Assembly: GCA_009780065.1 (NCBI GenBank)
Contig: WRAS01000002.1
Location: 73,916 to 137,915 of the forward strand
Length of the DNA: 64,000 bases
Direction of reading: 5' to 3'
From: Bacillota bacterium
Lineage (GTDB): Bacteria; Bacillota; Clostridia; Christensenellales; UBA1242
In this document: piece by piece, positions 1 to 64,000 of the stretch
Layout of the letters: the number at the start of each line of letters is the position of its first letter
How positions within the stretch are numbered: position 1 is the first letter of the stretch
Made by a program: the position numbers and the translations under genes
The notes under the pieces: model-generated
Told to the model about the DNA's origin: nothing
Seen by the model: the letters and a program-made list of their open reading frames with translations, nothing else
Databases searched by the model: none

Positions 1-114
1 CGACCATATCGTACTTGCCCCAGCAATAACGTACAATGTCCCACGTGCGATTGCCGGAATCAATGTCGCGACATGCTGAAAAAATGTCACAATTGGACCG
101 TAACGTGCAATCAT
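1..114 (-). CDS. partial CDS (first 38 codons; continues past the left edge), hydrophobic membrane protein
   Basis: ATG at 114-112 (minus) opens MIARYGPIVTFFQHVATLIPAIARGTLYVIAGASTIWS with no stop before position 1. Too short inside the window to appear in the ORF track. Confidence 0.3.
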   Translation of the reverse strand, partial: MIARYGPIVTFFQHVATLIPAIARGTLYVIAGASTIWS

Positions 115-221
115 ATTGCCAATAAAACTTGTCACAACGTTGTCCCCCACAAAAAAAATATACTCTTTTTGTAAAAACGGACGCTCGATGCGTCCGTTTA
201 AAACATCATTTAACAGCAAGA

Positions 222-554
222 TTAAATAGGAGAAACAGGAGCAACAGGTCCACCAATAATCACAGCCATAACTACGTTAAATACCGCCAACAATCCCAAA
301 ATAATCACAACACCGATTAACGCATATACAAGTTGCTGTTTCGCTTCTTTTCTTTTACCATCATCTTGAGCTGTTGCAAGCCGTACCCCAAGATAAATTG
401 CAAACAATGCACCAAGACCAGCAAGCACAAATAAAATAGGGTTCGCTATGTTACGAATTTGTATAGCAAGTTGCGCACCCATTGCTCCAGGACTAGGCGG
501 GGTAGTGTTTATCGCCATCAACCTCCCAAACCAAGCTAGTAAATTCCCCATCAT
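222..554 (-). CDS. small two-TM membrane protein with VirB2/TrbC-pilin-like topology
   Basis: An AAAGGAGG RBS lies 10 nt upstream of the ATG at 554. Product MMGNLLAWFG... has two hydrophobic helices separated by a charged loop (ATAQDDGKRKEAKQQ). The longer ORF start at 653 has no RBS. Confidence 0.5.
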   Translation of the reverse strand: MMGNLLAWFGRLMAINTTPPSPGAMGAQLAIQIRNIANPILFVLAGLGALFAIYLGVRLATAQDDGKRKEAKQQLVYALIGVVIILGLLAVFNVVMAVIIGGPVAPVSPI

Positions 555-678
555 TTTATATATTCCTCCTTTGTGTTTATAATTTGCATTTGTAAACTGA
601 TTTATGCAAATGTTCTGTAATAGAAATTTACTATATATTAAATTAACTGTCAAACGATTTTACGGGTTTTTTTGTTAT

Positions 679-1365
679 TTAAAATGTTCCAATTAAAATC
701 AAAATAACCAGATGCAAAGGGTAAAAGATATAAAATGACCATCGTTCAATCTTTGATATTTTCAGTTTTTTGTCAATAAATATCAACAGAAAAACAGACG
801 ATAGCATTGAATACCATTGGATACTTTCAAAGCCACGCACTATCATCAATATATTGAAAATTGCAATAATGGCCACAACGGATAATTTCCAATATAACTT
901 ATCCCACAAAACTAAATAGAACATTATTATCAGCAGAACACCAGATAAACCATAATCAAAACGAAATACATCAGCAATTAAAAGCAAGCACAAAATACCA
1001 ACAGTACAACAGGTCATAATTAGGGGCGCGGCAGTCTTTTTGCTGTGTTCAACAATTATTTTTATTAAGATAATTGATAAAACACCTGCCGACAAGGTAA
1101 AAAATACGTTAAGCCATTGCCAACGAATCTCCCATAATGCAAGCGATATTAAAAGTTGCGATACCAATGCAAAAACAAATAATCTTACAAAAAAATTCCT
1201 TGCATTGCGTGTCTTGGTACAGCCATATGCAACAAGAAAACAAAATATTGGAAAAGCGATTCTGCCTATTATTCTTAACCATATTGTGTCTGGAAATAAA
1301 TAATATCCTATATGATCAACCAACATAGAAAGCACTGCAATAATCTTAATTGTCCGCGAATTCAC
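679..1365 (-). CDS. TraX family integral membrane protein
   Basis: The N-terminus IKIIAVLSMLVDHIGYYLF and the polytopic hydrophobic profile are typical of the TraX family. Confidence 0.75.
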   Translation of the reverse strand: MNSRTIKIIAVLSMLVDHIGYYLFPDTIWLRIIGRIAFPIFCFLVAYGCTKTRNARNFFVRLFVFALVSQLLISLALWEIRWQWLNVFFTLSAGVLSIILIKIIVEHSKKTAAPLIMTCCTVGILCLLLIADVFRFDYGLSGVLLIIMFYLVLWDKLYWKLSVVAIIAIFNILMIVRGFESIQWYSMLSSVFLLIFIDKKLKISKIERWSFYIFYPLHLVILILIGTF

Positions 1366-1410
1366 ATTCTATTATATAACAAAATACTTCGCAAGTCAGT
1401 TTAAAATATT

Positions 1411-2097
1411 CTACCTCCCCACCCTTGCAACTACCACCACATCCACATATTTTACACCTGCCCTTTTCAGAACACGCGCGCATTCGTTAACCGTAGATCC
1501 ACTGGTAAACACATCATCCACCAATAATATCTTTTTCCCTTTTATCAATTCTCTGTTAACAACCTCAAACGCATCCTTTTGATTTTCGCGGCGTTGTTCG
1601 GTTGTCATGTCTTCTTGCGGGATGGTGTTTTTAGTCTTCACCAAAAATTGTGCTTCAACCACTACCTCAATAAATTTAGATAACTCTCGCGCCAGTAACT
1701 CTGCCTGGTTATAGCCACGTTGACGCGCACGATTTTTTGCCAGTGGTACCGGAATCATCATATCATATTCAATGTTCTCACCCGCAAAACACTTTGCCAA
1801 TAATGGTGCAAAAGCCTCTGCCACCACACCATCACACGCATATTTCAGGTTCATAATCGCATTAGACAAGGGCTCTTTATAAAAAAATGGCGCGTATGAA
1901 TAACGAAAGTACCATTTCTCGGTATCCCCAGATTTCGCATCCGCATTTACTTTTACCGATGCTGGCATACAAAATTGCGAAAAACAATCATCACAAATAT
2001 GCGAATTTCTCGAAACATTAATTTCGTCCCCACACGCAACACATGTAAAATTCGGGAATAAATAGTCGAATATCTTTGGCAAGTTTATTTTCATCAA
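1411..2097 (-). CDS. comFC: ComF family protein (N-terminal Cys zinc finger plus phosphoribosyltransferase domain)
   Basis: CVACGDE...CDDC zinc-finger motif and PRTase motif ILLVDDVFTSGSTVNE. Confidence 0.8.
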   Translation of the reverse strand: MMKINLPKIFDYLFPNFTCVACGDEINVSRNSHICDDCFSQFCMPASVKVNADAKSGDTEKWYFRYSYAPFFYKEPLSNAIMNLKYACDGVVAEAFAPLLAKCFAGENIEYDMMIPVPLAKNRARQRGYNQAELLARELSKFIEVVVEAQFLVKTKNTIPQEDMTTEQRRENQKDAFEVVNRELIKGKKILLVDDVFTSGSTVNECARVLKRAGVKYVDVVVVARVGR

Positions 2098-2132
2098 ATA
2101 ATAATATCATTAAATTTTATATAGCGCATTAC

Positions 2133-2159
2133 AAAAAAAGCAGGTCTTCCCCGCTTTTT
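2133..2159 (-). terminator. intrinsic terminator downstream of tsf
   Basis: AGCGGG/CCTGCT hairpin (one G-U pair) flanked by an A-run and a T-run, so it is potentially bidirectional. Confidence 0.45.
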
Positions 2160-2170
2160 CGTTTTTCAAA

Positions 2171-2902
2171 TTACTTTTTCTTTGCTACTGGTTTTTTTGC
2201 TGGTGCCTTTGTCGCCGCTTTTGTTTTTGCAACTGTTGGCTTGTCGGCTGGCTTTGGTGTTACGCCTGTTTGTTTTGCAACTTCTGCGGCGAAATCCTGT
2301 TCTTTCTTTTCCAATCCCTCGCCCATTTCAAATCTTACGAAACGACGGATAGTAATTTTCTCGCCAATGCGCGCCACGACGTCGCTGACAACCTCTTTGA
2401 TTGTTTTTGCCGGGTCTTTCACGAATTCCTGGTGTACAAGACAAATGTCTTTGTAGTATTTCTTCACACGGCCTTCCACCATTTTTTCTACAACAGCAAC
2501 TGGCTTACCTTCGTTAAGTGCCTGTTTTTTCAAGATTTCTTTCTCGGCTTCTAGTTCGCCTGTTGGAACCTGGGTTTCGTCCAAGTATTTTGGGTTTGCA
2601 GCCGCAATGTGCATTGCAATATTTTTTCCAAGTTCTTGAAACTGCTCGCTTTTGGCTGCGAAATCGGTTTCACAGTTAATTTCCACCATAACACCAATCT
2701 TCCCACCCATATGGTTGTACGAGAACACAACACCTTCGCTGTTGATTCGGTCACTGCCCTCTTTTTTTGCTGCCATGGCTTTTCCTTTTTCACGAAGAAG
2801 CGCAACCGCCTTGTCAAAATCACCCTTAGTTTCTTCTAGCGCAGCTTTACAGTCCATTAATCCCGCACCAGTCGTTGTTTTTAACTTCATAATGTCGCTC
2901 AT
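2171..2902 (-). CDS. tsf: translation elongation factor Ts (short form with a Lys/Ala/Pro-rich C-terminal tail)
   Basis: MSDIMKLKTTTGAGLMDCKAALEETKGDFDKAVALLREKG is the canonical EF-Ts UBA-like N-terminus. The gene lies immediately downstream of rpsB. Confidence 0.95.
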   Translation of the reverse strand: MSDIMKLKTTTGAGLMDCKAALEETKGDFDKAVALLREKGKAMAAKKEGSDRINSEGVVFSYNHMGGKIGVMVEINCETDFAAKSEQFQELGKNIAMHIAAANPKYLDETQVPTGELEAEKEILKKQALNEGKPVAVVEKMVEGRVKKYYKDICLVHQEFVKDPAKTIKEVVSDVVARIGEKITIRRFVRFEMGEGLEKKEQDFAAEVAKQTGVTPKPADKPTVAKTKAATKAPAKKPVAKKK

Positions 2903-2906
2903 AAGA

Positions 2907-3785
2907 TTAAGCCTCCTTCTTTGCTTTGGTTTTCTTTTCTCCTGTCACTTCGGCTTCTGTTTCCTCGGTTTGTGCCTTTTTTGCCTTTTTGATTGGTTCC
3001 TTCTTATCTTCTTCCTCGACCTTTTCTACATCCATGATTGATTTTGCAGAAATTGCGTCGCTCATACTTACACTCTCGCCTGTATTACGTGTTCTTAATT
3101 CAACACCCTCGCGTGCCTCGATAACAGCATCCGCAAGCGCAGTTAAAATAAGCGAAACAGAACGAATCGCATCATCGTTTGCAGGGATAATCACATCAAC
3201 ATCATCCGGGTCACAGTTTGTGTCAATAATACCCACAACAGGGATTCCCAATTTACGTGCCTCTTTAATTGCAATGTGTTCTTTTTTGCTGTCAACGACC
3301 ACCATTATGCCTGGAAGACTGGTCATTTCGGCAATACCGCGAAGGTATCTTTCCAACTTGTCGCGCTCGTCCATTAATTTTATAACTTCTTTCTTTGGAA
3401 GGTACGCAAACTCGCCCACCTTTTCCATTTGGTAAAGTTTATTCATACGCTCGACACGGCTGCGAATGGTTTCAAAGTTTGTTAACGTTCCACCCAACCA
3501 ACGACTGTTAACGTAGTACATACCGCAACGTGTGGCCTCTGTCTTTGTTGCCTCCTCGGCTTGTTTCTTTGTCCCAACGAACAATACACGTTTCCCACTT
3601 GCAACTTGGTTTCTAAGGAATTCATACGCCTTGTCAATCAGAACAGTTGTCTTTTCCAAGTTCAGGATGTGGACATTCTGTCTTGCCGTAAAGATGTACG
3701 GCTTCATTTTTGGGTTCCATTTTTGTGTTTGATGTCCAAAGTGAACCCCGGCTTCAAGTAACTGCTTCATCGAAATCACGCTCAT
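2907..3785 (-). CDS. rpsB: 30S ribosomal protein S2
   Basis: [27 protein letters not shown] is the canonical S2 N-terminus. A GGAGG RBS lies upstream. Confidence 0.95.
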
Positions 3786-4079
3786 TTCTAAAATACCTCC
3801 TTGTTTTTTGATTACTTATGCGTTTAAAGTAACCGGGGAATCATTTTGACAAGTACCCATTGAATATTACGAGCAGATTTTTTAGGCAAATTTTTGATGG
3901 CATTTGAGGGCGCATATCTAGATATGTAACCGAAAATGACACAAAATTTGACCAAAAAGATGCCGTAAGATTCGTGCGGGACTTGCAAAATGATTCCCTA
4001 ACACCCTTTCTCGCTTTGTAACTCTCCCGTCCCACCAATTGGCACAAGGCGGGAAATTGCAAAAAAGTGATAATCACAA

Positions 4080-4108
4080 ATTGTACCATAGTATCTATTT
4101 CATTGCAA
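4080..4108 (-). promoter_or_regulatory. candidate sigma-70 promoter of the rpsB-tsf operon, implying a ~290 nt leader
   Basis: On the minus strand: TTGCAA (4108-4103), 17 nt spacer, TACAAT (4085-4080). Confidence 0.4.
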
Positions 4109-4130
4109 TAGAAAAAATTAGACCTTCAAG

Positions 4131-4742
4131 TTATTGTTCTCGACCTTCTTCTCTCGCTAATTTTGCCATATGGGATGTTGCACATGTTACGTGAACGCCA
4201 CGGTGATATGCCAATTTTGCTACGGTAGCTATATCTTGTCCACTAATTTCCTTCACGCCATCCGCGATCTGAGGTCTAAGCCAGTAATAAAGTTGCATGT
4301 CACTCACACCACCCTGTTCTGTTGCCTTTGGGCTAAACATTACGTCGGTAAATTCAACCGGATTAATTCTGTTTTGTATAACCGCATCCATGATCGCAGC
4401 CTCTGTCACCACCATTTCACCATCCGGATGTATTTGTGAAACATCTACCCCGTCCTCTTGAATGATCCTATATGTATCCTCTGCCTCCATAAAAATACTG
4501 GTTAATTCATCACTCATTCCATACATTGATGAACCCAAAAACCTTGACATCTTCTTATTATGTTCCTCAGGCTCACTCGAAAAAAGTTCCATCTCACTTG
4601 GCATTTTTGAACTTTCCATAAGATTTGGGTTATAATCAGGAAACTCTGCTGCATGCAACCGTTCAGACATATTATTGATAATATTTTTTAGATGATGGAT
4701 CTCACCTTTAACATTTTTTTCACGATCACCATAAAAAGCCAT
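4131..4742 (-). CDS. hypothetical protein
   Basis: Long ORF. A GGAGA RBS lies about 10 nt upstream of the ATG at 4742 (MAFYGDREKN...). No recognisable motif. Confidence 0.55.
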   Translation of the reverse strand: MAFYGDREKNVKGEIHHLKNIINNMSERLHAAEFPDYNPNLMESSKMPSEMELFSSEPEEHNKKMSRFLGSSMYGMSDELTSIFMEAEDTYRIIQEDGVDVSQIHPDGEMVVTEAAIMDAVIQNRINPVEFTDVMFSPKATEQGGVSDMQLYYWLRPQIADGVKEISGQDIATVAKLAYHRGVHVTCATSHMAKLAREEGREQ

Positions 4743-4815
4743 ATAGTTTTTTCTCCAATATAAAATTCGTTGCACCATTTTAACACAACGAACTCTTATA
4801 AATCAATACCAAAAA

Positions 4816-5121
4816 CTATTCCATAGAATTATAAATTTCCAAAATTTTCATTGCCAGTTCTTCATCCTCGACCTGGATCATGCTGTCCTCGTCCTCGGTG
4901 GAAATTTTGAATACCACTGCGCTGTCTTCGTCTTCTTCTAATGGTCTCAGCAATGCATATAATGCCTTCTCGTACGGAATCACTGCAATCTGCTCCAGTT
5001 CAATTTGGTCACCACTTTCATCGAACAAAAAAATGTTCTCGTCATTTTTTTCATCTAACAAAATAGATAACAAAGAAACGTCATCTTCGGCTTCGAATTT
5101 TACCTCTTTATTCTTGGACAT
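4816..5121 (-). CDS. DUF1292 family protein
   Basis: Acidic ~100 aa protein. The pattern LFDESGDQIELEQIAVIPYEKALYALLRPLEEDEDSAVVFKI is typical of DUF1292. Confidence 0.75.
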   Translation of the reverse strand: MSKNKEVKFEAEDDVSLLSILLDEKNDENIFLFDESGDQIELEQIAVIPYEKALYALLRPLEEDEDSAVVFKISTEDEDSMIQVEDEELAMKILEIYNSME

Positions 5122-5139
5122 ATATACCCCCTTATTTAA

Positions 5140-5352
5140 CTACACCCTGTCCGTTAGAATCGCATCAACCGGACAAACCCCTTCCAAACATTTTTTACAG
5201 TACGTACATTTCACAGGACACACAACATATTTATCGCCAGCATCGCTAATACTTATAGCATCGTCTGGACAAATCGCCTCACACGCTCCACATGCAATAC
5301 ATTCACTGGTTATCTTTGCAACCTCTTTCCCTTTTGATTCTGGCTTTGACAT
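5140..5352 (-). CDS. 4Fe-4S ferredoxin
   Basis: Two cluster motifs: [12 protein letters not shown] and [13 protein letters not shown]. Confidence 0.85.
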
Positions 5353-5356
5353 AAAT

Positions 5357-5785
5357 TTAAAACCCCTTTTTCAATTTGTCTAGATAAACTTGTAATACCA
5401 TAGATGCCGCCATCTTGTCTACCAGTTCCCTTATCTTTTCATGTCTCGTTATACCCAGATTATTTCTAATATGTTCCTCAGCCTCTTTGGATGAGTATCT
5501 TTCATTAAAATAAACGACCTCCAGTCCACTTATTTCCGCCAATTTTTCACCAAATTCACGCGTTATGCGTGACATAGTGGTTTCCATACCATCTATACCT
5601 AGTGCTATGCCACACATAATACCCTGTATATTGTGGTTTTGAATAATCTCTGTAACAGCCTGTATATTTTTTTTCTCGCCTTTATTCTGTATGGTTACAA
5701 GCGGACTGGCAATCGTACGTGACAAATCACTGGTAGCCAGCCCTATCCTCTTAAGTCCATAATCAATCCCCAACACTTTTCCCAC
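5357..5785 (-). CDS. ruvX: Holliday junction resolvase-like protein RuvX/YqgF
   Basis: [18 protein letters not shown]-terminus and ~140 aa length. Starts with GTG. Confidence 0.9.
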
Positions 5786-5880
5786 CCCGTCTATCCTCCC
5801 TTTAGAAAAATAATTAGTTCAATAATACCATTAAACACCCTTCCTTACAAAGAGAAATAGTTAAAGCAAGATAAAAATTT

Positions 5881-6034
5881 AAAAGCACTTTTCGCAGCCA
5901 AATCGGTGCGGAATTTCTTTCAATAAAAAAGCCATTTATTCCACGCGTGTCCCTTTTGATTCGGTTGCACACATGGAAAAACGGCAAATTAATAAAAAGA
6001 AATTCACGGTTTCTTGGCAAGCAAAGTGCTTTTC
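5881..6034. ncRNA. candidate structured RNA (rod-like long hairpin, 6S-RNA-like architecture); strand undetermined
   Basis: AAAAGCACTTT (5881-5891) pairs perfectly with AAAGTGCTTTT (6024-6034). GAATTTCTTT (5911-5920) pairs with AAAGAAATTC (5996-6005), and CCAA (5898-5901) with TTGG (6014-6017). About 75 nt of interior sequence remains. It lies in a 274 bp gap between ruvX and the topoisomerase gene. Confidence 0.25.
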
Positions 6035-6059
6035 AATTTTGACTTAACTCAAGAAGAAA

Positions 6060-8708
6060 CTAATTATTTTTCTTTCTTCTATGTATCCATGCAGATTGGA
6101 CTTTTAATATCTTGCCCGCCATTAATTTGTATTTTGCTGGCCTTGGTGTTGGTGTAATCTTTGCAACCGGGATTGACTCTATTGCACCGCCTTCGATTTG
6201 AACAACAAGATCCTCCGCCCCGTTAACCCAACTTGCGTAGACAATATTCTCACCCTTATCCAATGTTCCGAAAATCAAACCTTTTCTGTATCTAACCATT
6301 TTTTCAATATCGCTCATTGCAACACGCTTTACATTACCTTTGGTTGTAACCGCCACAATAAATCCATGTGGTTTTGCAACACAACTGCAAACACAGAAAT
6401 CCCCATCATTCAGGTTAATTCCCTTTACCCCACCCGCAATACGTCCCTGAACTGGAACATCCGCGGTCGTTGCATTAAGAACCATACCACCACTGGTAAC
6501 AAATAATAATGTATTTCCCGTTTTGTATTCATCCACACGAACAATTTCGTCATCGTCACGCATTAATTTTGCACATTGAAAGTTCGATTTCAAAATACCA
6601 CATGATTCCAGCCATGTACTGCGCTTTATCATTCCGTGTTTAGACAACCACACGAGTTCAGGCGACAGGTCTCCTACCACGCCTTCACTGCCTGGCAATT
6701 GCTCTGGTGTTATAGCGTACATTGCTACTGCACGCTCACCCTCTACCGAACCCTTGAAAAGTTGCCCCAAAGAAATTCCCTTGTCACGCAATTTGCATTC
6801 AGGGATATCACCGACTTCGACTTTGTAACAATTTCCAACCTGGGTAAAGATATAAAGCAATTTGTCTGTCTGAGTTTGGATAATCGCAACATTAACATCC
6901 GCAGGCGATGTTCCCTTGAAGTCGGTTTGTGACATGCCAAAGTGTTTACTGGACATTCTCTTGAACGTTCCAATTGCGGTAAGTGCCAACACCGCATCCT
7001 CGACTGGCCTCTTGTCGTCATCTGCCGTAATAACCGCTTCTTCGATACTGTTAATAATACGACTTCGCCTTTCGATTCTGTGCTTCTTTTTAATTTCCAA
7101 CAATTCTTTTTTAACCTCGGCATATTGAAGACGCTTGGATGCAATTATCTTTTCCAATTTTTCAATCAGTTTTTTCAGTTCTTCTAATTCTTGCTCCAAC
7201 TTATAAACCTCTAGACTTGTCAATCTTGCAAGACGTAGATCCAATATCGCTTGGGCTTGTTTTTCGCTTAAATCAAATGCTTCGCGAAGCCTGGTTCTGG
7301 CTTCGGTTGTATGTTTACTGGTTTTTATTATTCGTACGACCTCGTCAATGTTTTTAATGGCAACCAAAAGCCCTTCCAAGATATGAGCACGATCTTTCGC
7401 GGCATTCAAATCAAATACGCATCGTTTATAGATTATTTCACGCTGGTACTCGCAATAGTATTGTATCAATTGCATTAAACCCATCAATCTTGGCTTTCCA
7501 TTCGCGATTGCAACCATATTAATGTTAAAGTTACATTGCAAATTGGTATATTTATACAACACTGTCGCAATTTCTTTTGGGTCAAACCCATTCTTAATCT
7601 TGATAACTACACGCATTCCTTTTCTATCAGATTCGTCACGAATCTCGGAAATACCTTGCAAAACACCCTTTTTTTGTTCACGTAAATCGGCGATGTTTTT
7701 TTGTAATGTTACTTTGTTAACCTGGTAAGGTAATTCGGTGATTATTATATTACGTCTATCACCCGGTTCTATTTCAATATGAACTTTGGCGCGCATGATA
7801 ACCTTACCCTTACCTTCTTTATAGGCACGTAGCAAATCCTCGCCTGTAATTACAAAACCACCAGTTGGAAAGTCAGGACCTTTGATAATTTTCATAACTT
7901 GACTTAATGTTATACGCGGGTTTTCAATGTATGCAATATGCGCGTCAATAACCTCGCCAAGGTTATGCGGTGGAATATTCGTGGCAAGACCCACCGCAAT
8001 ACCGGTTGCACCGTTTGTCAACAGGTTCGGATAGCGCCCCGGCAATATATCAGGCTCCACATTTCGGTCATCAAATGTAAGCGAAAATGGAACAGTCTCT
8101 TTATCAATATCGCGAAGCAATTCCAACGCAAGCGGACTGAGTTTAGCCTCGGTATATCGCATAGCCGCAGCCGGGTCACCATCCTCGGAACCAAAGTTAC
8201 CTTGACCCAACACAAGCGGCATATTCATGTTAAACGGTTGTGCCAACCGTACCATTGCATCATACACACTACTGTCACCATGTGGGTGATATTTCCCCAA
8301 ACATTCCCCGACAATACCCGCACTTTTTCTAAATGGTCGATCTGGCAACAATCCCATATCATGCATCGCGAACAATATTCTACGTTGAACAGGCTTTAAA
8401 CCATCTTCCACACGCGGCAGCGCACGATCCATAATAACAAACTCGGAATATGGAATCATACTCTCGTGCATCACCTGCCCCAGGGTCTTCAGTATAAGTG
8501 TACTTCCATCCTCGCTGGTTATCTCTTCTGCTTTTGCATTTTCATATACTGCGCGTTTGCGCTCTTTGGCTGTACCGTAGCCCTTGTACTGCTCTTTTTG
8601 TTCGGCGGCTTCCTTGTCCGCTGCCAAATCCTTTGCCGAAATTTTCACTATTTCGTCAATATTGGTTATGATGTGGTCTTCGCCATCTCTTTTTTCTTCG
8701 TCACTCAT
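6060..8708 (-). CDS. type IIA topoisomerase subunit A (GyrA/ParC family; ParC-like because no GyrA box was seen)
   Basis: Motifs [14 protein letters not shown] and [20 protein letters not shown]. The CTD position that holds QRRGGKG in GyrA reads [10 protein letters not shown]. There is a ~75 aa acidic/Lys-rich N-terminal extension. Confidence 0.9.
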
Positions 8709-8747
8709 TCTTCGTCCCTCGTCCTCCTGTGTTCATCGTTCAAGTTA

Positions 8748-10766
8748 TTAACTTACTGCCTCTTCTTCTCTGGCAACCTTACTCTTTACGACCTTTGTTG
8801 CGAAACTCTCACCCTTGTTAAAGTTCGCATGCTTGGAAATGTATTCCTTTCGGCTTTCAATATTGTCGCCCATAAGGGTTGTAATCAACTTCTCGGCATC
8901 CGCAATATCATCAATCGTAACCTTGCACAATTTTCGTGACTTTGGATCCATAGTGGTTTCCCAAAGTTGATCCGCATTCATCTCCCCAAGACCCTTGTAA
9001 CGTTGCACCGTGCCCTTTTGCTTGGCGGTCAGTTGCCTTAATTCATCTTCATCATACGCATATGCCGAGAAATCTTTTCGATATAATTTGTACAACGGCG
9101 GCATTCCAATATAAACATGCCCCTCGGTAATCAAGTCCTTCATATAACGATATATAAAAGTCAACAATATAGCACGAATATGCGCACCATCCTGGTCCGC
9201 GTCCGCCATGATAATTACTTTGTGGTATTTAAGGTTCTCCAGATTAAAGTCCTCGCCGATACCAGTTCCAAGCGCAGATATGATTGTTCGAAATTCTTCG
9301 TTATCCAAGACCTGATCCAGACGCTTTTTCTCGGCATTCAATGGTTTTCCACGCAGAGGCAATATCGCTTGAATCTGTCGATCACGTGCAACCTTGGCGG
9401 TTCCGCCCGCACTATCCCCCTCTACAATAAATAGTTCATTCAGTTCCGGACGTCTGCCTGTACAACTGGATAACTTTCCTATCAAGATTCCACCGTCAAT
9501 ACTGTTCTTTGCACGTGTAATTTCTTTTGCACGACGCGCAGCCTCGCGCACACGTGCGGCACTTTTGGCCTTGTTCAATATTGCATCAAATAATTGTTTC
9601 TTTTTTGTATCTTTTGCGATGTCTTTGAAATGTTCAATCAAACTGGCGTATGCGAATTGTTCTACCTCGGTTTTAGCCTCGGGATTCCCCAACTTTGTTT
9701 TGGTTTGCCCCTCGAACTGGACCTCGCGCATCTTCAGTGACAATACTGCAGTCAAACCCTCGCGAAAATCTTCACCCAACAACGCTGCCTCTTTATCCTT
9801 TACCATTCCATTTTGTTTTGCAATTTGGTTAAACGCACGTGTTAATGCCATTTTAAACCCAGTCTCGTGCGTCCCACCCTCGCTGGTTGGAATATTGTTT
9901 ACGTAAGAAAACACACTTTCTGAATATGAATCATTGTGTTGGATAGAAAAAGCAATCTTTGTGGTTGTACCATCTCCTTCGCACAGAAATGGTTTCGCAT
10001 ATATTGGGGTTTTGTCCTCGTTCAAATACTGGACAAAGTCACTAAGCCCTCCGTCAAATTTATACTCCACCCTTGCTATATGTCCATCTTCATTGTCATC
10101 TTCTTCTACACGGTCATCTATAAAATCTATCTGAATACCTTTGTTAAGGAATGCCAATTCCTTTAGCCGTTTATTAACCGTGTCGTTGGAAAAGGTCGCA
10201 CTCTTAAACATTGCTTTGTCCGGTAAAAATTTTACATATGTTCCTTGCTTGTCTGTTTTACCGACAACCTTTAATGGTGCCTCGGACGCACCGTACTGAG
10301 TCTTTCTATCTTTACCTTCACCTGTGGTCTTTGGCGAAAATCTAATAAAGTGATTCTTGCCATCCTTAAATACATTAACTTCGGTCCATGCAGACAGGGC
10401 ATTCGTAACAGACGCACCCACGCCGTGCAAACCACCACTATATGAATAACTGTCTCCACCAAATTTTCCACCAGCATGCAGTTGGGTAAACACAACCTCC
10501 ACCCCACTAACCTTCAGTTGCGGGTGTGTGTCCACCGGTATACCCCGACCATTGTCTTCGACCGAGGCACTGCCATCTTTGTGTAATGTTACCACCATTT
10601 TGGTACCGTGACCATTCGCCAATTCGTCTATAGCGTTGTCCACAATCTCCCACAACAAATGGTGCAACCCCTTGGTTCCTGTTGTACCGATGTACATACC
10701 CGGACGCATACGAACTGCGTTAAGACCCTCTAGCACCTGTATCTTCGATGAAGTATATTCTGCCAT
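8748..10766 (-). CDS. type IIA topoisomerase subunit B (GyrB/ParE family)
   Basis: Motifs IQVLEGLNAVRMRPGMYIGTT, LHHLLWEIVDNAIDE and the Toprim motif FIVEGDSAGG. Directly upstream of the A subunit. Confidence 0.9.
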   Translation of the reverse strand: MAEYTSSKIQVLEGLNAVRMRPGMYIGTTGTKGLHHLLWEIVDNAIDELANGHGTKMVVTLHKDGSASVEDNGRGIPVDTHPQLKVSGVEVVFTQLHAGGKFGGDSYSYSGGLHGVGASVTNALSAWTEVNVFKDGKNHFIRFSPKTTGEGKDRKTQYGASEAPLKVVGKTDKQGTYVKFLPDKAMFKSATFSNDTVNKRLKELAFLNKGIQIDFIDDRVEEDDNEDGHIARVEYKFDGGLSDFVQYLNEDKTPIYAKPFLCEGDGTTTKIAFSIQHNDSYSESVFSYVNNIPTSEGGTHETGFKMALTRAFNQIAKQNGMVKDKEAALLGEDFREGLTAVLSLKMREVQFEGQTKTKLGNPEAKTEVEQFAYASLIEHFKDIAKDTKKKQLFDAILNKAKSAARVREAARRAKEITRAKNSIDGGILIGKLSSCTGRRPELNELFIVEGDSAGGTAKVARDRQIQAILPLRGKPLNAEKKRLDQVLDNEEFRTIISALGTGIGEDFNLENLKYHKVIIMADADQDGAHIRAILLTFIYRYMKDLITEGHVYIGMPPLYKLYRKDFSAYAYDEDELRQLTAKQKGTVQRYKGLGEMNADQLWETTMDPKSRKLCKVTIDDIADAEKLITTLMGDNIESRKEYISKHANFNKGESFATKVVKSKVAREEEAVS

Positions 10767-10860
10767 AATGGCAGTGTATCAAAAAAAATCCATTTTGGCA
10801 AAGAAAAGATTTATCGATATGTTGTATATTATGCAAAACAAAAGACACAACGGGTTGATA

Positions 10861-11262
10861 TTATTCAATTACTGTTACGTAAATAAACCTCGGTCTATGC
10901 TCGTTATATTCTAAATCAAGCGCAAAAATCGTAATTGTAACATATCCCATTGTAATCGCGGTTATCGTAAATGTCGGCGACTTTGAAAAATTGATAACCC
11001 CCGTTCTGTTTACTTCTACCCTTGATATTGCTTGATAGCAATCAATACGAATCAAATTTGCCAAACTCTGACCAACCCTCAATGTCGGGTATGGATGCAA
11101 TACTTGGATTGATTCAGTTACACCTACCCTAACTGGCTCCTCTGGATGCCCACGCGAGAACAAATCCGGCCCAATAATCAACCCCACCATACCAACCGCA
11201 CACGCAAGCAACACAACACCAACCTTTATCTTAATCCAAGATCCTTTGTCGAGTTTTGACAT
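10861..11262 (-). CDS. hypothetical membrane-anchored protein
   Basis: MSKLDKGSWIKIKVGVVLLACAVGMVGLII N-terminal anchor followed by a beta-rich domain. Confidence 0.5.
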   Translation of the reverse strand: MSKLDKGSWIKIKVGVVLLACAVGMVGLIIGPDLFSRGHPEEPVRVGVTESIQVLHPYPTLRVGQSLANLIRIDCYQAISRVEVNRTGVINFSKSPTFTITAITMGYVTITIFALDLEYNEHRPRFIYVTVIE

Positions 11263-11313
11263 AATATGTAGTATATAGTACAACACAGATAAAAGTAAAA
11301 TAAAAAATCATTT

Positions 11314-11835
11314 TTATTGCAATTCTTGCGTAAATCCGCTGTCTAATCCACTTAAACCTTTTTGTAACTTCATTATTTCATTATATGAATACAGACCTTT
11401 TCCATCAAACAAATAATCTGCTAGTTTTGATTTTGGTGTCCAAACCTGTTCTTGTCGAAGCGCCGAAAAATCTTTAACTTCTGGAACTAATACGCGGTCA
11501 GTTCCATAATAACCAAACCCATCCAGTGGATGATATTTATATTCTTGCCTACATCGTTTGACACAGCCACGACCACGTTCAACTGGCACAAGCGCACTTA
11601 TTTCACCTTGACCTTTGATCTTTTTATACACCATACCTTCATTTGTATAATGTACATCAAATTGACCAGTTTCTGGATTCTTTCCCTTACTTACTTCTAC
11701 CCCACTACTGTCTACATATAATTCAGATTCCCGATAGACTGGCAGGTTCGGGAATCGCTTCGCAACACGATCTTGCAAATCACTTATAAGTGTTGTTAAC
11801 TTTGACGGCATTACGTCATATGGTAATCTTCTCAT
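11314..11835 (-). CDS. hypothetical protein
   Basis: Uninterrupted 173-codon ORF with no recognisable motif. Confidence 0.55.
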   Translation of the reverse strand: MRRLPYDVMPSKLTTLISDLQDRVAKRFPNLPVYRESELYVDSSGVEVSKGKNPETGQFDVHYTNEGMVYKKIKGQGEISALVPVERGRGCVKRCRQEYKYHPLDGFGYYGTDRVLVPEVKDFSALRQEQVWTPKSKLADYLFDGKGLYSYNEIMKLQKGLSGLDSGFTQELQ

Positions 11836-11972
11836 TTCACATTATATGATAACAGTAGACCAAAGTCAATATTCAAAAGTTTTTCTGTAATTTAAATTAA
11901 TTGACATTTTATAATCCCGGGTGTAATTATTGGTTACAAGGGGCATACTAGCCCACAAAGGAGAAATTAATT

Positions 11973-12359
11973 ATGGGAATCGTAAGTGCAAAACCAATCA
12001 AAATCAAAAACCCAGAAAACGCAGTCATCGCAAACGGAACAGTAACAACCTGCAAATATGCAGGAGAAGCCAGAACCGGAATTGGTCCATTTGCCAAATC
12101 CACACATTACTACAAAGTATTTATCCATGTTGACGGTCTGGCAAAACCATTGGTTCTTAAGGTCAAAGAAAAAGAAGGTATGAATTTGGGTGTTGTGAAT
12201 GACATGAAATCTTTGGGCAAAATGTTCGGCGGCAAAAAAAGCATGCCAGTTCAAGCAGGCGCACCAATCCAAGTCATGTACGACAAAACAAAGCCAAAAA
12301 AGTGCATGATATACGAAACACCAACAGCAGACCAACCAATGCCACAACCACAACAATAA
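11973..12359 (+). CDS. hypothetical protein
   Basis: AAAGGAGA RBS about 8 nt upstream of the ATG. 128 aa. Confidence 0.6.
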   Translation: MGIVSAKPIKIKNPENAVIANGTVTTCKYAGEARTGIGPFAKSTHYYKVFIHVDGLAKPLVLKVKEKEGMNLGVVNDMKSLGKMFGGKKSMPVQAGAPIQVMYDKTKPKKCMIYETPTADQPMPQPQQ

Positions 12360-12371
12360 TTGAAATGGTAC

Positions 12372-12401
12372 TTGACAACATGCATCATCATATAGTATAA
12401 T
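12372..12401 (+). promoter_or_regulatory. sigma-70 promoter of the GS-like operon leader
   Basis: TTGACA (12372-12377), 18 nt spacer, TATAAT (12396-12401). Confidence 0.5.
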
Positions 12402-12407
12402 ATAGTT

Positions 12408-12443
12408 ATGAAAATCAGAAATCGAGAGCAACAGCAGACGTAA
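12408..12443 (+). CDS. candidate leaderless leader peptide MKIRNREQQQT (three consecutive Gln codons)
   Basis: The ATG lies 7 nt after the -10 box. CAA CAG CAG sits at 12429-12437 and the stop at 12441-12443. The ORF overlaps strand 1 of the alternative hairpins (see findings). Confidence 0.35.
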   Translation: MKIRNREQQQT

Positions 12444-12502
12444 TGTGTATAGGTAACATCCCTATGCACATTTAATGTTGCTTGGGGATTTCAATTAATT
12501 CG

Positions 12503-12527
12503 AAACACCCAAGCCAGGGTGTTTTTT
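12503..12527 (+). terminator. intrinsic terminator/attenuator upstream of the GS-like gene
   Basis: AAACACCC (12503-12510) pairs with GGGTGTTT (12517-12524), with a 6 nt loop and a T-run to 12527. Confidence 0.6.
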
Positions 12528-12553
12528 AAATTAATTTAACAAGGAGAAATTAA

Positions 12554-13726
12554 ATGAAAAAAGATGATATCTTACACAAATTAAAGGATGACAAGTTCCA
12601 TTCATTAAATGTTTATTACGTAACACCATACGGTGAATTACGAACTGGTCTAGATGTTCCAGTCAGCGAAGCCGCAGGAATTTTGGACAGTGGTTTCACA
12701 ATTGACCCCGCAGGTATCGACAGAACTATAAAGGGTGGCACCATGGCGGACGTAACCATATTGCCAGACATCAAATCATTCCGCGAAATTCCATCTATGG
12801 ATCATGACGGACTTCGGGTTGCACATATTTTTGGTGACATTTTCGGAAACAATGGCAAAGCACATCCACTGTGCCCGCGTGGTACACTTAAAAAATCACT
12901 TGCGGACATTCTAATGGCGGATGAAAAATTTATTGTTGGATTGGAAAACGAATATTATGTTCGTACCAACGGTGAATTAACTGGAGAGAACGGATACGGA
13001 CTAGAATCCCCCGACGACCCATTGACAAGACTACGCAGATTAACAATGCATGATATAATTAGTGCCGGTATTGATGTAACCAAGAGCCACAAAGAATGTG
13101 GTAAGAGTCAATACGAATACGTACTAAAGCATGCTGATGCCCTGACTGCCGCAGATAACTATCTATTGGCAGATGCAATATCAAGATACCGTGCTGGACT
13201 TCATGGATACTCAATAGACCGCTCCCCTTTTATGGGAAGCGACAACCCCGTTAATTCCGACCACATAAACATGTCAATCGAAAACGGTGTAAATTCATTC
13301 CTAGAGGGCGATGGAATTTCCCATGCTGCAAAATTTTTCGGCGAAGGAGTTCTTGATAACAATGCAATCATCACAGCACTTACGAATACCACAGCAAATT
13401 CTTATGCTGCACTTGAAAAACTTGGGAAATTTACTGGAATGGGGGATTCACGTATGGAAATAATTCGCTCGAAAAAAGGTGTTCTTGAATACCGTACTTC
13501 CGACAGATCTATGTGTCCACACAACACACTTGCTGCTATACTAGGTGCAGGTAGGTCGTCAGCAGTCGTGGCTGGAGGAAAATATCGTAACGCACCAAAA
13601 AATTTCGACGGTTCAATCAAAACATTAGAATCCGCACTCGCAGACGGTATAACACTTGGGCTTCCAAACGAATTATTCGAATTCCACATTAACAACCGCA
13701 AAAACGGAATAGGGAGAGATAAATGA
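12554..13726 (+). CDS. glutamine synthetase family protein (divergent, 390 aa; gamma-glutamyl/amide ligase-like)
   Basis: KSHKECGKSQYEYVLKHADALTAADNYLLADAISRY...SPFMGSDNPVNSDHINMSI resembles the GS catalytic core (HHEVAxGQxEI...ADxL...KP..G.NGSG.H.H.S). AAGGAGA RBS upstream. Confidence 0.75.
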   Translation: MKKDDILHKLKDDKFHSLNVYYVTPYGELRTGLDVPVSEAAGILDSGFTIDPAGIDRTIKGGTMADVTILPDIKSFREIPSMDHDGLRVAHIFGDIFGNNGKAHPLCPRGTLKKSLADILMADEKFIVGLENEYYVRTNGELTGENGYGLESPDDPLTRLRRLTMHDIISAGIDVTKSHKECGKSQYEYVLKHADALTAADNYLLADAISRYRAGLHGYSIDRSPFMGSDNPVNSDHINMSIENGVNSFLEGDGISHAAKFFGEGVLDNNAIITALTNTTANSYAALEKLGKFTGMGDSRMEIIRSKKGVLEYRTSDRSMCPHNTLAAILGAGRSSAVVAGGKYRNAPKNFDGSIKTLESALADGITLGLPNELFEFHINNRKNGIGRDK

Positions 13727-14793
13727 TAAAGGTCGAAATTAATTTAAGTGCTATTCGTCGTAATATTTTAAAAATGAAAGCCAAATTAAAACCTGGGACA
13801 AAGTTTTGTCCGGTATTAAAAGCCAATGGATATCGTTTCGGTGATGACAAAGTCGCACCAGCAATAGAAGACATCGTGGATTACTTTGGTTGCTTTCACA
13901 TTACCGAACTAGAACGCTTGCGCAATGCGGGCATAACAAAGCCAATTCTACTACTTGGTGTTTGCGAGGATTTTGGTCGTGCAATAAAGAATAAAGCAAC
14001 AATTACAATTACCAGCGTTTTCGAAGCCAAAGCCCTTGCAAAATTTGCGGGGGAAAACAAACTAAACTGTCCCATCCATATCGAGGTCGATACCGGCATG
14101 GAACGATTTGGGATTGCCACAATAGACGAATTAAAAGAAATTTTAGACATCGCAGGCAAATCAAAGTTTATTGATATTACTGGTCTATTTACGCATTTTG
14201 CATATGCCACAACCGAGAATAAAGACATGGTGGATGCACAAATTCGGGCATTCAAACCTTTTGCAACAATGCTTAAAAAGAAATATCAAAATGCAATTAT
14301 CCACGCAGCAAGCAGCGGAACCGCAGAATATTCAGACGCACAATTTGATATGGTTCGTGGGGGATTTTTCATCTACGGTTCACTTGTTGATGGATATGAA
14401 AATTGCCTAAAAGCCACTTCTAACATCGTTGCAATCCGTCATGTAAAAGCAGGCACCAAAATAGGCTACAGCGGAACCAAAACCGTGGACAAAGACACAA
14501 CAATTGGTCTTGTTGCAGCCGGTTATGCCGATGTAATTAATTTCAAACTTTTTGCAACCGCCCCCCTATTCGTGAATGACAAACCATGTTATGTATTAGG
14601 CAGAATTTGTATGGACAGTTGCATGATAGATGTCAGCCATATCAAAGACCCGCTTGGAAAAACCGTTACGGTCTATGACAATAAACCTAGCATGACTCTG
14701 TTAGACCGTGGGAACGAAAACGGTCATACAGGCAGTTTAATCTTAGCACTTGATTTCAACCGTGCGGATGTAACATACATCACAGATAAATAG
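13723..14793 (+). CDS. alr: alanine racemase family PLP enzyme
   Basis: Motifs PVLKANGYRFG (PLP lysine), VAAGYADV and GRICMDSCMIDV. ATGA overlap with the preceding gene. Confidence 0.8.
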   Translation: MIKVEINLSAIRRNILKMKAKLKPGTKFCPVLKANGYRFGDDKVAPAIEDIVDYFGCFHITELERLRNAGITKPILLLGVCEDFGRAIKNKATITITSVFEAKALAKFAGENKLNCPIHIEVDTGMERFGIATIDELKEILDIAGKSKFIDITGLFTHFAYATTENKDMVDAQIRAFKPFATMLKKKYQNAIIHAASSGTAEYSDAQFDMVRGGFFIYGSLVDGYENCLKATSNIVAIRHVKAGTKIGYSGTKTVDKDTTIGLVAAGYADVINFKLFATAPLFVNDKPCYVLGRICMDSCMIDVSHIKDPLGKTVTVYDNKPSMTLLDRGNENGHTGSLILALDFNRADVTYITDK

Positions 14794-14795
14794 GG

Positions 14796-14825
14796 TTGAC
14801 ATCCCAGACGCAACTAGCGTATATT
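14796..14825 (+). promoter_or_regulatory. sigma-70 promoter immediately after the alr stop codon
   Basis: TTGACA (14796-14801), 18 nt spacer, TATATT (14820-14825). Confidence 0.5.
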
Positions 14826-14832
14826 AAAAGGT

Positions 14833-14916
14833 ATGAACATGAATATGACCACGAAAGTTGGGTACACAGTACATCATCACATCATGCACGGATTGCCGTG
14901 TGTGATTATTTCGTAA
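14833..14916 (+). CDS. candidate leaderless leader peptide MNMNMTTKVGYTVHHHIMHGLPCVIIS (His-codon cluster)
   Basis: The ATG lies 8 nt after the -10 box. CAT CAT CAC ATC ATG CAC sits at 14872-14889 and the stop at 14914-14916. The 3' part of the ORF can pair with the terminator 5' arm. Confidence 0.35.
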   Translation: MNMNMTTKVGYTVHHHIMHGLPCVIIS

Positions 14917-14953
14917 TGTCATATTAAAATTCCAAGCGAAACAAAAACACACA

Positions 14954-14989
14954 AACCGCAATCCGACACAAATGGATTGCGGTTTTTTT
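14954..14989 (+). terminator. strong intrinsic terminator/attenuator
   Basis: AACCGCAATCC (14954-14964) pairs with GGATTGCGGTT (14974-14984): 11 bp stem, 9 nt loop, seven T residues. Confidence 0.7.
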
Positions 14990-15037
14990 GTGGTATTAAT
15001 TCATCGTTCAAAACAAAAATAGGAGATATAAACAAAA

Positions 15038-15983
15038 ATGAAAGCGAAACCTTTCTATGGTACAGGACTTGGTGGATATGGAAAGCCCACCCAAGGGTTG
15101 GGGTTGGAAACCCTAGGACTTCAATTTGCAACAATACAAATGGCGCGGGACAACAACCAAGACAGCATTTTATGGCACCTTGGAACCGAGGGCTATGGTG
15201 TAACATCCGAACAACGCGACAGAACAATCGGCGAAATGTCTGATGTTGCCGACAAAATTAATTGTGGCATGTCCAAACTAAAGGTTCTGGACACAAACGG
15301 TCAATGGAGGTCACCCCATTTCGCTGGACTTCTTCCCTGCATTCCAACACAATGGACGCGATCAATATAACGACATATATGCAAAAACACAAGAACGTTT
15401 TGGCGACTTTAGGGGCATCGACGGAATTGAATATGTATTTGACTATCCCTTGCTTCAAACTGCCCAAGTTGTTGATTTGGTGGAAAACTTTGGTGTAACC
15501 GCCCAAACCGGCTGGGACAATTCAAAGAAATCCCAAGAAACCGAACAGTGTATGGATTTCAACCAACTTGTCATTGCACTTTTGAAAAAGCGTTTGGGCG
15601 AAAAATTTTTTATTGATTTACTTAAAAACCGTTATCCAGAAATCCAATTGGGTTCTGTGAACGTACCCGCCGCAATTGACTTTGCAACCGGAAATCAACA
15701 GTCTCCCTACACAATTGCCGAGGGTTCAACCAGACCACGTATAGACGAACGTTTCAGTAAATTCTGTGCTCGCACAATCGGCATGAAAGGATATGACAAG
15801 GCAATAGAACGAATAGACAGAAACATAGTCGAGCGATTCGAAAGTTTATACGGCGAAATCCCGAGTCAGAAGAAAGCCAGAATCGCTACTGGGATGGATT
15901 ATTCGCAAGAATGTATCAGATCAAAACAATCAACAACAATTGCAAAAGTTGACCAGATTCAAAATCTAATGGGGGTTATATAA
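15038..15983 (+). pseudogene. unknown ~315 aa protein interrupted by a +1 frameshift (or an assembly error)
   Basis: The ORF at 15038-15370 is in frame 2. Frame 0 is open from 15282 and reads VNGGHPISLDFFPAFQHNGRDQYNDIYAKTQERFGDF..., running into the ORF that ends at 15983. There is no ATG/GTG and no RBS before the TTG at 15450. Confidence 0.5.
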
Positions 15984-16702
15984 TGAAAATAATTTATGAA
16001 ATTTATGATCTTGGGGGTAATCCAACCGCAATAATTACCAAGAATGTCGATACACAAACAGGTATCAATGTATCAAAGCAAATCATGCAAAAATATCCCG
16101 TGGTCGAGCAAGTAGCAATCATCGAAAACGTCAAAGACGATACCTGTACCTTCCGCATGGCGGGGGAAGAATTCTGTGGCAATGCAATACGTGCAGTTGC
16201 ATATTTTATGCGAAAAAACTATGGAAAACCATGTTGTACAATTATAACTTGTGGTATTAAGATAAATGCGACAAAATGTGATGGTAAAACCAGTGAAATT
16301 GTTTTGCAAAAGTCTACCCTACTACGTGGAACAAGGATTGTTAATGGTTTGACTTACATCATTATGAATGGAATTACGCACGTAGTTATTCCAGGCAAAG
16401 GTAACGAGAGCCTAGCCAAGCAAGTTAAAAAGATAGCATCTAAATTCGGTCTTGTGGGCTCGGCATTTGGGGTAATGTTTTTGGATGGTGATAAACTTAA
16501 CCCTTTTGTTTGGGTGGAAACTGCGCAAACATTTTTTAACGAAACAGCATGTTTAAGCGGTAGTATTGCAGTCGCTATTTATATAAAAAAAGACAAAGCC
16601 GAAATAATCCAACCAACAAACCAACCATATACAATCACGTTTGATGGCGATAATATATATGCAAAAGGAAAAGTCGCATTTATCAAAAGCGACGAAATCT
16701 AA
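15983..16702 (+). CDS. DapF-fold (diaminopimelate epimerase-like) PLP-independent amino-acid racemase/epimerase
   Basis: Motifs GGNPTAII, AGEEFCGNAIRAVAYF and NETACLSGSIAVA match the two Cys-containing active-site segments of the DapF superfamily. TAATG overlap with the upstream gene. Confidence 0.7.
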   Translation: MKIIYEIYDLGGNPTAIITKNVDTQTGINVSKQIMQKYPVVEQVAIIENVKDDTCTFRMAGEEFCGNAIRAVAYFMRKNYGKPCCTIITCGIKINATKCDGKTSEIVLQKSTLLRGTRIVNGLTYIIMNGITHVVIPGKGNESLAKQVKKIASKFGLVGSAFGVMFLDGDKLNPFVWVETAQTFFNETACLSGSIAVAIYIKKDKAEIIQPTNQPYTITFDGDNIYAKGKVAFIKSDEI

Positions 16703-16707
16703 GGCGT

Positions 16708-17169
16708 TTATACCTTTTCCCAGCGCTTCAATGTCGGAAGATATTCTGTTAACATTGCATGTGCTTGCTCCTTGGTAAAGTTTGTTCCGCTGTCTGCGTT
16801 AAAGTATTCCAAAGTTTCCAACAAACTTTCAATTATTTCCTCTATGGATACGTCATAAGCATATTTGCCATCCACAAAACAATGTGCACAATATTCATGG
16901 TTTAGGCCCTTGTCCTCGTTGGTGCCAAGCACATCAAAGTCCTTCAAAGTCCAGCCACAACTTTGGCAAATAGCAGGCTCTTTGAAAAAGATATTTGCAT
17001 CCACATTAAATTCGTTTACCATCAGTTTAATTGAATCCAAGGTCGGTGTTGTTTCACCATTTTCCCATCGTGAAACCGCCTGGCGCGTTACATGTAATTT
17101 CTCGGCAAATTCTTCTTGTGTTAATCCGGCCTCGTTTCTAATCCCAAGTATTGTTTTTGCAAAATCCAT
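16708..17169 (-). CDS. XRE-family HTH regulator with a C-terminal Cys-rich (zinc-ribbon-like) domain
   Basis: GLTQEEFAEKLHVTRQAVSRWENGETTP motif. GGAGGG RBS before the ATG at 17169. C-terminal CQSCGW...CAHC. Confidence 0.8.
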   Translation of the reverse strand: MDFAKTILGIRNEAGLTQEEFAEKLHVTRQAVSRWENGETTPTLDSIKLMVNEFNVDANIFFKEPAICQSCGWTLKDFDVLGTNEDKGLNHEYCAHCFVDGKYAYDVSIEEIIESLLETLEYFNADSGTNFTKEQAHAMLTEYLPTLKRWEKV

Positions 17170-17267
17170 ATCTCTTCCCTCCAATTTATATGACCCTAGT
17201 TTATTCCTTTTTGAAAATCTAATCAAGCAACTGGTTGTTTCTTTTTTGATATGTGGTATGATGTCTC

Positions 17268-19871
17268 ATGTTTGTTGTAGAGAACATTTCCAAAAAATAT
17301 CGTGCCAAAGACGGAAAAGTTGTGGACGCACTCCGCGATGTCAGTTACACATTCCCCGAACGTGGCATGATTTTCGTGGTGGGCAAAAGCGGAAGCGGAA
17401 AATCCACCATGCTAAATATTCTGGGGTTACTTGATTCATATGACGAAGGCCAATTAATTATAAATGGCAAGTCATGTAAAGACATGAATGAACGCGAACG
17501 CGATATATACCGTGCCCACAACATTGGCTTTGTGTTCCAAGATTTTCATATAATCGAAAAGTATACAATTGGCAAGAACATCAGTCTGCCACTAGAGATA
17601 AAAAACAAAGAAACAAATAAGACCGAAGTTGCAGATGCACTTGCAAAGGTTGGATTGGTGGGTTTTGAAAAACGCAAAAGTACCGAAGTCTCTGGCGGAC
17701 AAAGACAACGTGTGGCGATTGCACGGGCTCTGATAAAAGACCCAAAAATTATTTTGGCGGACGAACCCACAGGAAATCTAGACAGTGTTACCAGCAAAGA
17801 GATTTTTACACTACTAAAAGAACTTTCAAAGGAAAAACTGGTGGTCGTTATCAGCCACGACTTGGACAGTGCCCACGCCTACGCCGATACTATAGTTGAA
17901 CTGGCAGACGGTCAAATTACGGATATATACGCAGGCGAAGGCAATATTGAAACAATCAAATTTATTGGCATTGAAAACATCCCAACAGACACCAGTGAAC
18001 TTGTAAAATCTGGTAAACGGGTTATCCTTGTGCCTGCAACAATTCATGCCACAAATTCGCCACCCCAAAGTATTATCCCTGACATTGCACCGCTCCCCCA
18101 TCGCGTTCGGCTTCCAATATCAAGCGCCTTTCGCCTGTCTCTAATCGGTTTGCGCGCTAAATGGGTTCGCATGGTTTTCATGATTATGCTTGCAATGTTT
18201 GCAACCGCATTTTTCGGGTTTGCGGATATGATCGGGCGATTTGATGTAAATCAAATATTATTAGAGGAGTTGAATCGACTGGATAAAAACTATGTCAGTA
18301 TTGGCATGGATTTTTTACCCGAAGATGCATCTGCCTTAACCGGACGTTGGTATACGCATATGGATACCGATGCATTGGAAAAATTTAATGAACTTGGCAT
18401 ACCGCATGTATTTCGTCGCGACTTTCCTGGCGAAGTAGCTTTTTTCGGAACATACCAAAACATGTTCCGCGGTCATCAACAGGCATTTTCACGAGGATTT
18501 CGTGGTGTAATCGAGGCAGACCCTCGTGACCTTGGATTTGATTTAATCTATGGACGTATGGCGGAAAACGCAAATGAAATTGTCATTACCAGTTATCACT
18601 TAGAGGCTTTCAAGCGTTTTGGCTACATTGTACGTACAAGCAATACCTCAATTGAGGTAAATTCGTTCGACGAATTGGCACAAGCTGAATTAACAATGCA
18701 TCGCAGACTTGATTTTCACGATTGGCTGACGTTACAGGTTGTTGGCGTTATAGACGTGGATTTATCAAAATTCCGAGAAATCTTGGACGTGAATCAATTC
18801 GTACAAAATCCAACTGCTCACCAACGAACATTGTTACGTGAATTCAATCTTAAAAAGGTTGATCATGCGAATATGATGTTTTCTGTGCCTGGGTTTTATA
18901 ATTCAATTTTTTATGCAATTCAATGGCCACATCATTTTGAACTTCAAATAGATTCTTTTTACGAGGTCGAGCATGAAAATATTCGTAACTTTGTACTTAA
19001 TGAAAACGCATTTAATCATTTTCCAGAAATTACCTTTTGCACAACCATTAACAGTGCGCAAGATTTTACAGGTTACCAAGCAATAATAAGCACCGAGTTA
19101 CTTGACCAATTGCTACCAACAGGTGAAACGTGGAATGGACGAACACTGCATCTGCGAACACGCACACATATACAGCAGATAGGTTTTGTTTGGACAGACA
19201 TCGAACTTGAAATCATTGGTATTATAGACTACGGTTTGAATGTTCTGGGACTTGGGCACGCAATTTATCATAAAATTACCCCAGATATCTCTATGACAGT
19301 AATCGTTCCAAACATAACAACATCCTCTGAACGATTAAATCTCATCCGCCAAATCAATTCCCTTTCTGATTTTGACCTTGGTCGTGGCGGTTATCATGCA
19401 TTTATCATATTCACACCATCCAGCTTCGAGATATATGGTCTTGATAGATACTTTTCATTGTTTGTAACCATATTTGCCGCAATTGCTCTGGCGTTCTGTA
19501 TATTTTCCATGATTCTGATTTATGGATTTATTAGTGGGTCAATTAACGCCCGAAAGAAAGATATCGGTATATTACGTTCACTTGGGGCGGGACGACGGGA
19601 CGTTGTCAAAATATTTGCAATCGAAAGCATCATTATTGCTATTCCCAAAATTATCCTTGGGATAATTACATGTTACATAGGTTACCGTGTTGCCACGCAT
19701 TTCTTTGTAAGTGAACTTGGCGAAATTGCAAGTCGCTACCGTCTGATATCATTCGGCATGCGACAAATAATATTAATATCTGTTGCATCCATTGTTGCTA
19801 TTGCACTTGCAATTACCTTGCCTATTATCAGAATTGCCCGCAAACAACCGTTAGAGGTCATACGTGGTTGA
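17268..19871 (+). CDS. fused ABC transporter ATP-binding/FtsX-like permease protein (MacB-type)
   Basis: Walker [10 protein letters not shown], signature [15 protein letters not shown], Walker [13 protein letters not shown]-terminal FtsX-type TM bundle ([18 protein letters not shown]). Confidence 0.85.
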
Positions 19872-20283
19872 TTTAATTCGTGTATTATAAAGCCAATTTT
19901 AATGGTATAATAATGTCACTTATAATCGTGTACTTTATGTTCCTTTTGCAAAAAACATATACGCAACAAGTGGACTTTGGGCGTCCTTAGTAATGTCGTT
20001 TGACGTTGTAAACCCAAATCCATTCTTGATTCCAACACATGCAGATATCGCATTAATTGGTAATTTTCCAAATTATTTCCAAGGATTTACCAACAAATTC
20101 CACGTCCAAGTGAATATTAGCAATAACACAGGTGCAACCCATCCATTTAACGCACTATGGAGGCATTGGCGGTGGACAAATAAGCAATACTGAATATGTT
20201 GAAATTACTCTCCTCTCGCCTCGCGCAAACACAGGTAATCGGGAATATCGAACCACCACAGTCACTGTCCCATTTGTATGGAG

Positions 20284-21009
20284 TTAAACAATTCCAAAAG
20301 CAACCTCAACATGTGCGGTGACCTCTATATCGTTAGACCTAATTGGTGTGCCGTCTACTGAATAACTTCTATAACTGTATCCACCGAAACCATAGTAATT
20401 TGTCTCTTTTACCGAGATAATTTTAATATCACCAATATCTGTCACCGCAGACAACAGCAGTGCTTTTTGTTCTGCGGATTCAATTGCTTTTACAAGGGCA
20501 GCATTATACGCTGACGTGTTATCCGAGATGCCAAATTGTACGCCGCCTACACTGGTAACGCCTATTGCGGCTGCAAGGTCGATTATTTTACCCACATTAT
20601 TAATGTCCCGCACTTTTACATTCAATTGATTACTTACTCTGTGCCCCGACACTCTGTCATAATGACCATAATCATGCTCAGGGTATATATTAAACCAACT
20701 GGTACATATACTATCTTCTGATATACCCTGCTCCCCCAACATCTTTATCAGCCGCTGAACTCTTTGTGTATTTTCTTTTTGTGCTTCCGCCAAGTTTCTA
20801 TTTCTTGTTTCCACCGTTAAATTAATATTTGCAAAATCTGGTCTTACATGAACCACACCCACACCCGTTACTGTTATATTGGAATATTGTACCTGATTAA
20901 CACTGGTTGCCATAACTGTATTAGATTGACTGGCACCACCAATCAACGTTATCCCAACAGCCAAAATTGAAAGAGTCATCACCAACGTACATAAAATATA
21001 TTTCTTCAT
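20284..21009 (-). CDS. SIMPL/DUF541 domain protein with signal peptide
   Basis: MKKYILCTLVMTLSILAVG signal sequence. The pattern VTGVGVVHVRPDFANINLTVETRNRNLAEAQKENTQRV is typical of SIMPL/BP26. Confidence 0.75.
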   Translation of the reverse strand: MKKYILCTLVMTLSILAVGITLIGGASQSNTVMATSVNQVQYSNITVTGVGVVHVRPDFANINLTVETRNRNLAEAQKENTQRVQRLIKMLGEQGISEDSICTSWFNIYPEHDYGHYDRVSGHRVSNQLNVKVRDINNVGKIIDLAAAIGVTSVGGVQFGISDNTSAYNAALVKAIESAEQKALLLSAVTDIGDIKIISVKETNYYGFGGYSYRSYSVDGTPIRSNDIEVTAHVEVAFGIV

Positions 21010-21112
21010 AAATGTAATGTAAGCAACAATATGAAATATATTCCCAAATGGCAATAAAAAACATGCAACGCGAAAAGCAAACAAATCACATTACATGTTC
21101 TATTTTTTATAA

Positions 21113-24049
21113 TCAGACAACTGGGTTTTCTTTTTTAGGCTTTCGTTTGGCAAAAATAATAACAATTATAGCAATAAACAACAACATACCAATTCCCGCT
21201 ATTATCAAAATCAACCAAGGAAAATCATTTTCATCAGTAGCATCGACCGACACCCACGGAAAACCATCAGCAACTACCCAACCTTGTGGCGGACTCCATG
21301 GGAAATCATGTCCAGGCCAACCATCCGCCGGCGTCCATCCATATGGCAAATAATCATTAATATCCCCATCAAAATCATTTGGGAATTCTGGACGCACATC
21401 AATCCATCTTGCGAATAAAACTTGGTCCTCTGACACTCCAAGTGTTATTTGCGTTACCTGTGTACCACCAACAGCAGGTGTCGTCCACCAACCGTTAAAC
21501 TCCCAACCCTGTACACCTGTTGGATTTTGCAACAAGAATGTTGGTGTTTCAATTGTAAATTCTGTTACATTTCCATGTGTAGCATTTTTCAAATTATTAA
21601 ACACAATATCAAATGTGATAACTGACCATCTGGCATGAAATGTTTGGTTACCAATTGTTCCAACAGTAATTCCAGTTGCAGGATTCGTAAACCCAGCATC
21701 ATAATACCATCCATCAAATGTCCGCCCCGTACGGTTTGCGGGATTATTCAACGTAAACGTTGGCGTCTCAATTGTAAAGGTACTTTGATTATTTGAATTA
21801 ACGCCGTCAAGGTTATTGAACGTAATGGTATAGTTAATCAAAGACCATCTTGCATGTAAAACTTGGTTACCTGACGTTCCAATTGCGATTTGTGTTAATT
21901 GTAAGCCACCTTCCGCAGGTGTTGTCCACCAGCCGTCAAAATTCCAACCTGCGCGATTTGTTGGGTCATTTAACGAAAACGTGGACGTGGACACAATAAA
22001 TGTACCAGGGTTATCATGCGTCTGTTCCCCAAGTCCATGATACGTAATTGTGTAAGCATTTCCAAACACCTGGATATTTAAATCGCGTACAATGTTGCTA
22101 AGATTCAGAACCACTGTGTTTCCACCAAATTCAACAATATTCCATCTTGCCGCAGATTCTGCCAACAAAAAGAATGTGGTCTCGCATTCGTCATCGCATT
22201 CACACAAATATTGGTCTTGTATTTCGTACAAACTTTGTCCATTTATAATTATATTGTTAATTGTACCGTGCGTTAATGTAAGAATAACATTTGATGCCCA
22301 AGCAACTTCGACATCCAAACTTGCGGTTCCCTGTCCAGTTGCACCCTGTGTCGTGGTTGTTATCATCCCGCCTGGGTTAGTTACAGCAATTTCAGGAGCA
22401 GTTGAAACACCCCAAACAAAGTTATTAAACGGTGTGTTCAGTGCCTGCCATCCCACTGGCGCAGACACATGTTCAATGAATATAGTTGCAGTGGTATACG
22501 TCGTGTATCCAGAAAAGACCCTGTTAAACGCATTTGGTCCAAGTGTTGTAACGCTTGCAGGAATTGTAACCGTTTCCAAAAAGAACAAAGACGCAAATGC
22601 TCTGTCACCGATTGTGTGCACGCTGTTTGGTATTTCTATGTGTTTCATTAAATTATATCTAAACGCACCAAATGGAATAACTTCCAACTGAGAGCCTTCT
22701 TCGAAAATTAATTCTTCTATTAAATTTTCGTTGAATGCGTTCTCGCCAATACTTACAAGTGTATTTGGAATCGTAACGGATGTTATTCTGTTTCTGTGCA
22801 GAATTTCACCTGCTGCTGGAAACCTTTGTCCATCAAACGCAGTATTTCCAATAGACTCTAACCCATTTCCAAGTGTCACATTAACAAGACGATTATGTCT
22901 AAACGCGTTGTTTCCAATTTCCTTTACCGTTCCAGGGATTATTACGTCCACAAGAAAGTTTCGTTGAAATACTGCATTTGGGATTACTTCGATACCTGAA
23001 CCAATTTCAACACTGGCTAATTCATTATTGAAAAAGACACCCGTTCCCAACGTTGTCACATTATTAGGTATTACAAGCGTTGTCAAAAAATTATTGTTAA
23101 AGGCATCCGCCAAAATAGATATCACGGTGGTTGGAATATTTATATCCGTAAGATTATTATCTCTGAATGCATTTGCCCCAATGCTGGTCAATTCGTTCGA
23201 CAGTGTAACCATGTCTAGTTCATTATTCCTGAACGCCGACGTTCCAATTGTCATTATATTGTTTGGGATTACAATAGACGTCAGCAAATTATTTTCAAAC
23301 GCATTGTTATTAATTCCAACAAACAAAGGATTTGTCGAAAGTTGCAACGAAGTTAAACGGTTGCCACGAAATGCACTGTTTCCAATTGTTGTAACAGAAT
23401 TAGGAATAACAAAAGCCCCCTCGATACGGTTGGCATCAAATGCATTGGCATTGATGGCTGTTATATTGCTTGGTATTAAAAGCTCTTCCAGACGATTTCC
23501 CAAGAAAGCAGAAGCACCAATTGTCGATACCGTACCACCAGGAAGTGTGATGTCTGTTATAAAATTGTCTCTGAATATATCTGTACCAAGGGTAGTCATC
23601 TCGGTAGGCAAAACAAGATTAGTAATTATATTGTATCGAAAAGCATGATTACCTATTACGTTAACGCTTTCCGGCAATATAACCTCGATTACATTGCCTT
23701 GTGTATTTGTGTTGACTCCATCCGCACGAAATGCACCCGCACCAATATTGGTAACCGTGCCACCCCCAATCGTTGCCGGAATATGAAGCGCCAAATTTAC
23801 ATTCAGCATATCTCGAACCGATGGATCTAACCCGGTAATCGTTCTATTAACACCAGATGACGTAAATGTGAAATCAGATTCCTGATTAATTGTGACTGTT
23901 GCGTATCCCTCTCTTTCTTCTAACCTAGTTACACTTGCACCAACAACACTAGGCGGATTTCCAAATGGCATTCCCACAAGAATCGCGCCAAGAACAAAAG
24001 CAAAAACCCCAAGCGAAAACAATAATCCGTATATAATATTCTTTTTCAT
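21113..24049 (-). CDS. BspA-type leucine-rich-repeat surface protein with Listeria-Bacteroides-type repeats and a C-terminal TM anchor
   Basis: Many ~23 aa units of the IPNSVTTIGNSAFRGNRLTSL type. Three units of the FDGWW/FDGWYY...HARW type. N-terminal signal and a C-terminal hydrophobic helix followed by KRKPKK. Confidence 0.85.
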   Translation of the reverse strand: MKKNIIYGLLFSLGVFAFVLGAILVGMPFGNPPSVVGASVTRLEEREGYATVTINQESDFTFTSSGVNRTITGLDPSVRDMLNVNLALHIPATIGGGTVTNIGAGAFRADGVNTNTQGNVIEVILPESVNVIGNHAFRYNIITNLVLPTEMTTLGTDIFRDNFITDITLPGGTVSTIGASAFLGNRLEELLIPSNITAINANAFDANRIEGAFVIPNSVTTIGNSAFRGNRLTSLQLSTNPLFVGINNNAFENNLLTSIVIPNNIMTIGTSAFRNNELDMVTLSNELTSIGANAFRDNNLTDINIPTTVISILADAFNNNFLTTLVIPNNVTTLGTGVFFNNELASVEIGSGIEVIPNAVFQRNFLVDVIIPGTVKEIGNNAFRHNRLVNVTLGNGLESIGNTAFDGQRFPAAGEILHRNRITSVTIPNTLVSIGENAFNENLIEELIFEEGSQLEVIPFGAFRYNLMKHIEIPNSVHTIGDRAFASLFFLETVTIPASVTTLGPNAFNRVFSGYTTYTTATIFIEHVSAPVGWQALNTPFNNFVWGVSTAPEIAVTNPGGMITTTTQGATGQGTASLDVEVAWASNVILTLTHGTINNIIINGQSLYEIQDQYLCECDDECETTFFLLAESAARWNIVEFGGNTVVLNLSNIVRDLNIQVFGNAYTITYHGLGEQTHDNPGTFIVSTSTFSLNDPTNRAGWNFDGWWTTPAEGGLQLTQIAIGTSGNQVLHARWSLINYTITFNNLDGVNSNNQSTFTIETPTFTLNNPANRTGRTFDGWYYDAGFTNPATGITVGTIGNQTFHARWSVITFDIVFNNLKNATHGNVTEFTIETPTFLLQNPTGVQGWEFNGWWTTPAVGGTQVTQITLGVSEDQVLFARWIDVRPEFPNDFDGDINDYLPYGWTPADGWPGHDFPWSPPQGWVVADGFPWVSVDATDENDFPWLILIIAGIGMLLFIAIIVIIFAKRKPKKENPVV

Positions 24050-24171
24050 TAGTTCATCCCCCGACAGTATTATTATATACCATAATCAACCGTGCATCCA
24101 AATACTTATGCTCTCTGTCCAATTTTAAAATCATTATTTTGGTAATGTTTCCCATTGTTTTACGTTCATCC

Positions 24172-24200
24172 TTGACAAGAAAAATCGCATAATGTACAAT
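24172..24200 (+). promoter_or_regulatory. consensus sigma-70 promoter of the tRNA locus
   Basis: TTGACA (24172-24177), 17 nt spacer, TACAAT (24195-24200). It ends 12 nt before the tRNA 5' end. Confidence 0.6.
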
Positions 24201-24212
24201 ACTCCCAAGTGC

Positions 24213-24252
24213 GTGACCGTGGCGGAATGGCAGACGCGTAGCACTAAGGATG
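24213..24252 (+). tRNA. 5' half of a disrupted class II tRNA-Leu (anticodon AAG)
   Basis: Acceptor GTGACCG, Leu-type D arm GCG-GAATGGCAGA-CGC, anticodon stem TAGCA, loop CTAAGGA. The matching 3' half (TGCTA, variable arm, T arm, CGGTCAC-A-CCA) lies at 30200-30245. Confidence 0.7.
24241..24252 (+). repeat. attL core GCACTAAGGATG (12 bp direct repeat, also at 30190-30201)
   Basis: Identical 12-mers at both junctions. Sequence diverges immediately outside them. Confidence 0.65.
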
Positions 24253-24279
24253 TTACGCGTTTTCGTGGAAAGGAGGTAA

Positions 24280-24356
24280 GGATCTGTACCCCAATTGGCA
24301 GAGGGACACGACTAAGGATCGTGACAGTGGAGGTTCAAGTCCTCTCAGATCCACCA
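24280..24356 (+). tRNA. element-encoded 77 nt tRNA-like gene, anticodon AAG (Leu-type D arm and A73, but only a 5 nt variable loop)
   Basis: Acceptor GGATCTG/CAGATCC (7 bp perfect). D arm CCC-CAATTGGCAGA-GGG. Anticodon arm CACGA-CTAAGGA-TCGTG. T arm GGAGG-TTCAAGT-CCTCT. A73 plus an encoded CCA. Confidence 0.6.
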
Positions 24357-24400
24357 CAAATTGTGCTTTTGTTCAGTAAAATGCGCAATAAAACCACAAG

Positions 24401-24422
24401 ACCGCCCGCAAAGGCGGTTTTT
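24401..24422 (+). terminator. intrinsic terminator after the tRNA-like gene
   Basis: ACCGCC / GGCGGT stem with a CGCAAA loop and a T-run. Confidence 0.6.
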
Positions 24423-24499
24423 GTGTGCTTCGTTATTCAGTTGTCAATCTTACTTGTGAGTGTCGCCGTTTGGGCGATTTCACACATCTTTCACACATT

Positions 24500-25741
24500 C
24501 TAATTGCAAATGCGCAAGCGGCTCGGTGGGCTAGCAAAATCAAAGTGTCCATCAAGACTAGCCACCGCCGTTTGTTTGTCTTCATCGTCAACAGAGAGAT
24601 AGTATTTCATTGTCACAGTACAGTCGACATGCCCCAATAACTCTTGTATTGTCTTCATGTTTGCGCCTTGCTTCAAAAGATGCGATGCAAAACTGTGTCT
24701 GAATTTGTGCAAGTGTCCTTTGATTCCAAGACGACGACATAGGCGTGTGACCGTGTTCGACAATCTGTCGGGCTTTATCATCTTACCCATTTTGTCGACA
24801 AAGACATAGTCGCTATAATTGTGATTGTAAAATATTGCCTTGTTGTTTTCGGCAGTCAATTCTATCTGTCTAAATAGAATGTGTTGCGATTGCATGCTGA
24901 GTGGTATAGTTCTCTCGCTACTATCTGATTTCAGTTCTGTATATGCTTTCAAGCCTTCACCCGCAATTGGCAAAACTTTTTCTCTAACTCGTATAGTTCG
25001 GTTATCGAAATTTATCGCCGACCATTTCAACCCGACAATTTCAGAACGGCGCATGCCCGTCCACATTGCAAATTGAATTGGCAGGCAAGCCCCTTCATTT
25101 TCCAACGCTTCCCACAGTTGTCGCATTTCGTCTTTCGAGAAAAACTCTGCACGGCGCTGATTTACTTTCGGACTGTCGATGTTTTCAAAGGCATTGTGCG
25201 CCACAAACTTTTTGCGCTTTGCATATTTGAAAGCGGGTTTGTAGAAGCAAAGTATCTTCTTTATCGTGCAATCTGTAAACGGCTTGCCTTCACGTGTTTT
25301 CAATTTGCGTAAGTAGTCCACAAACGCTTCCGCATCAAATTCTGTAAAATCGGTTAGTTTCATGTCTTCACGTCCACGCATGCGCAAAAACTCTCTCATT
25401 TTATCGGGGTGGCTTGTCGTGTAGATGTAATAGACTAAGTCCGTCAATTTCTTCTCAGTCCTTCTGTGGTCGACATACTTTTGCAACAGTTGCATAACTG
25501 TCAAATTCGCATAGTCCACGTTCAAGCCGCGCCGTTTTGATAGTTCGGCTGAAAACTCGTCTATAAACGCTTTCTGCATGTCTTCCACACGTCGTTTGCC
25601 GCCACGATGATATTCGGCAAGGGTAAGTCCGGAGTTGCGCCACGCTTGTTTTCGCTTCACACCTTCGGCGTAGTCAATGACTATGCCCACGTAAACCTTG
25701 CTTCCAATCTTCTTCTCAATAATTCTGCTATTTAATTTCAT
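24500..25741 (-). CDS. tyrosine recombinase/integrase
   Basis: C-terminal catalytic region [37 protein letters not shown] plus an upstream [13 protein letters not shown] (Arg I) motif. Confidence 0.9.
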
Positions 25742-26073
25742 ACTAACCTCCTAATTTTAAGTTCTCGTGCTTTCAGTCCATAGTCCAATTCTCTCGTCAC
25801 GAATTGCGCCAAGTGAATTTTTGTGACCCTATGCTCTTTACCAATCTTAATTGTGGGTATGCGCCCAAGCAAGTCATACATTTTCGTGCGACCTAGACCC
25901 AAGATTGTCGCCGCTTGTGAAAGCGGTACCAAGTCTGGCAAGTCATTGAACAAGTCACCAGTCTCTATGTTGTTATAGCAACCCAGTTTGTAACCTGTGG
26001 CTATGCCCGACATAAAAAGCATTGTGCGTTCGTCTGTCTCACCAAAGAATTGATGTGTGATAATTTCGTTCAT
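25738..26073 (-). CDS. excisionase-like HTH DNA-binding protein
   Basis: [33 protein letters not shown] matches the excisionase/MerR-type HTH_17 pattern. AAGGAG RBS before the ATG at 26073. 4 nt overlap with the integrase start. Confidence 0.6.
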
Positions 26074-26270
26074 TTCGTCTCCTTTTATTTTGAATTTCAG
26101 ACAGTGCGGAAAGTATGGGTGCGTGTCCACGCACCCAAAACTTGTGTCGCCACGTCACACCGAAAGTGTGTCAGTCTGTTGTCGTATTATAATACCCCAG
26201 CAACGTCTTTTCTGCATTTCGGGGCAAGTTAGCCGTCCGACTAAACGGCAATTTTTGAAACTTTTTTGTT

Positions 26271-26663
26271 TTACTTTCGTGGCTTGATAACCGCTTGATA
26301 ATAGCAATTACCACGAATACCCCCGCTGAAAAAATGCTTCATTGAATAGTCATGTATCTTGCCATTCGGATGCGGTCTTAATTGCGCCTTCGCCAGAAAG
26401 AACTCACTCATGGCTTTATACTCGTCAAGACCCAATTCATACCTTTGCCCATTCCGCTTGTCGTTGCAAAATTTCATGTTTTCCATGAGGCTTTGCCAGT
26501 CTAGGCGCGTCCACTCACCATGTGGGTGGGGTTTACCTTTGTGTTTTGGGTATCGTTCGCAATAGTCCCAAATTATCGCCTTTGTCTCGGCAAATGTCAT
26601 GCAAGTGTTAGCATTATGATGTGCGACTGATATAATTTGCTCGCACGGATAAATATTTTTCAT
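26271..26663 (-). CDS. hypothetical protein (element cargo)
   Basis: 130-codon ORF with a GGAG RBS. No recognisable motif. Confidence 0.55.
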   Translation of the reverse strand: MKNIYPCEQIISVAHHNANTCMTFAETKAIIWDYCERYPKHKGKPHPHGEWTRLDWQSLMENMKFCNDKRNGQRYELGLDEYKAMSEFFLAKAQLRPHPNGKIHDYSMKHFFSGGIRGNCYYQAVIKPRK

Positions 26664-26691
26664 TGTTAAAATCTCCTTTATTATACTATAT

Positions 26692-26827
26692 AGTAACTAG
26701 TAACAGTATAAGCCATGTTACTAGTTACTACCAACCTGTAAGAAAGAAATTCATACTACAAGTAATTTATCTAGTACCTACATCTCTCTTAATTGTACAA
26801 GTTACTTACCCGTTACTCGTTACTATT
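26692..26827. repeat. GTTACT iteron cluster with a perfect 13 bp inverted repeat
   Basis: AGTAACTAGTAAC (26692-26704) and GTTACTAGTTACT (26717-26729) are exact reverse complements. Three further direct GTTACT copies lie at 26801-26827. Confidence 0.5.
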
Positions 26828-27011
26828 CACTGGCAGGACACTACTGGCCAAAGCCATGCCGCCGCCTACCATTGCATTTCGCCGTTTGCCTTGAAACATG
26901 CTCTGTGATGTCATAGCATGCGCACTACGTCGCCTTCCTCGACATTTTGCACATCGTTTCACAAGCATGCCCAAGACGGCGAAAATTGCATTTGCGTTCA
27001 CCCCAAAAGTG

Positions 27012-27275
27012 TTAGGGTGAGTCAGTGCATTTTTCGTAGATGTTGCCGCACTGGTCGCAATGTTGAAAACCGAACGGCTCAAAAAACTTGTCATCGTCTT
27101 CGTCGCCAATCTTCTTGTGCATTCCGTAAAGTCGTGACATGATGTGTGGCGTGATAGGCTTCTCGCCGTATTCCAATTTTTGATAATACGACTTACTCAC
27201 ACGCAAATCTTTTGCCATGCTTCGCATTGTCCCACCGTGACGGTTTGACCGAAACTCTCTCAAAGGCTCAATCAT
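27012..27275 (-). CDS. Cro/XRE-like small HTH protein
   Basis: MRSMAKDLRVSKSYYQKLEYGEKP HTH segment. Divergent from the cI-like gene. Confidence 0.65.
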   Translation of the reverse strand: MIEPLREFRSNRHGGTMRSMAKDLRVSKSYYQKLEYGEKPITPHIMSRLYGMHKKIGDEDDDKFFEPFGFQHCDQCGNIYEKCTDSP

Positions 27276-27552
27276 TTTCGCTTCCTCCTTTTAAGCGTCC
27301 ACGAGTTAGGGCGTGTTTGAAAATAGTGTTCTTCACACGCCGTTTGCTCGCTTTCGCAATTTCTTGACAATATCAATCTGAGTGGGCTATAATAGTGGCA
27401 CGATCAGCCGTTTCAACTGTTCGTTGCACGCCCTGTCGCAAGCGGGGCGTTTCCATTCTTCAACCTAATCAAATTGATATCAGACTAAATTATAATCGCT
27501 TTATCTGATGTTGTCAAGCACTTTTTCACACTTTCGGTGTCCACAATATCAC

Positions 27553-27581
27553 TTGCAATTTTCTATCACTGGTGATAATAT
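27553..27581 (+). promoter_or_regulatory. promoter with an overlapping palindromic operator for the cI-like gene
   Basis: TTGCAA (27553-27558), 17 nt spacer, extended -10 TGaTAATAT (27573-27581). Palindrome TATCAC-TG-GTGATA at 27564-27577. The ATG at 27589 follows 7 nt after the -10. Confidence 0.5.
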
Positions 27582-27588
27582 ATGACAT

Positions 27589-28074
27589 ATGACCTTTGCG
27601 GATATCTTTAAGGAATTGCGGAAGAAAAATAACATGTCTCAACAACAAGTTGCGGACAAGTTAGGGATAAAGCAACCCACAGTTGCATCGTGGGAAAAAG
27701 ATGGGGAACGCTTGCCAGAAAATAAAACATTGTGCGAAATTGCCAATTTGTTTGATGTGTCTCTTGATTATCTATGCGGACGTACAGGCGATACTAAAAA
27801 AGTCAAGAGTCTACTTGATGCAGAAGGCATAGACCCCAATGAGTATAATGAATACCTACGCATTATCAGACATGCCAAGGAAGACAATGCCAAGAAAATG
27901 AAAGTCTGGCGCTTTGTGAAAGAAATTGCCTTAGATGGTGACAATGCTACTGCTTTGTTGTTTTTCAAGAAAGTATATTCAAGTCCAGATGCGTTGGAAG
28001 TAATTGCGTGCAACCGTGAACTTCTTAACATAGTTGTAAAGTGCGCCAATGAAAAAGGTATTGAGATTGATTAA
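27589..28074 (+). CDS. XRE-family repressor (cI-like)
   Basis: MSQQQVADKLGIKQPTVASWEKDGERLP and LFDVSLDYLCGRTGD are typical HTH_3 repressor features. Confidence 0.8.
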   Translation: MTFADIFKELRKKNNMSQQQVADKLGIKQPTVASWEKDGERLPENKTLCEIANLFDVSLDYLCGRTGDTKKVKSLLDAEGIDPNEYNEYLRIIRHAKEDNAKKMKVWRFVKEIALDGDNATALLFFKKVYSSPDALEVIACNRELLNIVVKCANEKGIEID

Positions 28075-29492
28075 ACCAACTCGTCTAAGTCGCCGTTTTC
28101 AAGAAAATTCTTCATGAGTTCAAAGCCTAAATCGTTCACTCTTTCGCTATCATGTTTATTGCTCTTGCCAGAATTACACCTATCGCAAAGAGTTTGTAAA
28201 TTGTCACAGTCTGATGTACCACCTTTGGATACTGGGACAATATGGTCAACATGCAACTTGACTCCGTCGCTTGCGGTAGAGCCACATATTTTGCACTCGT
28301 GTCCATCACGCTTCAAAATATCATAGCGGACGGAGTTAGTCACTCTTGACCTTTCACGGTTAATTCTGTCTTGACGTTCTGACCTTTCCCTTACTTTCCT
28401 AGTTACTATCTTGTACCATGTTTCCAAGTCATCTAGTTTATAAATGTATTCTTTCTTATAACTATTTCTACCCGCTGGGCTTATATAACTAACTTTGCAA
28501 GTAATGTCTAAGTCAACACTTGGTTGGAGTTTTTTGTCTCTGTAAAGCATGTTCTCAATCTCTAAAAATATCTTTGGTTTCATTGTCTTGGAAAAACTTT
28601 GATGTTTCTCGTCATATGTTATTTTGCCCTTATCGTCTTTGTTGGTAACATCAGAGTAAGTAAAGAGATTTTCATATTCTTCGATGTATTTAGTGTTTAG
28701 AATAATATTATTTTTCATTAATCGCACCATCCCGCCGATTTTGGCAATGTTCAATTCTATGAACTCTTGCAATAAATCTAGCGTTGACGTTCTGTTGTAT
28801 TGTACGTAGGTGTCACAGTGTTTTGTAAGCGGATATGTTATTAAGGCTTCCCAAGATATTTTGTGGAATTTCTGCCGACTGTTTAATTCAGATAATTTTT
28901 TGCATAGAGTGCTATTATCCTTTACAAAATCAATATGCACAGACGCATAGTGACGTTTTGCGCTACTTTCGCTTACAGCATGCCCAATCATAATCAGCAC
29001 AGGCAAAACGGCGACTGTCGATAGGGTAATGCCTTGCCATATTGAATTACTATCTGCGCCAATGATAATAAATGTGGCTATGGGTGAATATGCAAACAAA
29101 AACGGAACAAAACAAATACCTACCAATTCGCCAATATCCAACGTTCTCAATTTCTGGTATGAGAAAATTGCCACCGTCAGTGCAAATGATATTAACATAT
29201 GTATAATCAAAAAAACCATCATGTCAACTTCGTCATAGCGAAAAAATGCAAATGCGCCCGCCGTACCAAAAACGAGTGCGACATACATGCACCACACACA
29301 GAGCCACTTTATTGATTTCGCCACGCCACCCCTTAACTGAATGTTTATGTCTCTACACACATAACAAGACAAAATCAGCCATAAGATTTTAGTTTGAAAA
29401 CAAGCATAAGTCAAGACATTGTCGGGCAACGTGTTGCCGTAAATGAATTGCCCGAAACTGTGATACTCTAAGTGTGAAAGAAAATGACCCAA
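28071..29492 (-). CDS. multi-pass membrane protein with a C-terminal HNH endonuclease domain (start uncertain; alternative ATG at 29288)
   Basis: HNH motif RDGHECKICGSTASDGVKLHVDHIVPVSKGGTSDCDNLQTLCDRCNSGKSNKH. About 4-5 N-terminal hydrophobic helices. Confidence 0.75.
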   Translation of the reverse strand: MGHFLSHLEYHSFGQFIYGNTLPDNVLTYACFQTKILWLILSCYVCRDINIQLRGGVAKSIKWLCVWCMYVALVFGTAGAFAFFRYDEVDMMVFLIIHMLISFALTVAIFSYQKLRTLDIGELVGICFVPFLFAYSPIATFIIIGADSNSIWQGITLSTVAVLPVLIMIGHAVSESSAKRHYASVHIDFVKDNSTLCKKLSELNSRQKFHKISWEALITYPLTKHCDTYVQYNRTSTLDLLQEFIELNIAKIGGMVRLMKNNIILNTKYIEEYENLFTYSDVTNKDDKGKITYDEKHQSFSKTMKPKIFLEIENMLYRDKKLQPSVDLDITCKVSYISPAGRNSYKKEYIYKLDDLETWYKIVTRKVRERSERQDRINRERSRVTNSVRYDILKRDGHECKICGSTASDGVKLHVDHIVPVSKGGTSDCDNLQTLCDRCNSGKSNKHDSERVNDLGFELMKNFLENGDLDELV

Positions 29493-29722
29493 GAGTACAA
29501 ATCAGCATCGGCAAGGCGATAAGTTTGAGAGTCCACGAATTGCTCGCCAAACACAATATGACGGCTTACAGACTAGAAATTGAAAGCGGAATAAACCATA
29601 GCACAATGACATTTATCTTGAAGGGCAATAACAAGTCGGCTTCACTCAAAACGGCGATAATGCTTGCTAAGGGCTTCAAGATGTCGCTAGTGGAATTTCT
29701 TGACGCCGCATTTGTCGTTTGA
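29474..29722 (+). CDS. XRE-family HTH protein
   Basis: MTAYRLEIESGINHSTMTFILKGNNKS HTH pattern. Probable GTG start. Confidence 0.6.
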   Translation: MKENDPRVQISIGKAISLRVHELLAKHNMTAYRLEIESGINHSTMTFILKGNNKSASLKTAIMLAKGFKMSLVEFLDAAFVV

Positions 29723-29740
29723 TAGATTGCTTGATATTGA

Positions 29741-29989
29741 CTAGCGGGTGAGACGACTTTTTGTCTCTAATTTTGGCATGACTTTTCTGTTAAAGTCACA
29801 TGGATATGGCATACTCGCATAATACTTACGTTCTACCACTTTGCAATACTCTAACTCGTAGTTGCCAATCGGAACACAAACTGTGTCGCCTATCTGCACA
29901 GATTCGTCTTCGCAATAGTAGTTCAGTTTGCGCTTGCCATATTGCACTTTGACGAAAAGATGTTGTTTCTCCATGCCACAGTATAGCAC
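29741..29989 (-). CDS. hypothetical small protein
   Basis: 82-codon ORF with no motif. The start may be the ATG at 29974. Confidence 0.4.
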   Translation of the reverse strand: MLYCGMEKQHLFVKVQYGKRKLNYYCEDESVQIGDTVCVPIGNYELEYCKVVERKYYASMPYPCDFNRKVMPKLETKSRLTR

Positions 29990-30189
29990 TTGCTTTCACA
30001 CAAACGGCGTGTGAAAGAACATCACATGTCCAAATGTGTCGCATGATACTTTTATGAGCCGAAATAGTGTTGCTAAGTATCATTTTTTCTGTTCACACAA
30101 ATTTCACACATAGCAACTGGACAAGCGCAAAAAAGTGTCGTATACTATCACATGTGACTGTGGAATAGTGCTAAATCTGATTGTTCATT

Positions 30190-30245
30190 GCACTAAGGAT
30201 GCTATAGGTTATCCTGTGGAGGTTCAAGTCCTCTCGGTCACACCA
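30190..30245 (+). tRNA. attR core plus the 3' half of the disrupted tRNA-Leu(AAG)
   Basis: GCACTAAGGATG core, then CTA, variable arm TAGGTTATCCTGT, T arm GGAGG-TTCAAGT-CCTCT, acceptor CGGTCAC, A73, CCA. The acceptor is complementary to 24213-24219. Confidence 0.7.
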
Positions 30246-30260
30246 AGTTAAAACGGAAAA

Positions 30261-30288
30261 AGTCAGTTTAACCAAACTGGCTTTTTTC
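30261..30288. terminator. bidirectional intrinsic terminator after the tRNA 3' end
   Basis: AGTCAGTTT / AAACTGGCT stem with an AACC loop, preceded by an A-run and followed by a T-run. Confidence 0.6.
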
Positions 30289-30536
30289 ATGTCCAAAACC
30301 ACCATATACGAAGGTAGCGATTAACAAATTGAAACTGGCAGAGGCAAAGCGACTGTTGACCCAACCCCTCGCACATTTCAACGATGTCGTATTCCGCAGC
30401 CAAGTCCAGCGAGTTCTCATCATCACCGATGAACGAGGCAAGCCCGGCAAGCTGAAATTCATATGGCAACGGGTGTGGAAATTTCATACGACCTCGCCGC
30501 ATAACAAAATTGAAACTGCACACAATAACATTAGAG

Positions 30537-30570
30537 CCACCCGGGGATCGTTCCCTGGGTGGTTTTTTTG
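30537..30570 (+). terminator. orphan plus-strand intrinsic terminator
   Basis: CCACCCGGGGA / TCCCTGGGTGG stem followed by seven T residues. It lies upstream of the VOC gene promoter (TTGTAC, 17 nt spacer, TATAAT). Confidence 0.55.
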
Positions 30571-30623
30571 TTGTACTGATTTCAATGCGGGTGTTATAAT
30601 AGACCATCCAAAAAGGAGGAACC

Positions 30624-30971
30624 ATGAAAGTAAATCCATACTTACACTTTAAAGGAAACTGTGCCGAGGCCATCAAGTTTTATGAGGGTGCATTCGGGCT
30701 CAAAGCCACGGTCTACCCGTCAGAGGACGGCAAGTCAATATTACACGCCGACATCGGTGACATAATGTTCTGCGACTGGGAGGATGCACCGGCAACTGCC
30801 AATATATCCGTATCGGTTGCCTATGACACAACTAAAGAGGCAAAGGTCGTTTTTGACAAATTAGCAACCGGCGGCAAAATCGAACAAGCAATCGACAAAA
30901 CGGACTGGTCGGAATACTGGGGTTCATTGACCGATAAATTTGGGATCATGTGGCAAGTCACAGTCAAGTAA
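30624..30971 (+). CDS. VOC/PhnB-like (glyoxalase fold, 3-demethylubiquinone-9 3-methyltransferase-type) protein
   Basis: MKVNPYLHFKGNCAEAIKFYEGAFG...DKFGIMWQV is the typical PhnB-like pattern. AAAGGAGG RBS. Confidence 0.8.
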   Translation: MKVNPYLHFKGNCAEAIKFYEGAFGLKATVYPSEDGKSILHADIGDIMFCDWEDAPATANISVSVAYDTTKEAKVVFDKLATGGKIEQAIDKTDWSEYWGSLTDKFGIMWQVTVK

Positions 30972-30981
30972 ATATCCAAGC

Positions 30982-31007
30982 AACCCGGGCACAGTCCTGG
31001 GTTTTTT
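30982..31007 (+). terminator. intrinsic terminator after the VOC gene
   Basis: AACCCGGG / CCTGGGTT stem plus a T-run. Confidence 0.5.
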
Positions 31008-31023
31008 GTGATATAATGGTCGC

Positions 31024-31833
31024 ATGGAAAAGATAGGCGAAGGCATGGTTAGCGAAGCATTCCTTATAGACAGGCGTGTTATGCTTGTCGCAAAAAGAAA
31101 AGACTCGTTCAAGCGATACCAAGAACTGAAGGTGAACCTGGACCTTCTCGAAGGCAAAATCAAGAGTTTGATTATTCCAAGCGGTGCCCAACTTATAGAT
31201 CCATGCACCGAATATCCGCTGGGTGCTATGTCGTTTAACTATGTCCCGGGAACTGAACTGGCAAAGAAAATAGACACTTGCACCAACGAACAGAAGGTGG
31301 CAATTGGTGAAAAGTTGGCGGAGTTCATCGTGGAAATGCAAAACAGCGGCATCGTGATGGACAAGCAAAAAGAAGTGGATCTCAATAACGAAAAGCAACG
31401 GAAGGCATTGGAAATAATCCGGTCATACCTTAATGTTGATGAAAACAAAAAACTGGAACGGCTGGCGGTTAAATATAGCGAGTTCATGGCAAAAACAAAT
31501 TTCACCATGACACACGGCGACCTTCACGAATGGAATCTGCTGGTGGACGATGACAACAAACTCGTGGGCATAATCGACTTTGGCAATGTAGAATATTATG
31601 TCCCGGAAATCGAGTTCCATTTCATGCTCGACTTTGACCCGGTGATTTATAACGCAATGATGAAAAACTACAAAGGACAGGATATCGACATCCAACTCGT
31701 TCACCTGACTCACATCGTGCGGTTTGTTAGGTTCTTAAAAAATGTTATGGACTGGCCACCCGACAAGATCCAAGCACAGGTTGACAAGGTGCGTAGATTG
31801 TTGGCAAACTACAAACCAAAAGAGGCAAAATGA
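31024..31833 (+). CDS. aminoglycoside/antibiotic phosphotransferase (APH) family kinase
   Basis: Catalytic and Mg-binding motifs HGDLHEWNLLVDDDNKLVGIIDFGN. Extended -10 TGaTATAAT ends 7 nt before the ATG, with no SD. Confidence 0.8.
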   Translation: MEKIGEGMVSEAFLIDRRVMLVAKRKDSFKRYQELKVNLDLLEGKIKSLIIPSGAQLIDPCTEYPLGAMSFNYVPGTELAKKIDTCTNEQKVAIGEKLAEFIVEMQNSGIVMDKQKEVDLNNEKQRKALEIIRSYLNVDENKKLERLAVKYSEFMAKTNFTMTHGDLHEWNLLVDDDNKLVGIIDFGNVEYYVPEIEFHFMLDFDPVIYNAMMKNYKGQDIDIQLVHLTHIVRFVRFLKNVMDWPPDKIQAQVDKVRRLLANYKPKEAK

Positions 31834-31991
31834 AACTGATACCAAAACTCAAACCCGGCAAGTTTGAATTCATAACAACGCAGGTACCCACGATCCCACC
31901 CGAGGCCGTGGTAATAATCAAAGAGGACGAAGGCATCACTCTCGTCATGCCAACCGACAAAACATGCGGCGACATTTTCGCTATGATATAG
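31830..31991 (+). CDS. possible small CDS (53 aa, ACT-like N-terminal fragment?)
   Basis: ATGA overlap with the APH stop. Product MKLIPKLKPGKFEFITTQVPTIPPEAVVIIKEDEGITLVMPTDKTCGDIFAMI. Below the ORF-track size cut-off. Confidence 0.3.
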   Translation: MKLIPKLKPGKFEFITTQVPTIPPEAVVIIKEDEGITLVMPTDKTCGDIFAMI

Positions 31992-32011
31992 TATAACAGT
32001 AATGGGTTCTT

Positions 32012-32590
32012 TTAACTTTTTGGTTTTTTGGACGAAAATTTTCTTTTGCACCAATAATATACAACAGCATCTGTATTCTCGTTAATATTGTTTGTCATTG
32101 TACCAAAATCGGTCCGACAATATTTCATTCCCGCCTTTAACATTACTTTACCGCTGGCTGGGTTATCTGGGTCGTGTTTCGCCTCTACCCTTTTTATAAG
32201 TTTATTTTTACCAATGTATTCCAGCATACCCCGAACCATTTCTGACGCATACCCCTTGCCGCAATATTTTGGATTAATTATATATCCTAACTCTGCAATA
32301 CTGGTATCCTTTCCATATTTTTCCCATCGTGAAAAACCAATAGATCCAATTATCTTTTTGCTGTTTTTTTCGGCTACTGCGAAATCATGATCTTTTCCGA
32401 TTTCTTTTTTAGTATAAATTTTGTCATGCAAGAACTGGATCCTTTCGTGAGCCTGTTTAATGTTTTTATAAGTTGGAAAGGTCAAAAATTTCGTCACTTC
32501 CGCATCCGAAACATATTCAAACAGGTCTTTTGCATCCCCCGCCTCGAAATTTCTTACAATCAATCTATCCGTTTCAAAAAGTTTTACCAT
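32012..32590 (-). CDS. GNAT family N-acetyltransferase (RimJ/RimL-like)
   Basis: FETDRLIVRNFEAGDAKDLFEYVSDAEVTKFL and GYIINPKYCGKGYASE are typical of Acetyltransf_3. Confidence 0.8.
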   Translation of the reverse strand: MVKLFETDRLIVRNFEAGDAKDLFEYVSDAEVTKFLTFPTYKNIKQAHERIQFLHDKIYTKKEIGKDHDFAVAEKNSKKIIGSIGFSRWEKYGKDTSIAELGYIINPKYCGKGYASEMVRGMLEYIGKNKLIKRVEAKHDPDNPASGKVMLKAGMKYCRTDFGTMTNNINENTDAVVYYWCKRKFSSKKPKS

Positions 32591-32663
32591 ATCTATGTAT
32601 ACCATATTCCGCGCAAAAATGGAACAAAAAAGGACTCTCGAAAGAGTCCTTTCTGGAAATAGC

Positions 32664-33140
32664 CTATTCCTCTGTTCTTAATCCGGGTCTGCCGCCTGGA
32701 CCACCGCCAGGACCTCCTGGCCCTCCTTGACCTGGGCCACCTGGACCGCCGCCTGGGCGCTCATGTTCAAAATCTTCTTCACGAATCCTTACACAGAAAG
32801 TGATGTTTATTTCCTCGTGCTCGCGTAGATGCGGAATTCGGTAATGAATTTCACCATGACGGAAATGTGCCCTTTCATGCCTTCCGTTTACACGGAATGT
32901 GTTTTCCAAGAACTCTAGACCGCGGCTAATTGGGTCACGGAATTCTAGATTACGAAATTCTACATCACTCTTATTCTTTAACTTGATACGAAATTCAACC
33001 TCTTCACCCACTACTACGTGGCGACATTCTGGTCCGTGTTTTTCGAATTCTATTTCCACACGTTCCAGTTTTATTTCATTACTTTCAATTTCTCTGCGAC
33101 GATTACACAGATGAAAATTTAATATTGCTTGATTTTTCAT
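32664..33140 (-). CDS. hypothetical protein with a DUF11-like beta domain and a Gly/Pro-rich C-terminal tail
   Basis: AGGAGGG RBS before the ATG at 33140. Tail RPGGGPGGPGQGGPGGPGGGPGGRPG. Confidence 0.6.
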   Translation of the reverse strand: MKNQAILNFHLCNRRREIESNEIKLERVEIEFEKHGPECRHVVVGEEVEFRIKLKNKSDVEFRNLEFRDPISRGLEFLENTFRVNGRHERAHFRHGEIHYRIPHLREHEEINITFCVRIREEDFEHERPGGGPGGPGQGGPGGPGGGPGGRPGLRTEE

Positions 33141-33258
33141 TTTTTCCCTCCTAACATAGTGTTTGGCGTCGGATAACACTATGTATAGGGGAATCACATT
33201 CTCTTTCACGATATTCAAGCCACTGGTCTTTTGTTACACATCTGTCATTTTTGGATTA

Positions 33259-35715
33259 TTAAGCAGGTTTTCTCTTTCTCTGAACCAGAAATGATATTAC
33301 AGCAGCCAGTAAAATCAATACACCTATTCCACCTAAAATCCAAAATGTATTATTAAAGTCATCATCCGGTATAACTTCACTAACAAAGAATGATACCGCT
33401 GCACCCAGTTCGGACGTTATACCTACACCTATTGCACGAACCTGGATATTATGCTGCCCCACATCTAATCCCAATTGCCCCAAGTCAAACGTCGTACCCG
33501 TAACAGGGGTTGTTGTTACCCTTGCGCCCGCAACATAAATATGATAGCCCGTTGCACCCGCAACCATACCCCAGCGCAAGATTGTTGGCGTAGCGGTATA
33601 TATTCTTGTATCTGTTGGTGCAAATAAAACATCACTTATTGTCACAACTGCAATGTTACTTGTAACCTGGACTGTTTGAATCCCATTCACATTTGCATTC
33701 GTATTTGTCACCACAACACGATAGTAAAATGTCCCCACCAATGTTGCGTCAGGAGAAATATTTACGCCCACAATATTTGTGAAAACCCAAGTTGTCTGGT
33801 CTTCACTTCTATACCATCTATAACTTAAAATTCCGCCATCAGTGATAGTCGCAGCAATCGCTAGCATTATATTTTGCCCAACCACAATTGTTGTTGATAT
33901 AGGATGTGTGTTTATTATCGGTTGCTGTGCATCCGATATCAAGATAATATTTCGTATCACAGTCAAACTTGCAAAAGATGTCGCGGTTGCGCGTACCCGA
34001 ATTTCATACGTACCCACAGAAAGGTTTGGTACATTACTCCCCACAACATTTGCCCAAGTTCCCCCAAAAATACGCCATTCATGCACAGTCGTCACATTGC
34101 TCAACGAACCAGTTCCATCAACATTCAAAGCATTATTTGCAGTTGGATTTGGCACAGTCGGCCGCACGGGGAAATTAATTGTTTGCGGGGCACTGTCTAC
34201 CGTCGTAACACCATTACCCACACGTATCAACTGCCTATTGCCGCCTATCCAACTGTTTTCAATATTACGGGTTGTGTTCCCCATACCCTGTGTCCATGTC
34301 GCAAGTTCCACCACACCAATCATCAGGCGGTATGTCGCACCACCAACTAAACCTGTCAATGTTTCGTTCACAAAATTGATTGTTGCATCTGGTGTTTGTT
34401 CAGCACCAAGAAACAAAAGTTGAAAGATATTGATTGACGCGGAATATGTTCTGCGAACACGCTGGAATGCTTGAGGAGGTAGACCAAAGTTTGTCTGTCC
34501 AGGGTTGCCTCCCCAACTACCGTGCCAAGTGTTACGTATCGTCAATTGACGTCTCATAAATTGTTGGTAAAACAAGTTATATCCATTAGCAGATTGGTAA
34601 TGGTGCGGTGGGTGACGCCCATCGTTTAACTGGAAATCAAACGCATTATCCACGATGTTGCCTGTTCCGCCGTAATGCTCCAATACATGCATCATCTCGT
34701 GCATATATGCACCTGGATGACCAAATTGGTTCCACCATGTTGCACCACGGGTAGGATCCATCCAATCAAACCATTGCATGGTATACCCCAATGTAATTCC
34801 GCCCGCACCGTGCCTCCATGCCAAACCTCCTGCTGCTGCCGGAATATATTGTGTTGCGTTATGACGTTGTCTAAGGGTAATCATCACTTTGTCAAAATCT
34901 CGCAGATTGATACCTTGATTAATTATCAACGCAGGAATCTGGTTTCTTACCGGCCAAAAGCCCCAATGCATTGCCTCGAAGCGTGTAATAGTTCCCTCTA
35001 ATACCACCGTGGTAACTTCCGCTGTCATTTGATTATTGCTGTTTGTTGCCAAAGATTGTGCGAATCTGTTACCATGATTGGTTGCGTTCATAATATCGTT
35101 ATCATCAATGCTAACTTGGATTCTGTGTTGTCCCGGCAGATTAGTTTCATTTCGTGCGTCAATATGCCTCGGCACAACGTGCAAAATTCTCCAATGCGTA
35201 TCTATTGAAGTTGAAAAATTCAAACGCTCTAGTCGCAGATTTCTAAATTCAGTCAAACCAAAGGCATAGTTACTCCAATAAAAACCTTGCTGCAATCCTA
35301 TAACCACACTTGCCGAATTACCAGTATTAAAATCAAAACTTAACGTCTGCCAAGTATTTTGCTGACTATGATCAAAATCAGCACGTTCCCAATGACTCCC
35401 ATCCCCACGCATCATGTAAATATTTGCACCATAATTATGCGCCCGCGTGGCATTGGAACGCACTTCGGCCGTGAAACGATGATACGTATTTTGTTCCAAC
35501 ACAAATGTTCGTCTAAGTCTGGCAAAGTTAGATGCCCCCGCATTAATACTCAGCACATTTTGCGGCGATATTTGAAAACTCGCCGTTCCAACAGTGCTCC
35601 ATCCCGCAACACTTGCCTGCACAGACACTTGCGATGTTGAAGCAAACAATACCGGAACCGAAAGAGCCAGCATCAATATTGTAATACCACACACAATAAC
35701 AGCACGCTTTACCAT
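33259..35715 (-). CDS. secreted, C-terminally membrane-anchored putative zinc metalloprotease with Ig/FN3-like repeats
   Basis: Signal peptide MVKRAVIVCGITILMLALSVPVLFA. HExxH motif in GAYMHEMMHVLEH. C-terminal TM helix followed by QRKRKPA. Confidence 0.7.
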   Translation of the reverse strand: MVKRAVIVCGITILMLALSVPVLFASTSQVSVQASVAGWSTVGTASFQISPQNVLSINAGASNFARLRRTFVLEQNTYHRFTAEVRSNATRAHNYGANIYMMRGDGSHWERADFDHSQQNTWQTLSFDFNTGNSASVVIGLQQGFYWSNYAFGLTEFRNLRLERLNFSTSIDTHWRILHVVPRHIDARNETNLPGQHRIQVSIDDNDIMNATNHGNRFAQSLATNSNNQMTAEVTTVVLEGTITRFEAMHWGFWPVRNQIPALIINQGINLRDFDKVMITLRQRHNATQYIPAAAGGLAWRHGAGGITLGYTMQWFDWMDPTRGATWWNQFGHPGAYMHEMMHVLEHYGGTGNIVDNAFDFQLNDGRHPPHHYQSANGYNLFYQQFMRRQLTIRNTWHGSWGGNPGQTNFGLPPQAFQRVRRTYSASINIFQLLFLGAEQTPDATINFVNETLTGLVGGATYRLMIGVVELATWTQGMGNTTRNIENSWIGGNRQLIRVGNGVTTVDSAPQTINFPVRPTVPNPTANNALNVDGTGSLSNVTTVHEWRIFGGTWANVVGSNVPNLSVGTYEIRVRATATSFASLTVIRNIILISDAQQPIINTHPISTTIVVGQNIMLAIAATITDGGILSYRWYRSEDQTTWVFTNIVGVNISPDATLVGTFYYRVVVTNTNANVNGIQTVQVTSNIAVVTISDVLFAPTDTRIYTATPTILRWGMVAGATGYHIYVAGARVTTTPVTGTTFDLGQLGLDVGQHNIQVRAIGVGITSELGAAVSFFVSEVIPDDDFNNTFWILGGIGVLILLAAVISFLVQRKRKPA

Positions 35716-35784
35716 GAAACTCGCTTTCATATCTAATTTATAATTCATACAAAAGTATACCAAAAAAAATTACTAACTGCAAAC

Positions 35785-37581
35785 TTAGAACTTGCTATCC
35801 ATACTCTTAAAGTATTCTAATGCTTTTTGAAATCTGCAAAGGCTATAAGCCGAATATTCTTCCCCGCAACCTGCTTTTGCCAGCGCCCAACATGTCCAAA
35901 TAAAATCTGCGATATAACTCCAAGTCAAAATCTCAGATGCGCTAACTGAAGAATCATGTTCAACAATTTTCGCAATTACATCTTCCCTCTTCACATTTTG
36001 ATAAGTTTCTATTTCAGTTACCAGGTCACCAAAATCCCAATACTTTGACAATAACCCGGCATACTCGAAATCAATGATATAGTATTTATCACCATCCACC
36101 AAAATATTAACAGGTGCAATGTCACAGTGAGCAATTCCCAATTCATATTTTTTTGTACCGTCTTCATTATAAAGATAATTTAAAACAGATTTCCTTACGA
36201 AATCATACCCCTCTGGAAGTTTATCTTTTTTATATAATACCTCATATGCTTCTATTTCTGATTTAATAGAACGTTCCAAACCATGCTTGCATGAATAAAA
36301 CTTTTTCAGTAAATCAAGTACCTTACCAAGATCATCTTTTTCAAATGTAAACGTTCTTGCATTATCAATGTAATCAGTAATCTTTATTTTACAATCGTTA
36401 TAAAATTCTGTATGTGGACAACATCCCAAGCGAACCGCTTCGCTCGTATAAAATTTCTCCCTTTCTCGGTTAATAAATTTGTCTGTACCTTTACCTGCAA
36501 ATCTTAAAACCTTGGGCTTCCCTTGCCATGTTATTATATATGAAACATTTGTCATAGAGTCTTTCAGTTTCTCAAAGCACCCATCCTCGGATAACAACAT
36601 TGCAACCTTATCACACCCAAAAGCATGAATTAACCCATCGATGTTATTCATAATTTTATCTATATCTTCCCTGTTCCTGGGTTTAATTTCTTTGTATGAA
36701 CTATCAAATTCGCCAAGTTCTTGCACATTATCAAATTCCAATATGTTACCAGTTTGATCGTTTACATATATTTGTATGTCATCAAGGTGTCGAACCAAAA
36801 CGTCTTCCCAGAAAAAATTTTTAGACAGTGGCTGAGATAAATATTGTTGCAAATATTTTTTATATTTATTGGAAACTTCTTGTGTCAAATATGCCGGCCC
36901 CAGTAATCCAAAACAATCTTCTCCGCCAATTTTGATTTCCTTGATACGTCCAAACGAACCTTCTTCAACGCACCATTCATTGGTCGGTCCTGCGAAATAG
37001 TTACAGGCATACCAACTAACAGGCTCAAATTTATTAAATATATTATTTTCAATCCAGTTATCCTGGCAAATAATATAAGACGATGAAAGATATTCTGCAA
37101 CACAAGATATACTGTACAAGTTATTGTAATTTTTATAATCCAAGTTAAAAACTAATTTAACACCATACTTGCTTGCAAGGTAGTCAAAATTTCGACAAAG
37201 ATAACCCGTCACAACAATAATTTCTCTTATCCCTGCATCATGCAGTTGTTCTATTATCCTTTCAATCATTGGTGTACCTTTAACACGAACCAAACCTTTA
37301 GGCATTTGGTACGTCAATGGTGCCATTCGCGAACCAAATCCTGCCGCCAATATAATCGCATTTTTAACAGCAAATTTTTCAAGGTATTCTGTACCCTGGC
37401 TTGTCAATTTATACCCACATTCATTTTTCACCAAAAAATCTTTTGCATCTTTAATTGTTTTATTAACAACACCAATAGACACATTCATGGCTTTTGCCAA
37501 ATCGCGTTGCGTGATTTGTGGATTTTTCTTTATCTCCCGTAAAAGAAGACACATTGTTCTGCCTTTGTTCATACTTGTCAT
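35785..37581 (-). CDS. fusion protein: N-terminal wHTH, LicC-like nucleotidyltransferase and LicA-like choline/ethanolamine kinase
   Basis: AIILAAGFGSRMAPLTYQMPKGLV (NTP-transferase G-rich loop). HCDIAPVNILVDGDKYYIIDFEYAG (choline kinase Brenner/DFE motifs). N-terminal ITQRDLAKAMNVSIGVVNKTI. Confidence 0.8.
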   Translation of the reverse strand: MTSMNKGRTMCLLLREIKKNPQITQRDLAKAMNVSIGVVNKTIKDAKDFLVKNECGYKLTSQGTEYLEKFAVKNAIILAAGFGSRMAPLTYQMPKGLVRVKGTPMIERIIEQLHDAGIREIIVVTGYLCRNFDYLASKYGVKLVFNLDYKNYNNLYSISCVAEYLSSSYIICQDNWIENNIFNKFEPVSWYACNYFAGPTNEWCVEEGSFGRIKEIKIGGEDCFGLLGPAYLTQEVSNKYKKYLQQYLSQPLSKNFFWEDVLVRHLDDIQIYVNDQTGNILEFDNVQELGEFDSSYKEIKPRNREDIDKIMNNIDGLIHAFGCDKVAMLLSEDGCFEKLKDSMTNVSYIITWQGKPKVLRFAGKGTDKFINREREKFYTSEAVRLGCCPHTEFYNDCKIKITDYIDNARTFTFEKDDLGKVLDLLKKFYSCKHGLERSIKSEIEAYEVLYKKDKLPEGYDFVRKSVLNYLYNEDGTKKYELGIAHCDIAPVNILVDGDKYYIIDFEYAGLLSKYWDFGDLVTEIETYQNVKREDVIAKIVEHDSSVSASEILTWSYIADFIWTCWALAKAGCGEEYSAYSLCRFQKALEYFKSMDSKF

Positions 37582-37613
37582 AATACATTAAAAAATGAAC
37601 AATGGCAATAAGT

Positions 37614-39389
37614 TTATCTTATCCAATTATTTGTTGAACTGCACCATGTGAACGGCCATGGTGTTGCAGGCACCCAAAGTGGGTCCACAAGAGTCCTGCC
37701 ACTAATAGAAGCATGGTTAGAGACATTCCAACTTGAAAACGAAATATATCTGTTTGGACGTACATTTCTATCTCTTATATCAAAAAAGGAATTATCTTGC
37801 GGAACACCAGTAACAAGTTCCATAATTGTCGGCACGAAGTTCGTATTAGACCATGGAATATCCGTATTAATTTGTAATGGAACATGCGGTGCCCCGCTTT
37901 CTTTGATTAACAGTGATGTAGAAAATCTTGGTTTCTGACCAACTTCGTATCTATTACCTGGCCCCCCGTGATCCGACATCAATATAATTGTGGAATTATC
38001 AAAAATATCAAGACGCTTCATCTCTTGAAAATATGCATTTAAAAAGTTAAATACATCATACATTGCCGGCATAATTTCTAACGAATGTGGACCATTCATA
38101 TGAATGAAACTGAACGTGTTTCCTGGGCTCGTCGAAAGACCGATTGCATCTAATCTGCGATATAGATATGGGTCTGCATGCCTCCAAATACCATTTGGAA
38201 AATAATCTGGCGAATCGGTGCTAACAACATTTCGTATGCTATTAGGAAACCCTGTGTGTATCATATTTTTCATTGGATATGGTAAAATACGTTGCAATGT
38301 GAACCCCGCCATTGCCCATATAGCGAGTATTGAATTAACATCTCTTGCACTTTCATCTGGAAAAACTATGTTATCGAAATGAGGCACGACCTCGTCCACA
38401 TCGAAATATGTCGATGCCGCATCCAGCAACCCAATGCGTGACCAACCGTGAGATGCTAATTCATCATATAAAGTTGCATTATCCCACGAGTACCGCGAGA
38501 AATCTCTTCGTGTCCCCTCGCCAGATTCACCTACGAATGTGTAAAAACATGTACCACCAAGCAATGCAGGAAGACCCGGAAAGGTTTGCGGATACACCGA
38601 CAAAGCGTTTCGATAAAATGTAAAGCCATGGAAAAAATCTAACATGTGCGGATGTTCCACAAACATATTATCTGTTAACCAAATCGGCCAACGGTCAATT
38701 AAAAAAACAACGATGTTCTCGCTTTCGGACAAGTTAAGTACTTGGGTGGCAGAAAAATAAAAAAGTTGATTTGCTGATTTTTCCCCGACATCTCTAGATG
38801 CCGCAATAAGACCTATTCCCTGCATTGTAAATACAATGGCAGAACCAAATATTATTGCCCTGAAAAATATGTCTTTTTTAAGTATATTTTTAATTTTTGG
38901 AAGTCTATCAGCATATATAATACAAAGAGGTAACAAAAGTATCGCAATCCAAATAAGCATAGAAAGAACTTGCATCCCCGCACCCCATGGTTGATGACCT
39001 GCTGTATACGGGTGCATATCAGATACATAGTTTCCATTCAAAAAAAGAACCTGAAAATAACTGGCAAGCATAAAGCCAAATAATATCGCCAGAGTTATTT
39101 TAAACGCCCTCTTAGCATATTCTACCAATACCAACAACACATAAGTTAATACAACGAATATAACGAAGCCAGACAAAATGAATCCCCAAATCACCTCTCC
39201 TACTGTAAATCCAAAATTTCCTTGGTTTACAAAAATTACGTCCATTTGATTGAATAAGAAAAAATTGAACACAAACACAAAACCAAACACGATAATTAAA
39301 ATTACTTCGTTTTTTGTGATCTTTGTTTTAGACCTTTTCACTTTTGTCTCTTGCTCTGCCTTGTCTTTAATCGCAGTTACATCTTCCAT
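37614..39389 (-). CDS. LtaS/sulfatase-superfamily polytopic membrane transferase
   Basis: About 5-6 N-terminal TM helices and an extracellular alkaline-phosphatase-type domain with LMSDHGGPG. Confidence 0.75.
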   Translation of the reverse strand: MEDVTAIKDKAEQETKVKRSKTKITKNEVILIIVFGFVFVFNFFLFNQMDVIFVNQGNFGFTVGEVIWGFILSGFVIFVVLTYVLLVLVEYAKRAFKITLAILFGFMLASYFQVLFLNGNYVSDMHPYTAGHQPWGAGMQVLSMLIWIAILLLPLCIIYADRLPKIKNILKKDIFFRAIIFGSAIVFTMQGIGLIAASRDVGEKSANQLFYFSATQVLNLSESENIVVFLIDRWPIWLTDNMFVEHPHMLDFFHGFTFYRNALSVYPQTFPGLPALLGGTCFYTFVGESGEGTRRDFSRYSWDNATLYDELASHGWSRIGLLDAASTYFDVDEVVPHFDNIVFPDESARDVNSILAIWAMAGFTLQRILPYPMKNMIHTGFPNSIRNVVSTDSPDYFPNGIWRHADPYLYRRLDAIGLSTSPGNTFSFIHMNGPHSLEIMPAMYDVFNFLNAYFQEMKRLDIFDNSTIILMSDHGGPGNRYEVGQKPRFSTSLLIKESGAPHVPLQINTDIPWSNTNFVPTIMELVTGVPQDNSFFDIRDRNVRPNRYISFSSWNVSNHASISGRTLVDPLWVPATPWPFTWCSSTNNWIR

Positions 39390-39391
39390 TT

Positions 39392-41149
39392 CTATTTTTT
39401 CCTCCTGACTGCTCTGATTATATATGTTCCTGCTATTCTTGGTGTATCAGTAACATCGTACACCAATTTCTCTAACTCTTGCCTTGAATTTTTTATTTTT
39501 TCCAATTCTGCGATTATTTTTGGCATATCCTTGATGTCTTCCATGTCCACAGCAATACCTATTTTATTTCTAAGGGTAATATCTATCGGCTCCATTCCAT
39601 ATTTATCCCAATTTGGATTTAAAACTTTCATAGGCGTATTTATGAATATAGATGGCTTGTTAGTTGCGTATGAAAATTCATAAGCAACAGTGGACCAGTC
39701 CGTAACTAAAATATCTGCGGACAAAATACTCGTCTGGAAATCAAGTTGTAATTTGCTCTTATATTTTGCTTTTATTGCTTTTATCTTTAATGGAAAACGT
39801 TTAATGTATTCAGGGTGAGGTCGCAGCACAATATCATAATCCGTTTTACTCAGTCCCTGCATCAAATCATCCAAGCAAAAATCAAATATATTGTCTTTTT
39901 GCCAACTAGGCGCAATTATAATGGATTTCTTTTCCGTTTTTGCGGGTGGTGTATAATTTGCCCTCATCTCCTCGAAAAGCGGAAATCCAATATTAACTAG
40001 TTCCTTTTCCTTTGAACCATAAAATTTTTCAATTGCACGTAACTCTTCATTATAATTTGGTCCATAACAAAAAACCGTATCATAAAATTTCAATGGGTCT
40101 TGTTTAAGAACCATTGTCAAACTTCCAAACCCGTGGTCTATATACATATAGTTGACATCTTTGACAAGAGACCTTTTATATTGATATTTATGAAAATCTG
40201 GCAACGTCATAACACAAACCTTGCAATCCAATTTCATAAAGACAGAGATCAGTTTGTGCGGACCACAATAATACGCATGAAATCGTTTGTGCTTTATATT
40301 AAAAACTTGGTCATCAAAATCGCTTGTTAAATAATGAATATGAATATTCGAATTTTCCAGTATATTTTCAACCACATGCTTATAATATTTGTAAAATCCA
40401 CTTTTCTCAGAATAAAAGACCAACTCTTTATGTGCCGAATAAAATGCCCTTACGTCTTGTCTTTGTTTTGCCTTTTTACGTCTCCACAATGCCCACCCAA
40501 ACTTTTCAAGCGGCAATATTTCATATTTGACAAGTTTTTTAGGATTATATATCGCATTACATAACAATTGTACCCCTATCGCTGCCAAGTTACCGAAAAT
40601 CCAGAAAACTCCGAATCCTTCACTGCTTATTATCGTGAAATATAATGAAAACGCGGTTAAGAAAATTGCAAAACCCCATTTTGCAAAGAATTTCATTTGC
40701 TTTGCAAGAACGTTACATTTATTTTGTACGTAACACAGGGCAAATGCGGAAAGCGCAGATAATATAGGTAAAATAGGATCGCTCGGCAAGGCATACAGTT
40801 CACTCATACCACCAACTGCACGCATCACGGCAATAATAATCGGTAATTGTAACACAAGCGGAAGTATCGTAGAAATACTGTTATACTTTTCCCTTTTATA
40901 CAATGCCTTCGTCTGTCGTCGTATTGCTCGCCAATCCGCACCACCATAGTTACGAATGTCATCGGTGTATGGTTTAAGGTTTGCAAGTTTAATAGACTCT
41001 GCCTGCGCCCACAGAGACAAAGGGAAAAGAACTATCCTAGTAATAATCGCAAATATAAAAATAGCAAATACATAGTTACTAAAAGCCCCGGCCAACACTT
41101 CTATCAGCCATGCAATCGGATTTGTGATTATGATATCAAATATTCTCAT
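39392..41149 (-). CDS. fusion of a YidC/Oxa1-like insertase domain with a TagB/TagF-type CDP-glycerol glycerophosphotransferase domain
   Basis: N-terminus FAIFIFAIITRIVLFPLSLWAQAESIKLANLKPYTDDI...ILPLVLQLPIIIAVMRAV is YidC-like. C-terminus HPEYIKR...ILVTDWSTVAYEFSYATNKPSIF is TagF-like. Confidence 0.75.
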   Translation of the reverse strand: MRIFDIIITNPIAWLIEVLAGAFSNYVFAIFIFAIITRIVLFPLSLWAQAESIKLANLKPYTDDIRNYGGADWRAIRRQTKALYKREKYNSISTILPLVLQLPIIIAVMRAVGGMSELYALPSDPILPILSALSAFALCYVQNKCNVLAKQMKFFAKWGFAIFLTAFSLYFTIISSEGFGVFWIFGNLAAIGVQLLCNAIYNPKKLVKYEILPLEKFGWALWRRKKAKQRQDVRAFYSAHKELVFYSEKSGFYKYYKHVVENILENSNIHIHYLTSDFDDQVFNIKHKRFHAYYCGPHKLISVFMKLDCKVCVMTLPDFHKYQYKRSLVKDVNYMYIDHGFGSLTMVLKQDPLKFYDTVFCYGPNYNEELRAIEKFYGSKEKELVNIGFPLFEEMRANYTPPAKTEKKSIIIAPSWQKDNIFDFCLDDLMQGLSKTDYDIVLRPHPEYIKRFPLKIKAIKAKYKSKLQLDFQTSILSADILVTDWSTVAYEFSYATNKPSIFINTPMKVLNPNWDKYGMEPIDITLRNKIGIAVDMEDIKDMPKIIAELEKIKNSRQELEKLVYDVTDTPRIAGTYIIRAVRRKK

Positions 41150-41522
41150 TTATGTTTTCCTTAATGATATTCATCTGCTCTGCTACTTCAAATTCGATAC
41201 CATATTTGTCAATTAAAAATTCCAGTTTAGGGTCCAATTCCGACACAACAATTGTTATTTCACGAATTCCTTGGTCATTCAGTTCCTCCAACTTAACTTC
41301 GATTTCATCTGGGCTTAAATCATTTTCCAAAGTAAATATATATTTGTTCACAGAGTCGCACTCTTTCTTGTTAAAACCTTTTACAAACACTCCCCTGAAA
41401 AACAAAGTAACTTTTTTCCACCATATCCCAATGGCAAGCGAGAATGCAACAAACACACCCACTAAAATCTGCCATAAAATGGCAGTAGTCGCAGGATCAA
41501 TGTATGAAAATAAATTCGACAT
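41136..41522 (-). CDS. small membrane-anchored protein (first gene of the teichoic-acid-type operon)
   Basis: N-terminal TM helix ILWQILVGVFVAFSLAIGIWW. Overlaps the next gene by 14 nt. Confidence 0.55.
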   Translation of the reverse strand: MSNLFSYIDPATTAILWQILVGVFVAFSLAIGIWWKKVTLFFRGVFVKGFNKKECDSVNKYIFTLENDLSPDEIEVKLEELNDQGIREITIVVSELDPKLEFLIDKYGIEFEVAEQMNIIKENINENI

Positions 41523-41578
41523 AAATAAATTATACTTTTAATCAATTCGGAAATCAAGTAAAAACACCAAAAGACATT

Positions 41579-41965
41579 TCAATCATTCCCCCTATACTCT
41601 GGTTTGTCCCAGTTATTTCCGCACTGAAGCCCAAATTCAATTATATCAGTTAATTCTGCCACTTTATTATTTTTCATCATTGTCAAAAAAGTGAAAATCT
41701 TGTCATTGCAAAACTTGTTCAAAGTTTTCATATCTGCATCAGACAACTGGTCATTTGGACCAGCATGCATATCTTCCACCGGACCATTACGAAAGCAATA
41801 ATGCGTTAGCGCGTGAGAGATTTGCTCAAGCGAATATTTATTTACAATATCCATTCTCTCGAAAAACTTTTCCGTGGTTATACCGCGCTCTGCTGCCATA
41901 AAATCTAAAAATTCGCCCGCTTTCTTTAGTTGTGCAAAATACTTCTCCTTTTCTTTATCAGTCAT
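41579..41965 (-). CDS. small all-alpha protein, CFRNGPxEDxH family (paralog of 53031-53465)
   Basis: HYCFRNGPVEDMHA...LNKFCNDKIFTFL...NWDKPEY aligns with HFCFRNGPIEDIHA...LNKFCVNRIYSFF...DWDKPEF. ATGA overlap with the upstream HEPN-like gene. Confidence 0.6.
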   Translation of the reverse strand: MTDKEKEKYFAQLKKAGEFLDFMAAERGITTEKFFERMDIVNKYSLEQISHALTHYCFRNGPVEDMHAGPNDQLSDADMKTLNKFCNDKIFTFLTMMKNNKVAELTDIIEFGLQCGNNWDKPEYRGND

Positions 41966-42420
41966 TGCCCCTCCTTAGTCATTTTAAAAAATTCATAATC
42001 ATTCTCGTGTTTTTTCCAAATATGCCATACATCGTCATAGGCCTTGAAAAACTTTTGCGACATATCTCTCAACTCTTCAAAGATTTCCATTTCCTTATTC
42101 TTATCCTCCAATTCATCCACACCTAAACCATCAAAACATTCGTGACTTACGTAATTTCTGTTGTCCTTCAAATACTCTAGCAATTCAATTCCTTTATCCG
42201 TAAATACTCCGTATTTCTTTACTTCTTGAATAATCCCCTCAAGTGCAAGCCTTTTTATTTTAGATCTATCCTTGTCAAAAGTTTTCGAGTACCCCATTTC
42301 ATGGCGTATAAAAATCACTCTTTTCAATTTTAATTCAATCTTCTGAGCATGAAACATAGCATGGCCCATCATAGTCAAAATATTTATCGGTACACCTGTC
42401 ATCATTTCTTTCTCTTTCAT
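41962..42420 (-). CDS. small HEPN-like protein (Rx4H motif)
   Basis: LKDNRNYVSHECF contains R-x4-H in an all-alpha ~150 aa protein. The annotated first 12 codons overlap a TTGTTA-18-TATAAT promoter, so the ATG at 42420 is preferred. Confidence 0.55.
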   Translation of the reverse strand: MKEKEMMTGVPINILTMMGHAMFHAQKIELKLKRVIFIRHEMGYSKTFDKDRSKIKRLALEGIIQEVKKYGVFTDKGIELLEYLKDNRNYVSHECFDGLGVDELEDKNKEMEIFEELRDMSQKFFKAYDDVWHIWKKHENDYEFFKMTKEGQ

Positions 42421-42426
42421 GCACAC

Positions 42427-42456
42427 ATTATAACATTCCTCACAATAACTTAACAA
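42427..42456 (-). promoter_or_regulatory. promoter of the HEPN-like/CFRNGP pair (leaderless geometry)
   Basis: On the minus strand: TTGTTA (42456-42451), 18 nt spacer, TATAAT (42432-42427). The ATG follows 7 nt later. Confidence 0.45.
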
Positions 42457-42477
42457 GTCCAGCGGTTGATTCTTCTA

Positions 42478-43347
42478 CTAAATAACCTTATCCAGTTTTT
42501 TATCTATGTTACCAAATTCTTTCATACAATTTTCTATTAATACTCTATTAATACTTTTGACAGCATCAATACTCTCAGATTCACCAATATCAATTACTCT
42601 CTTATCTGCCCTTTTATATGCAGCCCCTTCATTCAATACACCCTGCATATCAGCATCGTCTATTTCGTAAACAACACACCACTTAGGAGTAAGCGGAAAA
42701 ATTATTTGTCTTTCATTTATCTTAATAACTGGATTATCACTTAAAACAAAATTGGTGTCATCCTTGACATACATGTAACAAACATCAAAATTTGAAAAAA
42801 GATTAATCAATCCCTCCATCGGTGTTGCCACTTCCTTCCCAGATTTTAATGTGCCTGTGAAAATTTGTTGCTTAAAATTGTCATCCACCAATATTTTATC
42901 AATTTCTTTTTCTATCCCCTCAAAGTTACCAAACTTTTCTGTCCACAATTCACAAGCCAAAGCAATCGCTATACCAAAGTTTTTCGTATTATTTTCATAA
43001 ATCCTAGAGTACTGCAAACTGGCAAGTCTATCAACAATCAATGCTTGTTTATTTTTATCCAAAAGATTTATTAATGACTTATACTCCCCTTTTGATTTTG
43101 GATACCCCTTGCCTAGGGTATTAATTATTTTTTTGAAATCAGTTTCATAATTATTGAGAAAATCCTCGATCTCATCGTTACTTCCATCCATATCATAGTA
43201 ATCCCTACCAGACATTTTATGCTCGCTATCTACATAATCGACAAAGTTATTTGCTTTATCAAAATAATAAATTTTTCTATCAGAATCCTCCCACGAACTT
43301 TGTAAAATTCTTGGAACATAATGACAGTTTCTAGTTCTATTTTGCAT
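42478..43347 (-). CDS. DUF4238 domain protein
   Basis: N-terminal NCHYVPRILQSSW matches the HYVPQFYL signature of DUF4238. The GGAG RBS favours the ATG at 43347. Confidence 0.65.
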   Translation of the reverse strand: MQNRTRNCHYVPRILQSSWEDSDRKIYYFDKANNFVDYVDSEHKMSGRDYYDMDGSNDEIEDFLNNYETDFKKIINTLGKGYPKSKGEYKSLINLLDKNKQALIVDRLASLQYSRIYENNTKNFGIAIALACELWTEKFGNFEGIEKEIDKILVDDNFKQQIFTGTLKSGKEVATPMEGLINLFSNFDVCYMYVKDDTNFVLSDNPVIKINERQIIFPLTPKWCVVYEIDDADMQGVLNEGAAYKRADKRVIDIGESESIDAVKSINRVLIENCMKEFGNIDKKLDKVI

Positions 43348-43490
43348 GACATTCATCTCCTTTTTTTGATTCATCAAATTTACCGAACATCTTCTCTACT
43401 ATATCTTGCAACAAACAAGTTAATGTCAACAGCATAATCTTGCTTAATCAACCTCTTTGTCTTTCTGATTTCGTTTTCTACATTCACAAG

Positions 43491-44411
43491 TCAAACACAT
43501 TGCAGCACATTTGCAACTTCTTCCCTTTTCTTGTGCGATGTCAAAATATCAATACAAAGTTTCATAACATTTGAAACATCTCTCATTGCCGACCGAGAAT
43601 CAAAGGAGCCGCTGTACGCAAACGGCTTCATACCCGTATAAGTTCCTTGGTAATCATACAATCTTCTCGAAGATGAATATGATACCTCGTAACCCCTACC
43701 TTCATGCATAAATTTATTTCTGTAATTATAAATACTTTCTAATGACTTTAACCTTTCGCATAACAAGCCATCATCACAAAATGAAGATGCGTATGACTTA
43801 ATTTCATCTAAAAGTCTTTCCTTCTTTTTAACACCAGCGTTTTTAAGGAAAATGGATTCTAACAATGCTGTTAGCACCAAAACTGCCGAGTCAATTTTCT
43901 CTATTGATGCAAATTCATATGCCGTATTAAATAATAATATTGCATTCCTCCACTTGTAAATTAAATTCCGTTTTTCATTGTTAGTATTTATATTGTCCAA
44001 GAAGCATGACTGCTTAAACAACCCAATAAGTTCTGCCGAAAGATGCATGTCTTTCTTAAAACCTTCAGTCCATATGTCTAGAAATGGGGAAAAGTTGAAC
44101 CTATACGAATACCCGTAACTATCTTCAAATGCTTTCGCCGAGCCTTTATAGTAGCATGTGTATGTATTTGCTGGGCGTAGTTTTCTGCCCAAAATACCCC
44201 AGTTTTCTCTTTGCTTATGCCTAAAATCAAGCATTCTGAAAATGGTAAAAACTCCCTCCACAATTCTGCCAGACTCTTCTTCTACTTTGTAATCATTGCT
44301 TTTTATAGTGATGCACAGTATTGGATAATTAAAAAAATTTTTGTCTTTTGCAGTCAATATGTGATCCGTAAGTAAAAGAGCACCTATCTCTTTTTCAAAA
44401 TGTTTCTCCAC
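43491..44411 (-). CDS. Apea-like HEPN domain protein (abortive-infection-like)
   Basis: C-terminal SIYNYRNKFMHEG (R-x4-H followed by E/G) in an alpha-helical domain. Confidence 0.6.
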   Translation of the reverse strand: MEKHFEKEIGALLLTDHILTAKDKNFFNYPILCITIKSNDYKVEEESGRIVEGVFTIFRMLDFRHKQRENWGILGRKLRPANTYTCYYKGSAKAFEDSYGYSYRFNFSPFLDIWTEGFKKDMHLSAELIGLFKQSCFLDNINTNNEKRNLIYKWRNAILLFNTAYEFASIEKIDSAVLVLTALLESIFLKNAGVKKKERLLDEIKSYASSFCDDGLLCERLKSLESIYNYRNKFMHEGRGYEVSYSSSRRLYDYQGTYTGMKPFAYSGSFDSRSAMRDVSNVMKLCIDILTSHKKREEVANVLQCV

Positions 44412-44563
44412 TTTAGTTTTGTGCTACTCTTTACCAACCGCATTCCACATTCCATAGGTCAAAAATAAATTAAAAATAGGGGTTTTGACTTGGTGAAACA
44501 TGGTGAGGTTGAAAATCGTAATAAATTTTCAGGTGAGATGTGAGTGAAACTGTGTGTGAAACT

Positions 44564-45676
44564 TTAATTATTGCCGTCAAATAATTCAATATATTTTTGT
44601 TCGGCATCGTCTGTTAGGTGGGTATAAACCGCCTTTGTCATCCGTGAGCCTTTGGCGTGTCCGCACCATGACTGGGTTGTGAGTTCTTCGACTCCACGTT
44701 CGTGACATCTTGTTATAAACGTGTGCCTTAACTCGTGAATTGTTATGCGAGGAAGTCCATTATCTTTACAAAGTTTTTCAAGCCTTTTTGACAACATAGC
44801 GGAACGATATTTTTGATAGATTCGTTCGTGTGGATCTTTGTCCTTGTGTCGCAACAATAACTCTCTCGTCAACTTGAACATGGGCATTGTGCGTAGACTA
44901 TCGGCATTTTTGACTTGCAAATCATCTGGGTGGGTTTCGTCATAACTTTCATCAATTCGCAACGTGTTTTTTGTAAAGCACAAATCGTTGGGTCTTATGG
45001 CAAGCATTTCACCTTTTCGCAAACCTTGCAAACAACAAATCAATAGTGGCTCGTATTTGTCAAGGTTTCCCATGCAAGCGGATATAAATATCTTTTCATG
45101 GGCTTCGGTGAGTGCTTTTTTCTCATGCTTTGCAACTCGTTTAGGAATTTGGAAATTGCTTGTGGGATTTACTTCGATAAGTCGATTATTGAACGCAACC
45201 AAGAACATTTGTTGTGCAAGGTTGCAGACTGGTATTCTCATGCCCTGTGCGGTGTTCCCATCGTAGATAATTTTGGATAACATCAAACTTGTTATATCGT
45301 TGATAGATATATCGTGCAAAGAATGAAACGGCTTGAATGACTTTATGAAACTGTCTATTGTTGCTTGTCGCACCCTGCCAACCTTGTATGAGTTCAGCCA
45401 CTCGTCAAACCACTCTTTTAATGTGTATGGCTTTTTCGCTTTGCTCTCTGCTCGTTGCATTTGTGCGACTGGAACGTGGATATTCAATTTTTGCAAATAT
45501 CTTTCGGCACTTGCATTTTGCTTTTCCTGTTCCACTCGGTCAACGACTAACTTCAATTTATCGTAGCAATCTAATTTTGTCCTGCCGTAAACCGAAATCA
45601 CCTTTTCGCCAAACCTAACACGTGCAAACCAATTTCCACGAATGTGTTTTCTAATTGTCTTTCCTTGATATGTCAT
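44564..45676 (-). CDS. tyrosine recombinase/integrase
   Basis: Motifs GLRKGEMLAIRPNDL and ITIHELRHTFITRCHERGVEELTTQSWCGHAKGSRMTKAVYTH. Confidence 0.9.
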   Translation of the reverse strand: MTYQGKTIRKHIRGNWFARVRFGEKVISVYGRTKLDCYDKLKLVVDRVEQEKQNASAERYLQKLNIHVPVAQMQRAESKAKKPYTLKEWFDEWLNSYKVGRVRQATIDSFIKSFKPFHSLHDISINDITSLMLSKIIYDGNTAQGMRIPVCNLAQQMFLVAFNNRLIEVNPTSNFQIPKRVAKHEKKALTEAHEKIFISACMGNLDKYEPLLICCLQGLRKGEMLAIRPNDLCFTKNTLRIDESYDETHPDDLQVKNADSLRTMPMFKLTRELLLRHKDKDPHERIYQKYRSAMLSKRLEKLCKDNGLPRITIHELRHTFITRCHERGVEELTTQSWCGHAKGSRMTKAVYTHLTDDAEQKYIELFDGNN

Positions 45677-45841
45677 ATTTTCATTTCAATTTAAGACGCA
45701 GTTTTTGTTTCACACACCTCCTTTTTTTTGTGAGTTTCTCACTACAACAGTATACCATCTTTAGGCGTCGCAGGCAAGGGCAAAAATCGTTCGACAAATT
45801 ATTCACTTCCCAATTTCGCCAAAATACGCTACATTATTTAT

Positions 45842-47101
45842 GTGAGTGAAAATGACAAAGATGTAAACCCATACGGCAAAGGGAGCAGGGGCAAATTCAC
45901 TATTGCCAACCCTTTTATAACCGATGAGATGAAATTGATTATTGTGGACTTGGATAACTTGACTGACGAACAAAAAGCCATGCCACGACAAGCACATGAC
46001 TGGTCTTTTGCCAAACAGCCACACCTTGCACATTTCTTTGTTTTCCACTGGTGCGAATACACAAAGAACGCCGTGCCTAATGACGAGTCAACTGCATTTC
46101 AAACAATCGGTGAACGTGCATTTTTTGTTGATTACGAGTCCGCACAAAATTATTTCAAATACCTACATGAAAATCACTTTGTCGAGTATGTTTGCTTTCA
46201 ATATGAAAAGGGCGATAAAACTGGACTCCTGCACCTGCAAGGTTTCATGCGATATAAAAAGATTATGTTCCCAAACAAGGTGCGTGTAATTTTCCCAACC
46301 ATGTCATTAAAACAATGTGGTATGCAATCTAATCAAGAGTGCCGTGCCTATTGTTGCAAAGAGGAAACAAAGGTTGACGGCTTTGACTTTTTCGAGTGGG
46401 GCAATTTCACCAAGATAGGACAACGCAACGACCTTGTGCGACTTATCCAAGCCATTAAAGATGATATGCCATATGAACAACTGCTTGAAAATTTCCCATA
46501 TCAAATGATGAACATGGGTGACAAGGTTGAAAAAACTCGGCAAAATCTTATCCGTGAAAAATTCAAAAATGTTGAACGTGAAATACACGTCACATATATT
46601 TATGGTGTAGAGGGAACGGGAAAAACGACATTCCCATATCGTGTGTTGGGTTTACAATATCAAGATGTATTCAAAGTTTCCAACTATAAACATAGTGGGA
46701 AATATGATAATTACAAGTGCCAAGACGTTATCCTGTTTGACGAATTTCACGGACAAATTGATATAACCGAAATGAACGATATGCTTAATGGTCAGCCGTA
46801 TGACTTCCCATGCCGTTATAACGATAGGTCGGCTTGTTTTACCAAAGCAATTTTCACGTCAAACTATCCAATGGAAGAGGCTTATAAAAATGAAATCGAC
46901 AAAGGCAAAATGCGTTCTTTCAAGGGGTTTCAACGCAGGGTCACGGAAATTATTTATATGCCCGAACGTAATCACTATATATGGCAACTGGGTAGACCAA
47001 GTGACGAAATCATAGACAATTTGAAATCGCAAGGTGCTAAAATTAAATTGCCCCCACAAGAAATTACACAGGGCGAAATTGACATTGCGGAGGTGTTTTA
47101 A
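45842..47101 (+). CDS. replication initiator: HUH endonuclease plus SF3 helicase (CRESS-DNA-virus/pCRESS-plasmid-type Rep)
   Basis: Motif II GLLHLQGF, motif III ECRAYCCKE, Walker A YGVEGTGKTT, Walker B VILFDEF, motif C FTSN. Overall collinear with circovirus Rep. GTG start. Confidence 0.85.
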   Translation: MSENDKDVNPYGKGSRGKFTIANPFITDEMKLIIVDLDNLTDEQKAMPRQAHDWSFAKQPHLAHFFVFHWCEYTKNAVPNDESTAFQTIGERAFFVDYESAQNYFKYLHENHFVEYVCFQYEKGDKTGLLHLQGFMRYKKIMFPNKVRVIFPTMSLKQCGMQSNQECRAYCCKEETKVDGFDFFEWGNFTKIGQRNDLVRLIQAIKDDMPYEQLLENFPYQMMNMGDKVEKTRQNLIREKFKNVEREIHVTYIYGVEGTGKTTFPYRVLGLQYQDVFKVSNYKHSGKYDNYKCQDVILFDEFHGQIDITEMNDMLNGQPYDFPCRYNDRSACFTKAIFTSNYPMEEAYKNEIDKGKMRSFKGFQRRVTEIIYMPERNHYIWQLGRPSDEIIDNLKSQGAKIKLPPQEITQGEIDIAEVF

Positions 47102-47760
47102 TGGACAACATGAAATTGATAATTCTCAAAGACGATAGATTCAAAAAAGTGCTTGACGGCTCTATGTCCGTTTGGCTCACTCTAAACGATGACTTTGCAA
47201 AGTCAATAGAAATTGACGAGGTGTTGCGTGTTCTTAACGACAACACAAACGAAACTTGCTATATCCGTTGTGTTGGCTTTCACGTCTATTCGTCATTCGA
47301 GGAACTCTATAACAAGGTTGACAAAAACACTCTCGGTTATGACGGAACGGACAAGGAAAATATTGCTCTAATCAAAGACCAAATGTTTTGTCAATGTTCG
47401 CCCGAACAAGAAAAAAAATATGGTGTGCGTGGGATAATTTTTGAATACAATCCCGAATATAAAACCATAGCAGAAATGACAGAGGAAGAGGGGCAAGCCT
47501 TTCTTAAAAAAATATTCTCTACACTAAAAAAAGAACAAAACACATTATATCGTGCCATGCAAAAAGCAGACGAAACCGCACACGGACTCACGGAACTAGT
47601 CAAGGTAAGTCCACCATTTTATTTTGCAAGCACTGACGAGGCAAACAACGACAACCTAAAACATGAATTGAATTACACAATCGGCAAATTACAAGACCTA
47701 CTTGACACTATTCAAGACTGGGAAAACAAATTAAAATTCCCCACATCAAAAAAGTATTGA
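47101..47760 (+). CDS. ASCH-like domain protein with a helical C-terminal half
   Basis: The N-terminus IILKDDRFKKVLDGSMSVWLTLND...IRCVGFHVYSSFEELY resembles ASCH/PUA-like domains. Overlaps the Rep stop codon. Confidence 0.45.
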   Translation: MDNMKLIILKDDRFKKVLDGSMSVWLTLNDDFAKSIEIDEVLRVLNDNTNETCYIRCVGFHVYSSFEELYNKVDKNTLGYDGTDKENIALIKDQMFCQCSPEQEKKYGVRGIIFEYNPEYKTIAEMTEEEGQAFLKKIFSTLKKEQNTLYRAMQKADETAHGLTELVKVSPPFYFASTDEANNDNLKHELNYTIGKLQDLLDTIQDWENKLKFPTSKKY

Positions 47761-47773
47761 CATGGTGGTGTGC

Positions 47774-47911
47774 TTGCTTTGCGTTTCCCTCTCGCCGTAA
47801 AATAACCTGCACAACCGCAAAAACTTTGCAAGGGCGGAACGTGCATTTTACCCTTGCAAAGTTTTTGTGCGTTGTGCCACAAACAAAAGGCGAGAGGAAA
47901 CGACAAAGCAA
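47774..47911. repeat. ~140 nt compound imperfect hairpin (candidate origin or bidirectional terminator)
   Basis: Outer arms 47774-47796 and 47889-47911. Inner arms 47809-47834 and 47851-47877 (7 + 16 bp). 16 nt apical loop CGGAACGTGCATTTTA. Confidence 0.6.
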
Positions 47912-47976
47912 CACAGGCACAAAACACCGCATACCCACCCAAGCCAAAACCGTTTCCCTTGAGCCGAGAAAAAAAA

Positions 47977-49242
47977 TCACATTTCTTTTATTTCTTCTTT
48001 TGGGTAGGTGTTGCCACCATAACCGCCATAGCCTTTTATGTTCATACCCTTAAACAATTCGTCATCTGTTTCTTGATTGTTGCTTTTATCTAAAAATTGT
48101 TCCCCCATTATGACTTTGCCTGCCATGTCAATAATTGGTACTTGGTGCATTTCGCTAGCCTGTTGAACTAATTGCATTAACTCTGGGCTATGGTCAACAT
48201 CACTTACTTGTAATGCAATAACATTTTTTAGGGGCATGCCACTAGGTATAGCCACCCAATAGGGTTTATCTTTGGCAATTCCGTCTGCGTTTCCTGCTAT
48301 CCCTAATAGCCTTTGTGGTGTTTCTCCGTCTTGTTTTGGTGCTGACCAGTCATAAAGTTTTGATAAAAATTGCTTTTCATCTTGTGAGTATATGTCCATA
48401 TTGCCACTTTCTTTGTTTCGTGCATATCGCCACAAATCCATTTTGGCTAACTTTTCAATGGCTGGTGTTTGTGGGTCAATTATATATGTCATCTTTGGGT
48501 GTTTCTTTTTCTCACCGCCTGTGTGTAATTTAATTAGCACCTTGCCGTCAACTTCTTTTTCTTGTTCTTTTTGTTTTTCATGTTCTTCAAGGTCAAGTAT
48601 ATTTCCTTTGCCTTTATAGAACGAAGCACAAAAACGACATTCCCCATAACTTTCCATTTTCCCAAACCATTCGGAAGCGATAATACCCAAGTCATTTCGT
48701 GCTTCTAAACTTTCTTTGTTTGCTAGTGGTATGTTGTGAAGAAGTAAAGGTCTTTCCCCAAAATCTGCTTTTCCATTTTTTGCTTGTATGGGCTGTGGCT
48801 TTACTTGTTCATTTTTTGCATTTTCATACAAACTTTCAAGTTGTTCAAACATGGGTGCATACTCTTGGTGTATTTGATTTTTAACATTGTCCATATAGGT
48901 TTGGAATTTAGCACCAAATGTTTTTTCTGCAACTTCATAAAGTTTGTGCCATCTTTTTTCTTGTGGCAAGCCAACTATACTTCCGTCCTCGCCTCGATGA
49001 CTATCTAAGAATTGATTATATTCGGGATTATTATCTATAAAATCGTTAAACCCTTCATCTCTTTCGTTATTGTTGTTGCCAAAAAAAGAATATACTAAAT
49101 TCATCTTTGTTTTTGGGTCATTGAATATGTTGGATATACTACCTGTGAAAACATAGTTGTTTGTATCTATCCCTGCGTTCATCAAACTTCCACCTGTGTT
49201 TCCCAAGTTTGCACCTGTGGCAATTTTATATTGTTTTTGCAT
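47977..49242 (-). CDS. hypothetical 421 aa protein (element cargo, antisense to Rep)
   Basis: Long uninterrupted ORF with no motif recognised. Confidence 0.6.
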   Translation of the reverse strand: MQKQYKIATGANLGNTGGSLMNAGIDTNNYVFTGSISNIFNDPKTKMNLVYSFFGNNNNERDEGFNDFIDNNPEYNQFLDSHRGEDGSIVGLPQEKRWHKLYEVAEKTFGAKFQTYMDNVKNQIHQEYAPMFEQLESLYENAKNEQVKPQPIQAKNGKADFGERPLLLHNIPLANKESLEARNDLGIIASEWFGKMESYGECRFCASFYKGKGNILDLEEHEKQKEQEKEVDGKVLIKLHTGGEKKKHPKMTYIIDPQTPAIEKLAKMDLWRYARNKESGNMDIYSQDEKQFLSKLYDWSAPKQDGETPQRLLGIAGNADGIAKDKPYWVAIPSGMPLKNVIALQVSDVDHSPELMQLVQQASEMHQVPIIDMAGKVIMGEQFLDKSNNQETDDELFKGMNIKGYGGYGGNTYPKEEIKEM

Positions 49243-49341
49243 GAGCTTAGTATATCAAAAATATGAGGCTGTGTACATTGATATTGCGTGTGCAAAATCG
49301 AGTGTGTTGTCGTAAAAAATGGCAAGGTACAAAAACTGCTT

Positions 49342-49403
49342 GGCAGGGCGGGTTTTTCGGCGAGTGCTTGCACCGCCGAAAACCGCCCCAGTTTTGGTCT
49401 GCC
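49342..49403. repeat. second GC-rich hairpin of the Rep element
   Basis: GGGCGGGTTTTTCGGCG (49346-49362) pairs with CGCCGAAAACCGCCCC (49374-49389), extended by GGCAG/CTGCC. It shares the motif AAAAACT..TGC.AGGGCGG with the 47.8 kb hairpin. Confidence 0.5.
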
Positions 49404-49588
49404 ATTTTAGGCAACACCGATTGCAACCAATACAAACAAAAACGAACCTTGTCGGCTCGTTCCTGCAAACTGCGTTCTTAAATTTCAAACTCCTTTTGCT
49501 TAAAATTTTTTTGCGTTCCCATTGTGTGTGAAACTGTGAGTGAACTCGTGAGTGTTTCGCCACAAATTACCCAATTTATCCGTATTTC

Positions 49589-50053
49589 CTACCTTTTGAT
49601 TGCGGTTGGTAAAGAGTTGTGCTTTTCTTTCTTTTTCTTGTTAGATCTGTAATAAAAGGGAAAGTCGAATGGAAACACATTTACTAAACTCTTCTCAGCT
49701 GGGAATATTATCATACTGTCGCTTAACCTAATCTCACCATCAAACTTTTCCGACACTATAAAATTTAGTGGGATTAAAAGCATGATTGGTTCTTGTGCCT
49801 CATCAAACTTTTCTTTTACAGCTTTCATAAATTCAGCAAAAATCTGTCCTTCAAATTCCCCAGACTTTGTCAACGCAATCAACATATCCTGAAATCTCCC
49901 ATCCAAGTAATAATTAGACATCATTTCAGCGTTTCTATAAATTTCTCTGACTACATCAACATGCTCACCCATAACATCACAATCATAGACAACCCTCTGG
50001 TTATTTCGTGCTGCTCGTAGAAATCTTTGAAATTTCATCTCACACAAACTCAT
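49589..50053 (-). CDS. hypothetical protein (third gene of the unknown trio)
   Basis: 154-codon ORF starting 10 nt after the stop of the preceding gene. Confidence 0.55.
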   Translation of the reverse strand: MSLCEMKFQRFLRAARNNQRVVYDCDVMGEHVDVVREIYRNAEMMSNYYLDGRFQDMLIALTKSGEFEGQIFAEFMKAVKEKFDEAQEPIMLLIPLNFIVSEKFDGEIRLSDSMIIFPAEKSLVNVFPFDFPFYYRSNKKKKEKHNSLPTAIKR

Positions 50054-50063
50054 TCATCCCCCT

Positions 50064-50849
50064 TTAGTAAAAACTTTGCCTTGTAAGAGCCCTAAAAAAA
50101 CTACCATCTATTTCACTCAATTTGTCAAGGATGTCTTCTTGCCTTAACTCGGAAACAAATTCTCCGATTATTTTAGTTTTGCCAGTTTGCGTCAGAAGTT
50201 TAACATGTCTATAGAAACCAAAAAGTGATACATGAGAAAAATCGCAACCAGAATCGAAATGGAAATTGACGTAAGGGAACATCCCTGGAATCCAAATATC
50301 TGTTAAATCACAAGAGTTAAAACTCTTGGAACGAGTCAATCTTGGCAAAGTCTTGTATGGATTGTCTGAGCCAAAATACTTCGCATAAATTGCAAATAGT
50401 TTTTCAAGTTCATTGTAAGTTAGACCAAAACAAGCACGTGTGAGCACCTCACATTCTTTTCCAGTATCATCAACGACTTCATAATACACATTTGTCGCGG
50501 TTGGGAATCTAACCCTAAACTTGTCTAAATATTTGAATTTCTCAGATTCGTTATAACTGTCGCCAACAAAATTGTCTAAGACTACACAGCCATCCCTTAT
50601 CCTGGCGAAGCCTTTAATCTTTGCCTTAATCGCCGAGGGTTTCATGTTTTCGAAATAATATGGCCATACGCCAAGCGGCATAGCATCCCTTTCTTTCAAG
50701 ATTGTACCACAAAAGAAATATGCCTCACCTCTTTCCGAAAGATATATTGCAGTGTCGATTATCCTACTTGGAATAACAATGTCCTTGGCAACTACTGATT
50801 TGATCTCGACTTCGCTAAAAAGTTTTTTAAGTTTTTCCCACCTTTTCAT
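50064..50849 (-). CDS. hypothetical protein (second gene of the unknown trio)
   Basis: 261-codon ORF with a 4 nt overlap with the upstream gene. Confidence 0.6.
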   Translation of the reverse strand: MKRWEKLKKLFSEVEIKSVVAKDIVIPSRIIDTAIYLSERGEAYFFCGTILKERDAMPLGVWPYYFENMKPSAIKAKIKGFARIRDGCVVLDNFVGDSYNESEKFKYLDKFRVRFPTATNVYYEVVDDTGKECEVLTRACFGLTYNELEKLFAIYAKYFGSDNPYKTLPRLTRSKSFNSCDLTDIWIPGMFPYVNFHFDSGCDFSHVSLFGFYRHVKLLTQTGKTKIIGEFVSELRQEDILDKLSEIDGSFFRALTRQSFY

Positions 50850-51370
50850 TTCAAACTTCCCCTCCTTACTGAAACCGAGTATCGCACTGGCTTGCCATCC
50901 ATGCTGTGCCCACCACCGTAACTAGACTTCGCCATATCCCATCCTTTTTGTTGGTTTAGATCTCTGGCGATTTTTTTGATATTATTAATATCCAATTTAC
51001 AACCACAGTTAAAATATAAATCCACGCTTACCCATGCGGATTGCCCATCGTCGATTGAACCAAAATTCCAAGAAATGTCATGTATGTGGTCGTCCTCTCT
51101 GGGGATATCAAAAGCATCTGCGAACGCATTCAGGTCATCAATTAAAAACAAGTCACTCCTATATTGCCATGGCCACACAGCATAAATTTTGCTTTTATCT
51201 GAAGTTGCATTAGAATGCGCAGTTTCCATTGACTGCTTATCCAGTTGTTTCACATTGCCAAGAGAATCAACTTCAAAATAACACACTGTTGATGAGGTGT
51301 ATGGAAATGTTTCGCTGTTTTTCGCGCTTCTCATTAAATTAATTCTAACACATTCCAACCATGGATACAA
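50846..51370 (-). CDS. hypothetical protein (first gene of the unknown trio; start uncertain, TTG at 51370 or ATG at 51334)
   Basis: 174-codon ORF with no motif. Confidence 0.5.
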   Translation of the reverse strand: MYPWLECVRINLMRSAKNSETFPYTSSTVCYFEVDSLGNVKQLDKQSMETAHSNATSDKSKIYAVWPWQYRSDLFLIDDLNAFADAFDIPREDDHIHDISWNFGSIDDGQSAWVSVDLYFNCGCKLDINNIKKIARDLNQQKGWDMAKSSYGGGHSMDGKPVRYSVSVRRGSLK

Positions 51371-51450
51371 TATTTATCCCACGGACAGGAATTGAACACC
51401 GCCACCGCAAAAAATTTTCTTTCATTTTTTGGCACTTTTTCTTCCATATT

Positions 51451-52375
51451 CTAACTTTCCAATTTTCGGCGCATTTTCAGCAATCCTAACGACAATGCAG
51501 TAATTGAATCATTTTTCTCCAACCTCAAGCGCGAGGAATTGAACTCTAACAATTTCGAATTTCTCGATGACATAAAATTTGCGTCGACGATTATATTAAA
51601 CACTACAATAGTTACAAAGCACATCGCACCCTCAAAAACAAAACTTCCAACCAGTTCTATGCCGAACATCTGGATGGGAGTTGCTAACGGACAGTCCTTT
51701 AAGATATGGTATAAGACTTATTACCACGTCAAACAAAATGTTGCCGCAGTTCTCAGCCGTTACTATCAAGTACTCTTGGTCAAAAATGATTGTCTTCGGC
51801 ACGCTTCCGTAAAACTTGAATGACCTATCCATTGCTTCCACAAACGCTTTTGTTGCAAACGGTTCGTGTCTAACTTCGAAGTACTTTTGCCTACTGAACA
51901 TCAACACGATCGCATAAAAGTAAACTTTCACTTTCTCGCCAAACATGTCACGCAATGTTATCTCACCAAAGTCTACCTGAGCCCACTCTCCTGGTTTGGT
52001 GTCGCCCACCGCCTCAAACTCGCGCTTACGCTGTTCGAGCGCCAACCCAGCATGTTCCTCCCGCAACTTGTTCATGTATCTATAAAACGCGCTAACACTT
52101 GGCTTAAAACTTTCATCTTGTGCCCTGATTTTGTCAAGTAAGATACTATTCCTTGTCCTCGGGTTTTTCTCCAATTCATCAAGCAGGAACTTCCGCCACC
52201 GCTCGATTTCGTCATTTCTTCTGCCCGAATCTGCATCGCGGAATTCATCCTCAGTGTAGTCCCAATATTTCCTAACACTCCACTGTTTGAGCCCACTCGC
52301 CTTAACTGCTTGCTGCCTACTCAGTCCCTCGTCTTTCAATCTCTGTATCAAAATGTAATCTTTAAATTTTATCAT
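51451..52375 (-). pseudogene. decayed DDE (IS21/rve-like) transposase
   Basis: HTH QRLKDEGLSRQQAVKASGL. DDE-core segment GEWAQVDFGEITL...YFYAIVLMFSRQKYF...TIIFDQE. The reading frame then breaks (51632-51669) and only a short out-of-frame ORF continues. Confidence 0.55.
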
Positions 52376-52508
52376 TTTTTGTTTCTCCTTTTTCAATGTC
52401 GAAACAAAAATCAAAAAATCATTCTGCAGCGCTTTTATCTTTCTCGTTCCACCTCCTTCTAAAAACGGGAGCACTCGCCCCCGCATAAAGTTTAACATTA
52501 ATTTGCAA

Positions 52509-53012
52509 TCATTGAAAAGCTGTATCGGGATAATCTTGTCCCACTTGTGACGGTGTAAATTGCTTTACAACTCCATCGTCGCTCACCGAAAAAATGTGAA
52601 TGCATAATGTCATGGCGATTTGCCGTGGGATTCGACGCAACGCAACTTTCGCCGCAATCCATGGTAATCCCAATCCGTACTTATACGCATGATTTGTCGT
52701 CCCTTTGTTCGCACCACTTTGAATAGTTCGCGGTGTGTTCATACGAGTGACCAACTGACCAAGAGCATGAATCCATCCCTCTTTGTTTGACGATCGCGCT
52801 GCCGATGGCGCTTCTGACTTTCCTTTGCATTCAATTATAAACTTTTCACTCTTTCTATTCCCGCCAATCAGAATTAAATCCGCTCCACGTCCACGTAGCC
52901 CTGCTTCTCTTGCCAGATCTTCATGCCAATTGCCGCGCTCTTTTGCGATAAGAAAATCACGCACGCGTTTTACAACTTCAGTTTCCGTTAATCTCAAGTG
53001 TTCAAATTCCAT
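52509..53012 (-). CDS. PD-(D/E)xK-type nuclease-like protein
   Basis: GADLILIGGNRKSEKFIIECKGK gives a D...E-x-K arrangement on a beta-strand pattern. It starts 18 nt downstream of the CFRNGP-family gene. Confidence 0.5.
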   Translation of the reverse strand: MEFEHLRLTETEVVKRVRDFLIAKERGNWHEDLAREAGLRGRGADLILIGGNRKSEKFIIECKGKSEAPSAARSSNKEGWIHALGQLVTRMNTPRTIQSGANKGTTNHAYKYGLGLPWIAAKVALRRIPRQIAMTLCIHIFSVSDDGVVKQFTPSQVGQDYPDTAFQ

Positions 53013-53030
53013 GAGTGATTATAGCATGCA

Positions 53031-53465
53031 TTACTGTACTTTCTCTTCAAATTCATCAGAGTTCATACTGTTTATAAGTTTGCAAACTTGAGCATTTGTC
53101 ATTTGCGCAAATTCGCCAGCATCAAACTCAGGCTTGTCCCAATCCGTGCCAGCCATCATAATCCCAGCTTGAACTATCGACCTAAGCCTATCAGTGTCAC
53201 CATCTTCTATTAGTTTGAAAAAACTATAAATCCTGTTCACGCAAAATTTATTCAGCTCCTCCATTCTCGCTTCGGTAAGCCTCTGCCCTTTGGCATGAAT
53301 GTCCTCGATTGGACCGTTTCTGAAACAAAAATGTGCCAAGCCAAAGGCTACATTTTCCAATCCGAACTCTTTGAATATTGTTGAGTTTTTAACCGCTGCG
53401 GAAATCTCTACTTTGTATTCATTATTAAGCCTCTCCATTACTTTTGCAAAAAGGTCCTCTCGCAT
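53031..53465 (-). CDS. small all-alpha protein, CFRNGPxEDxH family (paralog of 41579-41965)
   Basis: See the alignment given for 41579-41965. By eye, roughly 40-45 percent identity over ~80 aa. Confidence 0.6.
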   Translation of the reverse strand: MREDLFAKVMERLNNEYKVEISAAVKNSTIFKEFGLENVAFGLAHFCFRNGPIEDIHAKGQRLTEARMEELNKFCVNRIYSFFKLIEDGDTDRLRSIVQAGIMMAGTDWDKPEFDAGEFAQMTNAQVCKLINSMNSDEFEEKVQ

Positions 53466-53669
53466 TTAACTTGTTAATTCCAATCACAAAATTCTCCTTG
53501 CAATAAGGTTAACCTCACTCACAAGAACATCTTTGCCAAACCTTGCGGTTATTTGTCTTCTTTTGTTGAATTAAAAATTAATTTAGCGCAAAAAGCTAAA
53601 AAAGCGTAATGCAACTACAACAATGTTAGGATGCTATTTTTAATAAAGTAAAGCAGTTACTTGTTACTT

Positions 53670-55136
53670 CTAGACTTCACCTAGATTTGTCGCAAGAATT
53701 GCATCACTCATAAGCTTAACCTTAATTTCTATGATTTTATTAAAATCAAACTGATAGTCATTAAATATTGATGACAGAATGATTTGATGATCGCTGAAAT
53801 CATCTTTTAAGATATTCATCATTGCGGATATGTTTTCATCGTCCACCTCACTCCCCTTCGGGGAGTCTAGGATTATTGGCAACTTAAGCTCTGTGACCAT
53901 AGCTATCTCTTTTATGTATGCCATCTTAAATGCAAAAACCAATTTGTGCAAAATTGCACCAGATAACCCAGCCAGTTCTCTTGTGAATATGTATTTTTCT
54001 TTCTTTTCTACTATTTCATTCAAGCCTAATTGCTCAGCATACTTAAGGACATCTGTGTGGATACGCATTATCGACTCATTATCTTTTCTAGTCAGCTCTT
54101 CAATTTGAGTATTGATATCCCTTTTCTCCTGCTCCAGTTTTTTCAGTATATTCTCGACAGCTCTAGCGTCTATCTCCATATTGGAAACGTCGCGATCGAA
54201 TTTCTCAACTATTTCTTTTACATCCCACAACAAGTTTGTTTCCTTACGTTTAAGCGAAAGATTTTTTATTTGGCCTTTAATTTCACTTAATTCTGCCAAC
54301 TTAATATTCTTACGCGCAAGCGTCAATTGAGTATTGTCAGGACTCCCTTTAATGGTGTTCTCTGTAACTGGTATCTCAATTCCGTCGCTGTTTACAACCA
54401 CTATTCTAGCACCTGCAATATACTTCACGAACGAGTTGTTTTGCCGTATTATTGAGTCTATCTGCCCAATCTCACGCTCTAATGCATTCCTCTTATAAAA
54501 CAGTCCGTTAAGCGCTCTTTCCAACTCCTCGTTATAAGTTAGTCCATCATCTGTCATGATTTCTCTACTAACTTGCTTTTTGTACTCTGCAATATTAAAC
54601 ATGGTTTTGTATCGATGGATTTGTTTTGATAAGGCGTCTCTTCTGTCTATCAATGAGTCGCAATTCTTTTTTGCCAAGCCTCGCATCAGCTCTTCTATGT
54701 TCAGTTTAATTTTACCTATTACCGTTCCTCGATTGAGCAACGTCCAGCCTTTCTCTTGATCAAAATAAAACGATCCAAGCAAATTCTTTGTGATGTTTTT
54801 GTCGCTAATTCCATAAATGACATTCAACAAATCCTCGTTTTCAACTGGCAGAGTAAAAATGGTCTCTTTACCATCGCTTCTCAAAGTTAATATGTTTGCA
54901 CTTCGGAACAGGTGCATTTGTCTTTGATTTACATTGACTTCAAGTCCTGTTTGGAACTTATCAATCTTTATACCTTTGGTCATTGGGATCGGATATCCAA
55001 GCGCATATAGCATAAAGCGAAGAAGCGTTGTCTTGCCTCTTGAATTTTTGTCACTAAAAATCAGATTGCTCTTTTCGTCGAATGCAATTTCTTTTTTAAA
55101 CAGCCCTTCTGTGATTGTTAGTTTTTTAAATATCAT
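53670..55136 (-). CDS. SMC/ABC-type ATPase with a coiled-coil insert (LmuB/DUF3732- or DUF2326-like)
   Basis: Walker A SDKNSRGKTTLLRF, long heptad-rich middle, Walker B/D-loop LPIILDSPKGSEVDDEN. Confidence 0.75.
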   Translation of the reverse strand: MIFKKLTITEGLFKKEIAFDEKSNLIFSDKNSRGKTTLLRFMLYALGYPIPMTKGIKIDKFQTGLEVNVNQRQMHLFRSANILTLRSDGKETIFTLPVENEDLLNVIYGISDKNITKNLLGSFYFDQEKGWTLLNRGTVIGKIKLNIEELMRGLAKKNCDSLIDRRDALSKQIHRYKTMFNIAEYKKQVSREIMTDDGLTYNEELERALNGLFYKRNALEREIGQIDSIIRQNNSFVKYIAGARIVVVNSDGIEIPVTENTIKGSPDNTQLTLARKNIKLAELSEIKGQIKNLSLKRKETNLLWDVKEIVEKFDRDVSNMEIDARAVENILKKLEQEKRDINTQIEELTRKDNESIMRIHTDVLKYAEQLGLNEIVEKKEKYIFTRELAGLSGAILHKLVFAFKMAYIKEIAMVTELKLPIILDSPKGSEVDDENISAMMNILKDDFSDHQIILSSIFNDYQFDFNKIIEIKVKLMSDAILATNLGEV

Positions 55137-56156
55137 TTATAACCCCGCATACGCCTTAAGTTTCTTTATATCAGTCCTTTTAATTAAAATTTGGTTTATT
55201 ACTATTTTCTTCACTATTTCTTTCACTGCGCCATCTTCGCCGCTAATTGAATCAAATGCGTCGTCATACTTTTCGTAGCTATTAGTAACAAAAGTTTTAA
55301 TCTGCTGGTTTGCAGCTAGTTGATGCTTACTTATATATTCGTCATAATCATTTATAACTCTGGTCACTAATTGAAAGTCGAGTGATGCAAAGTCAATAAG
55401 GCTTCTAAACTTTGACATAGCTGCCTCGATTATCCCTTCATCCTTTTCGTCTCTTAACCATTGTGGAGCATCTCCACCACAATACAAGACCACTATTGGC
55501 CATAGAAATGCCTCCTTGGTTACAGTCGCAATTCTTTTAGATGCGTTTATTCTCAACATATTTTGCCAAACACTCATCACTGTCGGCGTTAGTCCGCTAT
55601 CGCTTTTCCCAATTGCTGCAAACAACTCGTTTATGATTACTTTTATTTCTTTATACCTCTCTGCGTCTTCCTGACCTTCGAAGGGTATGACTAAGATATA
55701 AAAGTCATCATAAGCAAAATTGGTTATGTCTTGATCGTTGACCGCATTCCTGACAACCGCTTGTTCGACTGGTGTTAATTCTGAAAATGGTTTCGATGTT
55801 AATCCATTTATTGAGTTTTCCATTGGGTTTGTTATCTTAAATGGAGATTTTGAATTTGTTATGTAAGTTAGCTTGGCGGTGGCTGAATCGTTCGTTTTGG
55901 CTGCGTTCAAAGTATTAACAGCGTCTTTTAATTTTTGGATTACATTCCTTGTATCTGTGCTTGTCTCAACCGCTTTTGCTTGAGCGTAAATTTTCTTCTT
56001 ATTTGTCAATCCAATTTCGATGTCTTCATGTGCTGATTCATTCTTTACATACGATGATTCTTTCAGATTTTTGACAAACAAGAAAATAGCAGCATTAGCT
56101 TGAAAATCTCTGCCGAATTCTCCAACCGTATCTTGACTGCTCTTTTTTTGTTTCAA
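55137..56156 (-). CDS. Cap4/DUF4297-like nuclease-domain protein (LmuA-like effector)
   Basis: N-terminus GEFGRDFQANAAIFLF...ESAHEDIEIGL...KIYAQAKA fits the G.xGfxYQ...E.xEDi...QxK pattern of the Cap4 dsDNA nuclease domain. TTG start overlaps the Type ISP stop; its own stop abuts the ATPase ATG. Confidence 0.55.
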   Translation of the reverse strand: MKQKKSSQDTVGEFGRDFQANAAIFLFVKNLKESSYVKNESAHEDIEIGLTNKKKIYAQAKAVETSTDTRNVIQKLKDAVNTLNAAKTNDSATAKLTYITNSKSPFKITNPMENSINGLTSKPFSELTPVEQAVVRNAVNDQDITNFAYDDFYILVIPFEGQEDAERYKEIKVIINELFAAIGKSDSGLTPTVMSVWQNMLRINASKRIATVTKEAFLWPIVVLYCGGDAPQWLRDEKDEGIIEAAMSKFRSLIDFASLDFQLVTRVINDYDEYISKHQLAANQQIKTFVTNSYEKYDDAFDSISGEDGAVKEIVKKIVINQILIKRTDIKKLKAYAGL

Positions 56157-59100
56157 TTTGCACTCCTTTCATCAAACGATATATCAGGTAGATTTGCCAC
56201 TATTTTTTGTGTTTCTAAGCTGACAGCAATGACTGACAACAATAAATCCAAAACATAACTTGGTTTACCACTTTCTTCCGCATAAAGGTTTGGATCATTT
56301 ACGATCCCACTTGCTTTATCTGTTTTGATTTGGTAACGCTCCATTATCCACTCGATTGCCGATTTGCCATTTACAACATAGTTATATGCTTCCAGTGATA
56401 TATTCTCGATTGTGATCGCGCCGTTAAAAACGATTTTGCTCTTGTCTGTCTTTGTTGGGAAACGCATTTTTTCAACACGCAACTTGGATTTATCACCTTT
56501 GACGGTGACGTTTTTTGGTGCAGGTACATTTTCGTAATTCAAATGCAATTCTGCTAACTCACGACCTGCTTTTGAAAATGCCCAAAATTCAACATCCTTC
56601 TCAACCAATGGAATACGTGGTAACGACTTTTTCAAATCAACGGCAAATGCTTCACGATATTTTGGACTGTGCAATAATCCGTAAACGTAATAGAAAATAT
56701 CCTCCCGTGTGACTTTGTTGCCGTATCGTTTTTGTGCTTCGCCCCAAATAAAATCGCTTATACCATTGTGGCGAATATACTGTTCATCAATGTTCGTGAA
56801 CATATCAATCTGCCCGCTCTTGTTAACTTTTTCGTAGTAGTATAGTGGAAACCCCTGACCACCACCAACATAACCCCTATCTGCAATTCTATCAGTTATT
56901 AAAGATGAGAACCCAGTTGTACTTGAAAGACCATTAACGTAAATAAGCAAATTCTTCGCATCTCTATGCGGAAATGCGTTATCGTTACGATAACGCCTTT
57001 CTATCAAGTTGGCACCATGATAGAAAGGCATTTTCATAAATGGACGATATAGTCCCGTTGATAAAGAATTCTTATCATATGAAAGTCTTATACCTTTACT
57101 ATGAAAATCGAGGAAAGGGCGAGTCCAATTTATCTGTGTAGAATCAAACACCACTTCCCTATCGATAGAATTATTATAAAACCCAATGGTCTTATTTGTA
57201 TTGCTTTCAACACGCTTTTTTGAGTAGTTCCAAACAAAGGAATCCCGACCACTGACCATACCGAGCGAAGTCATAACAAAGAAACTTTGTGTTGTCTTAT
57301 CAAATTTCTTTTCACTTGCCAATGGAATTAAAGTATCGAATTCGTCATTTCTATCAACAATCCAGTCGCCATATTCGTTTGGAGTGAGTTTGTTTAGTAC
57401 TAATCCTCTATTTGAAAATGACTTTGCATTTTTAATAATTTCAAGTTTTTGTTCACGCGTAAGGTAATCACCAATATCATTATAAAATATTTCGGCCTTG
57501 CCTCTAAAACCTTTTTTCTTTACTAGCAACGTAATGGACACAGGTGTACGTGAGCCACTTCCGAATATCTTGCCACCTTCCTTGCGGCTTAATTCACCGC
57601 TTGTTCTTTGATTTCCACGCAAGTTGAAAACAAATATTTTGGAAAACTCTTGTTCAATACTTTTTCTAAATCCTTCTGATGCCATGCCGTCAATCCAGGT
57701 GCCGTTTGAAACATAACAAACAATGCCATTGTTGTCACCAAGTCTGTCAGTTGCATAACGGAATGCACGAATATAGCTGTCGTATAATGAGTTCTTGTTT
57801 ACTGCGGTTGACAACTTTGCATAAGTACTTTCTATTGCCGCGTCCAGCTTTGGGTAGTCGTTATTCTGTGCATCATCATTAGCCGACTTTTGCCCTACCG
57901 AATATGGCGGGTTTCCGAATATCACAGTTAACGGTGCGGAGTTTTGACGTTTGACTGTACGTGTGTTTTTTCCAAGCAAACGTGTTTCGGCTTTTGATTC
58001 CTCGAATGCTTGAAATGTGTCTGTTAATGCTATCCCATCAAATGGTTTGTATTCACTTGCACTAATTTCATCGTGAAAACAGTTTTCAATATTCACGCAA
58101 GCGATATAGTAAGCAAGCAACACAAGTTCGTTTGCAAATAATTCTTTTTCGTACTTTCGTGGCAGGTTGTCTTTGTCGATCAAACCACTTTGAATAAGGC
58201 GAGTTATAAAAGTTCCCGTACCCGTGAATGGATCAAGTATATTTACATTCTCGTCAGCAAGTTTACGTCCAAATTCGGCTTGCAAAACATCGTTAACGGA
58301 ATGAATAATAAAATCTACGATTTCAACTGGTGTATATACAATACCAAGCATTTGCGTAAGTTTTGGGAACGCAAATTGAAAGAAATTATTATACAGCTCA
58401 ATTATGACGGCTTGGCGTCCGTGACTGTCAAGATCTTTACAAGTTCGTTTGACATACTCATAGAACTTTTGTAATTCCTCAGTATCCTCATCAATATTTG
58501 TCGCCCTGTTTTCAAGACGTTTACCTTTGTCTTTTAATTCATCCAAAATTTTGCTCATGGCTACAGACACTGTATTCTTTTTAGCAAACTCATAATTTTC
58601 AAACAACGCAGAGAATATTGGCGCGGTAATTATATGTTGCGCCAACATTTCAACAGCACGCGTTCGATCTATACTTGCATCAATAGAAATTTGCATTTCC
58701 TTCAAGAATGAATTGAATATCTTTTTTGTATCCTCATAGTTGTCTATATAACCGTTAACGTTTTTGATTTGCTGTTCGGCAATTTCGGCTATAGACCTTG
58801 CCCATTGTTCCCAATATCGGCGACTGCCAACTTTTAACACAAGTTTTGCGTAAATAACACTTTGCAACTCGGCAAAACTCTCCATATGAATTTGCTCGTA
58901 ACGTTTTTGAATAGGATTGCCATCGCTATCAAATGAAGTGTCACTTGTGCAAATAAGAATTGAATCAGGACGTTTTGATTTATTCAGTTCGATTTTGTTA
59001 ACTGTTGCGTCAAAACGGTCATCGTGAGCGCGCAACGCATTTAACACCGACCATACGACTTGATAATTTGCATTATTCGCAAGTGCTTCTTCTGGCGCTA

Positions 59101-60961
59101 TGTCGGAAGGAACAACAATTGGCAAAATAATGTATCCATATTTCTTGCCTTCGGATTTACGCATGACTCGACCCACCGATTGCACAACGTCAACCTGTGA
59201 ATTTCGTGGCGACAAAAATACAACTGCGTCCAAAGCGGGAACATCAACGCCTTCGGAAAGACAACGAACGTTTGAAAGGATACGGCAAGCATTTTCGCTA
59301 TTCTCAGCTTTTAACCAAGTCATCAACCGTTCACGCGTTGGTGCATTCATAGTTCCATCAATATGGTCTGCTTGAATTCCAATCATCTTTCCACGTTTAT
59401 CTGCTGGAAGTGCTTGGATATATTGATTTGTTAGGGTATTAAATAAATTTGTAACAGTCTTGGACATTTCAATGTTTTGGCAGAATGCAACAGCACGCTT
59501 CATGGCTGTTGGATCCACTTGTGCGAGAACCTCGCTACCGTCTCCAATAACTTGCTTTGATAAAGTGTTAATGGTCCCTGCTATCTTCGCACCAATCCCA
59601 TCAAATTCTTTCTTGTTGACAAAGTCACTTATAGCGTGCTGAAAAGATTTTGGCATATCGTTTTCACTAACTGTGAAAATCAAAACTTTGTAATCAGTTA
59701 ATAAACCTTGTTCTACCGCTGTACCAAACCCAATGCGATGTATTTCCGCCCCATAAATGTTTTCGTCATCCATGGAACATAAAAGCGCATTATTTTCATT
59801 TGCTTTTGTTTTGGCTCTTTCATCATAGAGTCGTGGGGTTGCAGTCATGTAAAGACGTTTCGCAGCACGCAGGAACATGTTATCGTGAACACGAACAAAC
59901 GCAGACTCATCCGCTTCAGCAAGTGTCACACCAGTTGTTCTATGCGCCTCGTCACAAACTATAATGTCAATTTCTGGCAAGTCAAGTTTTTGAGCCTGAC
60001 TTATTGCCTCGATAGATTGATAGGTTGAGAATATGACAGTCATTTTACCGCTGGCTTTATTGAATTGCCTTACTATTTGTTTTGGATCAGTTGTAGCTGG
60101 CATACCCAGATCAACAACAGAAATACCATCTCTTTTTTGCGATACCTTGGGATCGGAACAAACACAAATCGGATTCAATTCGTTTTCAGCGTTGTAAACC
60201 CATTCACCAAGTATCTGCCCAACCAATGCAATAGATGGAACAAGTACAAGAACAAGTTTTTTGGCTTCACGTTCAGCAATCTTTAACGATGTGAAACTTT
60301 TACCAGTCCCACAAGCCATAATCAATTTCCCTCGATTGAATTGCTTGAAATGATCGTGCGTTTTTTTAACAACAATTTCTTGGTGTGGTTTAAGTTTATA
60401 TTTTGGTTTTTGTGCGGATGAACCATGAACACCCTTTTCAAGTTGCTCCCAATCAACGCGTGCATTTCGCAACTCGTTAATGTTTATACGTATAATAGGT
60501 GGAGTTTGATTTTGTAGAGTTGCCTCTGCATTGCTTGACCATTTGTCAGTTGTAGAAATCCAAACACGTAAAGCAAAATTCACCCTTACGCCATTTTTAT
60601 TTTCAAAACTTCGTCCAGAGGTTGACAAAAACGTATCAACCTCTTGCTTATCTATGCTCGCGTCTTCTAAATAACATTTCGATTGAATTGCCCAATATTG
60701 CCCGTCAACAGTTTCGGCAACAAGGTCAATACCTATGTCCATTTTCCCAAACTGCTCTTTTGCAAAAAATTCCTCCCAAAGCCAGACATTTTTCAATTGA
60801 CCTTTATATTTTGGATCGGTCTGCAAGTACGCTTTCATTAAACGTTCAAAACGGCTTCCCTTGTCTCTTTCAGAAAATGCATCCGCACGATATTTCGTCA
60901 ATATCCTATCAAAATTATTTTCGCCTCGACCAGTAGCACTAATCGTTTTTTTAACTTCCAT
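56153..60961 (-). CDS. Type ISP restriction-modification enzyme (Mrr-like nuclease, SF2 translocase, gamma-class N6-adenine MTase, TRD)
   Basis: N-terminus DIGIDLVAETVDGQYWAIQSKCY. Helicase motifs MACGTGKSFTSL and IVCDEAHRTTG. MTase motifs ILDPFTGTGTFI and VIFGNPPYSVGQ. The 1602 aa length matches the LlaGI/LlaBIII class. Confidence 0.9.
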   Translation of the reverse strand: MEVKKTISATGRGENNFDRILTKYRADAFSERDKGSRFERLMKAYLQTDPKYKGQLKNVWLWEEFFAKEQFGKMDIGIDLVAETVDGQYWAIQSKCYLEDASIDKQEVDTFLSTSGRSFENKNGVRVNFALRVWISTTDKWSSNAEATLQNQTPPIIRININELRNARVDWEQLEKGVHGSSAQKPKYKLKPHQEIVVKKTHDHFKQFNRGKLIMACGTGKSFTSLKIAEREAKKLVLVLVPSIALVGQILGEWVYNAENELNPICVCSDPKVSQKRDGISVVDLGMPATTDPKQIVRQFNKASGKMTVIFSTYQSIEAISQAQKLDLPEIDIIVCDEAHRTTGVTLAEADESAFVRVHDNMFLRAAKRLYMTATPRLYDERAKTKANENNALLCSMDDENIYGAEIHRIGFGTAVEQGLLTDYKVLIFTVSENDMPKSFQHAISDFVNKKEFDGIGAKIAGTINTLSKQVIGDGSEVLAQVDPTAMKRAVAFCQNIEMSKTVTNLFNTLTNQYIQALPADKRGKMIGIQADHIDGTMNAPTRERLMTWLKAENSENACRILSNVRCLSEGVDVPALDAVVFLSPRNSQVDVVQSVGRVMRKSEGKKYGYIILPIVVPSDIAPEEALANNANYQVVWSVLNALRAHDDRFDATVNKIELNKSKRPDSILICTSDTSFDSDGNPIQKRYEQIHMESFAELQSVIYAKLVLKVGSRRYWEQWARSIAEIAEQQIKNVNGYIDNYEDTKKIFNSFLKEMQISIDASIDRTRAVEMLAQHIITAPIFSALFENYEFAKKNTVSVAMSKILDELKDKGKRLENRATNIDEDTEELQKFYEYVKRTCKDLDSHGRQAVIIELYNNFFQFAFPKLTQMLGIVYTPVEIVDFIIHSVNDVLQAEFGRKLADENVNILDPFTGTGTFITRLIQSGLIDKDNLPRKYEKELFANELVLLAYYIACVNIENCFHDEISASEYKPFDGIALTDTFQAFEESKAETRLLGKNTRTVKRQNSAPLTVIFGNPPYSVGQKSANDDAQNNDYPKLDAAIESTYAKLSTAVNKNSLYDSYIRAFRYATDRLGDNNGIVCYVSNGTWIDGMASEGFRKSIEQEFSKIFVFNLRGNQRTSGELSRKEGGKIFGSGSRTPVSITLLVKKKGFRGKAEIFYNDIGDYLTREQKLEIIKNAKSFSNRGLVLNKLTPNEYGDWIVDRNDEFDTLIPLASEKKFDKTTQSFFVMTSLGMVSGRDSFVWNYSKKRVESNTNKTIGFYNNSIDREVVFDSTQINWTRPFLDFHSKGIRLSYDKNSLSTGLYRPFMKMPFYHGANLIERRYRNDNAFPHRDAKNLLIYVNGLSSTTGFSSLITDRIADRGYVGGGQGFPLYYYEKVNKSGQIDMFTNIDEQYIRHNGISDFIWGEAQKRYGNKVTREDIFYYVYGLLHSPKYREAFAVDLKKSLPRIPLVEKDVEFWAFSKAGRELAELHLNYENVPAPKNVTVKGDKSKLRVEKMRFPTKTDKSKIVFNGAITIENISLEAYNYVVNGKSAIEWIMERYQIKTDKASGIVNDPNLYAEESGKPSYVLDLLLSVIAVSLETQKIVANLPDISFDERSAN

Positions 60962-61096
60962 TACTTCTCCTTAGAATGATCAATTCTAGCACAAATACGA
61001 AGAAAGCACCAGAACTTACATAAAACTTGCAAAAACAACTTGACTTAGTTTCACATACGAGTTAAGAGACACACACCCTTTTGGAGGTATGTGATT

Positions 61097-61327
61097 ATGA
61101 ATAAAATATTGAGACTATTGGTTGATGATTTCCTGTCTCGAAAACCAAGCGCTGAGTATCTCTTGGTTCTAAAAAACTGCTGCGACGCAGAAAAAGCATT
61201 CATGGCTTTGCTTGATGAAAAGCAAAAAGCTGAATTTTTCAAAATTGATGCCTTGAATGGTGAACTTGCGGTTAGTGGATTGAATGAACTAGTTAAGTTC
61301 TTATATAAAAGTCTAATCCAAGAGTGA
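61097..61327 (+). CDS. small helical hypothetical protein
   Basis: GGAGG RBS 9 nt before the ATG at 61097. 76 aa. Confidence 0.5.
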   Translation: MNKILRLLVDDFLSRKPSAEYLLVLKNCCDAEKAFMALLDEKQKAEFFKIDALNGELAVSGLNELVKFLYKSLIQE

Positions 61328-61351
61328 GTCTCAGCAGAAATAATCTAACTA

Positions 61352-62332
61352 CTACGTAATCTTGAAATCGTATTCAATAAACACTGGCACTGACGTTTCT
61401 CTCTTTATAAAAGTGAGGTGCCGCAGCAAAAATTTTGCGTCATTGAAAAAGTGTGGTAGTGACTCTAGCCCAATGGCTACTTGCACCTCATTCGTATGCG
61501 CAATCGTATCTCTTATATCCACTAGCTTGCCAGTTCTTGTCCTTTGCTCCCATCCAATTAAATCATCGTTAGCTATTCGCACCTTGGGATTTTGCTTGTC
61601 AATGTTGTTTGCGAAAAAATCCTTTACTATTTCAAAATAGTTTTTACCATCGCAAGTACCCTGAAATAAATCTAACAAGTAGTTTTTATAATTGATCTCA
61701 CTTATCAGATCTGCGCACGCCTCTCCGATTTCGCCAAACATAATATTCTTTCTATCACTTGATTCTATTGTGATAAATTTTTTGTTCCCTAAGCCGTCAT
61801 CAAACTTACTTTTCATTGTCATAGAAATAGTTGGTGAAAATATCATTCTTAAATCATTACTCAGCTTACTTTGCTTAAACATGTCATCAATCTTGTTTTC
61901 GGCTAACCTTAGCTCTTCTTGCATCTTCGGCAATTTATTTTCAAAGTTCAAGAACTCTTGTTCCATCTTTCCGAAAAATGTTCTAAGAACCGAAATTGAA
62001 TGTTTTGCCAGAATATTAACCACAAGGACATTTTGCCAGCAATGATTCTTAATTGAGCTCTGTATAGCAGAAATTAGTGCCTGCCTGCATTTCTCCACTT
62101 CAATATACCCATAATCATTCTTGGGCATCTCTTTAACTTTTCCACTTGATTCAATATCAATTTGCGCCTTGGCATATCCACTGCACCTACTTCTATAAAG
62201 CAAATTTTCGATTTTCCATATCTCTTCATGTAGGATTGAAGCGTTTCCAACATTAGCATTACCACGAATAGCGTATTCGTTAGTACACCCCATCATCGCT
62301 AAATATATCTCAAGTTTCTGGACATCAACCAT
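61352..62332 (-). CDS. HEPN-motif protein (Abi-like)
   Basis: C-terminal VDIRDTIAHTNE contains an R-x4-H motif of the R[DN]xxAH type. Confidence 0.5.
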   Translation of the reverse strand: MVDVQKLEIYLAMMGCTNEYAIRGNANVGNASILHEEIWKIENLLYRSRCSGYAKAQIDIESSGKVKEMPKNDYGYIEVEKCRQALISAIQSSIKNHCWQNVLVVNILAKHSISVLRTFFGKMEQEFLNFENKLPKMQEELRLAENKIDDMFKQSKLSNDLRMIFSPTISMTMKSKFDDGLGNKKFITIESSDRKNIMFGEIGEACADLISEINYKNYLLDLFQGTCDGKNYFEIVKDFFANNIDKQNPKVRIANDDLIGWEQRTRTGKLVDIRDTIAHTNEVQVAIGLESLPHFFNDAKFLLRHLTFIKRETSVPVFIEYDFKIT

Positions 62333-62380
62333 GTGAAATTATATCACGATCTGCTGTGTTAGTGTAAATTCGTTTTCCTG

Positions 62381-62770
62381 CTACCCAACCATTAAGCACC
62401 AGCGCAGGCCATATTTGTCGATCAAGTCACAGGTGTGTGATGTCCATGCCGCTTTCATAAGTTCCCATTTAACTTGAAGGGCATCACCTTTCAAAATAGC
62501 ATATGCTTTCTCGAGCTTTGGGACGTCGCCCTTGTCATACATTAGGCACATCTGCATTATGTTGCCTGTGTTCACAGGACCTTCGATTGCTGATTCACCT
62601 TTGCATTCGGCTAACCAGAACGATGTGCCTCTGCTTAACCTAAGTTCGCACAGATCGTATTTGCCATTGGGCTTCATATAGGTTTTACCAATTGTTGCCT
62701 CAAACACCTTTTGATAGAATTCTACGGCTTCATCTAAACCATCCACATAAGTAAACATTTTTAGTTTCAT
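62381..62770 (-). CDS. VOC/PhnB-like (glyoxalase fold) protein
   Basis: DEAVEFYQKVFEA...DKYGLRWCL is the same family pattern as 30624-30971. Confidence 0.75.
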   Translation of the reverse strand: MKLKMFTYVDGLDEAVEFYQKVFEATIGKTYMKPNGKYDLCELRLSRGTSFWLAECKGESAIEGPVNTGNIMQMCLMYDKGDVPKLEKAYAILKGDALQVKWELMKAAWTSHTCDLIDKYGLRWCLMVG

Positions 62771-62819
62771 TTCTTATTCTCCTTTTATGTATACTTTAGC
62801 AGATTCGCATTTTTTTGTC

Positions 62820-63074
62820 TTACGTAAATTTATCACTTTCACGGCATGCATCGCAAGTCTTGTACGTATGGCCACCATTCCGTCCATCCGTTACGCTAGC
62901 CCATCCTATCCATACCAAAAATTTCATATAGCGATGAGCAGTTTTCTTATTGACTTGCAAGAACAACGCAACTTCACGCACAGTACTAAAGCCATGATCA
63001 CGTAGTGCCTTTATAACATCTTCGAGGCGATCAAGCTCACTTACACGCTGTGTCTTTGATTTGATATTATTCAT
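62820..63074 (-). CDS. winged-helix DNA-binding protein
   Basis: GGAGGA RBS before the ATG at 63074. FSTVREVALFLQVNKKTAHRYMKFL HTH segment. Confidence 0.55.
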   Translation of the reverse strand: MNNIKSKTQRVSELDRLEDVIKALRDHGFSTVREVALFLQVNKKTAHRYMKFLVWIGWASVTDGRNGGHTYKTCDACRESDKFT

Positions 63075-63259
63075 TTGTAATTTCCTCCGCCATAAAATTT
63101 GGAAATAAGACTTACCATCTTGCATTCGCTCTCGCAATAAGATTTTTCGTTGAGCTTTTTGCGTTTATTGTGCCTGCAATTCCTATACATTACCCTTTGA
63201 TAGCCCAGAAAGCATCAAAAAAGCCCTATTTTTCACTAAGACTTTTTCGGAGGTCGTTA

Positions 63260-63620
63260 TGGTGGAAGCGGTGGGAGTTGAACCCACGTCCGAATGGTTG
63301 TCTGTTTAAGTTTCTACATGCTTAGTCTCATGGATTTTACAATCTAGTGACCATCATGGACATTGGTCGTAGAAGGTGTGGAATTATTAGGGTAAACATC
63401 CAATCCACAAATGGATAATTACCGCGCGTACTTTGTTTGACCCCATCAAAGTATAAAGTACGAAAACTTTAATGGAGATGCCTTGTTACCTAATAAAATT
63501 AAGCAGCAAGAGCGTAAGGTGCTGGTTTTGCACTTAAAATTTATTGCAAAGTTTTACGCCATTCACAAAGGCGGCATGCTTGTTAAACCCTTCCCCACCC
63601 GTCGAAGCCATTTCGCCCCC
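63260..63620 (-). ncRNA. ssrA: tmRNA (transfer-messenger RNA)
   Basis: On the minus strand, the 5' end reads GGGGGCGAAATGGCTTCGACGGG and the 3' end GGACGTGGGTTCAACTCCCACCGCTTCCACCA. The tag ORF ends GCA AAA CCA GCA CCT TAC GCT CTT GCT GCT TAA (…AKPAPYALAA). Confidence 0.9.
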
Positions 63621-63648
63621 ATAGGTGCACAAAAGTGCACAACACTAT

Positions 63649-63677
63649 ATTATACACTAAATTAATGAAAAGCGCAA
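63649..63677 (-). promoter_or_regulatory. ssrA promoter
   Basis: On the minus strand: TTGCGC (63677-63672), 17 nt spacer, TGtATAAT (-10 at 63654-63649). Confidence 0.5.
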
Positions 63678-63742
63678 TCTTCAGCAGAATAAATCATCAC
63701 TCTTAAAGAGAATAAGCAGATACTAATTAGTTTGCGGGCACT

Positions 63743-63976
63743 TTAACCACTGAAAAAGTATCTCGCCCTATGATTAGGATATATTAAACCAACATAATTT
63801 CGATGAAAAATATTGTGTATATTTGAACCATGATGGTTATGTTTGATAAAACGCTGCTTCCGTGTATCGAATACTATATCTCCAAAGTCTCCTATATTTG
63901 TTGCAGTATATTGCAGCAAGAATGGGTTTGGAATATATGACAAGGGAATCGTTGACTCGCCCGCAGAAATCTCCAT
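63743..63976 (-). CDS. C-terminal part of a CDS, possibly an NlpC/P60-like domain; the start may lie beyond the window
   Basis: GDIVFD...YVGLIYPNH weakly resembles the C40 peptidase core. The ORF is close to the window edge. Confidence 0.25.
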   Translation of the reverse strand: MEISAGESTIPLSYIPNPFLLQYTATNIGDFGDIVFDTRKQRFIKHNHHGSNIHNIFHRNYVGLIYPNHRARYFFSG

Positions 63977-64000
63977 ATTATCTGAATTTTCAAAAGGTAT

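Follow-up and report, generated by a model that had tools for sequence, protein, structure and literature searches.

Genes and features of the locus

The window analyzed here is a stretch of 64,000 nucleotides from an uncultured member of the Bacillota (contig WRAS01000002.1, positions 73,916 to 137,915). Within it, two overlapping genes encoding an orphan glutamine synthetase (GS)-like ligase and an alanine-racemase-family protein are preceded by a leader that contains a near-consensus promoter, a short open reading frame (sORF) rich in glutamine codons, a set of competing RNA hairpins and an intrinsic terminator (Table 1). It was originally predicted that the promoter, a predicted leaderless sORF with Gln codons, two alternative pairings (AGCAACA with TGTTGCT, and GCTTGGG with CCCAAGC), an inner helix and a terminator are all present in this leader. 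Each of these features was confirmed in the sequence. AGCAACA (12427-12433) is complementary to TGTTGCT (12476-12482), the inner helix has 12 pairs of which one is G-U, and the terminator arms are AAACACCC 12503-12510 / GGGTGTTT 17-24.

Table 1. Features of the leader and of the downstream genes in the window.
Feature	Coordinates	Strand	Description	Supporting evidence
Sigma-70-type promoter	12372-12401	+	TTGACA (12372-12377), 18-nt spacer, TATAAT (12396-12401)	Only 12/12 promoter match in 11800-15600
Short ORF, predicted leaderless	12408-12443	+	MKIRNREQQQT*; ATG 12408, stop TAA 12441-43; 6 nt between the -10 and the ATG, no room for a Shine-Dalgarno	ATG invariant in the 7-way alignment
Candidate regulatory Gln codons	12429-12437	+	CAA CAG CAG (codons 8-10)
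Strand Z	12418-12433	+	5' strands of the outer stems, GAAAUC 12418-23 and GAGCAACA 12426-33; inside the sORF, includes the Glu-Gln codons	Z with C plus the outer 3' strand, -17.3 kcal/mol; shuffle fraction 0.007
Strand A	12442-12453	+	5' arm of the central hairpin; starts at the second base of the stop codon	A:B, -16.3 kcal/mol; shuffle fraction 0.000
Strand B	12458-12472	+	3' arm of the central hairpin (conserved CCCUAUGCAC); pairs with A (12461-72) or with C (12458-68)	B:C, shuffle fraction 0.011
Strand C	12476-12492	+	UGUUGCUUGGGG plus the outer 3' strand GAUUUC; pairs with Z, B or D
Intrinsic terminator (strands D and E)	12502-12527	+	5' arm GAAACACCC 12502-10 (D), loop AAGCCA, 3' arm GGGUGUUUU (E), T run to 12527; CCCAAGC (12508-14) pairs with GCTTGGG (12480-86) in the antiterminator	C:D, -16.1 kcal/mol; shuffle fraction 0.017
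Downstream gene 1, orphan GS-like ligase	12554-13726	+	390 aa, only the Gln-synt_C domain; AAGGAG Shine-Dalgarno at 12543-48	Pfam PF00120, E = 4.7e-22; best solved relatives GS type I, E = 9e-22
Downstream gene 2, alanine-racemase-family protein	13723-14793	+	356 aa; start overlaps the stop of the GS-like gene	Pfam Ala_racemase_N and Ala_racemase_C; TIGR00492, 223 bits against a cutoff of 168; PDB alanine racemases, E = 1e-39

The leader folds far better than shuffled sequences. The minimum-free-energy fold of 12408-12535 contains exactly the long hairpin plus the terminator and has an energy of -45.7 kcal/mol, compared with -22.0 +/- 3.2 for shuffles (z = -7.42; 0 of 200 shuffles as good). 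Each of the alternative pairings was also compared with 1000 shuffles of one strand, and each was stronger than most or all of them (Table 1). A simple terminator scan did not list the terminator, possibly because the scan extends the stem into the T run and then finds too few T's left. The fold itself shows a 9-bp stem followed by U's.

Homologous leaders in other Bacillota

Close relatives of the GS-like protein are rare. A single-protein scan of genomes found none, a word-indexed search found only the protein itself, and an exhaustive search of 1.84 billion representative proteins gave just two close relatives above 35% identity (P0005 and P0007; 37-45% identity). The locus encoding P0007 (L084) has a LysR gene and no leader. 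Pattern scans for the leader in genome contigs returned only the contig of locus L083 plus 7 hits that look like chance, and scans of metagenome contigs returned only locus L174, which is the same organism as L083, plus one chance hit. Viral contigs returned nothing, although the second gap of the pattern used there was too narrow even for the window. A homology search with the GS of L083 then opened a subfamily of short GS proteins. In total, six homologous leaders were found in other uncultured gut Firmicutes, all known from metagenomes (loci L083/L174, L175, L176, L177, L179 and L182). Of the further loci examined, L181 encodes a short GS but has no leader, and L178 is cut off inside the leader.

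All six homologous leaders precede a short GS gene, in two cases after intervening ORFs. In L174 and L175, homologs of the window's GS-like gene (43 and 38% identity, respectively) sit just downstream of a short GS, behind the same leader. The window's copy is the most divergent member and the only one in which the leader directly precedes the orphan GS-like gene rather than a short GS.

The layout of the leader is shared by all seven loci. The promoters of the six homologs consist of TTGAC[AT], a 16-19 nt spacer and a TATAAT-like -10, and the invariant ATG lies 5-7 nt after the -10. The sORFs have 11-13 codons, with lengths that differ by whole codons (33, 36 or 39 nt). The homologous peptides are MTRKTLNQQEEMQ, MNIRFFNEQQEQN, MNFYSLNQEQQQ, MEFKTLNQQQR, MNLKSLNQQEQRQ and MNFKSLNQQQEQQ. 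Each of the seven sORFs has 3-5 Gln codons, located at codons 8-13 with CAA and CAG interchanging. Gln accounts for 25 of 86 sORF residues, compared with 3.3% in the window's long ORFs. As A-to-G changes in these codons are also neutral for pairing with U, the synonymous variation does not by itself prove coding. The stop codon (TAA or TAG) overlaps the foot of hairpin arm A in all seven leaders, and all six homologs also have a terminator.

Four competing helices exist in all seven leaders although their sequences differ. Their duplex energies range from -13.8 to -23.4 kcal/mol for A:B, from -10.0 to -16.4 for B:C, from -12.4 to -20.6 for Z:C and from -11.2 to -20.0 for C:D, with shuffle fractions of 0.000-0.063 overall and 0.000-0.054 for C:D. 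The B:C pairing, between the 3' arm of the central hairpin and GUUGC..GGGG, was not part of the original prediction. Notably, RNAalifold on the 7-way MAFFT alignment picks B:C as the consensus helix, with 3 pairs changed on both sides. For A:B and Z:C, the 5' arms misalign because of differences in loop length, and support for these helices relies instead on the duplex energies of the individual sequences with shuffles. The GUUGC motif of strand C is conserved in the family (TTGC is invariant in the alignment and the first base is A in L175). GUUGC is the complement of GCAAC / GCAGC, the Gln codons, and pairs either with these codons or with the 5' arm of the terminator. The seven sequences are the only distinct ones known, and they are related, so these counts are not independent.

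No Rfam family matches the leader. A search of the whole window against Rfam at the gathering threshold returned only a tmRNA and a tRNA, a search of 12300-12650 at E up to 10 returned only sub-threshold chance hits, and the six homologous loci at E up to 0.1 returned nothing on the leaders.

Modeled effect of ribosome position

The effect of a ribosome was modeled by masking its footprint in folds of the full leader of the window. With the A site on codons 6-9, 7-10 or 8-11 (assuming unwinding through A-site +12, +9 or +6 nt), terminator probability drops to 0.03-0.13. At all earlier codons, at the stop codon, and with no ribosome it is at least 0.94. Gln codons 8 and 9 fall in the permissive window under all three footprint assumptions, and all three Gln codons under two of them. 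This equilibrium model gives a clean switch only in the window, and in L083 the terminator is predicted to win at every ribosome position. Folding of transcripts truncated before the 3' arm of the terminator always favors the antiterminator and is uninformative about kinetics. A kinetic proxy (free C before D is transcribed) was considered. It peaks at the Gln-rich codons in the window, L176, L179 and L182, is weak in L175 and L177, and is absent in L083.

A proposed glutamine-sensing attenuator

Taken together, the leader is probably a ribosome-mediated transcription attenuator that senses glutamine supply through the speed at which a ribosome translates a predicted leaderless sORF of 11 codons. 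The original prediction of a Gln-codon leader peptide with an anti-antiterminator, an antiterminator and a terminator read out by ribosome position survives every computational test that could be run, and the comparative data make it much stronger. Transcription is inferred to start at or next to the A of ATG 12408, and a 70S ribosome is inferred to load on this 5'-AUG. In the proposed model, the Gln-codon strand Z (sORF codons 4-9), the two arms of the central hairpin (A and B), C (GUUGCUUGGGG) and the two arms of the terminator (D and E) then compete. In the absence of a ribosome, Z:C and A:B form one long hairpin, C is locked away, D:E forms and transcription stops at 12527. When a ribosome pauses on the Gln codons because Gln-tRNA(Gln) is scarce, Z is covered but A:B stays, so C is free to pair with D as it emerges (GCUUGGG:CCCAAGC). 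The terminator cannot form, and RNA polymerase reads into the GS-like/racemase operon. When the ribosome runs on to the stop codon, it melts A, and B is released and pairs with C. D:E then forms and transcription stops, so that only a ribosome paused on the Gln codons gives read-through. Translation of the sORF (from geometry and conservation only), the coupling of ribosome and polymerase and the dependence on Gln-tRNA charging are likewise inferred, and the U-rich tract after B may be a pause site. The presence of a GS gene in the operons behind the six other leaders gives the physiological logic. For the window's own copy, induction by Gln starvation is only indirectly motivated, as the product of its operon is unknown.

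Alternative explanations

The alternatives to this model are all considered unlikely. The least unlikely is that ribosome position does control the terminator but that the signal is not glutamine specifically, so that the element would report general translation capacity or any slowing of the pioneer ribosome. In this view, the Gln codons exist because CAR CAG is what complements the conserved GUUGC strand. Indeed, the Gln codons are base-paired with GUUGC in every member, so RNA pairing alone constrains them, and the permissive window of the model also covers the neighboring Arg and Glu codons. However, Gln codons also occur beyond the paired stretch (codons 11-13 in L083, L175, L179 and L182), where pairing does not require them. 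The enrichment in Gln (29% against 3.3%) and the presence of GS in all the other operons also count against this view, as does a sibling element with His codons in front of a histidine-racemase-like operon, which fits an amino-acid-specific design.

It is doubtful that the leader is an RNA switch operated by a trans-acting factor (a small-molecule ligand such as glutamine, an RNA-binding antiterminator protein, or a tRNA) with an incidental sORF. The element does have a conserved block, CCCUAUGCAC-N7/8-GUUGC, and a classical terminator/antiterminator layout, as riboswitches and protein-controlled leaders do. However, no glutamine riboswitch, T-box or other Rfam family matches at the thresholds given above, and the conserved block is fully explained by its two alternative pairings. 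Loops and junctions are variable, with hairpin loops of 3 to 7 nt and no conserved sequence, so no ligand pocket is evident. Conservation of the ATG, reading frame, Gln codons and stop position is not required by such a switch. The variable arm spacing of the central inverted repeat (3 to 7 nt) also argues against a dimeric DNA operator, and, compared by eye, the sequence does not fit what is probably the GlnR/TnrA box (TGTNA-N7-TNACA).

A nascent peptide that senses free glutamine or another metabolite in the manner of TnaC, with arrest at or near the stop codon when the metabolite is abundant, is also improbable. The stop codon sits exactly at the foot of the central hairpin in all seven leaders, and induction by excess substrate would suit a catabolic or salvage operon (racemase, C26 peptidase, S51 peptidases). 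In the model, however, a ribosome held at the stop codon frees B, which pairs with C and favors termination rather than read-through. The peptides show little conservation apart from the Gln residues and the part encoded by the outer stem, and 11-13 residues is probably short for an arrest peptide filling the exit tunnel.

Equally improbable is that the terminator simply ends the upstream gene (11973-12359, which has no terminator of its own before the promoter) or a small independent RNA, or that the sORF encodes a functional peptide such as a GS-binding peptide (small proteins of this kind seem to occur in other organisms), because only 27 nt separate the T run from the GS-like start codon, with no room for another promoter, so the operon must be read through this terminator, the leader travels with GS genes in seven genomic contexts with different upstream genes, and mutually exclusive helices would be unnecessary for a plain terminator.

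Comparison with known systems

The classical attenuators of amino-acid operons in enterobacteria (trpL, hisL, leuL, thrL, pheL and ilvL) have a short leader ORF enriched in codons for the amino acid made by the operon, an intrinsic terminator before the first structural gene, and mutually exclusive pairings with the regulatory codons in the first strand. Read-through occurs only when the ribosome stalls at these codons, and termination occurs both without translation and with complete translation. The proposed element follows this logic but is keyed to glutamine and precedes GS or a GS-like ligase. Its sORF lacks a Shine-Dalgarno and starts at the predicted +1. An extra hairpin (A:B) and a fourth alternative pairing (B:C) replace the simple 1:2 / 2:3 / 3:4 scheme, the hosts are uncultured Clostridia/Bacillota rather than Proteobacteria, and there is no sequence or covariance-model similarity to any Rfam leader. 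No described Gln attenuator or Gln leader peptide was found in the literature searches.

Polycysteine leaderless sORFs have been described in mycobacteria (the Cys 'ribulon'; Canestrari et al., bioRxiv 10.1101/834739). In these, a leaderless sORF beginning with 5'-AUG is the first cistron of an operon and carries consecutive codons for the amino acid linked to the operon's pathway, and a ribosome stalled in the codon tract blocks an inhibitory RNA structure. Several operons may share the same logic. In the window, the alternative structures end in a hairpin plus U-run terminator, which is transcriptional control, and the Shine-Dalgarno of the GS-like gene lies 3' of all the helices. The amino acid (Cys against Gln) and the phylum (Actinomycetota against Bacillota) also differ. 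Candidates for uORF-type attenuation have been found by sequence comparison only, such as uORFC-8-2 upstream of cysS in Rhodobacterales (PMC8632094), which has a conserved AUG, tandem conserved codons for the cognate amino acid with synonymous variation, and RNA structure downstream. The amino acid, gene, clade and structure are different, and those uORFs are not described as leaderless. The glutamine riboswitches of cyanobacteria (glnA RNA and the downstream-peptide / Gln-II motif) are likewise cis-acting leader RNAs of nitrogen-assimilation genes that report glutamine status. They bind free glutamine directly and need no translation, whereas the proposed element would sense glutamine through charged tRNA and the ribosome.

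The control of GS appears to involve transcription factors (NtrC, GlnR/TnrA), covalent modification, feedback inhibition, small proteins, antisense RNA and glutamine riboswitches. A ribosome-stalling sensor keyed to Gln codons would add a new route, and would be the first leader-peptide attenuator for glutamine that could be found. It would also show that leader-peptide attenuation, usually taught as a proteobacterial device, operates with leaderless mRNAs in Clostridia, in a compact switch of about 120 nt. The motif would mark nitrogen-regulated operons in uncultured gut bacteria and link an orphan GS-like ligase and racemases to glutamine economy, which is a lead to their function.

Leaderless geometry and a second sORF in the window

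Leaderless expression looks normal in this genome, as six long ORFs in the window have a near-consensus promoter 5-7 nt before their start codon. Interestingly, the sibling element with His codons lies 2.4 kb downstream of the Gln-codon sORF and has the same design. In a further locus, L184, in which this second sORF is conserved, the candidate antiterminator of the second leader is not better than shuffles. It is more likely than not that the Gln-codon leaders represent an undescribed class of glutamine-sensing attenuators in a lineage of uncultured gut Clostridia/Bacillota, and together with the His-codon sORF this would mean that these organisms run a set of leaderless leader-peptide attenuators for several amino acids.

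Verification of the Leader and Its Surroundings

The sequence features described in the original prediction were confirmed by rereading positions 12100-12900 (see table). Only 6 nt separate the -10 element from the ATG, so no Shine-Dalgarno sequence can fit. The promoter was the only 12/12 match in the 3.8-kb stretch scanned. The RNA from 12408 to 12535 was predicted to fold into one long hairpin plus the terminator, with an energy of -45.7 kcal/mol against -22.0 +/- 3.2 kcal/mol for dinucleotide shuffles (z = -7.42), and none of 200 shuffles folded as well. When the terminator was left out, the z-score was -5.63.

Coordinates of the leader and of other features (window positions unless a locus is named)
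Feature	Position	Strand	Details
Promoter, -35 element	12372-12377		TTGACA, followed by an 18-nt spacer
Promoter, -10 element	12396-12401		TATAAT
Start codon of the sORF	12408		ATG; ORF MKIRNREQQQT*
Gln codons	12429-12437		CAA CAG CAG
Long hairpin	12418-12492		predicted fold
Strand in the Gln-codon region	12427-12433		AGCAACA, complementary to TGTTGCT (12476-12482)
Inner helix	12442-12453 with 12461-12472		12 pairs, one of them G-U
B:C pairing	12458-12468 with 12479-12489		predicted once the ribosome reaches the last codons
Antiterminator pairing	12480-12486 with 12508-12514		GCTTGGG, complementary to CCCAAGC
Terminator	12503-12524		T's to 12527
Downstream gene 1	12554-13726		390-aa GS-like protein
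Downstream gene 2	13723-14793		alanine-racemase-family protein; overlaps the stop of gene 1
Second leader	14796-14992		TTGACA, 18 nt, TATATT
sORF of the second leader	14833-14916		ATG at 14833, 7 nt after the -10
Hairpin of the second leader	14881-14906
Terminator of the second leader	14953-14985
Split gene, first ORF	15038-15370		110 aa
Split gene, second ORF	15450-15983		177 aa
Long ORFs with promoter-abutting start codons	11835, 37572, 41522, 42420, 62332, 1365 (start codons)	-	128-595 aa
tRNA gene	24280-24353	+	preceded by TTGACA, 17 nt, TACAAT
tmRNA gene	63260-63620	-	145 bits
Second leader in L184	L184:3495-3665		sORF from 3531
Frameshift site in a short GS gene	L083:1219-1242
Region with extra genes between leader and GS in L182	L182:904-3984		67-aa acidic ORF and two Peptidase_S51 genes
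Region with an extra gene between leader and GS in L176	L176:3576-5098		61-aa ORF

The first downstream gene encodes a protein with only the catalytic domain of glutamine synthetase (GS). It scores far below the cutoffs of every curated GS family and is distantly related to solved type I GS (E = 9e-22). The protein is almost an orphan, and among 1.84 billion representative proteins only two exceed 35% identity. Notably, two giant proteins in the same library, P0006 (4424 aa) and P0008 (2757 aa), contain seven and three separate stretches similar to it (E = 4e-60 and 2e-30), and they look like multi-module proteins built from GS-like ligase domains. Only 27 nt lie between the T run and the GS-like ATG, so the operon must be transcribed through the terminator. 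The genome belongs to an uncultured member of the Clostridia, and two metagenomic contigs carry the identical locus.

Comparative Analysis of Seven Leaders

The decisive evidence came from comparison with other genomes. The closest GS-like relative (L083, the same as L174, from a termite-gut Bacillota MAG, 43-45% identical) lies in an operon with the order leader, short GS, GS-like, class-I amidotransferase/C26 peptidase and Asp/Glu racemase. Its leader is recognizably homologous to that of the window. A search with this short GS revealed a small subfamily of 350-406 aa enzymes, and inspection of their contigs gave further leaders in L175, L176 and L177 and then in L179 and L182. One subfamily member (L181) has no leader, and one contig (L178) is cut off inside it.

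The seven leaders share TTGAC[AT], a 16-19 nt spacer, a TATAAT-like -10 and an invariant ATG 5-7 nt after the -10. Each has an ORF of 11, 12 or 13 codons, which reads MKIRNREQQQT in the window, MTRKTLNQQEEMQ in L083, MNIRFFNEQQEQN in L175, MNFYSLNQEQQQ in L176, MEFKTLNQQQR in L177, MNLKSLNQQEQRQ in L179 and MNFKSLNQQQEQQ in L182. The stop codon is TAA or TAG, and its last bases begin the 5' arm of a central hairpin. Also shared are the block CCCUAUGCAC-N7/8-GUUGC-..GG, an outer stem (CCUUGAAC:GUUCAAGG in most and GAAAUC:GAUUUC in the window) and a terminator. Gln makes up 25 of 86 sORF residues, against 3.3% in the long ORFs of the window. CAA and CAG interchange between members, and the length differences are whole codons.

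All six other leaders precede an operon with a short GS, and L174 and L175 additionally carry the window-type GS-like gene right after it. The window's copy is therefore a divergent member of a GS leader family in which the leader directly precedes the GS-like gene. L176 comes from the same sample as the window's contig and has the same G+C content (39.6% against 39.4%), and it might be the GS locus of the same organism, although this has not been shown. In L182 and L176 the Gln leader is followed by extra genes before the GS. Together with the C26 gamma-glutamyl-type peptidase and the Asp/Glu racemase with which the L174 operon continues, the recurring peptidases and racemases hint at salvage of glutamate or glutamine from peptides or D-amino acids.

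Interestingly, seven of eight short GS genes related to these leaders (in L083, L175, L176, L177, L178, L181 and L182) need a +1 frameshift at a conserved NGG GGG T(G/A)T site, at about nt 76-81 of the gene. The 0 frame stops at TGA 5 codons later, whereas the +1 frame continues with the conserved GS motif (e.g., FVDARG, then VPKSVEVT). Gene callers split these genes into a 32-aa ORF and a roughly 365-aa ORF. The gene in L179 has no G5 run and is in frame. The site recurs in different samples and assemblers, so it may reflect programmed frameshifting or slippage rather than error. A literature search on this point found nothing.

Alternative RNA Pairings

The strands of the leader were named Z (the 3' half of the sORF, including the Gln codons), A and B (the two arms of the central hairpin), C (GUUGC..GGGG), and D and E (the two terminator arms). 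Four duplexes are present in every one of the seven leaders. Their energies range from -13.8 to -23.4 kcal/mol for A:B, from -10.0 to -16.4 for B:C, from -12.4 to -20.6 for Z:C plus the outer stem, and from -11.2 to -20.0 for C:D (-16.1 in the window). Each is stronger than nearly all of 1000 shuffles of one strand, with fractions from 0.000 to 0.063. RNAalifold on the plain MAFFT alignment chose B:C and the terminator as the consensus, and three B:C pairs are changed on both sides. For instance, CCUAUGCA:UGCAUAGG in L083 becomes CCUGUGCA:UGCACAGG in L175. The conserved GUUGC is the complement of the Gln-codon string (GCAAC or GCAGC). This explains why both are conserved, and it means that a ribosome sitting on those codons directly liberates the antiterminator strand.

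Modeling of Ribosome Position

To model the effect of translation, the RNA was masked from the 5' end to the leading edge of the ribosome and the remainder of the window's leader was folded. With no ribosome, with the A site on early codons or with the ribosome at the stop codon, the terminator probability was 0.94-0.99. For four consecutive A-site positions it was 0.03-0.13, and these were codons 6-9, 7-10 or 8-11 for unwinding through A-site +12, +9 or +6 nt, respectively. Gln codons 8 and 9 fall inside the permissive window under every assumption, and all three Gln codons fall inside it under the two shorter footprints. Once the ribosome reaches the last codons, A is melted, B pairs with C and the terminator returns. 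This is the logic of the trp attenuator, with an extra hairpin that makes the permissive window narrow.

The model is weaker for the other leaders. With its 12-bp terminator, L083 never switches at equilibrium. Folding of transcripts truncated before the 3' arm of the terminator always favored the antiterminator and is thus uninformative about kinetics. As a kinetic proxy, the probability that C is unpaired just before D is made was calculated. It peaks at the Gln-rich codons in the window, L176, L179 and L182, is weak in L175 and L177, and is absent in L083, whereas a ribosome at the stop codon gives the minimum, or a tie for it, in all seven. Real behavior will depend on co-transcriptional kinetics. 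In all seven leaders B is followed by a U-rich stretch, which could be a hairpin-dependent pause site that synchronizes polymerase and ribosome, but this is inference only.

Alternative Explanations

Of the other explanations considered, a generic translation sensor cannot be excluded, because the Gln codons are also constrained by pairing. However, extra Gln codons occur outside the paired segment, and the association with GS is specific. A ligand-binding or protein-binding RNA is unlikely, as no Rfam model matches, the loops and junctions vary freely, and the ATG, the frame and the stop are conserved. A TnaC-like arrest at the stop codon would favor termination in the model, which is the wrong sign for induction. 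A DNA operator is unlikely because the spacing of the inverted repeat varies from 3 to 7 nt.

Comparison With Known Leader Peptides

The element resembles classical leader-peptide transcription attenuation in how it would work. Four structural features of that class are present, whereas the start signal would be leaderless and remains uncertain. The idea of a leaderless sORF is shared with the poly-Cys sORFs of mycobacteria, but those act by unmasking a ribosome-binding site (Canestrari et al., bioRxiv 10.1101/834739), whereas the element described here ends in an intrinsic terminator. Comparable uORF candidates have been described for other amino acids (PMC8632094). Full-text searches for Gln-codon leader peptides or leader-peptide control of glnA found nothing relevant, although coverage of the literature was incomplete and a prior description cannot be ruled out. 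Taken together, the original prediction of a Gln-codon leader peptide with trp-style alternative hairpins is supported and refined. The element appears to represent a conserved, apparently undescribed family of glutamine-codon attenuators with a leaderless leader peptide, and it probably regulates by ribosome stalling at the Gln codons, although the transcription start, the translation of the sORF and the dependence on Gln-tRNA charging are inferred.

A Second Leader and Other Features of the Locus

Support for this reading was found in the same locus, where a second element of the same design, with histidine codons, encodes the sORF MNMNMTTKVGYTVHHHIMHGLPCVIIS*. The tip of its hairpin, CGGAUUGC, is perfectly complementary to the 5' arm of its terminator, GCAAUCCG (-14.9 kcal/mol, shuffle fraction 0.012). 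This element precedes genes ending in a CntK-like (histidine-racemase-like) protein. In L184, a locus with the orthologous operon, the genes are preceded by TTGACA, 17 nt, TATAAT, 6 nt, and then ATG and MDMKFTCIHHHHMRLACGSFVS* plus a terminator, but the candidate antiterminator is not significant. In addition, six long ORFs in the window have a near-consensus promoter ending 5-7 nt before their ATG or GTG. This suggests that leaderless mRNAs may be common in this genome.

Downstream of the second leader, two ORFs match the N-terminal and C-terminal parts of a single 278-aa protein of unknown function in L184 (45% and 43% identity). The gene therefore looks split in the window, by a frameshift, a pseudogene or an assembly error. 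A tmRNA gene and a tRNA gene are the only Rfam families above threshold in the window.

Follow-up and report, generated by a model that had tools for sequence, protein, structure and literature searches.

Leader-peptide attenuation is textbook biology in enterobacteria and is thought to be rare in Firmicutes, in which T-boxes and repressors dominate. The enterobacterial hisL leader (RF00514), which carries seven His codons, and the trp, thr, leu and phe attenuators are built, like the locus described here, from a short ORF in which cognate codons follow one another, three helices that exclude each other (1:2, 2:3 and 3:4) and an intrinsic terminator. As we propose for this locus, a stalled ribosome leads to read-through in these systems, and either full translation or no translation leads to termination. 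His leader-peptide attenuators have also been predicted in the Bacillus cereus group, Peptostreptococcaceae/Lutispora and Erysipelotrichales (Ashniev et al. 2022, PMC9413887). In mycobacteria, polycysteine sORFs (Canestrari et al., bioRxiv 10.1101/834739) are leaderless first cistrons, as the sORF here is predicted to be, and share with it the consecutive codons for one amino acid; they act as ribosome-stalling sensors for genes of that amino acid's metabolism, as we propose here, and do so at several parallel loci.

The locus lies in the window, by which we mean the whole 64,000-nt stretch of DNA analysed. We propose, with a probability of roughly 0.85, that it senses charged tRNA-His through ribosome-mediated attenuation of transcription at a leader peptide. 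Control by His-tRNA charging was already put forward in the first-pass annotation of this DNA, and it gains support from in-silico switching and from recurrence of the arrangement in eight other loci. What we observe are the sequence elements, the switching in silico and the conservation across loci; the transcription start, the stalling and the response to histidine are inferred.

Promoter, leader ORF and alternative hairpins

The elements of the leader and the gene that precedes it are as follows.

13723-14793: alr ORF, with its stop codon TAG at 14791-93, upstream of the leader promoter
14796-14825, + strand: sigma-70-type promoter, with TTGACA at 14796-14801, an 18-nt spacer and TATATT at 14820-14825
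14833-14916, + strand: leader sORF of 27 codons plus TAA (14914-16), MNMNMTTKVGYTVHHHIMHGLPCVIIS
14872-14889, + strand: putative regulatory His codons, CAT CAT CAC (14872-14880), then ATC ATG, then CAC (14887-14889)
14881-14906, + strand: hairpin 1:2 (anti-antiterminator), 11 bp, ATCATGCACGG / attg / CCGTGTGTGAT
14890-14964, + strand: antiterminator 2:3, GGAUUGC (14890-96) with GCAAUCC (14958-64), energy -21 to -23 kcal/mol
14953-14989, + strand: intrinsic terminator 3:4, stem AAACCGCAATCCG / acacaaa / TGGATTGCGGTTT

The promoter, annotated at first pass directly after alr, was found there with 11 of 12 consensus matches, a score that just one other + strand site reaches in the 6 kb scanned. 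Because the ATG sits 7 nt after the -10 element, the sORF mRNA is plausibly leaderless, its start being placed by promoter geometry alone. Two leaderless protein genes whose promoter and ATG are spaced in this way are present in the window, at 11835 and 37572 (both on the - strand). Three in-frame ATGs (14833, 14839 and 14845) lie downstream of an AAAGG, so that read-through transcripts from alr could also translate the sORF. Both the ATG at 14833 and the His cluster at 14872-14889 are present as first annotated; the peptide carries HHH-IM-H. By chance, a 27-codon ORF would contain an HHH run with P of about 3e-4 at the 2% His content of this genome (about 1-3e-4 per sORF).

The terminator had been given an 11 bp stem followed by seven T residues. 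The T run, which ends at 14989, stands, and the stem extends to 13 pairs (14953-14965 with 14973-14985, one of them G-U; -17.6 kcal/mol). We also confirmed the complementarity of GGATTGC (14890-96) and TGTGTG (14899-904) to GCAATCC (14958-64) and CACACA (14948-53), respectively. In the folded RNA the second of these pairings joins GUGUGU (about 14898-14904) to ACACAC (about 14947-53), assisted by an inner helper stem. Hairpin 1:2 sequesters the anti-terminator strand in the ribosome-free fold, and with this hairpin at 14881-14906 all three classic alternatives, 1:2, 2:3 and 3:4, are therefore present. The leader folds with z = -4.8 relative to 200 dinucleotide shuffles, and the complementarity between the upstream segment and the terminator 5' arm was equalled by 1 of 1000 shuffles.

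There is no terminator between alr and the leader, and the hairpin therefore also ends alr transcripts. Since the alr stop at 14793 is just 160 nt upstream, the hairpin might be a plain terminator of the GS-like/alr operon and nothing else, with a fortuitous promoter-like site and a fortuitous His-rich sORF; promoter-like sites are indeed not enriched across the region (11 observed, 17.6 expected). The HHH run, at a chance of ~1e-4 per sORF, argues against such a coincidence, and the related loci described below bear on it further.

Ribosome effects were modelled on transcripts truncated ahead of the terminator 3' arm, because in full-length equilibrium folds with ribosome constraints the terminator always wins and such folds are uninformative. 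The footprint was set at A site +11 nt, and equilibrium folds with an assumed footprint are a crude proxy for co-transcriptional kinetics. The terminator 5' arm was paired with a probability of 0.62-0.69 when a ribosome was stalled on His codons 1-3, of 0.10 with the ribosome on the fourth His and of 0.22 at the stop. Structure prediction with a ribosome footprint, which the first-pass annotation had suggested, thus gives the outcome that its reading implied: the antiterminator strand is freed by a stall on the first three His codons but not by a ribosome that has reached the stop codon. If the stall were on the fourth His, the anti-terminator would be blocked, which is a point against attenuation.

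In the attenuator that we propose, transcription from the promoter at 14796-14825 would begin at or next to the A of the ATG at 14833, and because the transcript would start at the ATG, a 70S ribosome could load on its leaderless 5' end upon emergence. When His-tRNA is scarce, the ribosome would stall when any of the first three His codons (14872-14880) occupies its A site and would cover the 5' arm of the hairpin at 14881-14906; GGAUUGC and GUGUGU, thus freed, would pair with the nascent terminator 5' arm, and RNA polymerase would read on. When His-tRNA is plentiful, the ribosome would reach the stop at 14914 and cover the anti-terminator strand, the 13-bp terminator would form and the transcript would end near 14989. 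Termination would also follow if there is no translation, as hairpin 1:2 would then keep the anti-terminator strand. The unit under this control would comprise an aminoacyl-tRNA-synthetase-like (aaRS-like) gene (15038-15983) and a racemase gene (15983-16702).

Related leaders in metagenomic loci

Eight further loci, L017, L018, L004, L011, L014, L019, L023 and L027, contain a His-run sORF and a terminator arranged with the same logic. They come from termite-gut Bacillota and candidate-phylum bacteria, and all leader loci compared are metagenomic. A TTGACA/16-18 nt/TAnAAT promoter is kept in 9 of 9 loci, and in 8 of 9 the ATG follows the -10 element after 6-7 nt (7 nt in the window). Leaderless geometry is seen in seven of the eight further loci; the exception, L014, has a 30-nt leader with AAGGAG before the sORF. 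Leader peptides range from 12 to 28 residues, and their sole conserved feature is the His run, which reads HHHIMH in the window and HHNH, HHHHH, HHHH, HHH, HHH, HHHH, HHH and HHH elsewhere. Hairpins with T runs equivalent to the window terminator occur in the other loci. Absence of the sORF and anti-terminator from relatives, which the first-pass annotation named as fatal to its proposal, is thus not what we find; the arrangement recurs in all eight of these diverged loci.

The genes around these leaders also bear on a hairpin that serves only to terminate alr. In L004 and L014 the upstream gene lies on the opposite strand, so that the hairpin cannot be merely the terminator of a preceding gene, and two further loci sit upstream of tRNA-His. 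Together with the co-occurrence of promoter, sORF, His run and terminator in eight diverged loci, this makes a plain operon terminator with chance neighbours highly improbable, the least credible of the explanations weighed here.

Conservation of the switch is apparent at the level of base pairing. Relatives had been suggested as a source of co-variation, and anti-terminator/terminator pairs do change together between them: GGAUUGC:GCAAUCC in the window corresponds to GGCAAAGC:GCUUUGCC in L019, a second example among the loci is AAAGCCCCG:CGGGGCUUU versus AAAUCCCC:GGGGAUUU, and co-variation of this pairing is also found in L011, L018, L014, L023 and L027. Comparison of the duplexes with shuffled sequences gave a combined P of 9e-6 for seven loci, or 9e-5 when the close relative L017 is left out. 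The L004 anti-terminator is weak, with 268 of 1000 shuffles doing as well. In silico, the position of the ribosome switched the structure in the same direction in 9 of 9 loci.

The window and L017 have the RNA sequence ATGCACGGATTGC(C/T)GTGTGTG in common, but a 2-nt indel places it in different peptide frames; what is constrained is therefore the RNA together with the His run, rather than the peptide. This difference in frame with the RNA kept is hard to reconcile with a sORF whose small His/Cys-rich product is itself functional, for instance in binding metal or as a modified-peptide precursor, and which neighbouring enzymes would process and an ABC transporter would export while a leaky terminator sets the stoichiometry. 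Several leader peptides do have Cys after the His run, a bacteriocin-type/MacB-like ABC exporter is encoded nearby (17268-19871), and partial terminators are often found behind precursor-peptide genes. Nonetheless, the peptides vary from 12 to 28 residues with conservation confined to the His run, the other loci lack the ABC transporter, and relatives have hisG, hisS or tRNA-His behind the same leader. DapF-fold racemases, moreover, use free amino acids (PMC11602996). We consider a peptide product of this kind improbable.

Outside the promoter, the His codons and the stems, zero sequence is conserved across loci, and structures vary from locus to locus, with the His run and its spacing from the stop and anti-terminator preserved. 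This pattern is not that expected if termination were controlled by some other sensor, be it HutP-like, T-box-like or a histidine riboswitch, with the sORF incidental or serving to load ribosomes. Such a sensor would have precedent, since T-boxes or the HisR repressor mostly govern the his genes of Firmicutes (PMC9413887), and any factor that stabilises one of the alternative structures could act. Rfam, however, gave zero matches at E <= 1 in 9000-21000, His_leader RF00514 and T-box included, which excludes these known models; across the whole window a tmRNA and a tRNA were the only Rfam matches. As no HutP-like gene was seen in any locus either, we consider another sensor improbable too.

Attenuation by a His leader peptide also fits the genes behind the leaders, which are histidine-related in every locus: HisR/CntK-like racemase, HisG, HisRS or tRNA-His. 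HisG and HisRS follow the leader in L014, HisG in L019, and tRNA-His and HisRS in L023 and L027. Loci L008-L010, which contain a homologue of the racemase (P0006), have another gene context without a His leader, and the sequences of L012 and L013 end before the position of the leader.

The aaRS-like gene, its candidate frameshift site and the racemase

Downstream of the leader, the window contains the following.

15021-15040, + strand: Shine-Dalgarno sequence and start of the first structural gene, AGGAG at 15021-25 and ATG at 15038
15038-15983, + strand: class-Ic aaRS-like gene, in the 0 frame to CCC at 15314-16 and then in the +1 frame, ATT 15318 through TAA 15981-83
15306-15319, + strand: candidate programmed +1 frameshift site, GGAGG TCA CCC CAT
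15983-16702, + strand: HisR/CntK-like cofactor-independent racemase, 239 aa, PF26317

The product of the first gene gave zero sequence matches in Pfam, NCBIfam or PDB, a PDB profile search included. An AlphaFold model built with 18 sequences from an exhaustive profile search reached pLDDT 92, compared with 39 in a run with only 6 sequences. Its nine best Foldseek matches, all to class I aaRS, comprise eight to TyrRS or TrpRS and one to GluRS; they have probabilities of 0.90-1.0 and a TM of about 0.5, with E-values of only 1e-3 to 2e-2, and CDPS matches rank after these. A fusion to a TyrRS C-terminal S4 domain is seen in one member of the family. The HIGH and KMSKS signature motifs were not recognised; as judged by eye, GLGL stands at the HIGH position. 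Judging from the model, the gene belongs to a new class-Ic aminoacyl-tRNA-synthetase-like family. A word-based protein search returned 4 proteins, and the family has about 20 representatives among 1.8 billion protein clusters; a scan of species genomes gave nothing, and a scan of metagenomes only contigs already in the set.

At first pass this was an unknown frameshifted gene. The frameshift is conserved, and the gene can now be placed in the aaRS-like family with a frameshift that looks programmed and prfB-like from its sequence. The motif has an SD-like element 3 nt before the slippery CCC_C, followed by CAT (His; 15317-19) as the 0-frame A-site codon, and it matches once in the window against 0.00 expected. 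It is present in three lineages, as GGAGG-TCA-CCC_C in the window, GGAGG-TCG-CCC_C in L017 and GGAGG-GCA-CCC_C in L011, with CAT in all, and synonymous differences lie in the 0 frame ahead of the site but in the +1 frame beyond it, which indicates selection on each frame on its own side. Orthologues in L004, L014 and L018 are unsplit, with S/N-P-I at the site and without GGAGG and CCCC. Slipperiness of CCC_C is described in PMC4519876 and PMC7577736. We rejected an assembly error, as 2980 bases are identical, with zero mismatches, in three other samples and two diverged lineages have the site as well. A split gene with its own start was also rejected, the +1 frame having no consistent start codon: L017 has an ATG upstream of the motif, L011 a TTG after it and the window none.

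The racemase start overlaps the stop of the aaRS-like gene (TAATG), with GGGGG 7 nt upstream. The best family matches of the protein are HisR and CntK, in agreement with the DapF-fold histidine racemase guessed in the first-pass annotation. Its EFCGNA and ETACLSGS segments align with C67 and C209 of HisR and are invariant in the family alignment, so the catalytic Cys residues are conserved. Also invariant are E42, E63 and E187, which align with HisR Glu49, Glu65 and Glu206, the proposed imidazole binders. Scores of 78.5 bits against a cut-off of 400 for HisR and 49.1 against 300 for CntK fall below the NCBIfam equivalog thresholds; on these scores the protein is a member of a subfamily separate from both equivalogs.

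Because the same leader drives hisG, hisS and tRNA-His in relatives, the racemase probably recovers L-His from D-His under histidine shortage, its physiological sense being supply. To our knowledge, the role of histidine racemase is unknown even in Fusobacterium. It may be added that induction of an L-His-consuming enzyme under His starvation would be a paradox unless the reaction runs in the D-to-L direction.

The frameshift site may be a second layer of His sensing. A ribosome awaiting His-tRNA at CAT would slip +1 while tRNA-Pro sits on CCC_C and GGAGG lies three bases back; the slip alone would yield full-length aaRS-like protein and, via coupling, more racemase. The operon would then sense His-tRNA twice, through the leaderless leader peptide and through a +1 slip in its first gene, and the aaRS-like enzyme and His racemase would form a module for D-histidine salvage or His-tRNA supply, common to termite-gut Firmicutes and candidate-phylum bacteria. 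This combined reading is tentative, and we put it at somewhat below even odds. If true, a starvation-specific protein would here be made, for the first time in a natural system, by a programmed "hungry-codon" frameshift, of which a 2016 review knew no examples (PMC5009743), and the site would answer whether cells use starvation-induced frameshifting on purpose.

Comparison with known systems

The candidate frameshift site resembles that of prfB (RF2), whose geometry we took from PMC12421855, in having an SD-like element placed exactly 3 nt ahead of a slippery run of four pyrimidines, a slowly decoded A-site codon next, and a motif that is missing from single-frame orthologues. It differs in the slippery sequence, CCC_C (tRNA-Pro) instead of CUU_U, and in the A-site codon, which is a His sense codon instead of UGA; the presumed signal is therefore His-tRNA rather than RF2. 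The racemase shares the DapF fold (PF26317), the catalytic Cys pair and the putative imidazole-binding Glu residues with HisR of F. nucleatum and CntK of S. aureus. Its genomic context is another one, without cntL/cntM but with links to hisS, hisG, tRNA-His, an M15 D,D-dipeptidase and the aaRS-like gene. The leaders place a histidine racemase and a synthetase-like family within a predicted response to low His-tRNA, and D-His salvage is a testable idea that follows.

Compared with hisL, the window leader has neither sequence nor structure match to the RF00514 model, its sORF is without a 5' UTR or Shine-Dalgarno sequence, and it has only 3+1 His codons. Its host is a Clostridia-like Firmicute, and it would control an aaRS-like gene and a racemase, not a his biosynthetic operon. 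The attenuators in PMC9413887, compared by description, are likewise from Firmicutes, combine a short leader peptide having 3-5 consecutive His codons with terminator and anti-terminator hairpins, and are without a match to the proteobacterial Rfam motif. They differ in lying upstream of canonical his biosynthesis operons of cultured species, and the passages used here describe no leaderless start for them. From the mycobacterial polycysteine sORFs the present leaders differ in phylum and amino acid and in their output, which is an intrinsic terminator; unmasking of a ribosome-binding site, the polycysteine-type output, does not apply in the window, where none of the helices includes the Shine-Dalgarno sequence of the following gene (15021-25). 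Working from leaderless mRNAs, the leaders would provide a sensor that needs no ribosome-binding site, and they would extend this family of attenuators to uncultured Clostridia-like and candidate-phylum bacteria. In these respects they are a leaderless form, in an unusual operon, of otherwise known leader-peptide attenuation.

Leader elements and predicted switching

The first-pass annotation had proposed a leaderless, His-rich leader peptide followed by a switchable terminator, and all of its elements were recovered in the sequence at the same positions. The features are as follows.

13723-14793 (+), alr-like ORF with Ala_racemase_N/C domains, stop codon TAG at 14791-93
14796-14801, TTGACA, then an 18-nt spacer and TATATT at 14820-25; the promoter after alr, matching the consensus at 11/12 positions
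14833, ATG of the leader-peptide ORF (sORF), encoding MNMNMTTKVGYTVHHHIMHGLPCVIIS, with TAA at 14914-16
14881-91 with 14896-906 (+), helix 1:2 (anti-antiterminator)
14890-96 (GGAUUGC) with 14958-64 (GCAAUCC), plus GUGUGU with ACACAC (+), helix 2:3 (antiterminator)
14953-14985, helix 3:4 (terminator), scanned at 13 pairs and followed by a T run

The three helices are mutually exclusive. A hairpin at 14881-14906 (ATCATGCACGG/attg/CCGTGTGTGAT), absent from the first description, emerged from the terminator scan. With a folding energy of -52 kcal/mol, the leader RNA has z = -4.8 relative to dinucleotide shuffles, and only 1/1000 dinucleotide shuffles equalled the complementarity of the segment after the His run to the terminator 5′ arm. 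No Rfam match was found in 9000-21000, even at E <= 1.

Because every full-length equilibrium fold of the leader retained the terminator, we folded the transcript as it would be before the terminator 3′ arm exists, using only RNA 3′ of the ribosome edge (A site +11 nt, an assumed footprint). With the A site on His codon 14872, 14875 or 14878, helix 2:3 formed at -21 to -23 kcal/mol and the paired probability of the 5′ arm was 0.62-0.69. Placing the A site on the fourth His codon (14887) or on the sORF stop codon blocked helix 2:3, with paired probabilities of 0.10 and 0.22, respectively, and with no ribosome on the leader strand 2 was held by helix 1:2. Stalling on His codons would thus give read-through, and finished translation or none would give termination, as in the classical his/trp logic; transcription start and ribosome stalling at this leader are what we infer from a purely computational analysis of the sequence.

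A leader of the same build, for Gln, lies upstream at 12372-12530 (TTGACA/18/TATAAT, with ATG 12408 6 nt later), ahead of a short glutamine-synthetase-like gene and alr. Its sORF reads MKIRNREQQQT*; the Gln codons GAGCAACA pair with UGUUGCUU, and GCUUGGG could form a duplex with CCCAAGC, part of the terminator ACACCC...GGGUGU + T6.

The leader in related loci

About a dozen relatives of the window racemase (15983-16702) were found in a collection of 5.8 billion proteins, all metagenomic, and about 20 representatives of the gene between leader and racemase (15038-15983) among 1.84 billion clusters; 185,579 species genomes held no member of the latter family. Contigs of these relatives supplied six further loci with an upstream region, and a species-genome scan with the racemase family supplied three more; all sequences compared are metagenomic. 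The same His-leader device was present in 8/9 additional loci.

His leaders in eight metagenomic loci (locus; leader peptide; distance from -10 to ATG)
L017; MNKNLTTEKKKVGFVHHNHARIAVCGNF; 6 nt
L018; MKVFVRTHHHHHLRDC; 6 nt
L004; MDMKFTCIHHHHMRLACGSFVS; 6 nt
L011; MNIKRDSFAKGGYMSVHHHGL; 6 nt
L019 (MAG Bacillota bacterium Co191P1bin89, from termite gut); MNQSCKFKGIGLHHHHVGKAPHGFICN; 6 nt
L014; MNFIQRNHHHGS; 30-nt leader with AAGGAG in place of the short gap
L023 (Candidatus Shapirobacteria); MTNQLGTIAHHHAN; 7 nt
L027; MKLSISFHHHAN; 6 nt

By chance, about 1-3 in 10,000 such sORFs would contain an HHH run, and a hairpin with a T run lies 3′ of every sORF in the eight loci. In truncated-transcript folds of all eight, a ribosome stalled at the first His codons sequestered the 5′ arm and one at the stop codon left it free; in L014 an additional helix in the cascade brings this about. 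Taken singly, several loci gave modest results in the duplex test (8, 21, 42, 63, 81 and 268 of 1000 shuffles did as well, the last for the weak anti-terminator of L004), and seven loci combined gave P = 9e-6. Pairing partners co-vary: GGAUUGC:GCAAUCC in the window and L017 corresponds to GGCAAAGC:GCUUUGCC in L019 and CUUGUGUC:GGCACAAG in L011, and the terminators read AAAGCCCCG:CGGGGCUUU versus AAAUCCCC:GGGGAUUU in L023/L027. The window and L017 also share ATGCACGGATTGC(C/T)GTGTGTG in frames that differ through a 2-nt indel, which places the constraint on the RNA. In L004 and L014 the gene upstream of the leader is on the opposite strand, so the hairpin is more than the terminator of a preceding operon. 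In L011 a further hairpin with a T run (AACATTTAACGG...CCGTTAGATGTTTT, 9040-9075) follows the first terminator and resembles that of L014 (1118-1150), giving this leader tandem terminators.

The window GyrB is 85-86% identical to "Firmicutes/Bacillota bacterium" MAG proteins and 70-74% identical to those of Christensenellaceae/Christensenellales MAGs. In two ordinary protein genes of the window, at 11835(-) and 37572(-) (173 and 595 aa), the start codon ATG comes 5-7 nt downstream of the -10 element of a strong -35/-10 pair; leaderless translation is thus plausibly in use in the host, and these genes suggest a wider use of leaderless mRNAs. Elsewhere, tRNA-Leu(AAG) at 24280-24356 is directly followed by a phage-type integrase (24500-25741, -) and an HTH_17 gene, and this region (24280-26130) resembles the boundary of an integrated element.

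Genes behind the leader and a candidate +1 frameshift site

The unit under the window leader comprises the 15038-15983 gene and the racemase. The latter matches NCBIfam histidine racemase HisR (6e-22) and CntK (5e-13), both under the equivalog cut-offs, as well as PDB 9cr6/9cr1 and Pfam CntK_N, and it retains the HisR catalytic residues C67 and C209 and the proposed imidazole-binding Glu residues (PMC11602996). Behind the leader of L014 lie hisG, a homologue of the 15038-15983 gene, hisS and the racemase; in L019, hisG and a racemase fused to a VanX-type M15 D-Ala-D-Ala dipeptidase domain (4992-6305); in L004, the homologue, the racemase and such a dipeptidase (4551-5871), with a ZnuABC-type transporter next. 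The M15 association may point to D-amino acids being freed from dipeptides and salvaged. In L023, and partly in L027, the leader precedes a gene for tRNA-His(GTG) that has the racemase and hisS as neighbours; an attenuator of this type ahead of a tRNA gene is unusual. There (L023 2780-3156; L027 2852-3222, from an unclassified MAG) the predicted leaderless sORFs end in ...HHHAN*, and a conserved inverted repeat, CTTTAGG..AAATTT....CTAAAGA, separates terminator and tRNA. All genes under the leader thus appear tied to histidine supply or charging, which fits induction by low His-tRNA and suggests that the racemase probably serves to turn D-His into usable L-His. The window racemase is followed by an HTH_3/Zn-ribbon regulator (16708-17226, -), divergent from a fused ABC-ATPase/FtsX gene (17268-19871, +; MacB-like, bacteriocin-exporter-like); this pair was not found at the other racemase loci.

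Sequence searches of Pfam, NCBIfam and PDB gave no match to the 15038-15983 product. A confident AlphaFold model built with 18 family members (pLDDT 92, pTM 0.90) gave Foldseek best matches that were nearly all TyrRS and TrpRS (probability 0.90-1.0, TM near 0.5, with E-values of just 1e-3 to 2e-2), followed by cyclodipeptide synthases, and one family member, P0155, is fused to a TyrRS C-terminal S4 domain. The product is best described as belonging to a new, very small family of class-Ic synthetase-like proteins, whose function probably involves a tRNA.

Three other samples show the identical frame break in this gene, with 0 mismatches across 2980 bases, and L011 and L017, two diverged lineages, are broken at the corresponding position; the orthologues in L004, L014 and L018 are read in a single frame throughout. 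The motif GGAGG-NNN-CCC-CAT is present in each of the three split genes (window 15306-15319; L011 9375-9388; L017 5248-5261). It is absent from the one-frame orthologues, has one occurrence in the window against 0.00 expected, and was found nowhere else in the fetched loci. At the site the 0 frame reads ...R-S/A-P-H... and the reading goes on in the +1 frame as P-I-S/L-L-D/E-F-F-P-A-F; the one-frame orthologues have S/N-P-I here. Synonymous differences between the window and L017 number 4 in the 0 frame 5′ of CCC and 3 in the +1 frame 3′ of it; on each side, both remaining frames have 0. The geometry is that of prfB, whose slippery CTTT lies three nucleotides past an SD-like element (PMC12421855), but in place of CUU_U there is CCC_C, a tRNA-Pro site known to be +1-prone (PMC4519876, PMC7577736), and the stop has given way to a His codon. 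From these patterns, a programmed +1 shift at 15306-15319 is quite probable. That the shift would depend on His-tRNA stands at roughly even odds. With CCC_C and a conserved Pro-Ile in place, CAT is the only possible 0-frame codon, so the His codon could be a by-product. According to a review, starvation-specific hungry-codon frameshifting has no known natural example (PMC5009743). Because the racemase start overlaps the +1-frame stop (TAATG), racemase translation may partly depend on the shift.

Comparison with known attenuators

The proposed mechanism is shared with the enterobacterial his leader, although the window leader is not a member of that family (RF00514). For a few cultured Firmicutes, attenuators with a His leader peptide have been predicted 5′ of his biosynthesis operons (PMC9413887). 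In mycobacteria, leaderless sensory sORFs are established for cysteine and act on translation (10.1101/834739); unlike these, the window sORF is joined to an intrinsic terminator. What appears to be new here is this predicted combination of leaderless sORF and intrinsic terminator, in new lineages and ahead of an unusual His module.

Follow-up and report, generated by a model that had tools for sequence, protein, structure and literature searches.

The element and its genes

The locus described here lies in a stretch of 64,000 nucleotides, which was analysed as a whole and is referred to as the window in the following. By its GyrB protein, the host falls among uncultured Bacillota in the vicinity of Christensenellaceae, with 85–86% identity to proteins from MAGs. 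Within the window, a class II tRNA-Leu(AAG) gene is interrupted by an element of 5,949 bp (24253–30201), which carries a tyrosine integrase, a Xis-like gene, regulators and cargo, and, close to its left end, a complete tRNA-Leu gene of its own (Table 1).

Table 1. Features of the split tRNA-Leu gene and of the integrated element, in window coordinates
Feature	Position	Strand	Remarks
Host tRNA promoter-like site	24172–24200	+	TTGACA-17-TACAAT; 11/12 positions
Orphan 5′ half, host class II tRNA-Leu(AAG)	24213–24252	+	Leu-type; includes the attL core copy
attL inverted repeat	24234–24263	+	ACGCGTAGCA / TGTTACGCGT, 7-nt loop CTAAGGA between, then TTTT
attL core copy	24241–24252	+	12-bp core
Element spacer, core to tRNA	24253–24279	+	27 nt; no promoter-like site
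Complete type I tRNA-Leu(AAG)	24280–24356	+	5-nt variable loop, encoded CCA, anticodon 24314–24316; ARAGORN, Rfam
Hairpin and T-run 3′ of the tRNA	24401–24424	.	Read as bidirectional terminator, also facing the integrase stop
P′ arm-type repeat	24479–24498	+	TTCACACATCTTTCACACAT; putative integrase arm-binding site
Tyrosine integrase (int), 413 aa	24500–25741	-	Pfam Phage_integrase 1.2e-32; PHROG integrase
Xis-like HTH_17 protein	25738–26130	-	Overlaps int start; Pfam HTH_17 1.2e-05, just under curated cut-off
Cargo and regulation genes	26271–29989	.	Include a 130-aa protein without assigned function and an 82-aa ORF
Three HTH regulators	27012–27275; 27589–28074; 29474–29722	-; +; +
473-aa protein	28071–29492	-	Hydrophobic N-terminal region, C-terminal HNH nuclease domain
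P arm-type repeat	30092–30111	+	TTCACACAAATTTCACACAT
Element promoter-like site	30118–30146	+	TGGACA-17-TATACT; 10/12 positions; faces the core
Element pseudo 5′ half	30154–30189	+	GTGACTGTGG...; first 10 nt match host 5′ half at 9/10
attR core (30190–30201) and displaced host 3′ half	30190–30245	+	Long variable arm, T arm, CGGTCAC-A-CCA
Repaired attB junction			GCGTAGCACTAAGGATGCTATAGG
Predicted attP junction			TTCATTGCACTAAGGATGTTACGCG

The integrase ORF is intact, its catalytic domain is matched in full in Pfam, and the gene lies 143 nt away from the element tRNA. The order of the integrase and Xis-like genes is repeated at five other loci (L001, L006, L008, L266 and L267). Defence annotation of the cargo genes with PADLOC returned generic HNH and HTH matches only. 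Searches of the 5.9-kb element against Pfam and PHROG gave no matches to capsid or other structural genes, to lysis genes or to replication genes. It is a small integrative element, not a phage; in view of the lack of phage genes, the term ‘lysogeny’ is inapplicable to it, while the logic of integration still applies.

Two further short sequences frame these genes. The pattern TTCACACAnnTTTCACACAT is matched only twice within the window (24479 and 30092; 0.03 expected), both times perfectly. The first sits between the terminator and the integrase gene and the second to the left of the attR core, and we regard both as putative arm-type integrase sites; tandems of TTTCAC(A/G)C likewise precede the integrase stop codon at L001, L002, L006 and L007. 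As such repeats occur on both sides of the core, the element tRNA gene falls within attP, with the core on one side of it and the P′ arm on the other.

The split tRNA-Leu gene and its junctions

When the orphan 5′ half (24213–24252) and the displaced 3′ half proper (30202–30245) are joined in silico, ARAGORN calls an 84-nt class II tRNA-Leu(aag). The attachment site attB falls within this host gene, with the anticodon loop as the insertion point. The core 12-mer GCACTAAGGATG has exactly two copies in the window, one at 24241 and one at 30190, against 0.02 expected from shuffled sequences, and divergence of the sequences starts directly on both sides of it. [quoted passage not shown] These results agree with a first-pass annotation of the same DNA, made from its letters alone, which had recognized the 5′ half and its matching 3′ half 5.9 kb away, a 12-bp core common to both junctions and a sequence past attL that cannot finish a cloverleaf. 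That annotation had also recommended running ARAGORN on the excised junction, with the outcome given above, and had named an assembly artefact as an alternative. The latter is ruled out by three further assemblies from three samples, which match the arrangement over 4.6–21 kb with 0 mismatches.

At attL, host and element sequence combine into an inverted repeat of 10 bp that encloses the anticodon loop. We take its two arms to be, probably, the putative core-binding sites B and C′ of the integrase; relatives retain a (C/A)(G/C)(T)GCG motif directly after the core. As part of a precursor RNA, the repeat folds into a stable hairpin of 11–12 bp, and this leader hairpin (24234–24260), followed by TTTT, could bring about partial termination or attenuation of transcripts from the host promoter.

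Two other ways of describing the locus were rejected. Boundaries set at the 20-nt T-arm repeat that the host and element tRNAs share would pair GGATCTG with CGGTCAC, which makes a dead acceptor stem, and a tRNA intron was discarded for an insert of 5.9 kb with an integrase, a Xis-like gene and arm sites.

The element tRNA and its surroundings

ARAGORN identifies the 77-nt element tRNA as a tRNA-Leu(aag) with the variable loop ACAGU. It reaches 52.7 bits on the Rfam tRNA model (gathering threshold 29), its minimum free energy (MFE) fold is a cloverleaf, and it has zero mismatched pairs. The host anticodon loop is copied in it exactly, and 20 nt of its T arm (24327–24346) are identical to the corresponding host sequence (30216–30235). 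The earlier description of a complete 77-nt cloverleaf with a 5-nt variable loop and a T arm identical over 20 nt is thereby upheld. Read from its sequence, the element tRNA also has the features A73, U8, A14, A15 with U48, G18G19 and A20a, which are the identity determinants of the Escherichia coli LeuRS, an enzyme for which the long variable arm is dispensable (PMC9976931).

The host promoter had been proposed as the site TTGACA-17-TACAAT. It is indeed the sole promoter-like site in 24050–24520, and the orphan 5′ half follows 12 nt after it. A promoter scan found no promoter-like site between it and the element tRNA, which leaves the host promoter as the only candidate for expression of the element tRNA in the integrated state. 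The distance from the core to this tRNA had been put at 28 nt; its position is correct, while the spacer measures 27 nt. The terminator proposed at 24401–24422 exists as a hairpin (24401–24418). The scan recognized a terminator here solely on the minus strand, on which it would end the integrase transcript; on the plus strand, the T-run after the stem was read by eye and not called by the scan. Hairpins with T-runs are found at the same place in L001, L002 and L007.

The type I tRNA-Leu family

tRNA-Leu with a short variable loop has precedents. Streptomyces coelicolor has a type I tRNA-Leu(CAA) that is charged by its own LeuRS, and type I tRNA-Leu is not charged by the LeuRS of E. coli or S. 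purpurogeneiscleroticus (Fan et al., 2019; PMC6614811). The A34 of the AAG anticodon is rare in tRNA-Leu and documented in Bacillota, with TadA converting it to I34 (PMC13249217). By a scan with a degenerate pattern, at least 120 GTDB genomes encode a type I tRNA-Leu. Among the matches listed, most are from Actinomycetota, and others are from Planctomycetota, Acidobacteriota, Chloroflexota and one Christensenellaceae MAG, where a native type I tRNA-Leu gene lies amid housekeeping genes. At least 120 viral contigs also encode type I tRNA-Leu, with the AAG anticodon in three of the matches listed; the exact element tRNA has no match in viral contigs.

From an alignment of 43 genomic type I tRNA-Leu sequences, we built a covariance model, R1. 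The alignment backs the cloverleaf, with 98.5% of the cells paired and compensatory changes in 16 of the 20 pairs. The element tRNA aligns to R1 over all 74 positions without gaps and scores 77.2 bits, compared with 48–52 bits for class II tRNA-Leu and 32–55 bits for generic or other tRNAs; the specificity of the model is modest in that any tRNA obtains 32–55 bits, and only the margin from there up to 77 bits is meaningful. The element tRNA also shows the signature of the family, namely U8 A9, a 3-bp D stem, C13 A14 A15, GGCAGAG and U48. Calling this tRNA ‘structurally unconventional’, as had been done initially, was therefore an overstatement, as it belongs with a documented and widespread natural family. 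Given the native gene of the Christensenellaceae MAG, and the type I tRNA-Leu that is the integration target at L002 and L014 (see below), the clade of the host probably charges tRNAs of this type.

Relatives of the integrase

The integrase is rare: among 5.8 billion clusters, it has only four relatives, at 44–53% identity. Genome searches returned nothing, either with the single integrase sequence or with a profile of five sequences, and this profile detected only four loci in JGI metagenomes and one distant locus in IMG/VR, of which only L014 was informative. Five other integrase lineages, 24–53% identical to that of the window, share its layout of an orphan 5′ half, a spacer, a complete tRNA-Leu and an integrase. 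In L001, the orphan half of a tRNA-Leu(CAA) is followed by a 37-nt spacer and a complete class II tRNA-Leu(CAA), in which the D stem differs from that of the orphan half by a compensatory change. In L002, a 28-nt spacer separates the orphan half of a tRNA-Leu(UAA) from a complete, 76-nt type I tRNA-Leu(UAA); here and in L014, the element targets a type I tRNA-Leu(UAA). The distant integrases of L008, L266 and L267 (24–28% identity) come with the same layout and spacers of about 125–150 nt, and in L267 a host Val-Cys-Leu tRNA operon ends with the orphan half as its final gene. All six lineages target tRNA-Leu, and in each of them the element tRNA has the anticodon of the gene that was cut (AAG in the window, CAA in L001 and L266, UAA in L002 and L267, CAG in L008).

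As a separate observation, the 3′ half at attR of L002 fails to pair with the 5′ half at its own attL, and the 3′ half of L014 does pair; this mismatch hints at serial integrations or at an exchange between elements. Among the matches listed for the type I tRNA-Leu genes, 120 GTDB and 120 viral loci, none has an orphan half beside it, which ties the split layout to this integrase clade and not to type I tRNAs in general. Judged by these sequences, the clade appears to act in this way specifically at tRNA-Leu genes.

The anticodon match to the cut gene in six lineages is the chief support for the view that the complete element tRNA serves to replace the tRNA that integration destroys. The first-pass annotation had already proposed that the element compensates for the loss with a tRNA of the same anticodon, and the layout of the five other lineages speaks for this proposal, as does the share of CTT among the host Leu codons in the 64-kb window, which is 24%. 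Type I tRNA-Leu genes, AAG isoacceptors included, are also common in viral contigs and occur within phage tRNA arrays, and the element tRNA might instead be ordinary cargo that supplies codons or counters tRNA-targeting defences, in a host with other readers of CUU and CUC. Against this stand the match to the anticodon of the disrupted gene in six of six lineages, the position always directly behind the junction and, in the close subfamily, the lack of a promoter of its own, and we consider this explanation unlikely.

The right end of the element

The proposed replacement of the tRNA has to be weighed against what is found at the other junction. The promoter-like site TGGACA-17-TATACT ends 7 nt upstream of the pseudo 5′ half, and an analogous site, TTGCAA-17-CATAAT, is present in the P arms of L002 and L014. 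Neither this promoter nor the pseudo 5′ half (30118–30189) had been noticed previously. The earlier statement that the element does not regenerate the tRNA consequently holds at attL, where no tRNA is called, but not without qualification at attR, where the pseudo 5′ half and the host 3′ half form a weak hybrid with a promoter-like site of its own.

The main rival to our reading builds on this hybrid: element promoter, substitute 5′ half and host 3′ half would together constitute a working class II tRNA-Leu(AAG), and the type I tRNA would be accessory cargo. In a local search, the hybrid (30154–30242) indeed obtains 37.2 bits on the Rfam tRNA model, above the gathering threshold of 29; its acceptor stem is paired at 7/7 positions and its D stem over 4 bp, four of five anticodon-stem pairs form, the AAG loop is intact, and ARAGORN calls a gene at this position. 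Yet, the ARAGORN call fits only as a 92-nt ‘tRNA-Met’, the MFE fold is not a cloverleaf, and the 16-nt D loop is devoid of G18G19, which is needed for recognition by LeuRS and for the contact between D and T loops (PMC9976931). Moreover, the equivalent P-arm segment of L002 and L014 lacks a D arm, and its anticodon stem is broken, whereas the complete tRNA is kept in all six lineages. With its aberrant D loop, its fold and its degenerate counterparts, the hybrid is probably non-functional, and we judge regeneration at attR to be improbable. The P-arm promoter and pseudo 5′ half may be what is left of a tRNA locus captured in the past.

Mobility of the element

Exact scans of GTDB genomes with the repaired junction and with the 5′ half gave no match, and when the proteins encoded beside the element (LRR, glyoxalase) were looked up, every contig recovered was either occupied or truncated; neither an empty site nor an attP circle was found in these scans. 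In Logan assemblies, contig breaks fall elsewhere than a branch between attB and attL would predict, from which we draw no inference. A decayed remnant or an assembly chimera, that is, a fixed split with a dead integrase and no present function, would accord with the missing empty site and circular junction, but is highly improbable in view of the identical sequence of four assemblies, which stem from at least three samples, the intact 413-aa integrase ORF with its fully matched catalytic domain, the perfect core copies and arm repeats, and a tRNA free of mismatched pairs.

Discussion

A model for tRNA-dependent integration

Taken as a whole, the locus is likely to represent a small integrative element that uses tRNA-dependent integration and replaces the tRNA of its host by its own. 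As the anatomy of the two junctions shows, the tyrosine integrase recombines the 12-bp core of attP with the anticodon loop of the class II tRNA-Leu(AAG) gene. [quoted passage not shown] The type I tRNA-Leu(AAG), which lies inside attP, thereby comes to stand 27 nt behind the orphan 5′ half. A precursor could then be read from the host tRNA promoter, with the orphan half folded into a hairpin in the leader; cleavage by RNase P and trimming of the 3′ end would free the element tRNA, which the encoded CCA and the downstream terminator would complete. In the excised circle, the element tRNA might be read from the P-arm promoter-like site instead. Given its bacterial LeuRS identity set and the exact copy of the host anticodon loop, we predict that the element tRNA is leucylated and decodes the same codons as the gene that it replaces. 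Precise excision would restore the host gene.

Implications

Hitherto, actinophages were the only case in which tRNA-dependent integration had been demonstrated, and a single Lactobacillus prophage was a further, proposed case; according to our model, it would extend beyond actinophages to small non-phage elements and to uncultured Clostridia-like bacteria. It would do so in a compact version, in which the tRNA is part of attP and integration would shift its control from the element to a host promoter. This has practical consequences, too. Programs that map genomic islands by looking for a regenerated tRNA and a displaced 3′ fragment will overlook such elements or give them a wrong position, and tRNA annotation programs report a normal-looking tRNA-Leu that hides the dead host gene. 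The apparent swap of a possibly essential host tRNA to another structural class is furthermore relevant to how LeuRS and tRNA-Leu co-evolve.

More speculatively, such elements could be vectors of tRNA gene replacement, which silence a host tRNA-Leu and substitute an element tRNA, possibly of the other class, with the P-arm promoter and pseudo 5′ half as what remains of a captured locus. We think this unlikely. If true, decay of an element would leave the element tRNA as the only functional copy, which would account for the patchy distribution of type I tRNA-Leu over the bacterial phyla as well as for the targeting of a chromosomal type I tRNA-Leu by elements of the L002/L014 type.

Comparison with known systems

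P22 and HP1 are examples of canonical integrative elements that restore the tRNA after a crossover in the anticodon loop, and Williams reportedly sorted the integration sites within tRNA genes into sublocation classes in 2002. The element of the window resembles the P22/HP1 type in its crossover in the 7-nt anticodon loop, in the use of the stem as an inverted repeat and in the location of the integrase gene at the tRNA-proximal junction. Unlike in that type, its attP has no contiguous 3′ half, so that attL is not a tRNA. Some elements regenerate their target from the 5′ side, with a promoter and a 5′ part that the element supplies.

The closest parallel in mechanism is tRNA-dependent lysogeny, in which a tyrosine integrase uses a core of 8–17 bp within a host tRNA gene, the gene is not rebuilt, and the phage complements the loss with a tRNA of that isotype (Guerrero-Bustamante and Hatfull, 2024; PMC10865867). 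It is known from the actinobacteriophages Fionnbharth, LeBron and Gaia and has been proven genetically in Mycobacterium smegmatis (PMC10865867). The tyrosine integrase, the attB site within a tRNA gene, the 12-bp core and the tRNA with the same anticodon are all paralleled here, whereas the 6-kb non-phage nature of the element, its Clostridia-like host and an integrase that is unrelated at the family level are different. In Gaia, which targets a tRNA-Leu(CAA), the phage tRNA lies beside the integrase gene, and in Fionnbharth it is distant and has a demonstrated promoter (PMC10865867); by our own reading by eye, a promoter-like sequence also directly precedes the tRNA of Gaia. The tRNA of the element, by contrast, lies within attP, 27 nt from the crossover, and has no promoter-like site of its own. 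It also differs from the actinophage tRNAs in being of another structural class than the host tRNA that it would replace.

A case from the Firmicutes is the Lactobacillus johnsonii prophage Lj965, which reportedly fails to rebuild its target tRNA and carries a cognate tRNA (cited in PMC10865867). It shares with the present element the disrupted tRNA gene and the cognate tRNA carried along; as a structural precedent we rejected it, as it is a 40-kb phage with four tRNA genes in the middle of its genome, about 12 kb from the integrase gene. With the type I tRNA-Leu of S. coelicolor, lastly, the element tRNA has in common the short variable loop of 4–5 nt, an anticodon for Leu and a D arm of the Leu type. 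The former, however, is a chromosomal CAA isoacceptor of an actinomycete, while the latter is an AAG isoacceptor borne by a mobile element and would take the place of a type II gene.

The mechanism as such has thus already been published for actinophages, and tRNA-Leu with a short variable loop has already been documented. What is new here is the probable occurrence of the mechanism in a non-phage element of an uncultured, Christensenellaceae-like host, the embedding in attP of a promoterless tRNA whose transcription probably relies on the host promoter, and the predicted swap from a class II to a class I tRNA.

Host tRNA gene and element ends

The host gene split by the element (24213-24252 and 30202-30245) encodes a tRNA-Leu whose AAG anticodon carries A34, a feature that is rare among bacteria and known from Lactobacillales; in the window's genes, CTT accounts for 24% of the leucine codons and CTC for 3%. 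The anticodon loop of the orphan 5' half is surrounded by a 10-bp inverted repeat followed by TTTT (24234-24263), which probably provides the core-binding sites of the integrase. As RNA, this stretch would form a strong hairpin, which could attenuate transcription from the host promoter. At the opposite end, a pseudo 5' half follows a promoter-like site in the P arm. It combines with the host 3' half into a hybrid at attR that was filtered out in the whole-window Rfam search at the gathering threshold, but scored 37.2 bits in a local search, above the Rfam tRNA threshold. Copies of the motif CGCCGTTTG / CAAACGGCG lie close to either end of the element and upstream of the divergent HTH genes; they may be binding sites for the Xis-like protein or a regulator.

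Location of features in the window and in loci of distant integrases
Feature	Position	Strand or note
Promoter-like site and pseudo 5' half	within 30118-30245	element P arm
Motif CGCCGTTTG / CAAACGGCG	24464, 24566, 27338	plus
Same motif	29996-30015	inverted
Tyrosine recombinase	44564-45676	separate from element integrase
Viral_Rep and superfamily-3 helicase protein	45842-47101	
rve-like ORF	51632-52498	weak match
Type ISP restriction-modification enzyme	56153-60961	1,602 aa
tmRNA gene	63260-63620	minus
Split tRNA-Leu with complete tRNA	L008:9271-9520; L266:4271-4547; L267:4247-4758	distant Int-Tn-like integrases

Cargo and a second region

The cargo protein encoded at 28071-29492 combines an apparently membrane-spanning, hydrophobic N-terminal half with a C-terminal HNH nuclease domain. 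PADLOC returned only weak REase/PtuB-like matches for it, and it is possibly an abortive-infection or defence gene. Elsewhere in the window, the stretch 44564-63620, adjoining the tmRNA gene, is likely a second mobile or defence region. Its genes include the tyrosine recombinase, the Viral_Rep and superfamily-3 helicase protein, the weak rve-like ORF and the Type ISP enzyme of the table.

Related elements

In L002 (L002:1-110, minus strand, and L002:6760-6820), a locus of a related integrase, the acceptor sequence of the orphan 5' half at attL (GCCCGGG) is not complementary to that of the 3' half at attR (CACAAGC). The orphan half does pair with the 3' half of a second such locus, L014 (CCCGGGC; L014:720-830), whose P arm is identical to that of L002. 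Taken together, these sequences suggest that elements either integrated one after another into different type I tRNA-Leu genes or recombined with each other. The loci of the three more distant integrases (L008, L266 and L267) vary in gene content: HTH_17 Xis-like genes occur among them, as do genes with sigma-70 region 4, and L267 has a faint TnpV match. They share the arrangement of a split tRNA-Leu and a complete tRNA with the window's element, but their spacers span about 125-150 nt and may contain promoters of their own.

Distribution of type I tRNA-Leu

Pattern scans recovered at least 120 type I tRNA-Leu loci in GTDB genomes (L019-L138) and at least 120 in IMG/VR (L146-L265). Among the matches listed from both scans, none adjoins an orphan tRNA half. 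These genes measure 73-78 nt, have the variable loop xCAGT/xAAGT and mostly a UAA anticodon, and stem from many Actinomycetota genera, further phyla and phage tRNA arrays. While nearly all bacterial tRNA-Leu are type II according to PMC6614811, type I tRNA-Leu is distributed far more widely than the literature implies.

Follow-up and report, generated by a model that had tools for sequence, protein, structure and literature searches.

Organization of the locus

The window, that is the whole stretch of 64,000 nucleotides that was analysed, has a low GC content and contains Gram-positive cell-wall genes. On its minus strand lie two small genes, here called A and B, which share an ATGA sequence formed by the stop codon of A and the start codon of B (Table 1). 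Both open reading frames, with the motifs quoted for them in the original prediction, are present as it described them. A ribosome-binding site for B can be read in the 3′ end of A, which suggests translational coupling, and the two genes have the layout of a type II toxin–antitoxin (TA) system, since they are small, co-directional and overlapping, with the Shine–Dalgarno (SD) sequence of B inside A. The locus was found again in three other public assemblies, in each case as an identical copy. A and B were not found as a conserved unit elsewhere, the homologs of B having other partners or none, and conservation as a pair cannot be demonstrated because A is an orphan.

The pair closes a block of four genes, X306–DUF4238–A–B, preceded by a tyrosine integrase from which a rep gene diverges; the context is thus that of a mobile element. 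Strong single-gene protection against T7 has been reported for a DUF4238 protein encoded in a P2 hotspot (bioRxiv 10.1101/2021.01.21.427644). A member of the X306 family is also present next to a further B-family pair, that of locus L102 (40% identity, E = 3e-59). Further along the window, a paralog of B, here called B2, is found 204 nt downstream of the PDC-M46B/A genes (E = 5e-163 and 9e-79; PADLOC), with a Type ISP restriction enzyme also upstream of it, and a tmRNA gene closes the region. With DUF4238, the integrase, PDC-M46A/B and Type ISP as neighbours, both loci sit within a defence island. A search for att repeats that would delimit the island by linking the 3′ end of the tmRNA gene, or the spacer downstream of B, to another site returned nothing convincing.

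Table 1. Position of the genes and signals discussed, numbered from the first nucleotide of the window
Feature	Position	Strand	Size or type	Remarks
Gene B	41579..41965	−	128 aa	Short form of the FRNGPxEDxH domain, an unnamed family; start overlaps the stop of A
Gene A	41962..42420	−	152 aa, from ATG 42420	Orphan; predicted all-helical; RNYVSH (Rx4H); candidate HEPN-type effector
Ribosome-binding site of B	41970..41976	−	AAGGAGG	Within the 3′ end of A
Promoter-like site upstream of A	42427..42456	−	TTGTTA-18-TATAAT plus TG extension	Ends 6 nt before ATG 42420
DUF4238 gene	42478..43377	−	PF14022, E = 9e-18	Directly upstream of A, gap ~57 nt
X306 gene	43491..44411	−	306 aa	RNKFMH (Rx4H) motif
Tyrosine integrase gene	44564..45676	−	Phage_integrase, E = 1.2e-11	Upstream of the four-gene block
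Gene C	52509..53012	−	167 aa, basic (pI 9.65)	D45...E61-C-K63, PD-(D/E)xK-type motif; 18 nt downstream of B2
Gene B2	53031..53465	−	144 aa, acidic (pI 4.9)	B paralog: HFCFRNGPIEDIHA...LNKFC...DWDKPEF
PDC-M46B/A genes	53670..56156			Upstream of B2
tmRNA gene	63260..63620			Closes the region

Gene A as a candidate HEPN-type effector

The full open reading frame of A covers 41962–42456 on the minus strand and corresponds to 164 residues when counted from TTG 42456. Likelier starts are ATG 42420, which gives the 152-residue form of the protein databases, and GTG 42426, which gives the 154-residue form of the other assemblies. Between 0.007 and 0.02 chance open reading frames of such a length are expected per window, so that A is not a chance reading frame. 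It had been proposed that A has its own leaderless promoter. Indeed, the promoter-like site listed in Table 1 ends so close to ATG 42420 that a leaderless transcript is plausible; however, such sites show no excess in the region, where 17 were counted versus 16.4 in shuffled sequence, and the promoter assignment is to be read with this in mind.

The description of A as HEPN-like was weakened. In its favour, the RNYVSH motif (residues 88–93 of the 152-residue form) fits the Rx4-6H pattern of HEPN domains, and the protein is predicted to be helical. Its best Pfam match is DUF4145, a recognised HEPN family tied to restriction–modification systems (Anantharaman et al. 2013, PMC3710099), and the alignment covers residues 71–118 (numbering of the 164-residue form), including the motif. 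On the other side, this match is sub-threshold (E = 0.075, 13.5 bits versus a cutoff of 23.1), and homologs are missing, since A itself was the sole match among 5.8 billion proteins. In PHROGs, phrog_12893, to which no function is assigned, matches A at E = 0.0027. A sequence search of the PDB with A gave nothing useful, and the families of PADLOC-DB v2 match none of A, B, B2 and the protein encoded next to B2, called C. The single-sequence AF2 model of A is all-helical and of low confidence (pLDDT 65, pTM 0.37), and with this poor model as query no fold match at E < 1 was obtained by Foldseek against the PDB. A is therefore treated here as a putative HEPN-type RNase.

Protein B defines an unnamed domain family

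The core of B reads HYCFRNGPVEDMHA...LNKFC...NWDKPEY. Its positions are unequally constrained across 112 diverse family members: G61 is invariant, conservation reaches 90% or more at F58, R59, P62, E64, H67, M79, L82, N83, W119 and D120, and N60 and D65 remain below 90%. The two cysteines are conserved only within the close subfamily of B, so that the invariant Cys initially described does not extend to the whole family. Within the short-form subfamily, the entropy amounts to 1.4–1.8 bits at residues 1–40 and to 0.4–0.6 bits at residues 51–100. The AF2 model of B (pLDDT 78) is a helical bundle, in which the motif occupies a loop (residues 61–75) between helices 4 and 5. Being polar and conserved, this loop might just as well have a catalytic role.

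The view that the family corresponds to no named domain was borne out. Neither B nor B2 has a match in Pfam, NCBIfam, PADLOC or PHROGs; the fold of B has none in the PDB or BFVD, and its sequence none among PDB sequences. A literature search for ‘FRNGP’ produced a single match, which was irrelevant.

A few affiliations were considered and discarded. Detectable homology with Panacea (DUF4065), evoked by the ‘GPV’ loop of B, was rejected because PF13274 is matched by neither B, B2 nor the 112 family members at E ≤ 1 and because the PDB and BFVD contain no matching fold. A Fic/Doc-like motif and a degenerate HEPN domain were likewise rejected, the motif of B not aligning with either (R-x7-H spacing) and profile and fold searches giving no matches. 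A role as a DNA-mimic anti-restriction protein was judged unlikely for a protein that is only mildly acidic (pI 5.2) and whose family is nearly absent from phages and plasmids.

Size, distribution and architectures of the B family

When 1.84 billion representatives were searched exhaustively with a profile, 672 B-family clusters (50% identity) were obtained at E ≤ 1e-3 and 243 proteins at E ≤ 1e-10; a word-indexed search recovered only 32 clusters. Nearly all of the 80 genome loci of the family belong to Bacillota. Matches were absent from 50,697 phage records and from 72,556 plasmids, and amounted to only two among the 2.9 million contigs of IMG/VR.

Besides the short form represented by B, a long form exists in which an N-terminal extension of ~55–105 residues precedes the B domain. 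It accounts for 102 of the 168 matches among the loci collected and is also the usual architecture in the 80 genome loci. The extension shows weak Pfam matches to helix–turn–helix (HTH) domains (HTH_23, Sigma70_r4, HTH_7). Long forms are mostly solitary, 219 of their 301 flanking open reading frames being singletons, and a large serine recombinase is the sole recurrent neighbour in the survey of their flanks. Tight neighbours of long forms include Sua5, DegV, YlmH, CotE, a response regulator and an AIR-synthase-like protein. Most loci of the close relatives of B and of the fusions, on the other hand, adjoin known defence genes. Taken as a whole, the family consists mostly of HTH-fused, solitary members close to housekeeping genes. 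The B family is real, unnamed and, in the defence context, modular.

Partner swapping around close homologs of B

The proposal that partners are swapped around one conserved small protein holds for the close relatives of B (43–86% identity), the partners of which include an HNH nuclease and a GNAT protein. These homologs mostly stand each against a different gene, with a 269-residue family recurring in two loci (L099 and L102). In the window, the partner is the HEPN-like A, located upstream of B with an overlap of 4 nt. Other upstream partners are a 299-residue HNH protein (PADLOC ZorE-type HNH, E = 1e-10) at a gap of 9 nt in L091 (P0002) and a GNAT protein (Acetyltransf_1, 23.8 bits versus a cutoff of 20.7) at a gap of 114 nt in L001 (P0014). 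Downstream partners comprise a 221-residue protein in L094 (P0005, gap 1), a 180-residue coiled-coil protein in L097 (P0011, gap 1), where an OLD/Gabija-like ATPase and an SNF2/PLD protein adjoin, the 269-residue family in L099 and L102 (P0017 and P0021, gap 2–4), with Fic and RT genes nearby in L099, and a 288-residue protein containing DUF1801 in L012 (P0012, overlap 4). The association is looser in L189 (P0024), where BREX-type genes lie alongside, and in L190 (P0009), where the B homolog follows, at a gap of 66, what a by-eye reading takes for the C-terminal end of a putative HsdR. Examples of close homologs without a tight partner are those of L011 and L190 as well as P0029. Altogether, the B domain has at least seven kinds of partners, to which GNAT-like, zinc-ribbon and HTH fusions are to be added.

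Tightly linked partners that are unrelated to each other occur among B proteins that are 59–86% identical. At gaps of at most 9 nt, the SD sequence of the second gene lies inside the 3′ end of the first one in L091, L094, L097, L099 and L102. A tight flank is present in 7 of 10 non-redundant close-homolog loci versus 0.34 expected (P ~0.02, from crude gene calls), which is a modest enrichment. L001 and L094 share the rlmN–rsgA hotspot and differ in the cargo around B. Among the neighbours of B and B2 in the window, A, C, DUF4238 and PDC-M46A/B recur in none of the 90 other B-family loci, and X306 alone does so (L102 and L103).

Recurrent pairing and fusions

Some associations recur with B proteins of different architecture. 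Genes of the 221-residue family precede a long-form B gene in L054 and follow a short-form one in L094 and L122. In L132, a long-form B gene is preceded, at a distance of 10 nt, by the gene of a second protein with a HEPN motif (RNHFIH, Rx4H).

In other cases, the B domain is part of a larger polypeptide. P0142 and P0168 consist of a B domain followed by a C-terminal GNAT-like module, P0168 being WP_153402929.1, which is named GNAT family N-acetyltransferase at NCBI, and P0046 has the reverse order, with the GNAT-like module ahead of the B domain. Homologs of the fused module exist as separate proteins, namely the downstream neighbour of B in L017 (E = 6e-14) and, with weak similarity, the GNAT of L001 (E = 9e-4). 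These GNAT-like modules are divergent, their best PDB sequence matches being arylalkylamine N-acetyltransferases at E ~0.1. B is also fused with a zinc-ribbon module (P0080 and P0119), with a common domain of ~110 residues (P0089 and P0178) and with a MerR-type HTH (P0137). Judged from sequence, fusions with modules homologous to unfused neighbours would be hard to explain without functional coupling.

The paralog B2 and its neighbour C

The presence of a clear paralog of B 11 kb away is confirmed, B and B2 being 40% identical over 86 residues (E = 2e-26). Downstream of B2 lies C, the family of which exceeds 318 clusters. Among 21 homologs of C, no exchange is seen at D45, E61 and K63, in agreement with a D...(D/E)xK motif. 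C has no match in Pfam, PADLOC or NCBIfam, nor among PDB sequences whether the single protein or a profile is used as query. A TGcTATAAT site is found 5 nt before its ATG, an arrangement similar to that of A, and in the two contexts sampled, the homologs of C are solitary, their neighbours being AAA_21/DUF4276 or ApeA_NTD1 genes and a B gene being absent from the vicinity. Given this promoter-like site and these solitary homologs, B2 and C may be two separate units rather than a pair. One of the two sampled contexts is indexed in 194 blocks of the collection.

Comparison with known systems

Conserved control domains that, by fusion or adjacency, work with interchangeable effectors and HTH outputs have precedents. 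CARF- and SAVED-type sensors combine with HTH, HEPN and PD-(D/E)xK outputs, and CapRel-type proteins are fused toxin–antitoxins. As a candidate control domain, B shares this general organization; however, it is homologous to none of them, is much smaller and has no signal-generating enzyme nearby, and a sensing role for B is hypothetical. In the TacAT and AtaRT systems, GNAT toxins are paired with antitoxins of the RHH-DUF1778 type. Likewise, L001 and L017 combine a GNAT-fold protein and a small partner as a two-gene unit, but the partner is B and not RHH-DUF1778, the GNAT-like modules are divergent and single-polypeptide fusions exist.

As regards A, the HEPN toxin systems (HEPN-MNT TA pairs, and DUF4145-type HEPN proteins encoded in restriction or abortive-infection loci; PMC3710099) offer the nearest comparison, A being small, predicted to be helical and equipped with an Rx4H motif in a defence island. 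It differs from them in that its partner B is not a minimal nucleotidyltransferase, in that the DUF4145 match is sub-threshold and in that A has no homologs.

For B, the resemblance is to Panacea, the antitoxin domain of PanA (DUF4065, PF13274; Kurata et al. 2022, PMC8832971), where one small and mainly helical domain is likewise associated with many unrelated toxins or effectors. In Panacea antitoxins, the gene order varies, an N-terminal HTH is present in 343 members and some members lie outside TA-like loci (PMC8832971); the B family shows the same variable order, frequent N-terminal HTH and occurrence outside TA-like loci. The differences concern distribution, the B family being nearly restricted to Bacillota and nearly absent from phages and plasmids while Panacea is broadly distributed, as well as sequence, since B homologs stay 67–86% identical while their partners change. 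Moreover, neutralisation by B is putative only.

Proposed function of the A–B pair

In the reading tentatively preferred here, modular conflict systems have B as their conserved component, Panacea-like yet unrelated to Panacea, with a controlling or neutralising role, and A is an effector of the HEPN type that B restrains. A–B would then be a translationally coupled two-gene conflict module, carried as cargo beside the integrase in the defence island. A would act as the effector, most likely as a HEPN-type RNase, and B would be the conserved non-effector partner that binds and neutralises it in the manner of an antitoxin. The variable N-terminal helix of B (approximately residues 1–40) would provide partner specificity, its place being taken by the HTH in the long form, and the near-invariant core (H-x-x-F-R-N-G-P-x-E-D-x-H loop, LNK helix and WD tail) would serve one common task. 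The core might, for this task, bind one and the same trigger, ligand or host factor, by which the activity of the partner would be released or set, with the conserved loop as the presumed binding site. The module may defend against phages or stabilise the island. The gene overlap with its internal SD sequence, the swapping and recurrence of partners, the fusions, the unequal conservation of B, the defence genes nearby and the parallel with Panacea were counted in favour of this reading, as were the acidic character of B and B2 and the basic character of C.

The degree of conservation of B complicates the picture. As B proteins that are 67–86% identical have unrelated partners, a specific protein–protein neutralisation is hard to reconcile with the data, and the high identity maintained despite partner change agrees with a role that is generic and does not depend on the partner, or with mere co-location. 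In addition, a simple toxin–antitoxin reading is weakened by the orphan status of A, the independent-looking C and the mostly solitary long form. A wider formulation is possible, and is offered with caution: FRNGPxEDxH may be a second hyperpromiscuous control domain of the Panacea kind, unrelated to Panacea itself and specific to Bacillota, the nearly invariant core of which would read a common signal or host factor and the exchangeable N-terminal module of which (partner-binding helix or HTH) would couple this signal to HEPN, HNH, GNAT, PD-(D/E)xK-like or other effectors, or to transcription. Modular TA or anti-phage systems with this domain would then constitute a new family.

Other explanations were considered. 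One of them, regarded as rather unlikely, takes the B core for a sensor of a ligand or trigger, so that HTH-fused forms would be one-component transcription factors and enzyme-linked forms on/off switches responding to a common signal. This would account for a core that is nearly invariant whatever the partner and for B proteins up to 86% identical next to unrelated genes, for enzyme fusions in which the B domain comes either first or last and for the fact that C does without B; moreover, HTH plus B, alone among ordinary genes, is the commonest architecture and is typical of one-component regulators. Yet, the surroundings of the loci examined contain no signal-producing enzyme (cyclase or type III CRISPR), the B domain is small, all-helical and without a demonstrated pocket, it has no structural relative among the known sensor domains of the PDB and BFVD, and the HTH assignment leans on weak Pfam matches. 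Alternatively, B could be an independent single-gene unit, such as a small regulator or accessory factor, that gathers in variable hotspots, where most of its neighbours would be further cargo of the island, with neither A–B nor B2–C forming a functional pair. That neighbours differ at one hotspot (rlmN–rsgA, L001 versus L094), that C is solitary elsewhere and has its own promoter-like site, that several B genes have no tight partner, that the partners seen in the window recur in 0 of 90 other loci and that the enrichment in tight linkage is only modest would all follow. This explanation is considered unlikely in view of the ATGA overlap and the internal SD sites, seen in five or more loci, of the recurrence of one partner family with divergent B proteins and of the fusions with modules homologous to unfused neighbours.

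The idea that B is itself an enzyme or a toxin, with the His/Glu/Asp/His loop as a metal or catalytic site and the neighbours as regulators, targeting subunits or immunity proteins, is in line with the catalytic look of the cluster noted in the original prediction. Conservation of the polar motif across 112 diverse members speaks for it, and the toxin can be the conserved half of a swapping pair. However, effector motifs are present and intact in the partners themselves (HNH, GNAT, Rx4H, D...ExK), B is acidic, no enzyme fold resembles it, and a protein that is often solitary, HTH-fused and close to housekeeping genes is an unlikely toxin; the idea is accordingly given very little credence.

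Implications

How many more domains of the Panacea kind exist was asked in the Panacea study (PMC8832971). Should B be a control domain, it would be among the very few known to govern many unrelated effectors, and if this holds, the family would be a handle for finding new toxins or defence effectors of Bacillota by guilt by association. Candidate effector families already seen are the 221-, 269- and 180-residue families, ‘FWIEY’ and X306. The near-invariant loop of B is a target for mutagenesis and could reveal which signal or host factor the modules read. If B turned out to be an ordinary solitary regulator, an unnamed family of ~670 clusters with HTH fusions would still be new to the catalogue.

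Genomic settings of the B family

Proteins of the B family (FRNGPxEDxH motif) occur at a chromosomal hotspot and at the borders of integrated DNA. A single hotspot, flanked by an RlmN-like radical-SAM gene and rsgA, is occupied in both L001 and L094, and the B gene is kept there while the surrounding cargo differs. Genes for the long form, in which an N-terminal HTH precedes the B domain, often come directly after a large serine recombinase of ~520 aa, which lies ~100 nt upstream in L029, L060, L066, L067, L074, L078 and L087, and they face two small convergent genes (74–141 aa); this arrangement puts them at the edge of an integrated element.

Coordinates of features in the window and in homolog loci
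Feature	Location	Strand	Remarks
585-aa ORF	39392-41149	-	60KD_IMP (YidC-type insertase) and CDP-glycerol glycerophosphotransferase domains
Extended -10, A	42427-42456		
DUF4238 protein	42478-43377	-	immediately upstream of A
X306	43491-44411	-	306 aa; RNKFMH motif
Integrase/Rep region	44564-47760		tyrosine integrase diverging from Rep protein and 219-aa ORF
288-aa ORF	51632-52498	-	10 nt downstream of C; sub-threshold rve integrase-core match
Extended -10, C	53013-53026		
PDC-M46B, PDC-M46A, Type ISP	53670-60961	-	
tmRNA gene	63260-63620	-	far end of region
Hotspot, L001	5248-6387		GNAT-B
Hotspot, L094	5001-9300		B-221-607-184-153 (221, the 221-aa partner family)
X306 homolog, L102	6405-7721		438 aa
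Extended -10, L189	~2775-2795		
Extended -10, L190	~555-572, ~1035-1053		

A possible element carrying A and B

The candidate HEPN-type gene A and its partner B lie near a region whose Rep protein combines Viral_Rep and RNA_helicase domains; this region looks like a small integrative element with the X306-DUF4238-A-B block as cargo. X306 gave no match in Pfam. Its homolog in L102 (40% identity, E = 3e-59) has ~140 N-terminal residues that are missing from the window protein, and in both L102 and L103 the homolog is the next gene downstream of a different B-family pair. This makes two instances in which the X306 and B families occur together. Strong T7 resistance has been reported for a DUF4238 protein of a P2 prophage hotspot (bioRxiv 10.1101/2021.01.21.427644); PADLOC v2 gave no match for the window DUF4238 protein.

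The C family and a possible tmRNA-side island

The family of C, the nuclease-motif gene next to the B paralog, has an invariant D...ECK motif and >318 clusters, and no Pfam model. In gut Clostridia (L105-L113), its genes occur alone, adjoining AAA_21/DUF4276 or ApeA_NTD1 genes, and the family may represent a defence-island nuclease that acts independently. The ORF following C is probably the remnant of an IS transposase. Further along, PDC-M46B (E = 5e-163) and PDC-M46A (E = 9e-79) form a candidate Lamassu-like system adjoining a 1602-aa Type ISP restriction-modification enzyme. Since a tmRNA gene stands at the far end, the region may be an ssrA-side defence island; a search of the window for an att repeat there found none.

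Promoter-like sites

An extended -10 (TGnTATAAT or similar), placed 5–9 nt ahead of the ATG and without a Shine-Dalgarno sequence, recurs at the first genes of the island units, both in the window (A and C) and in homolog loci, a pattern which suggests that leaderless transcripts are common among these gut Bacillota.

The insertase ORF

The 585-aa ORF joins its two domains in an unusual fusion, and its start is overlapped by a 128-aa ORF.
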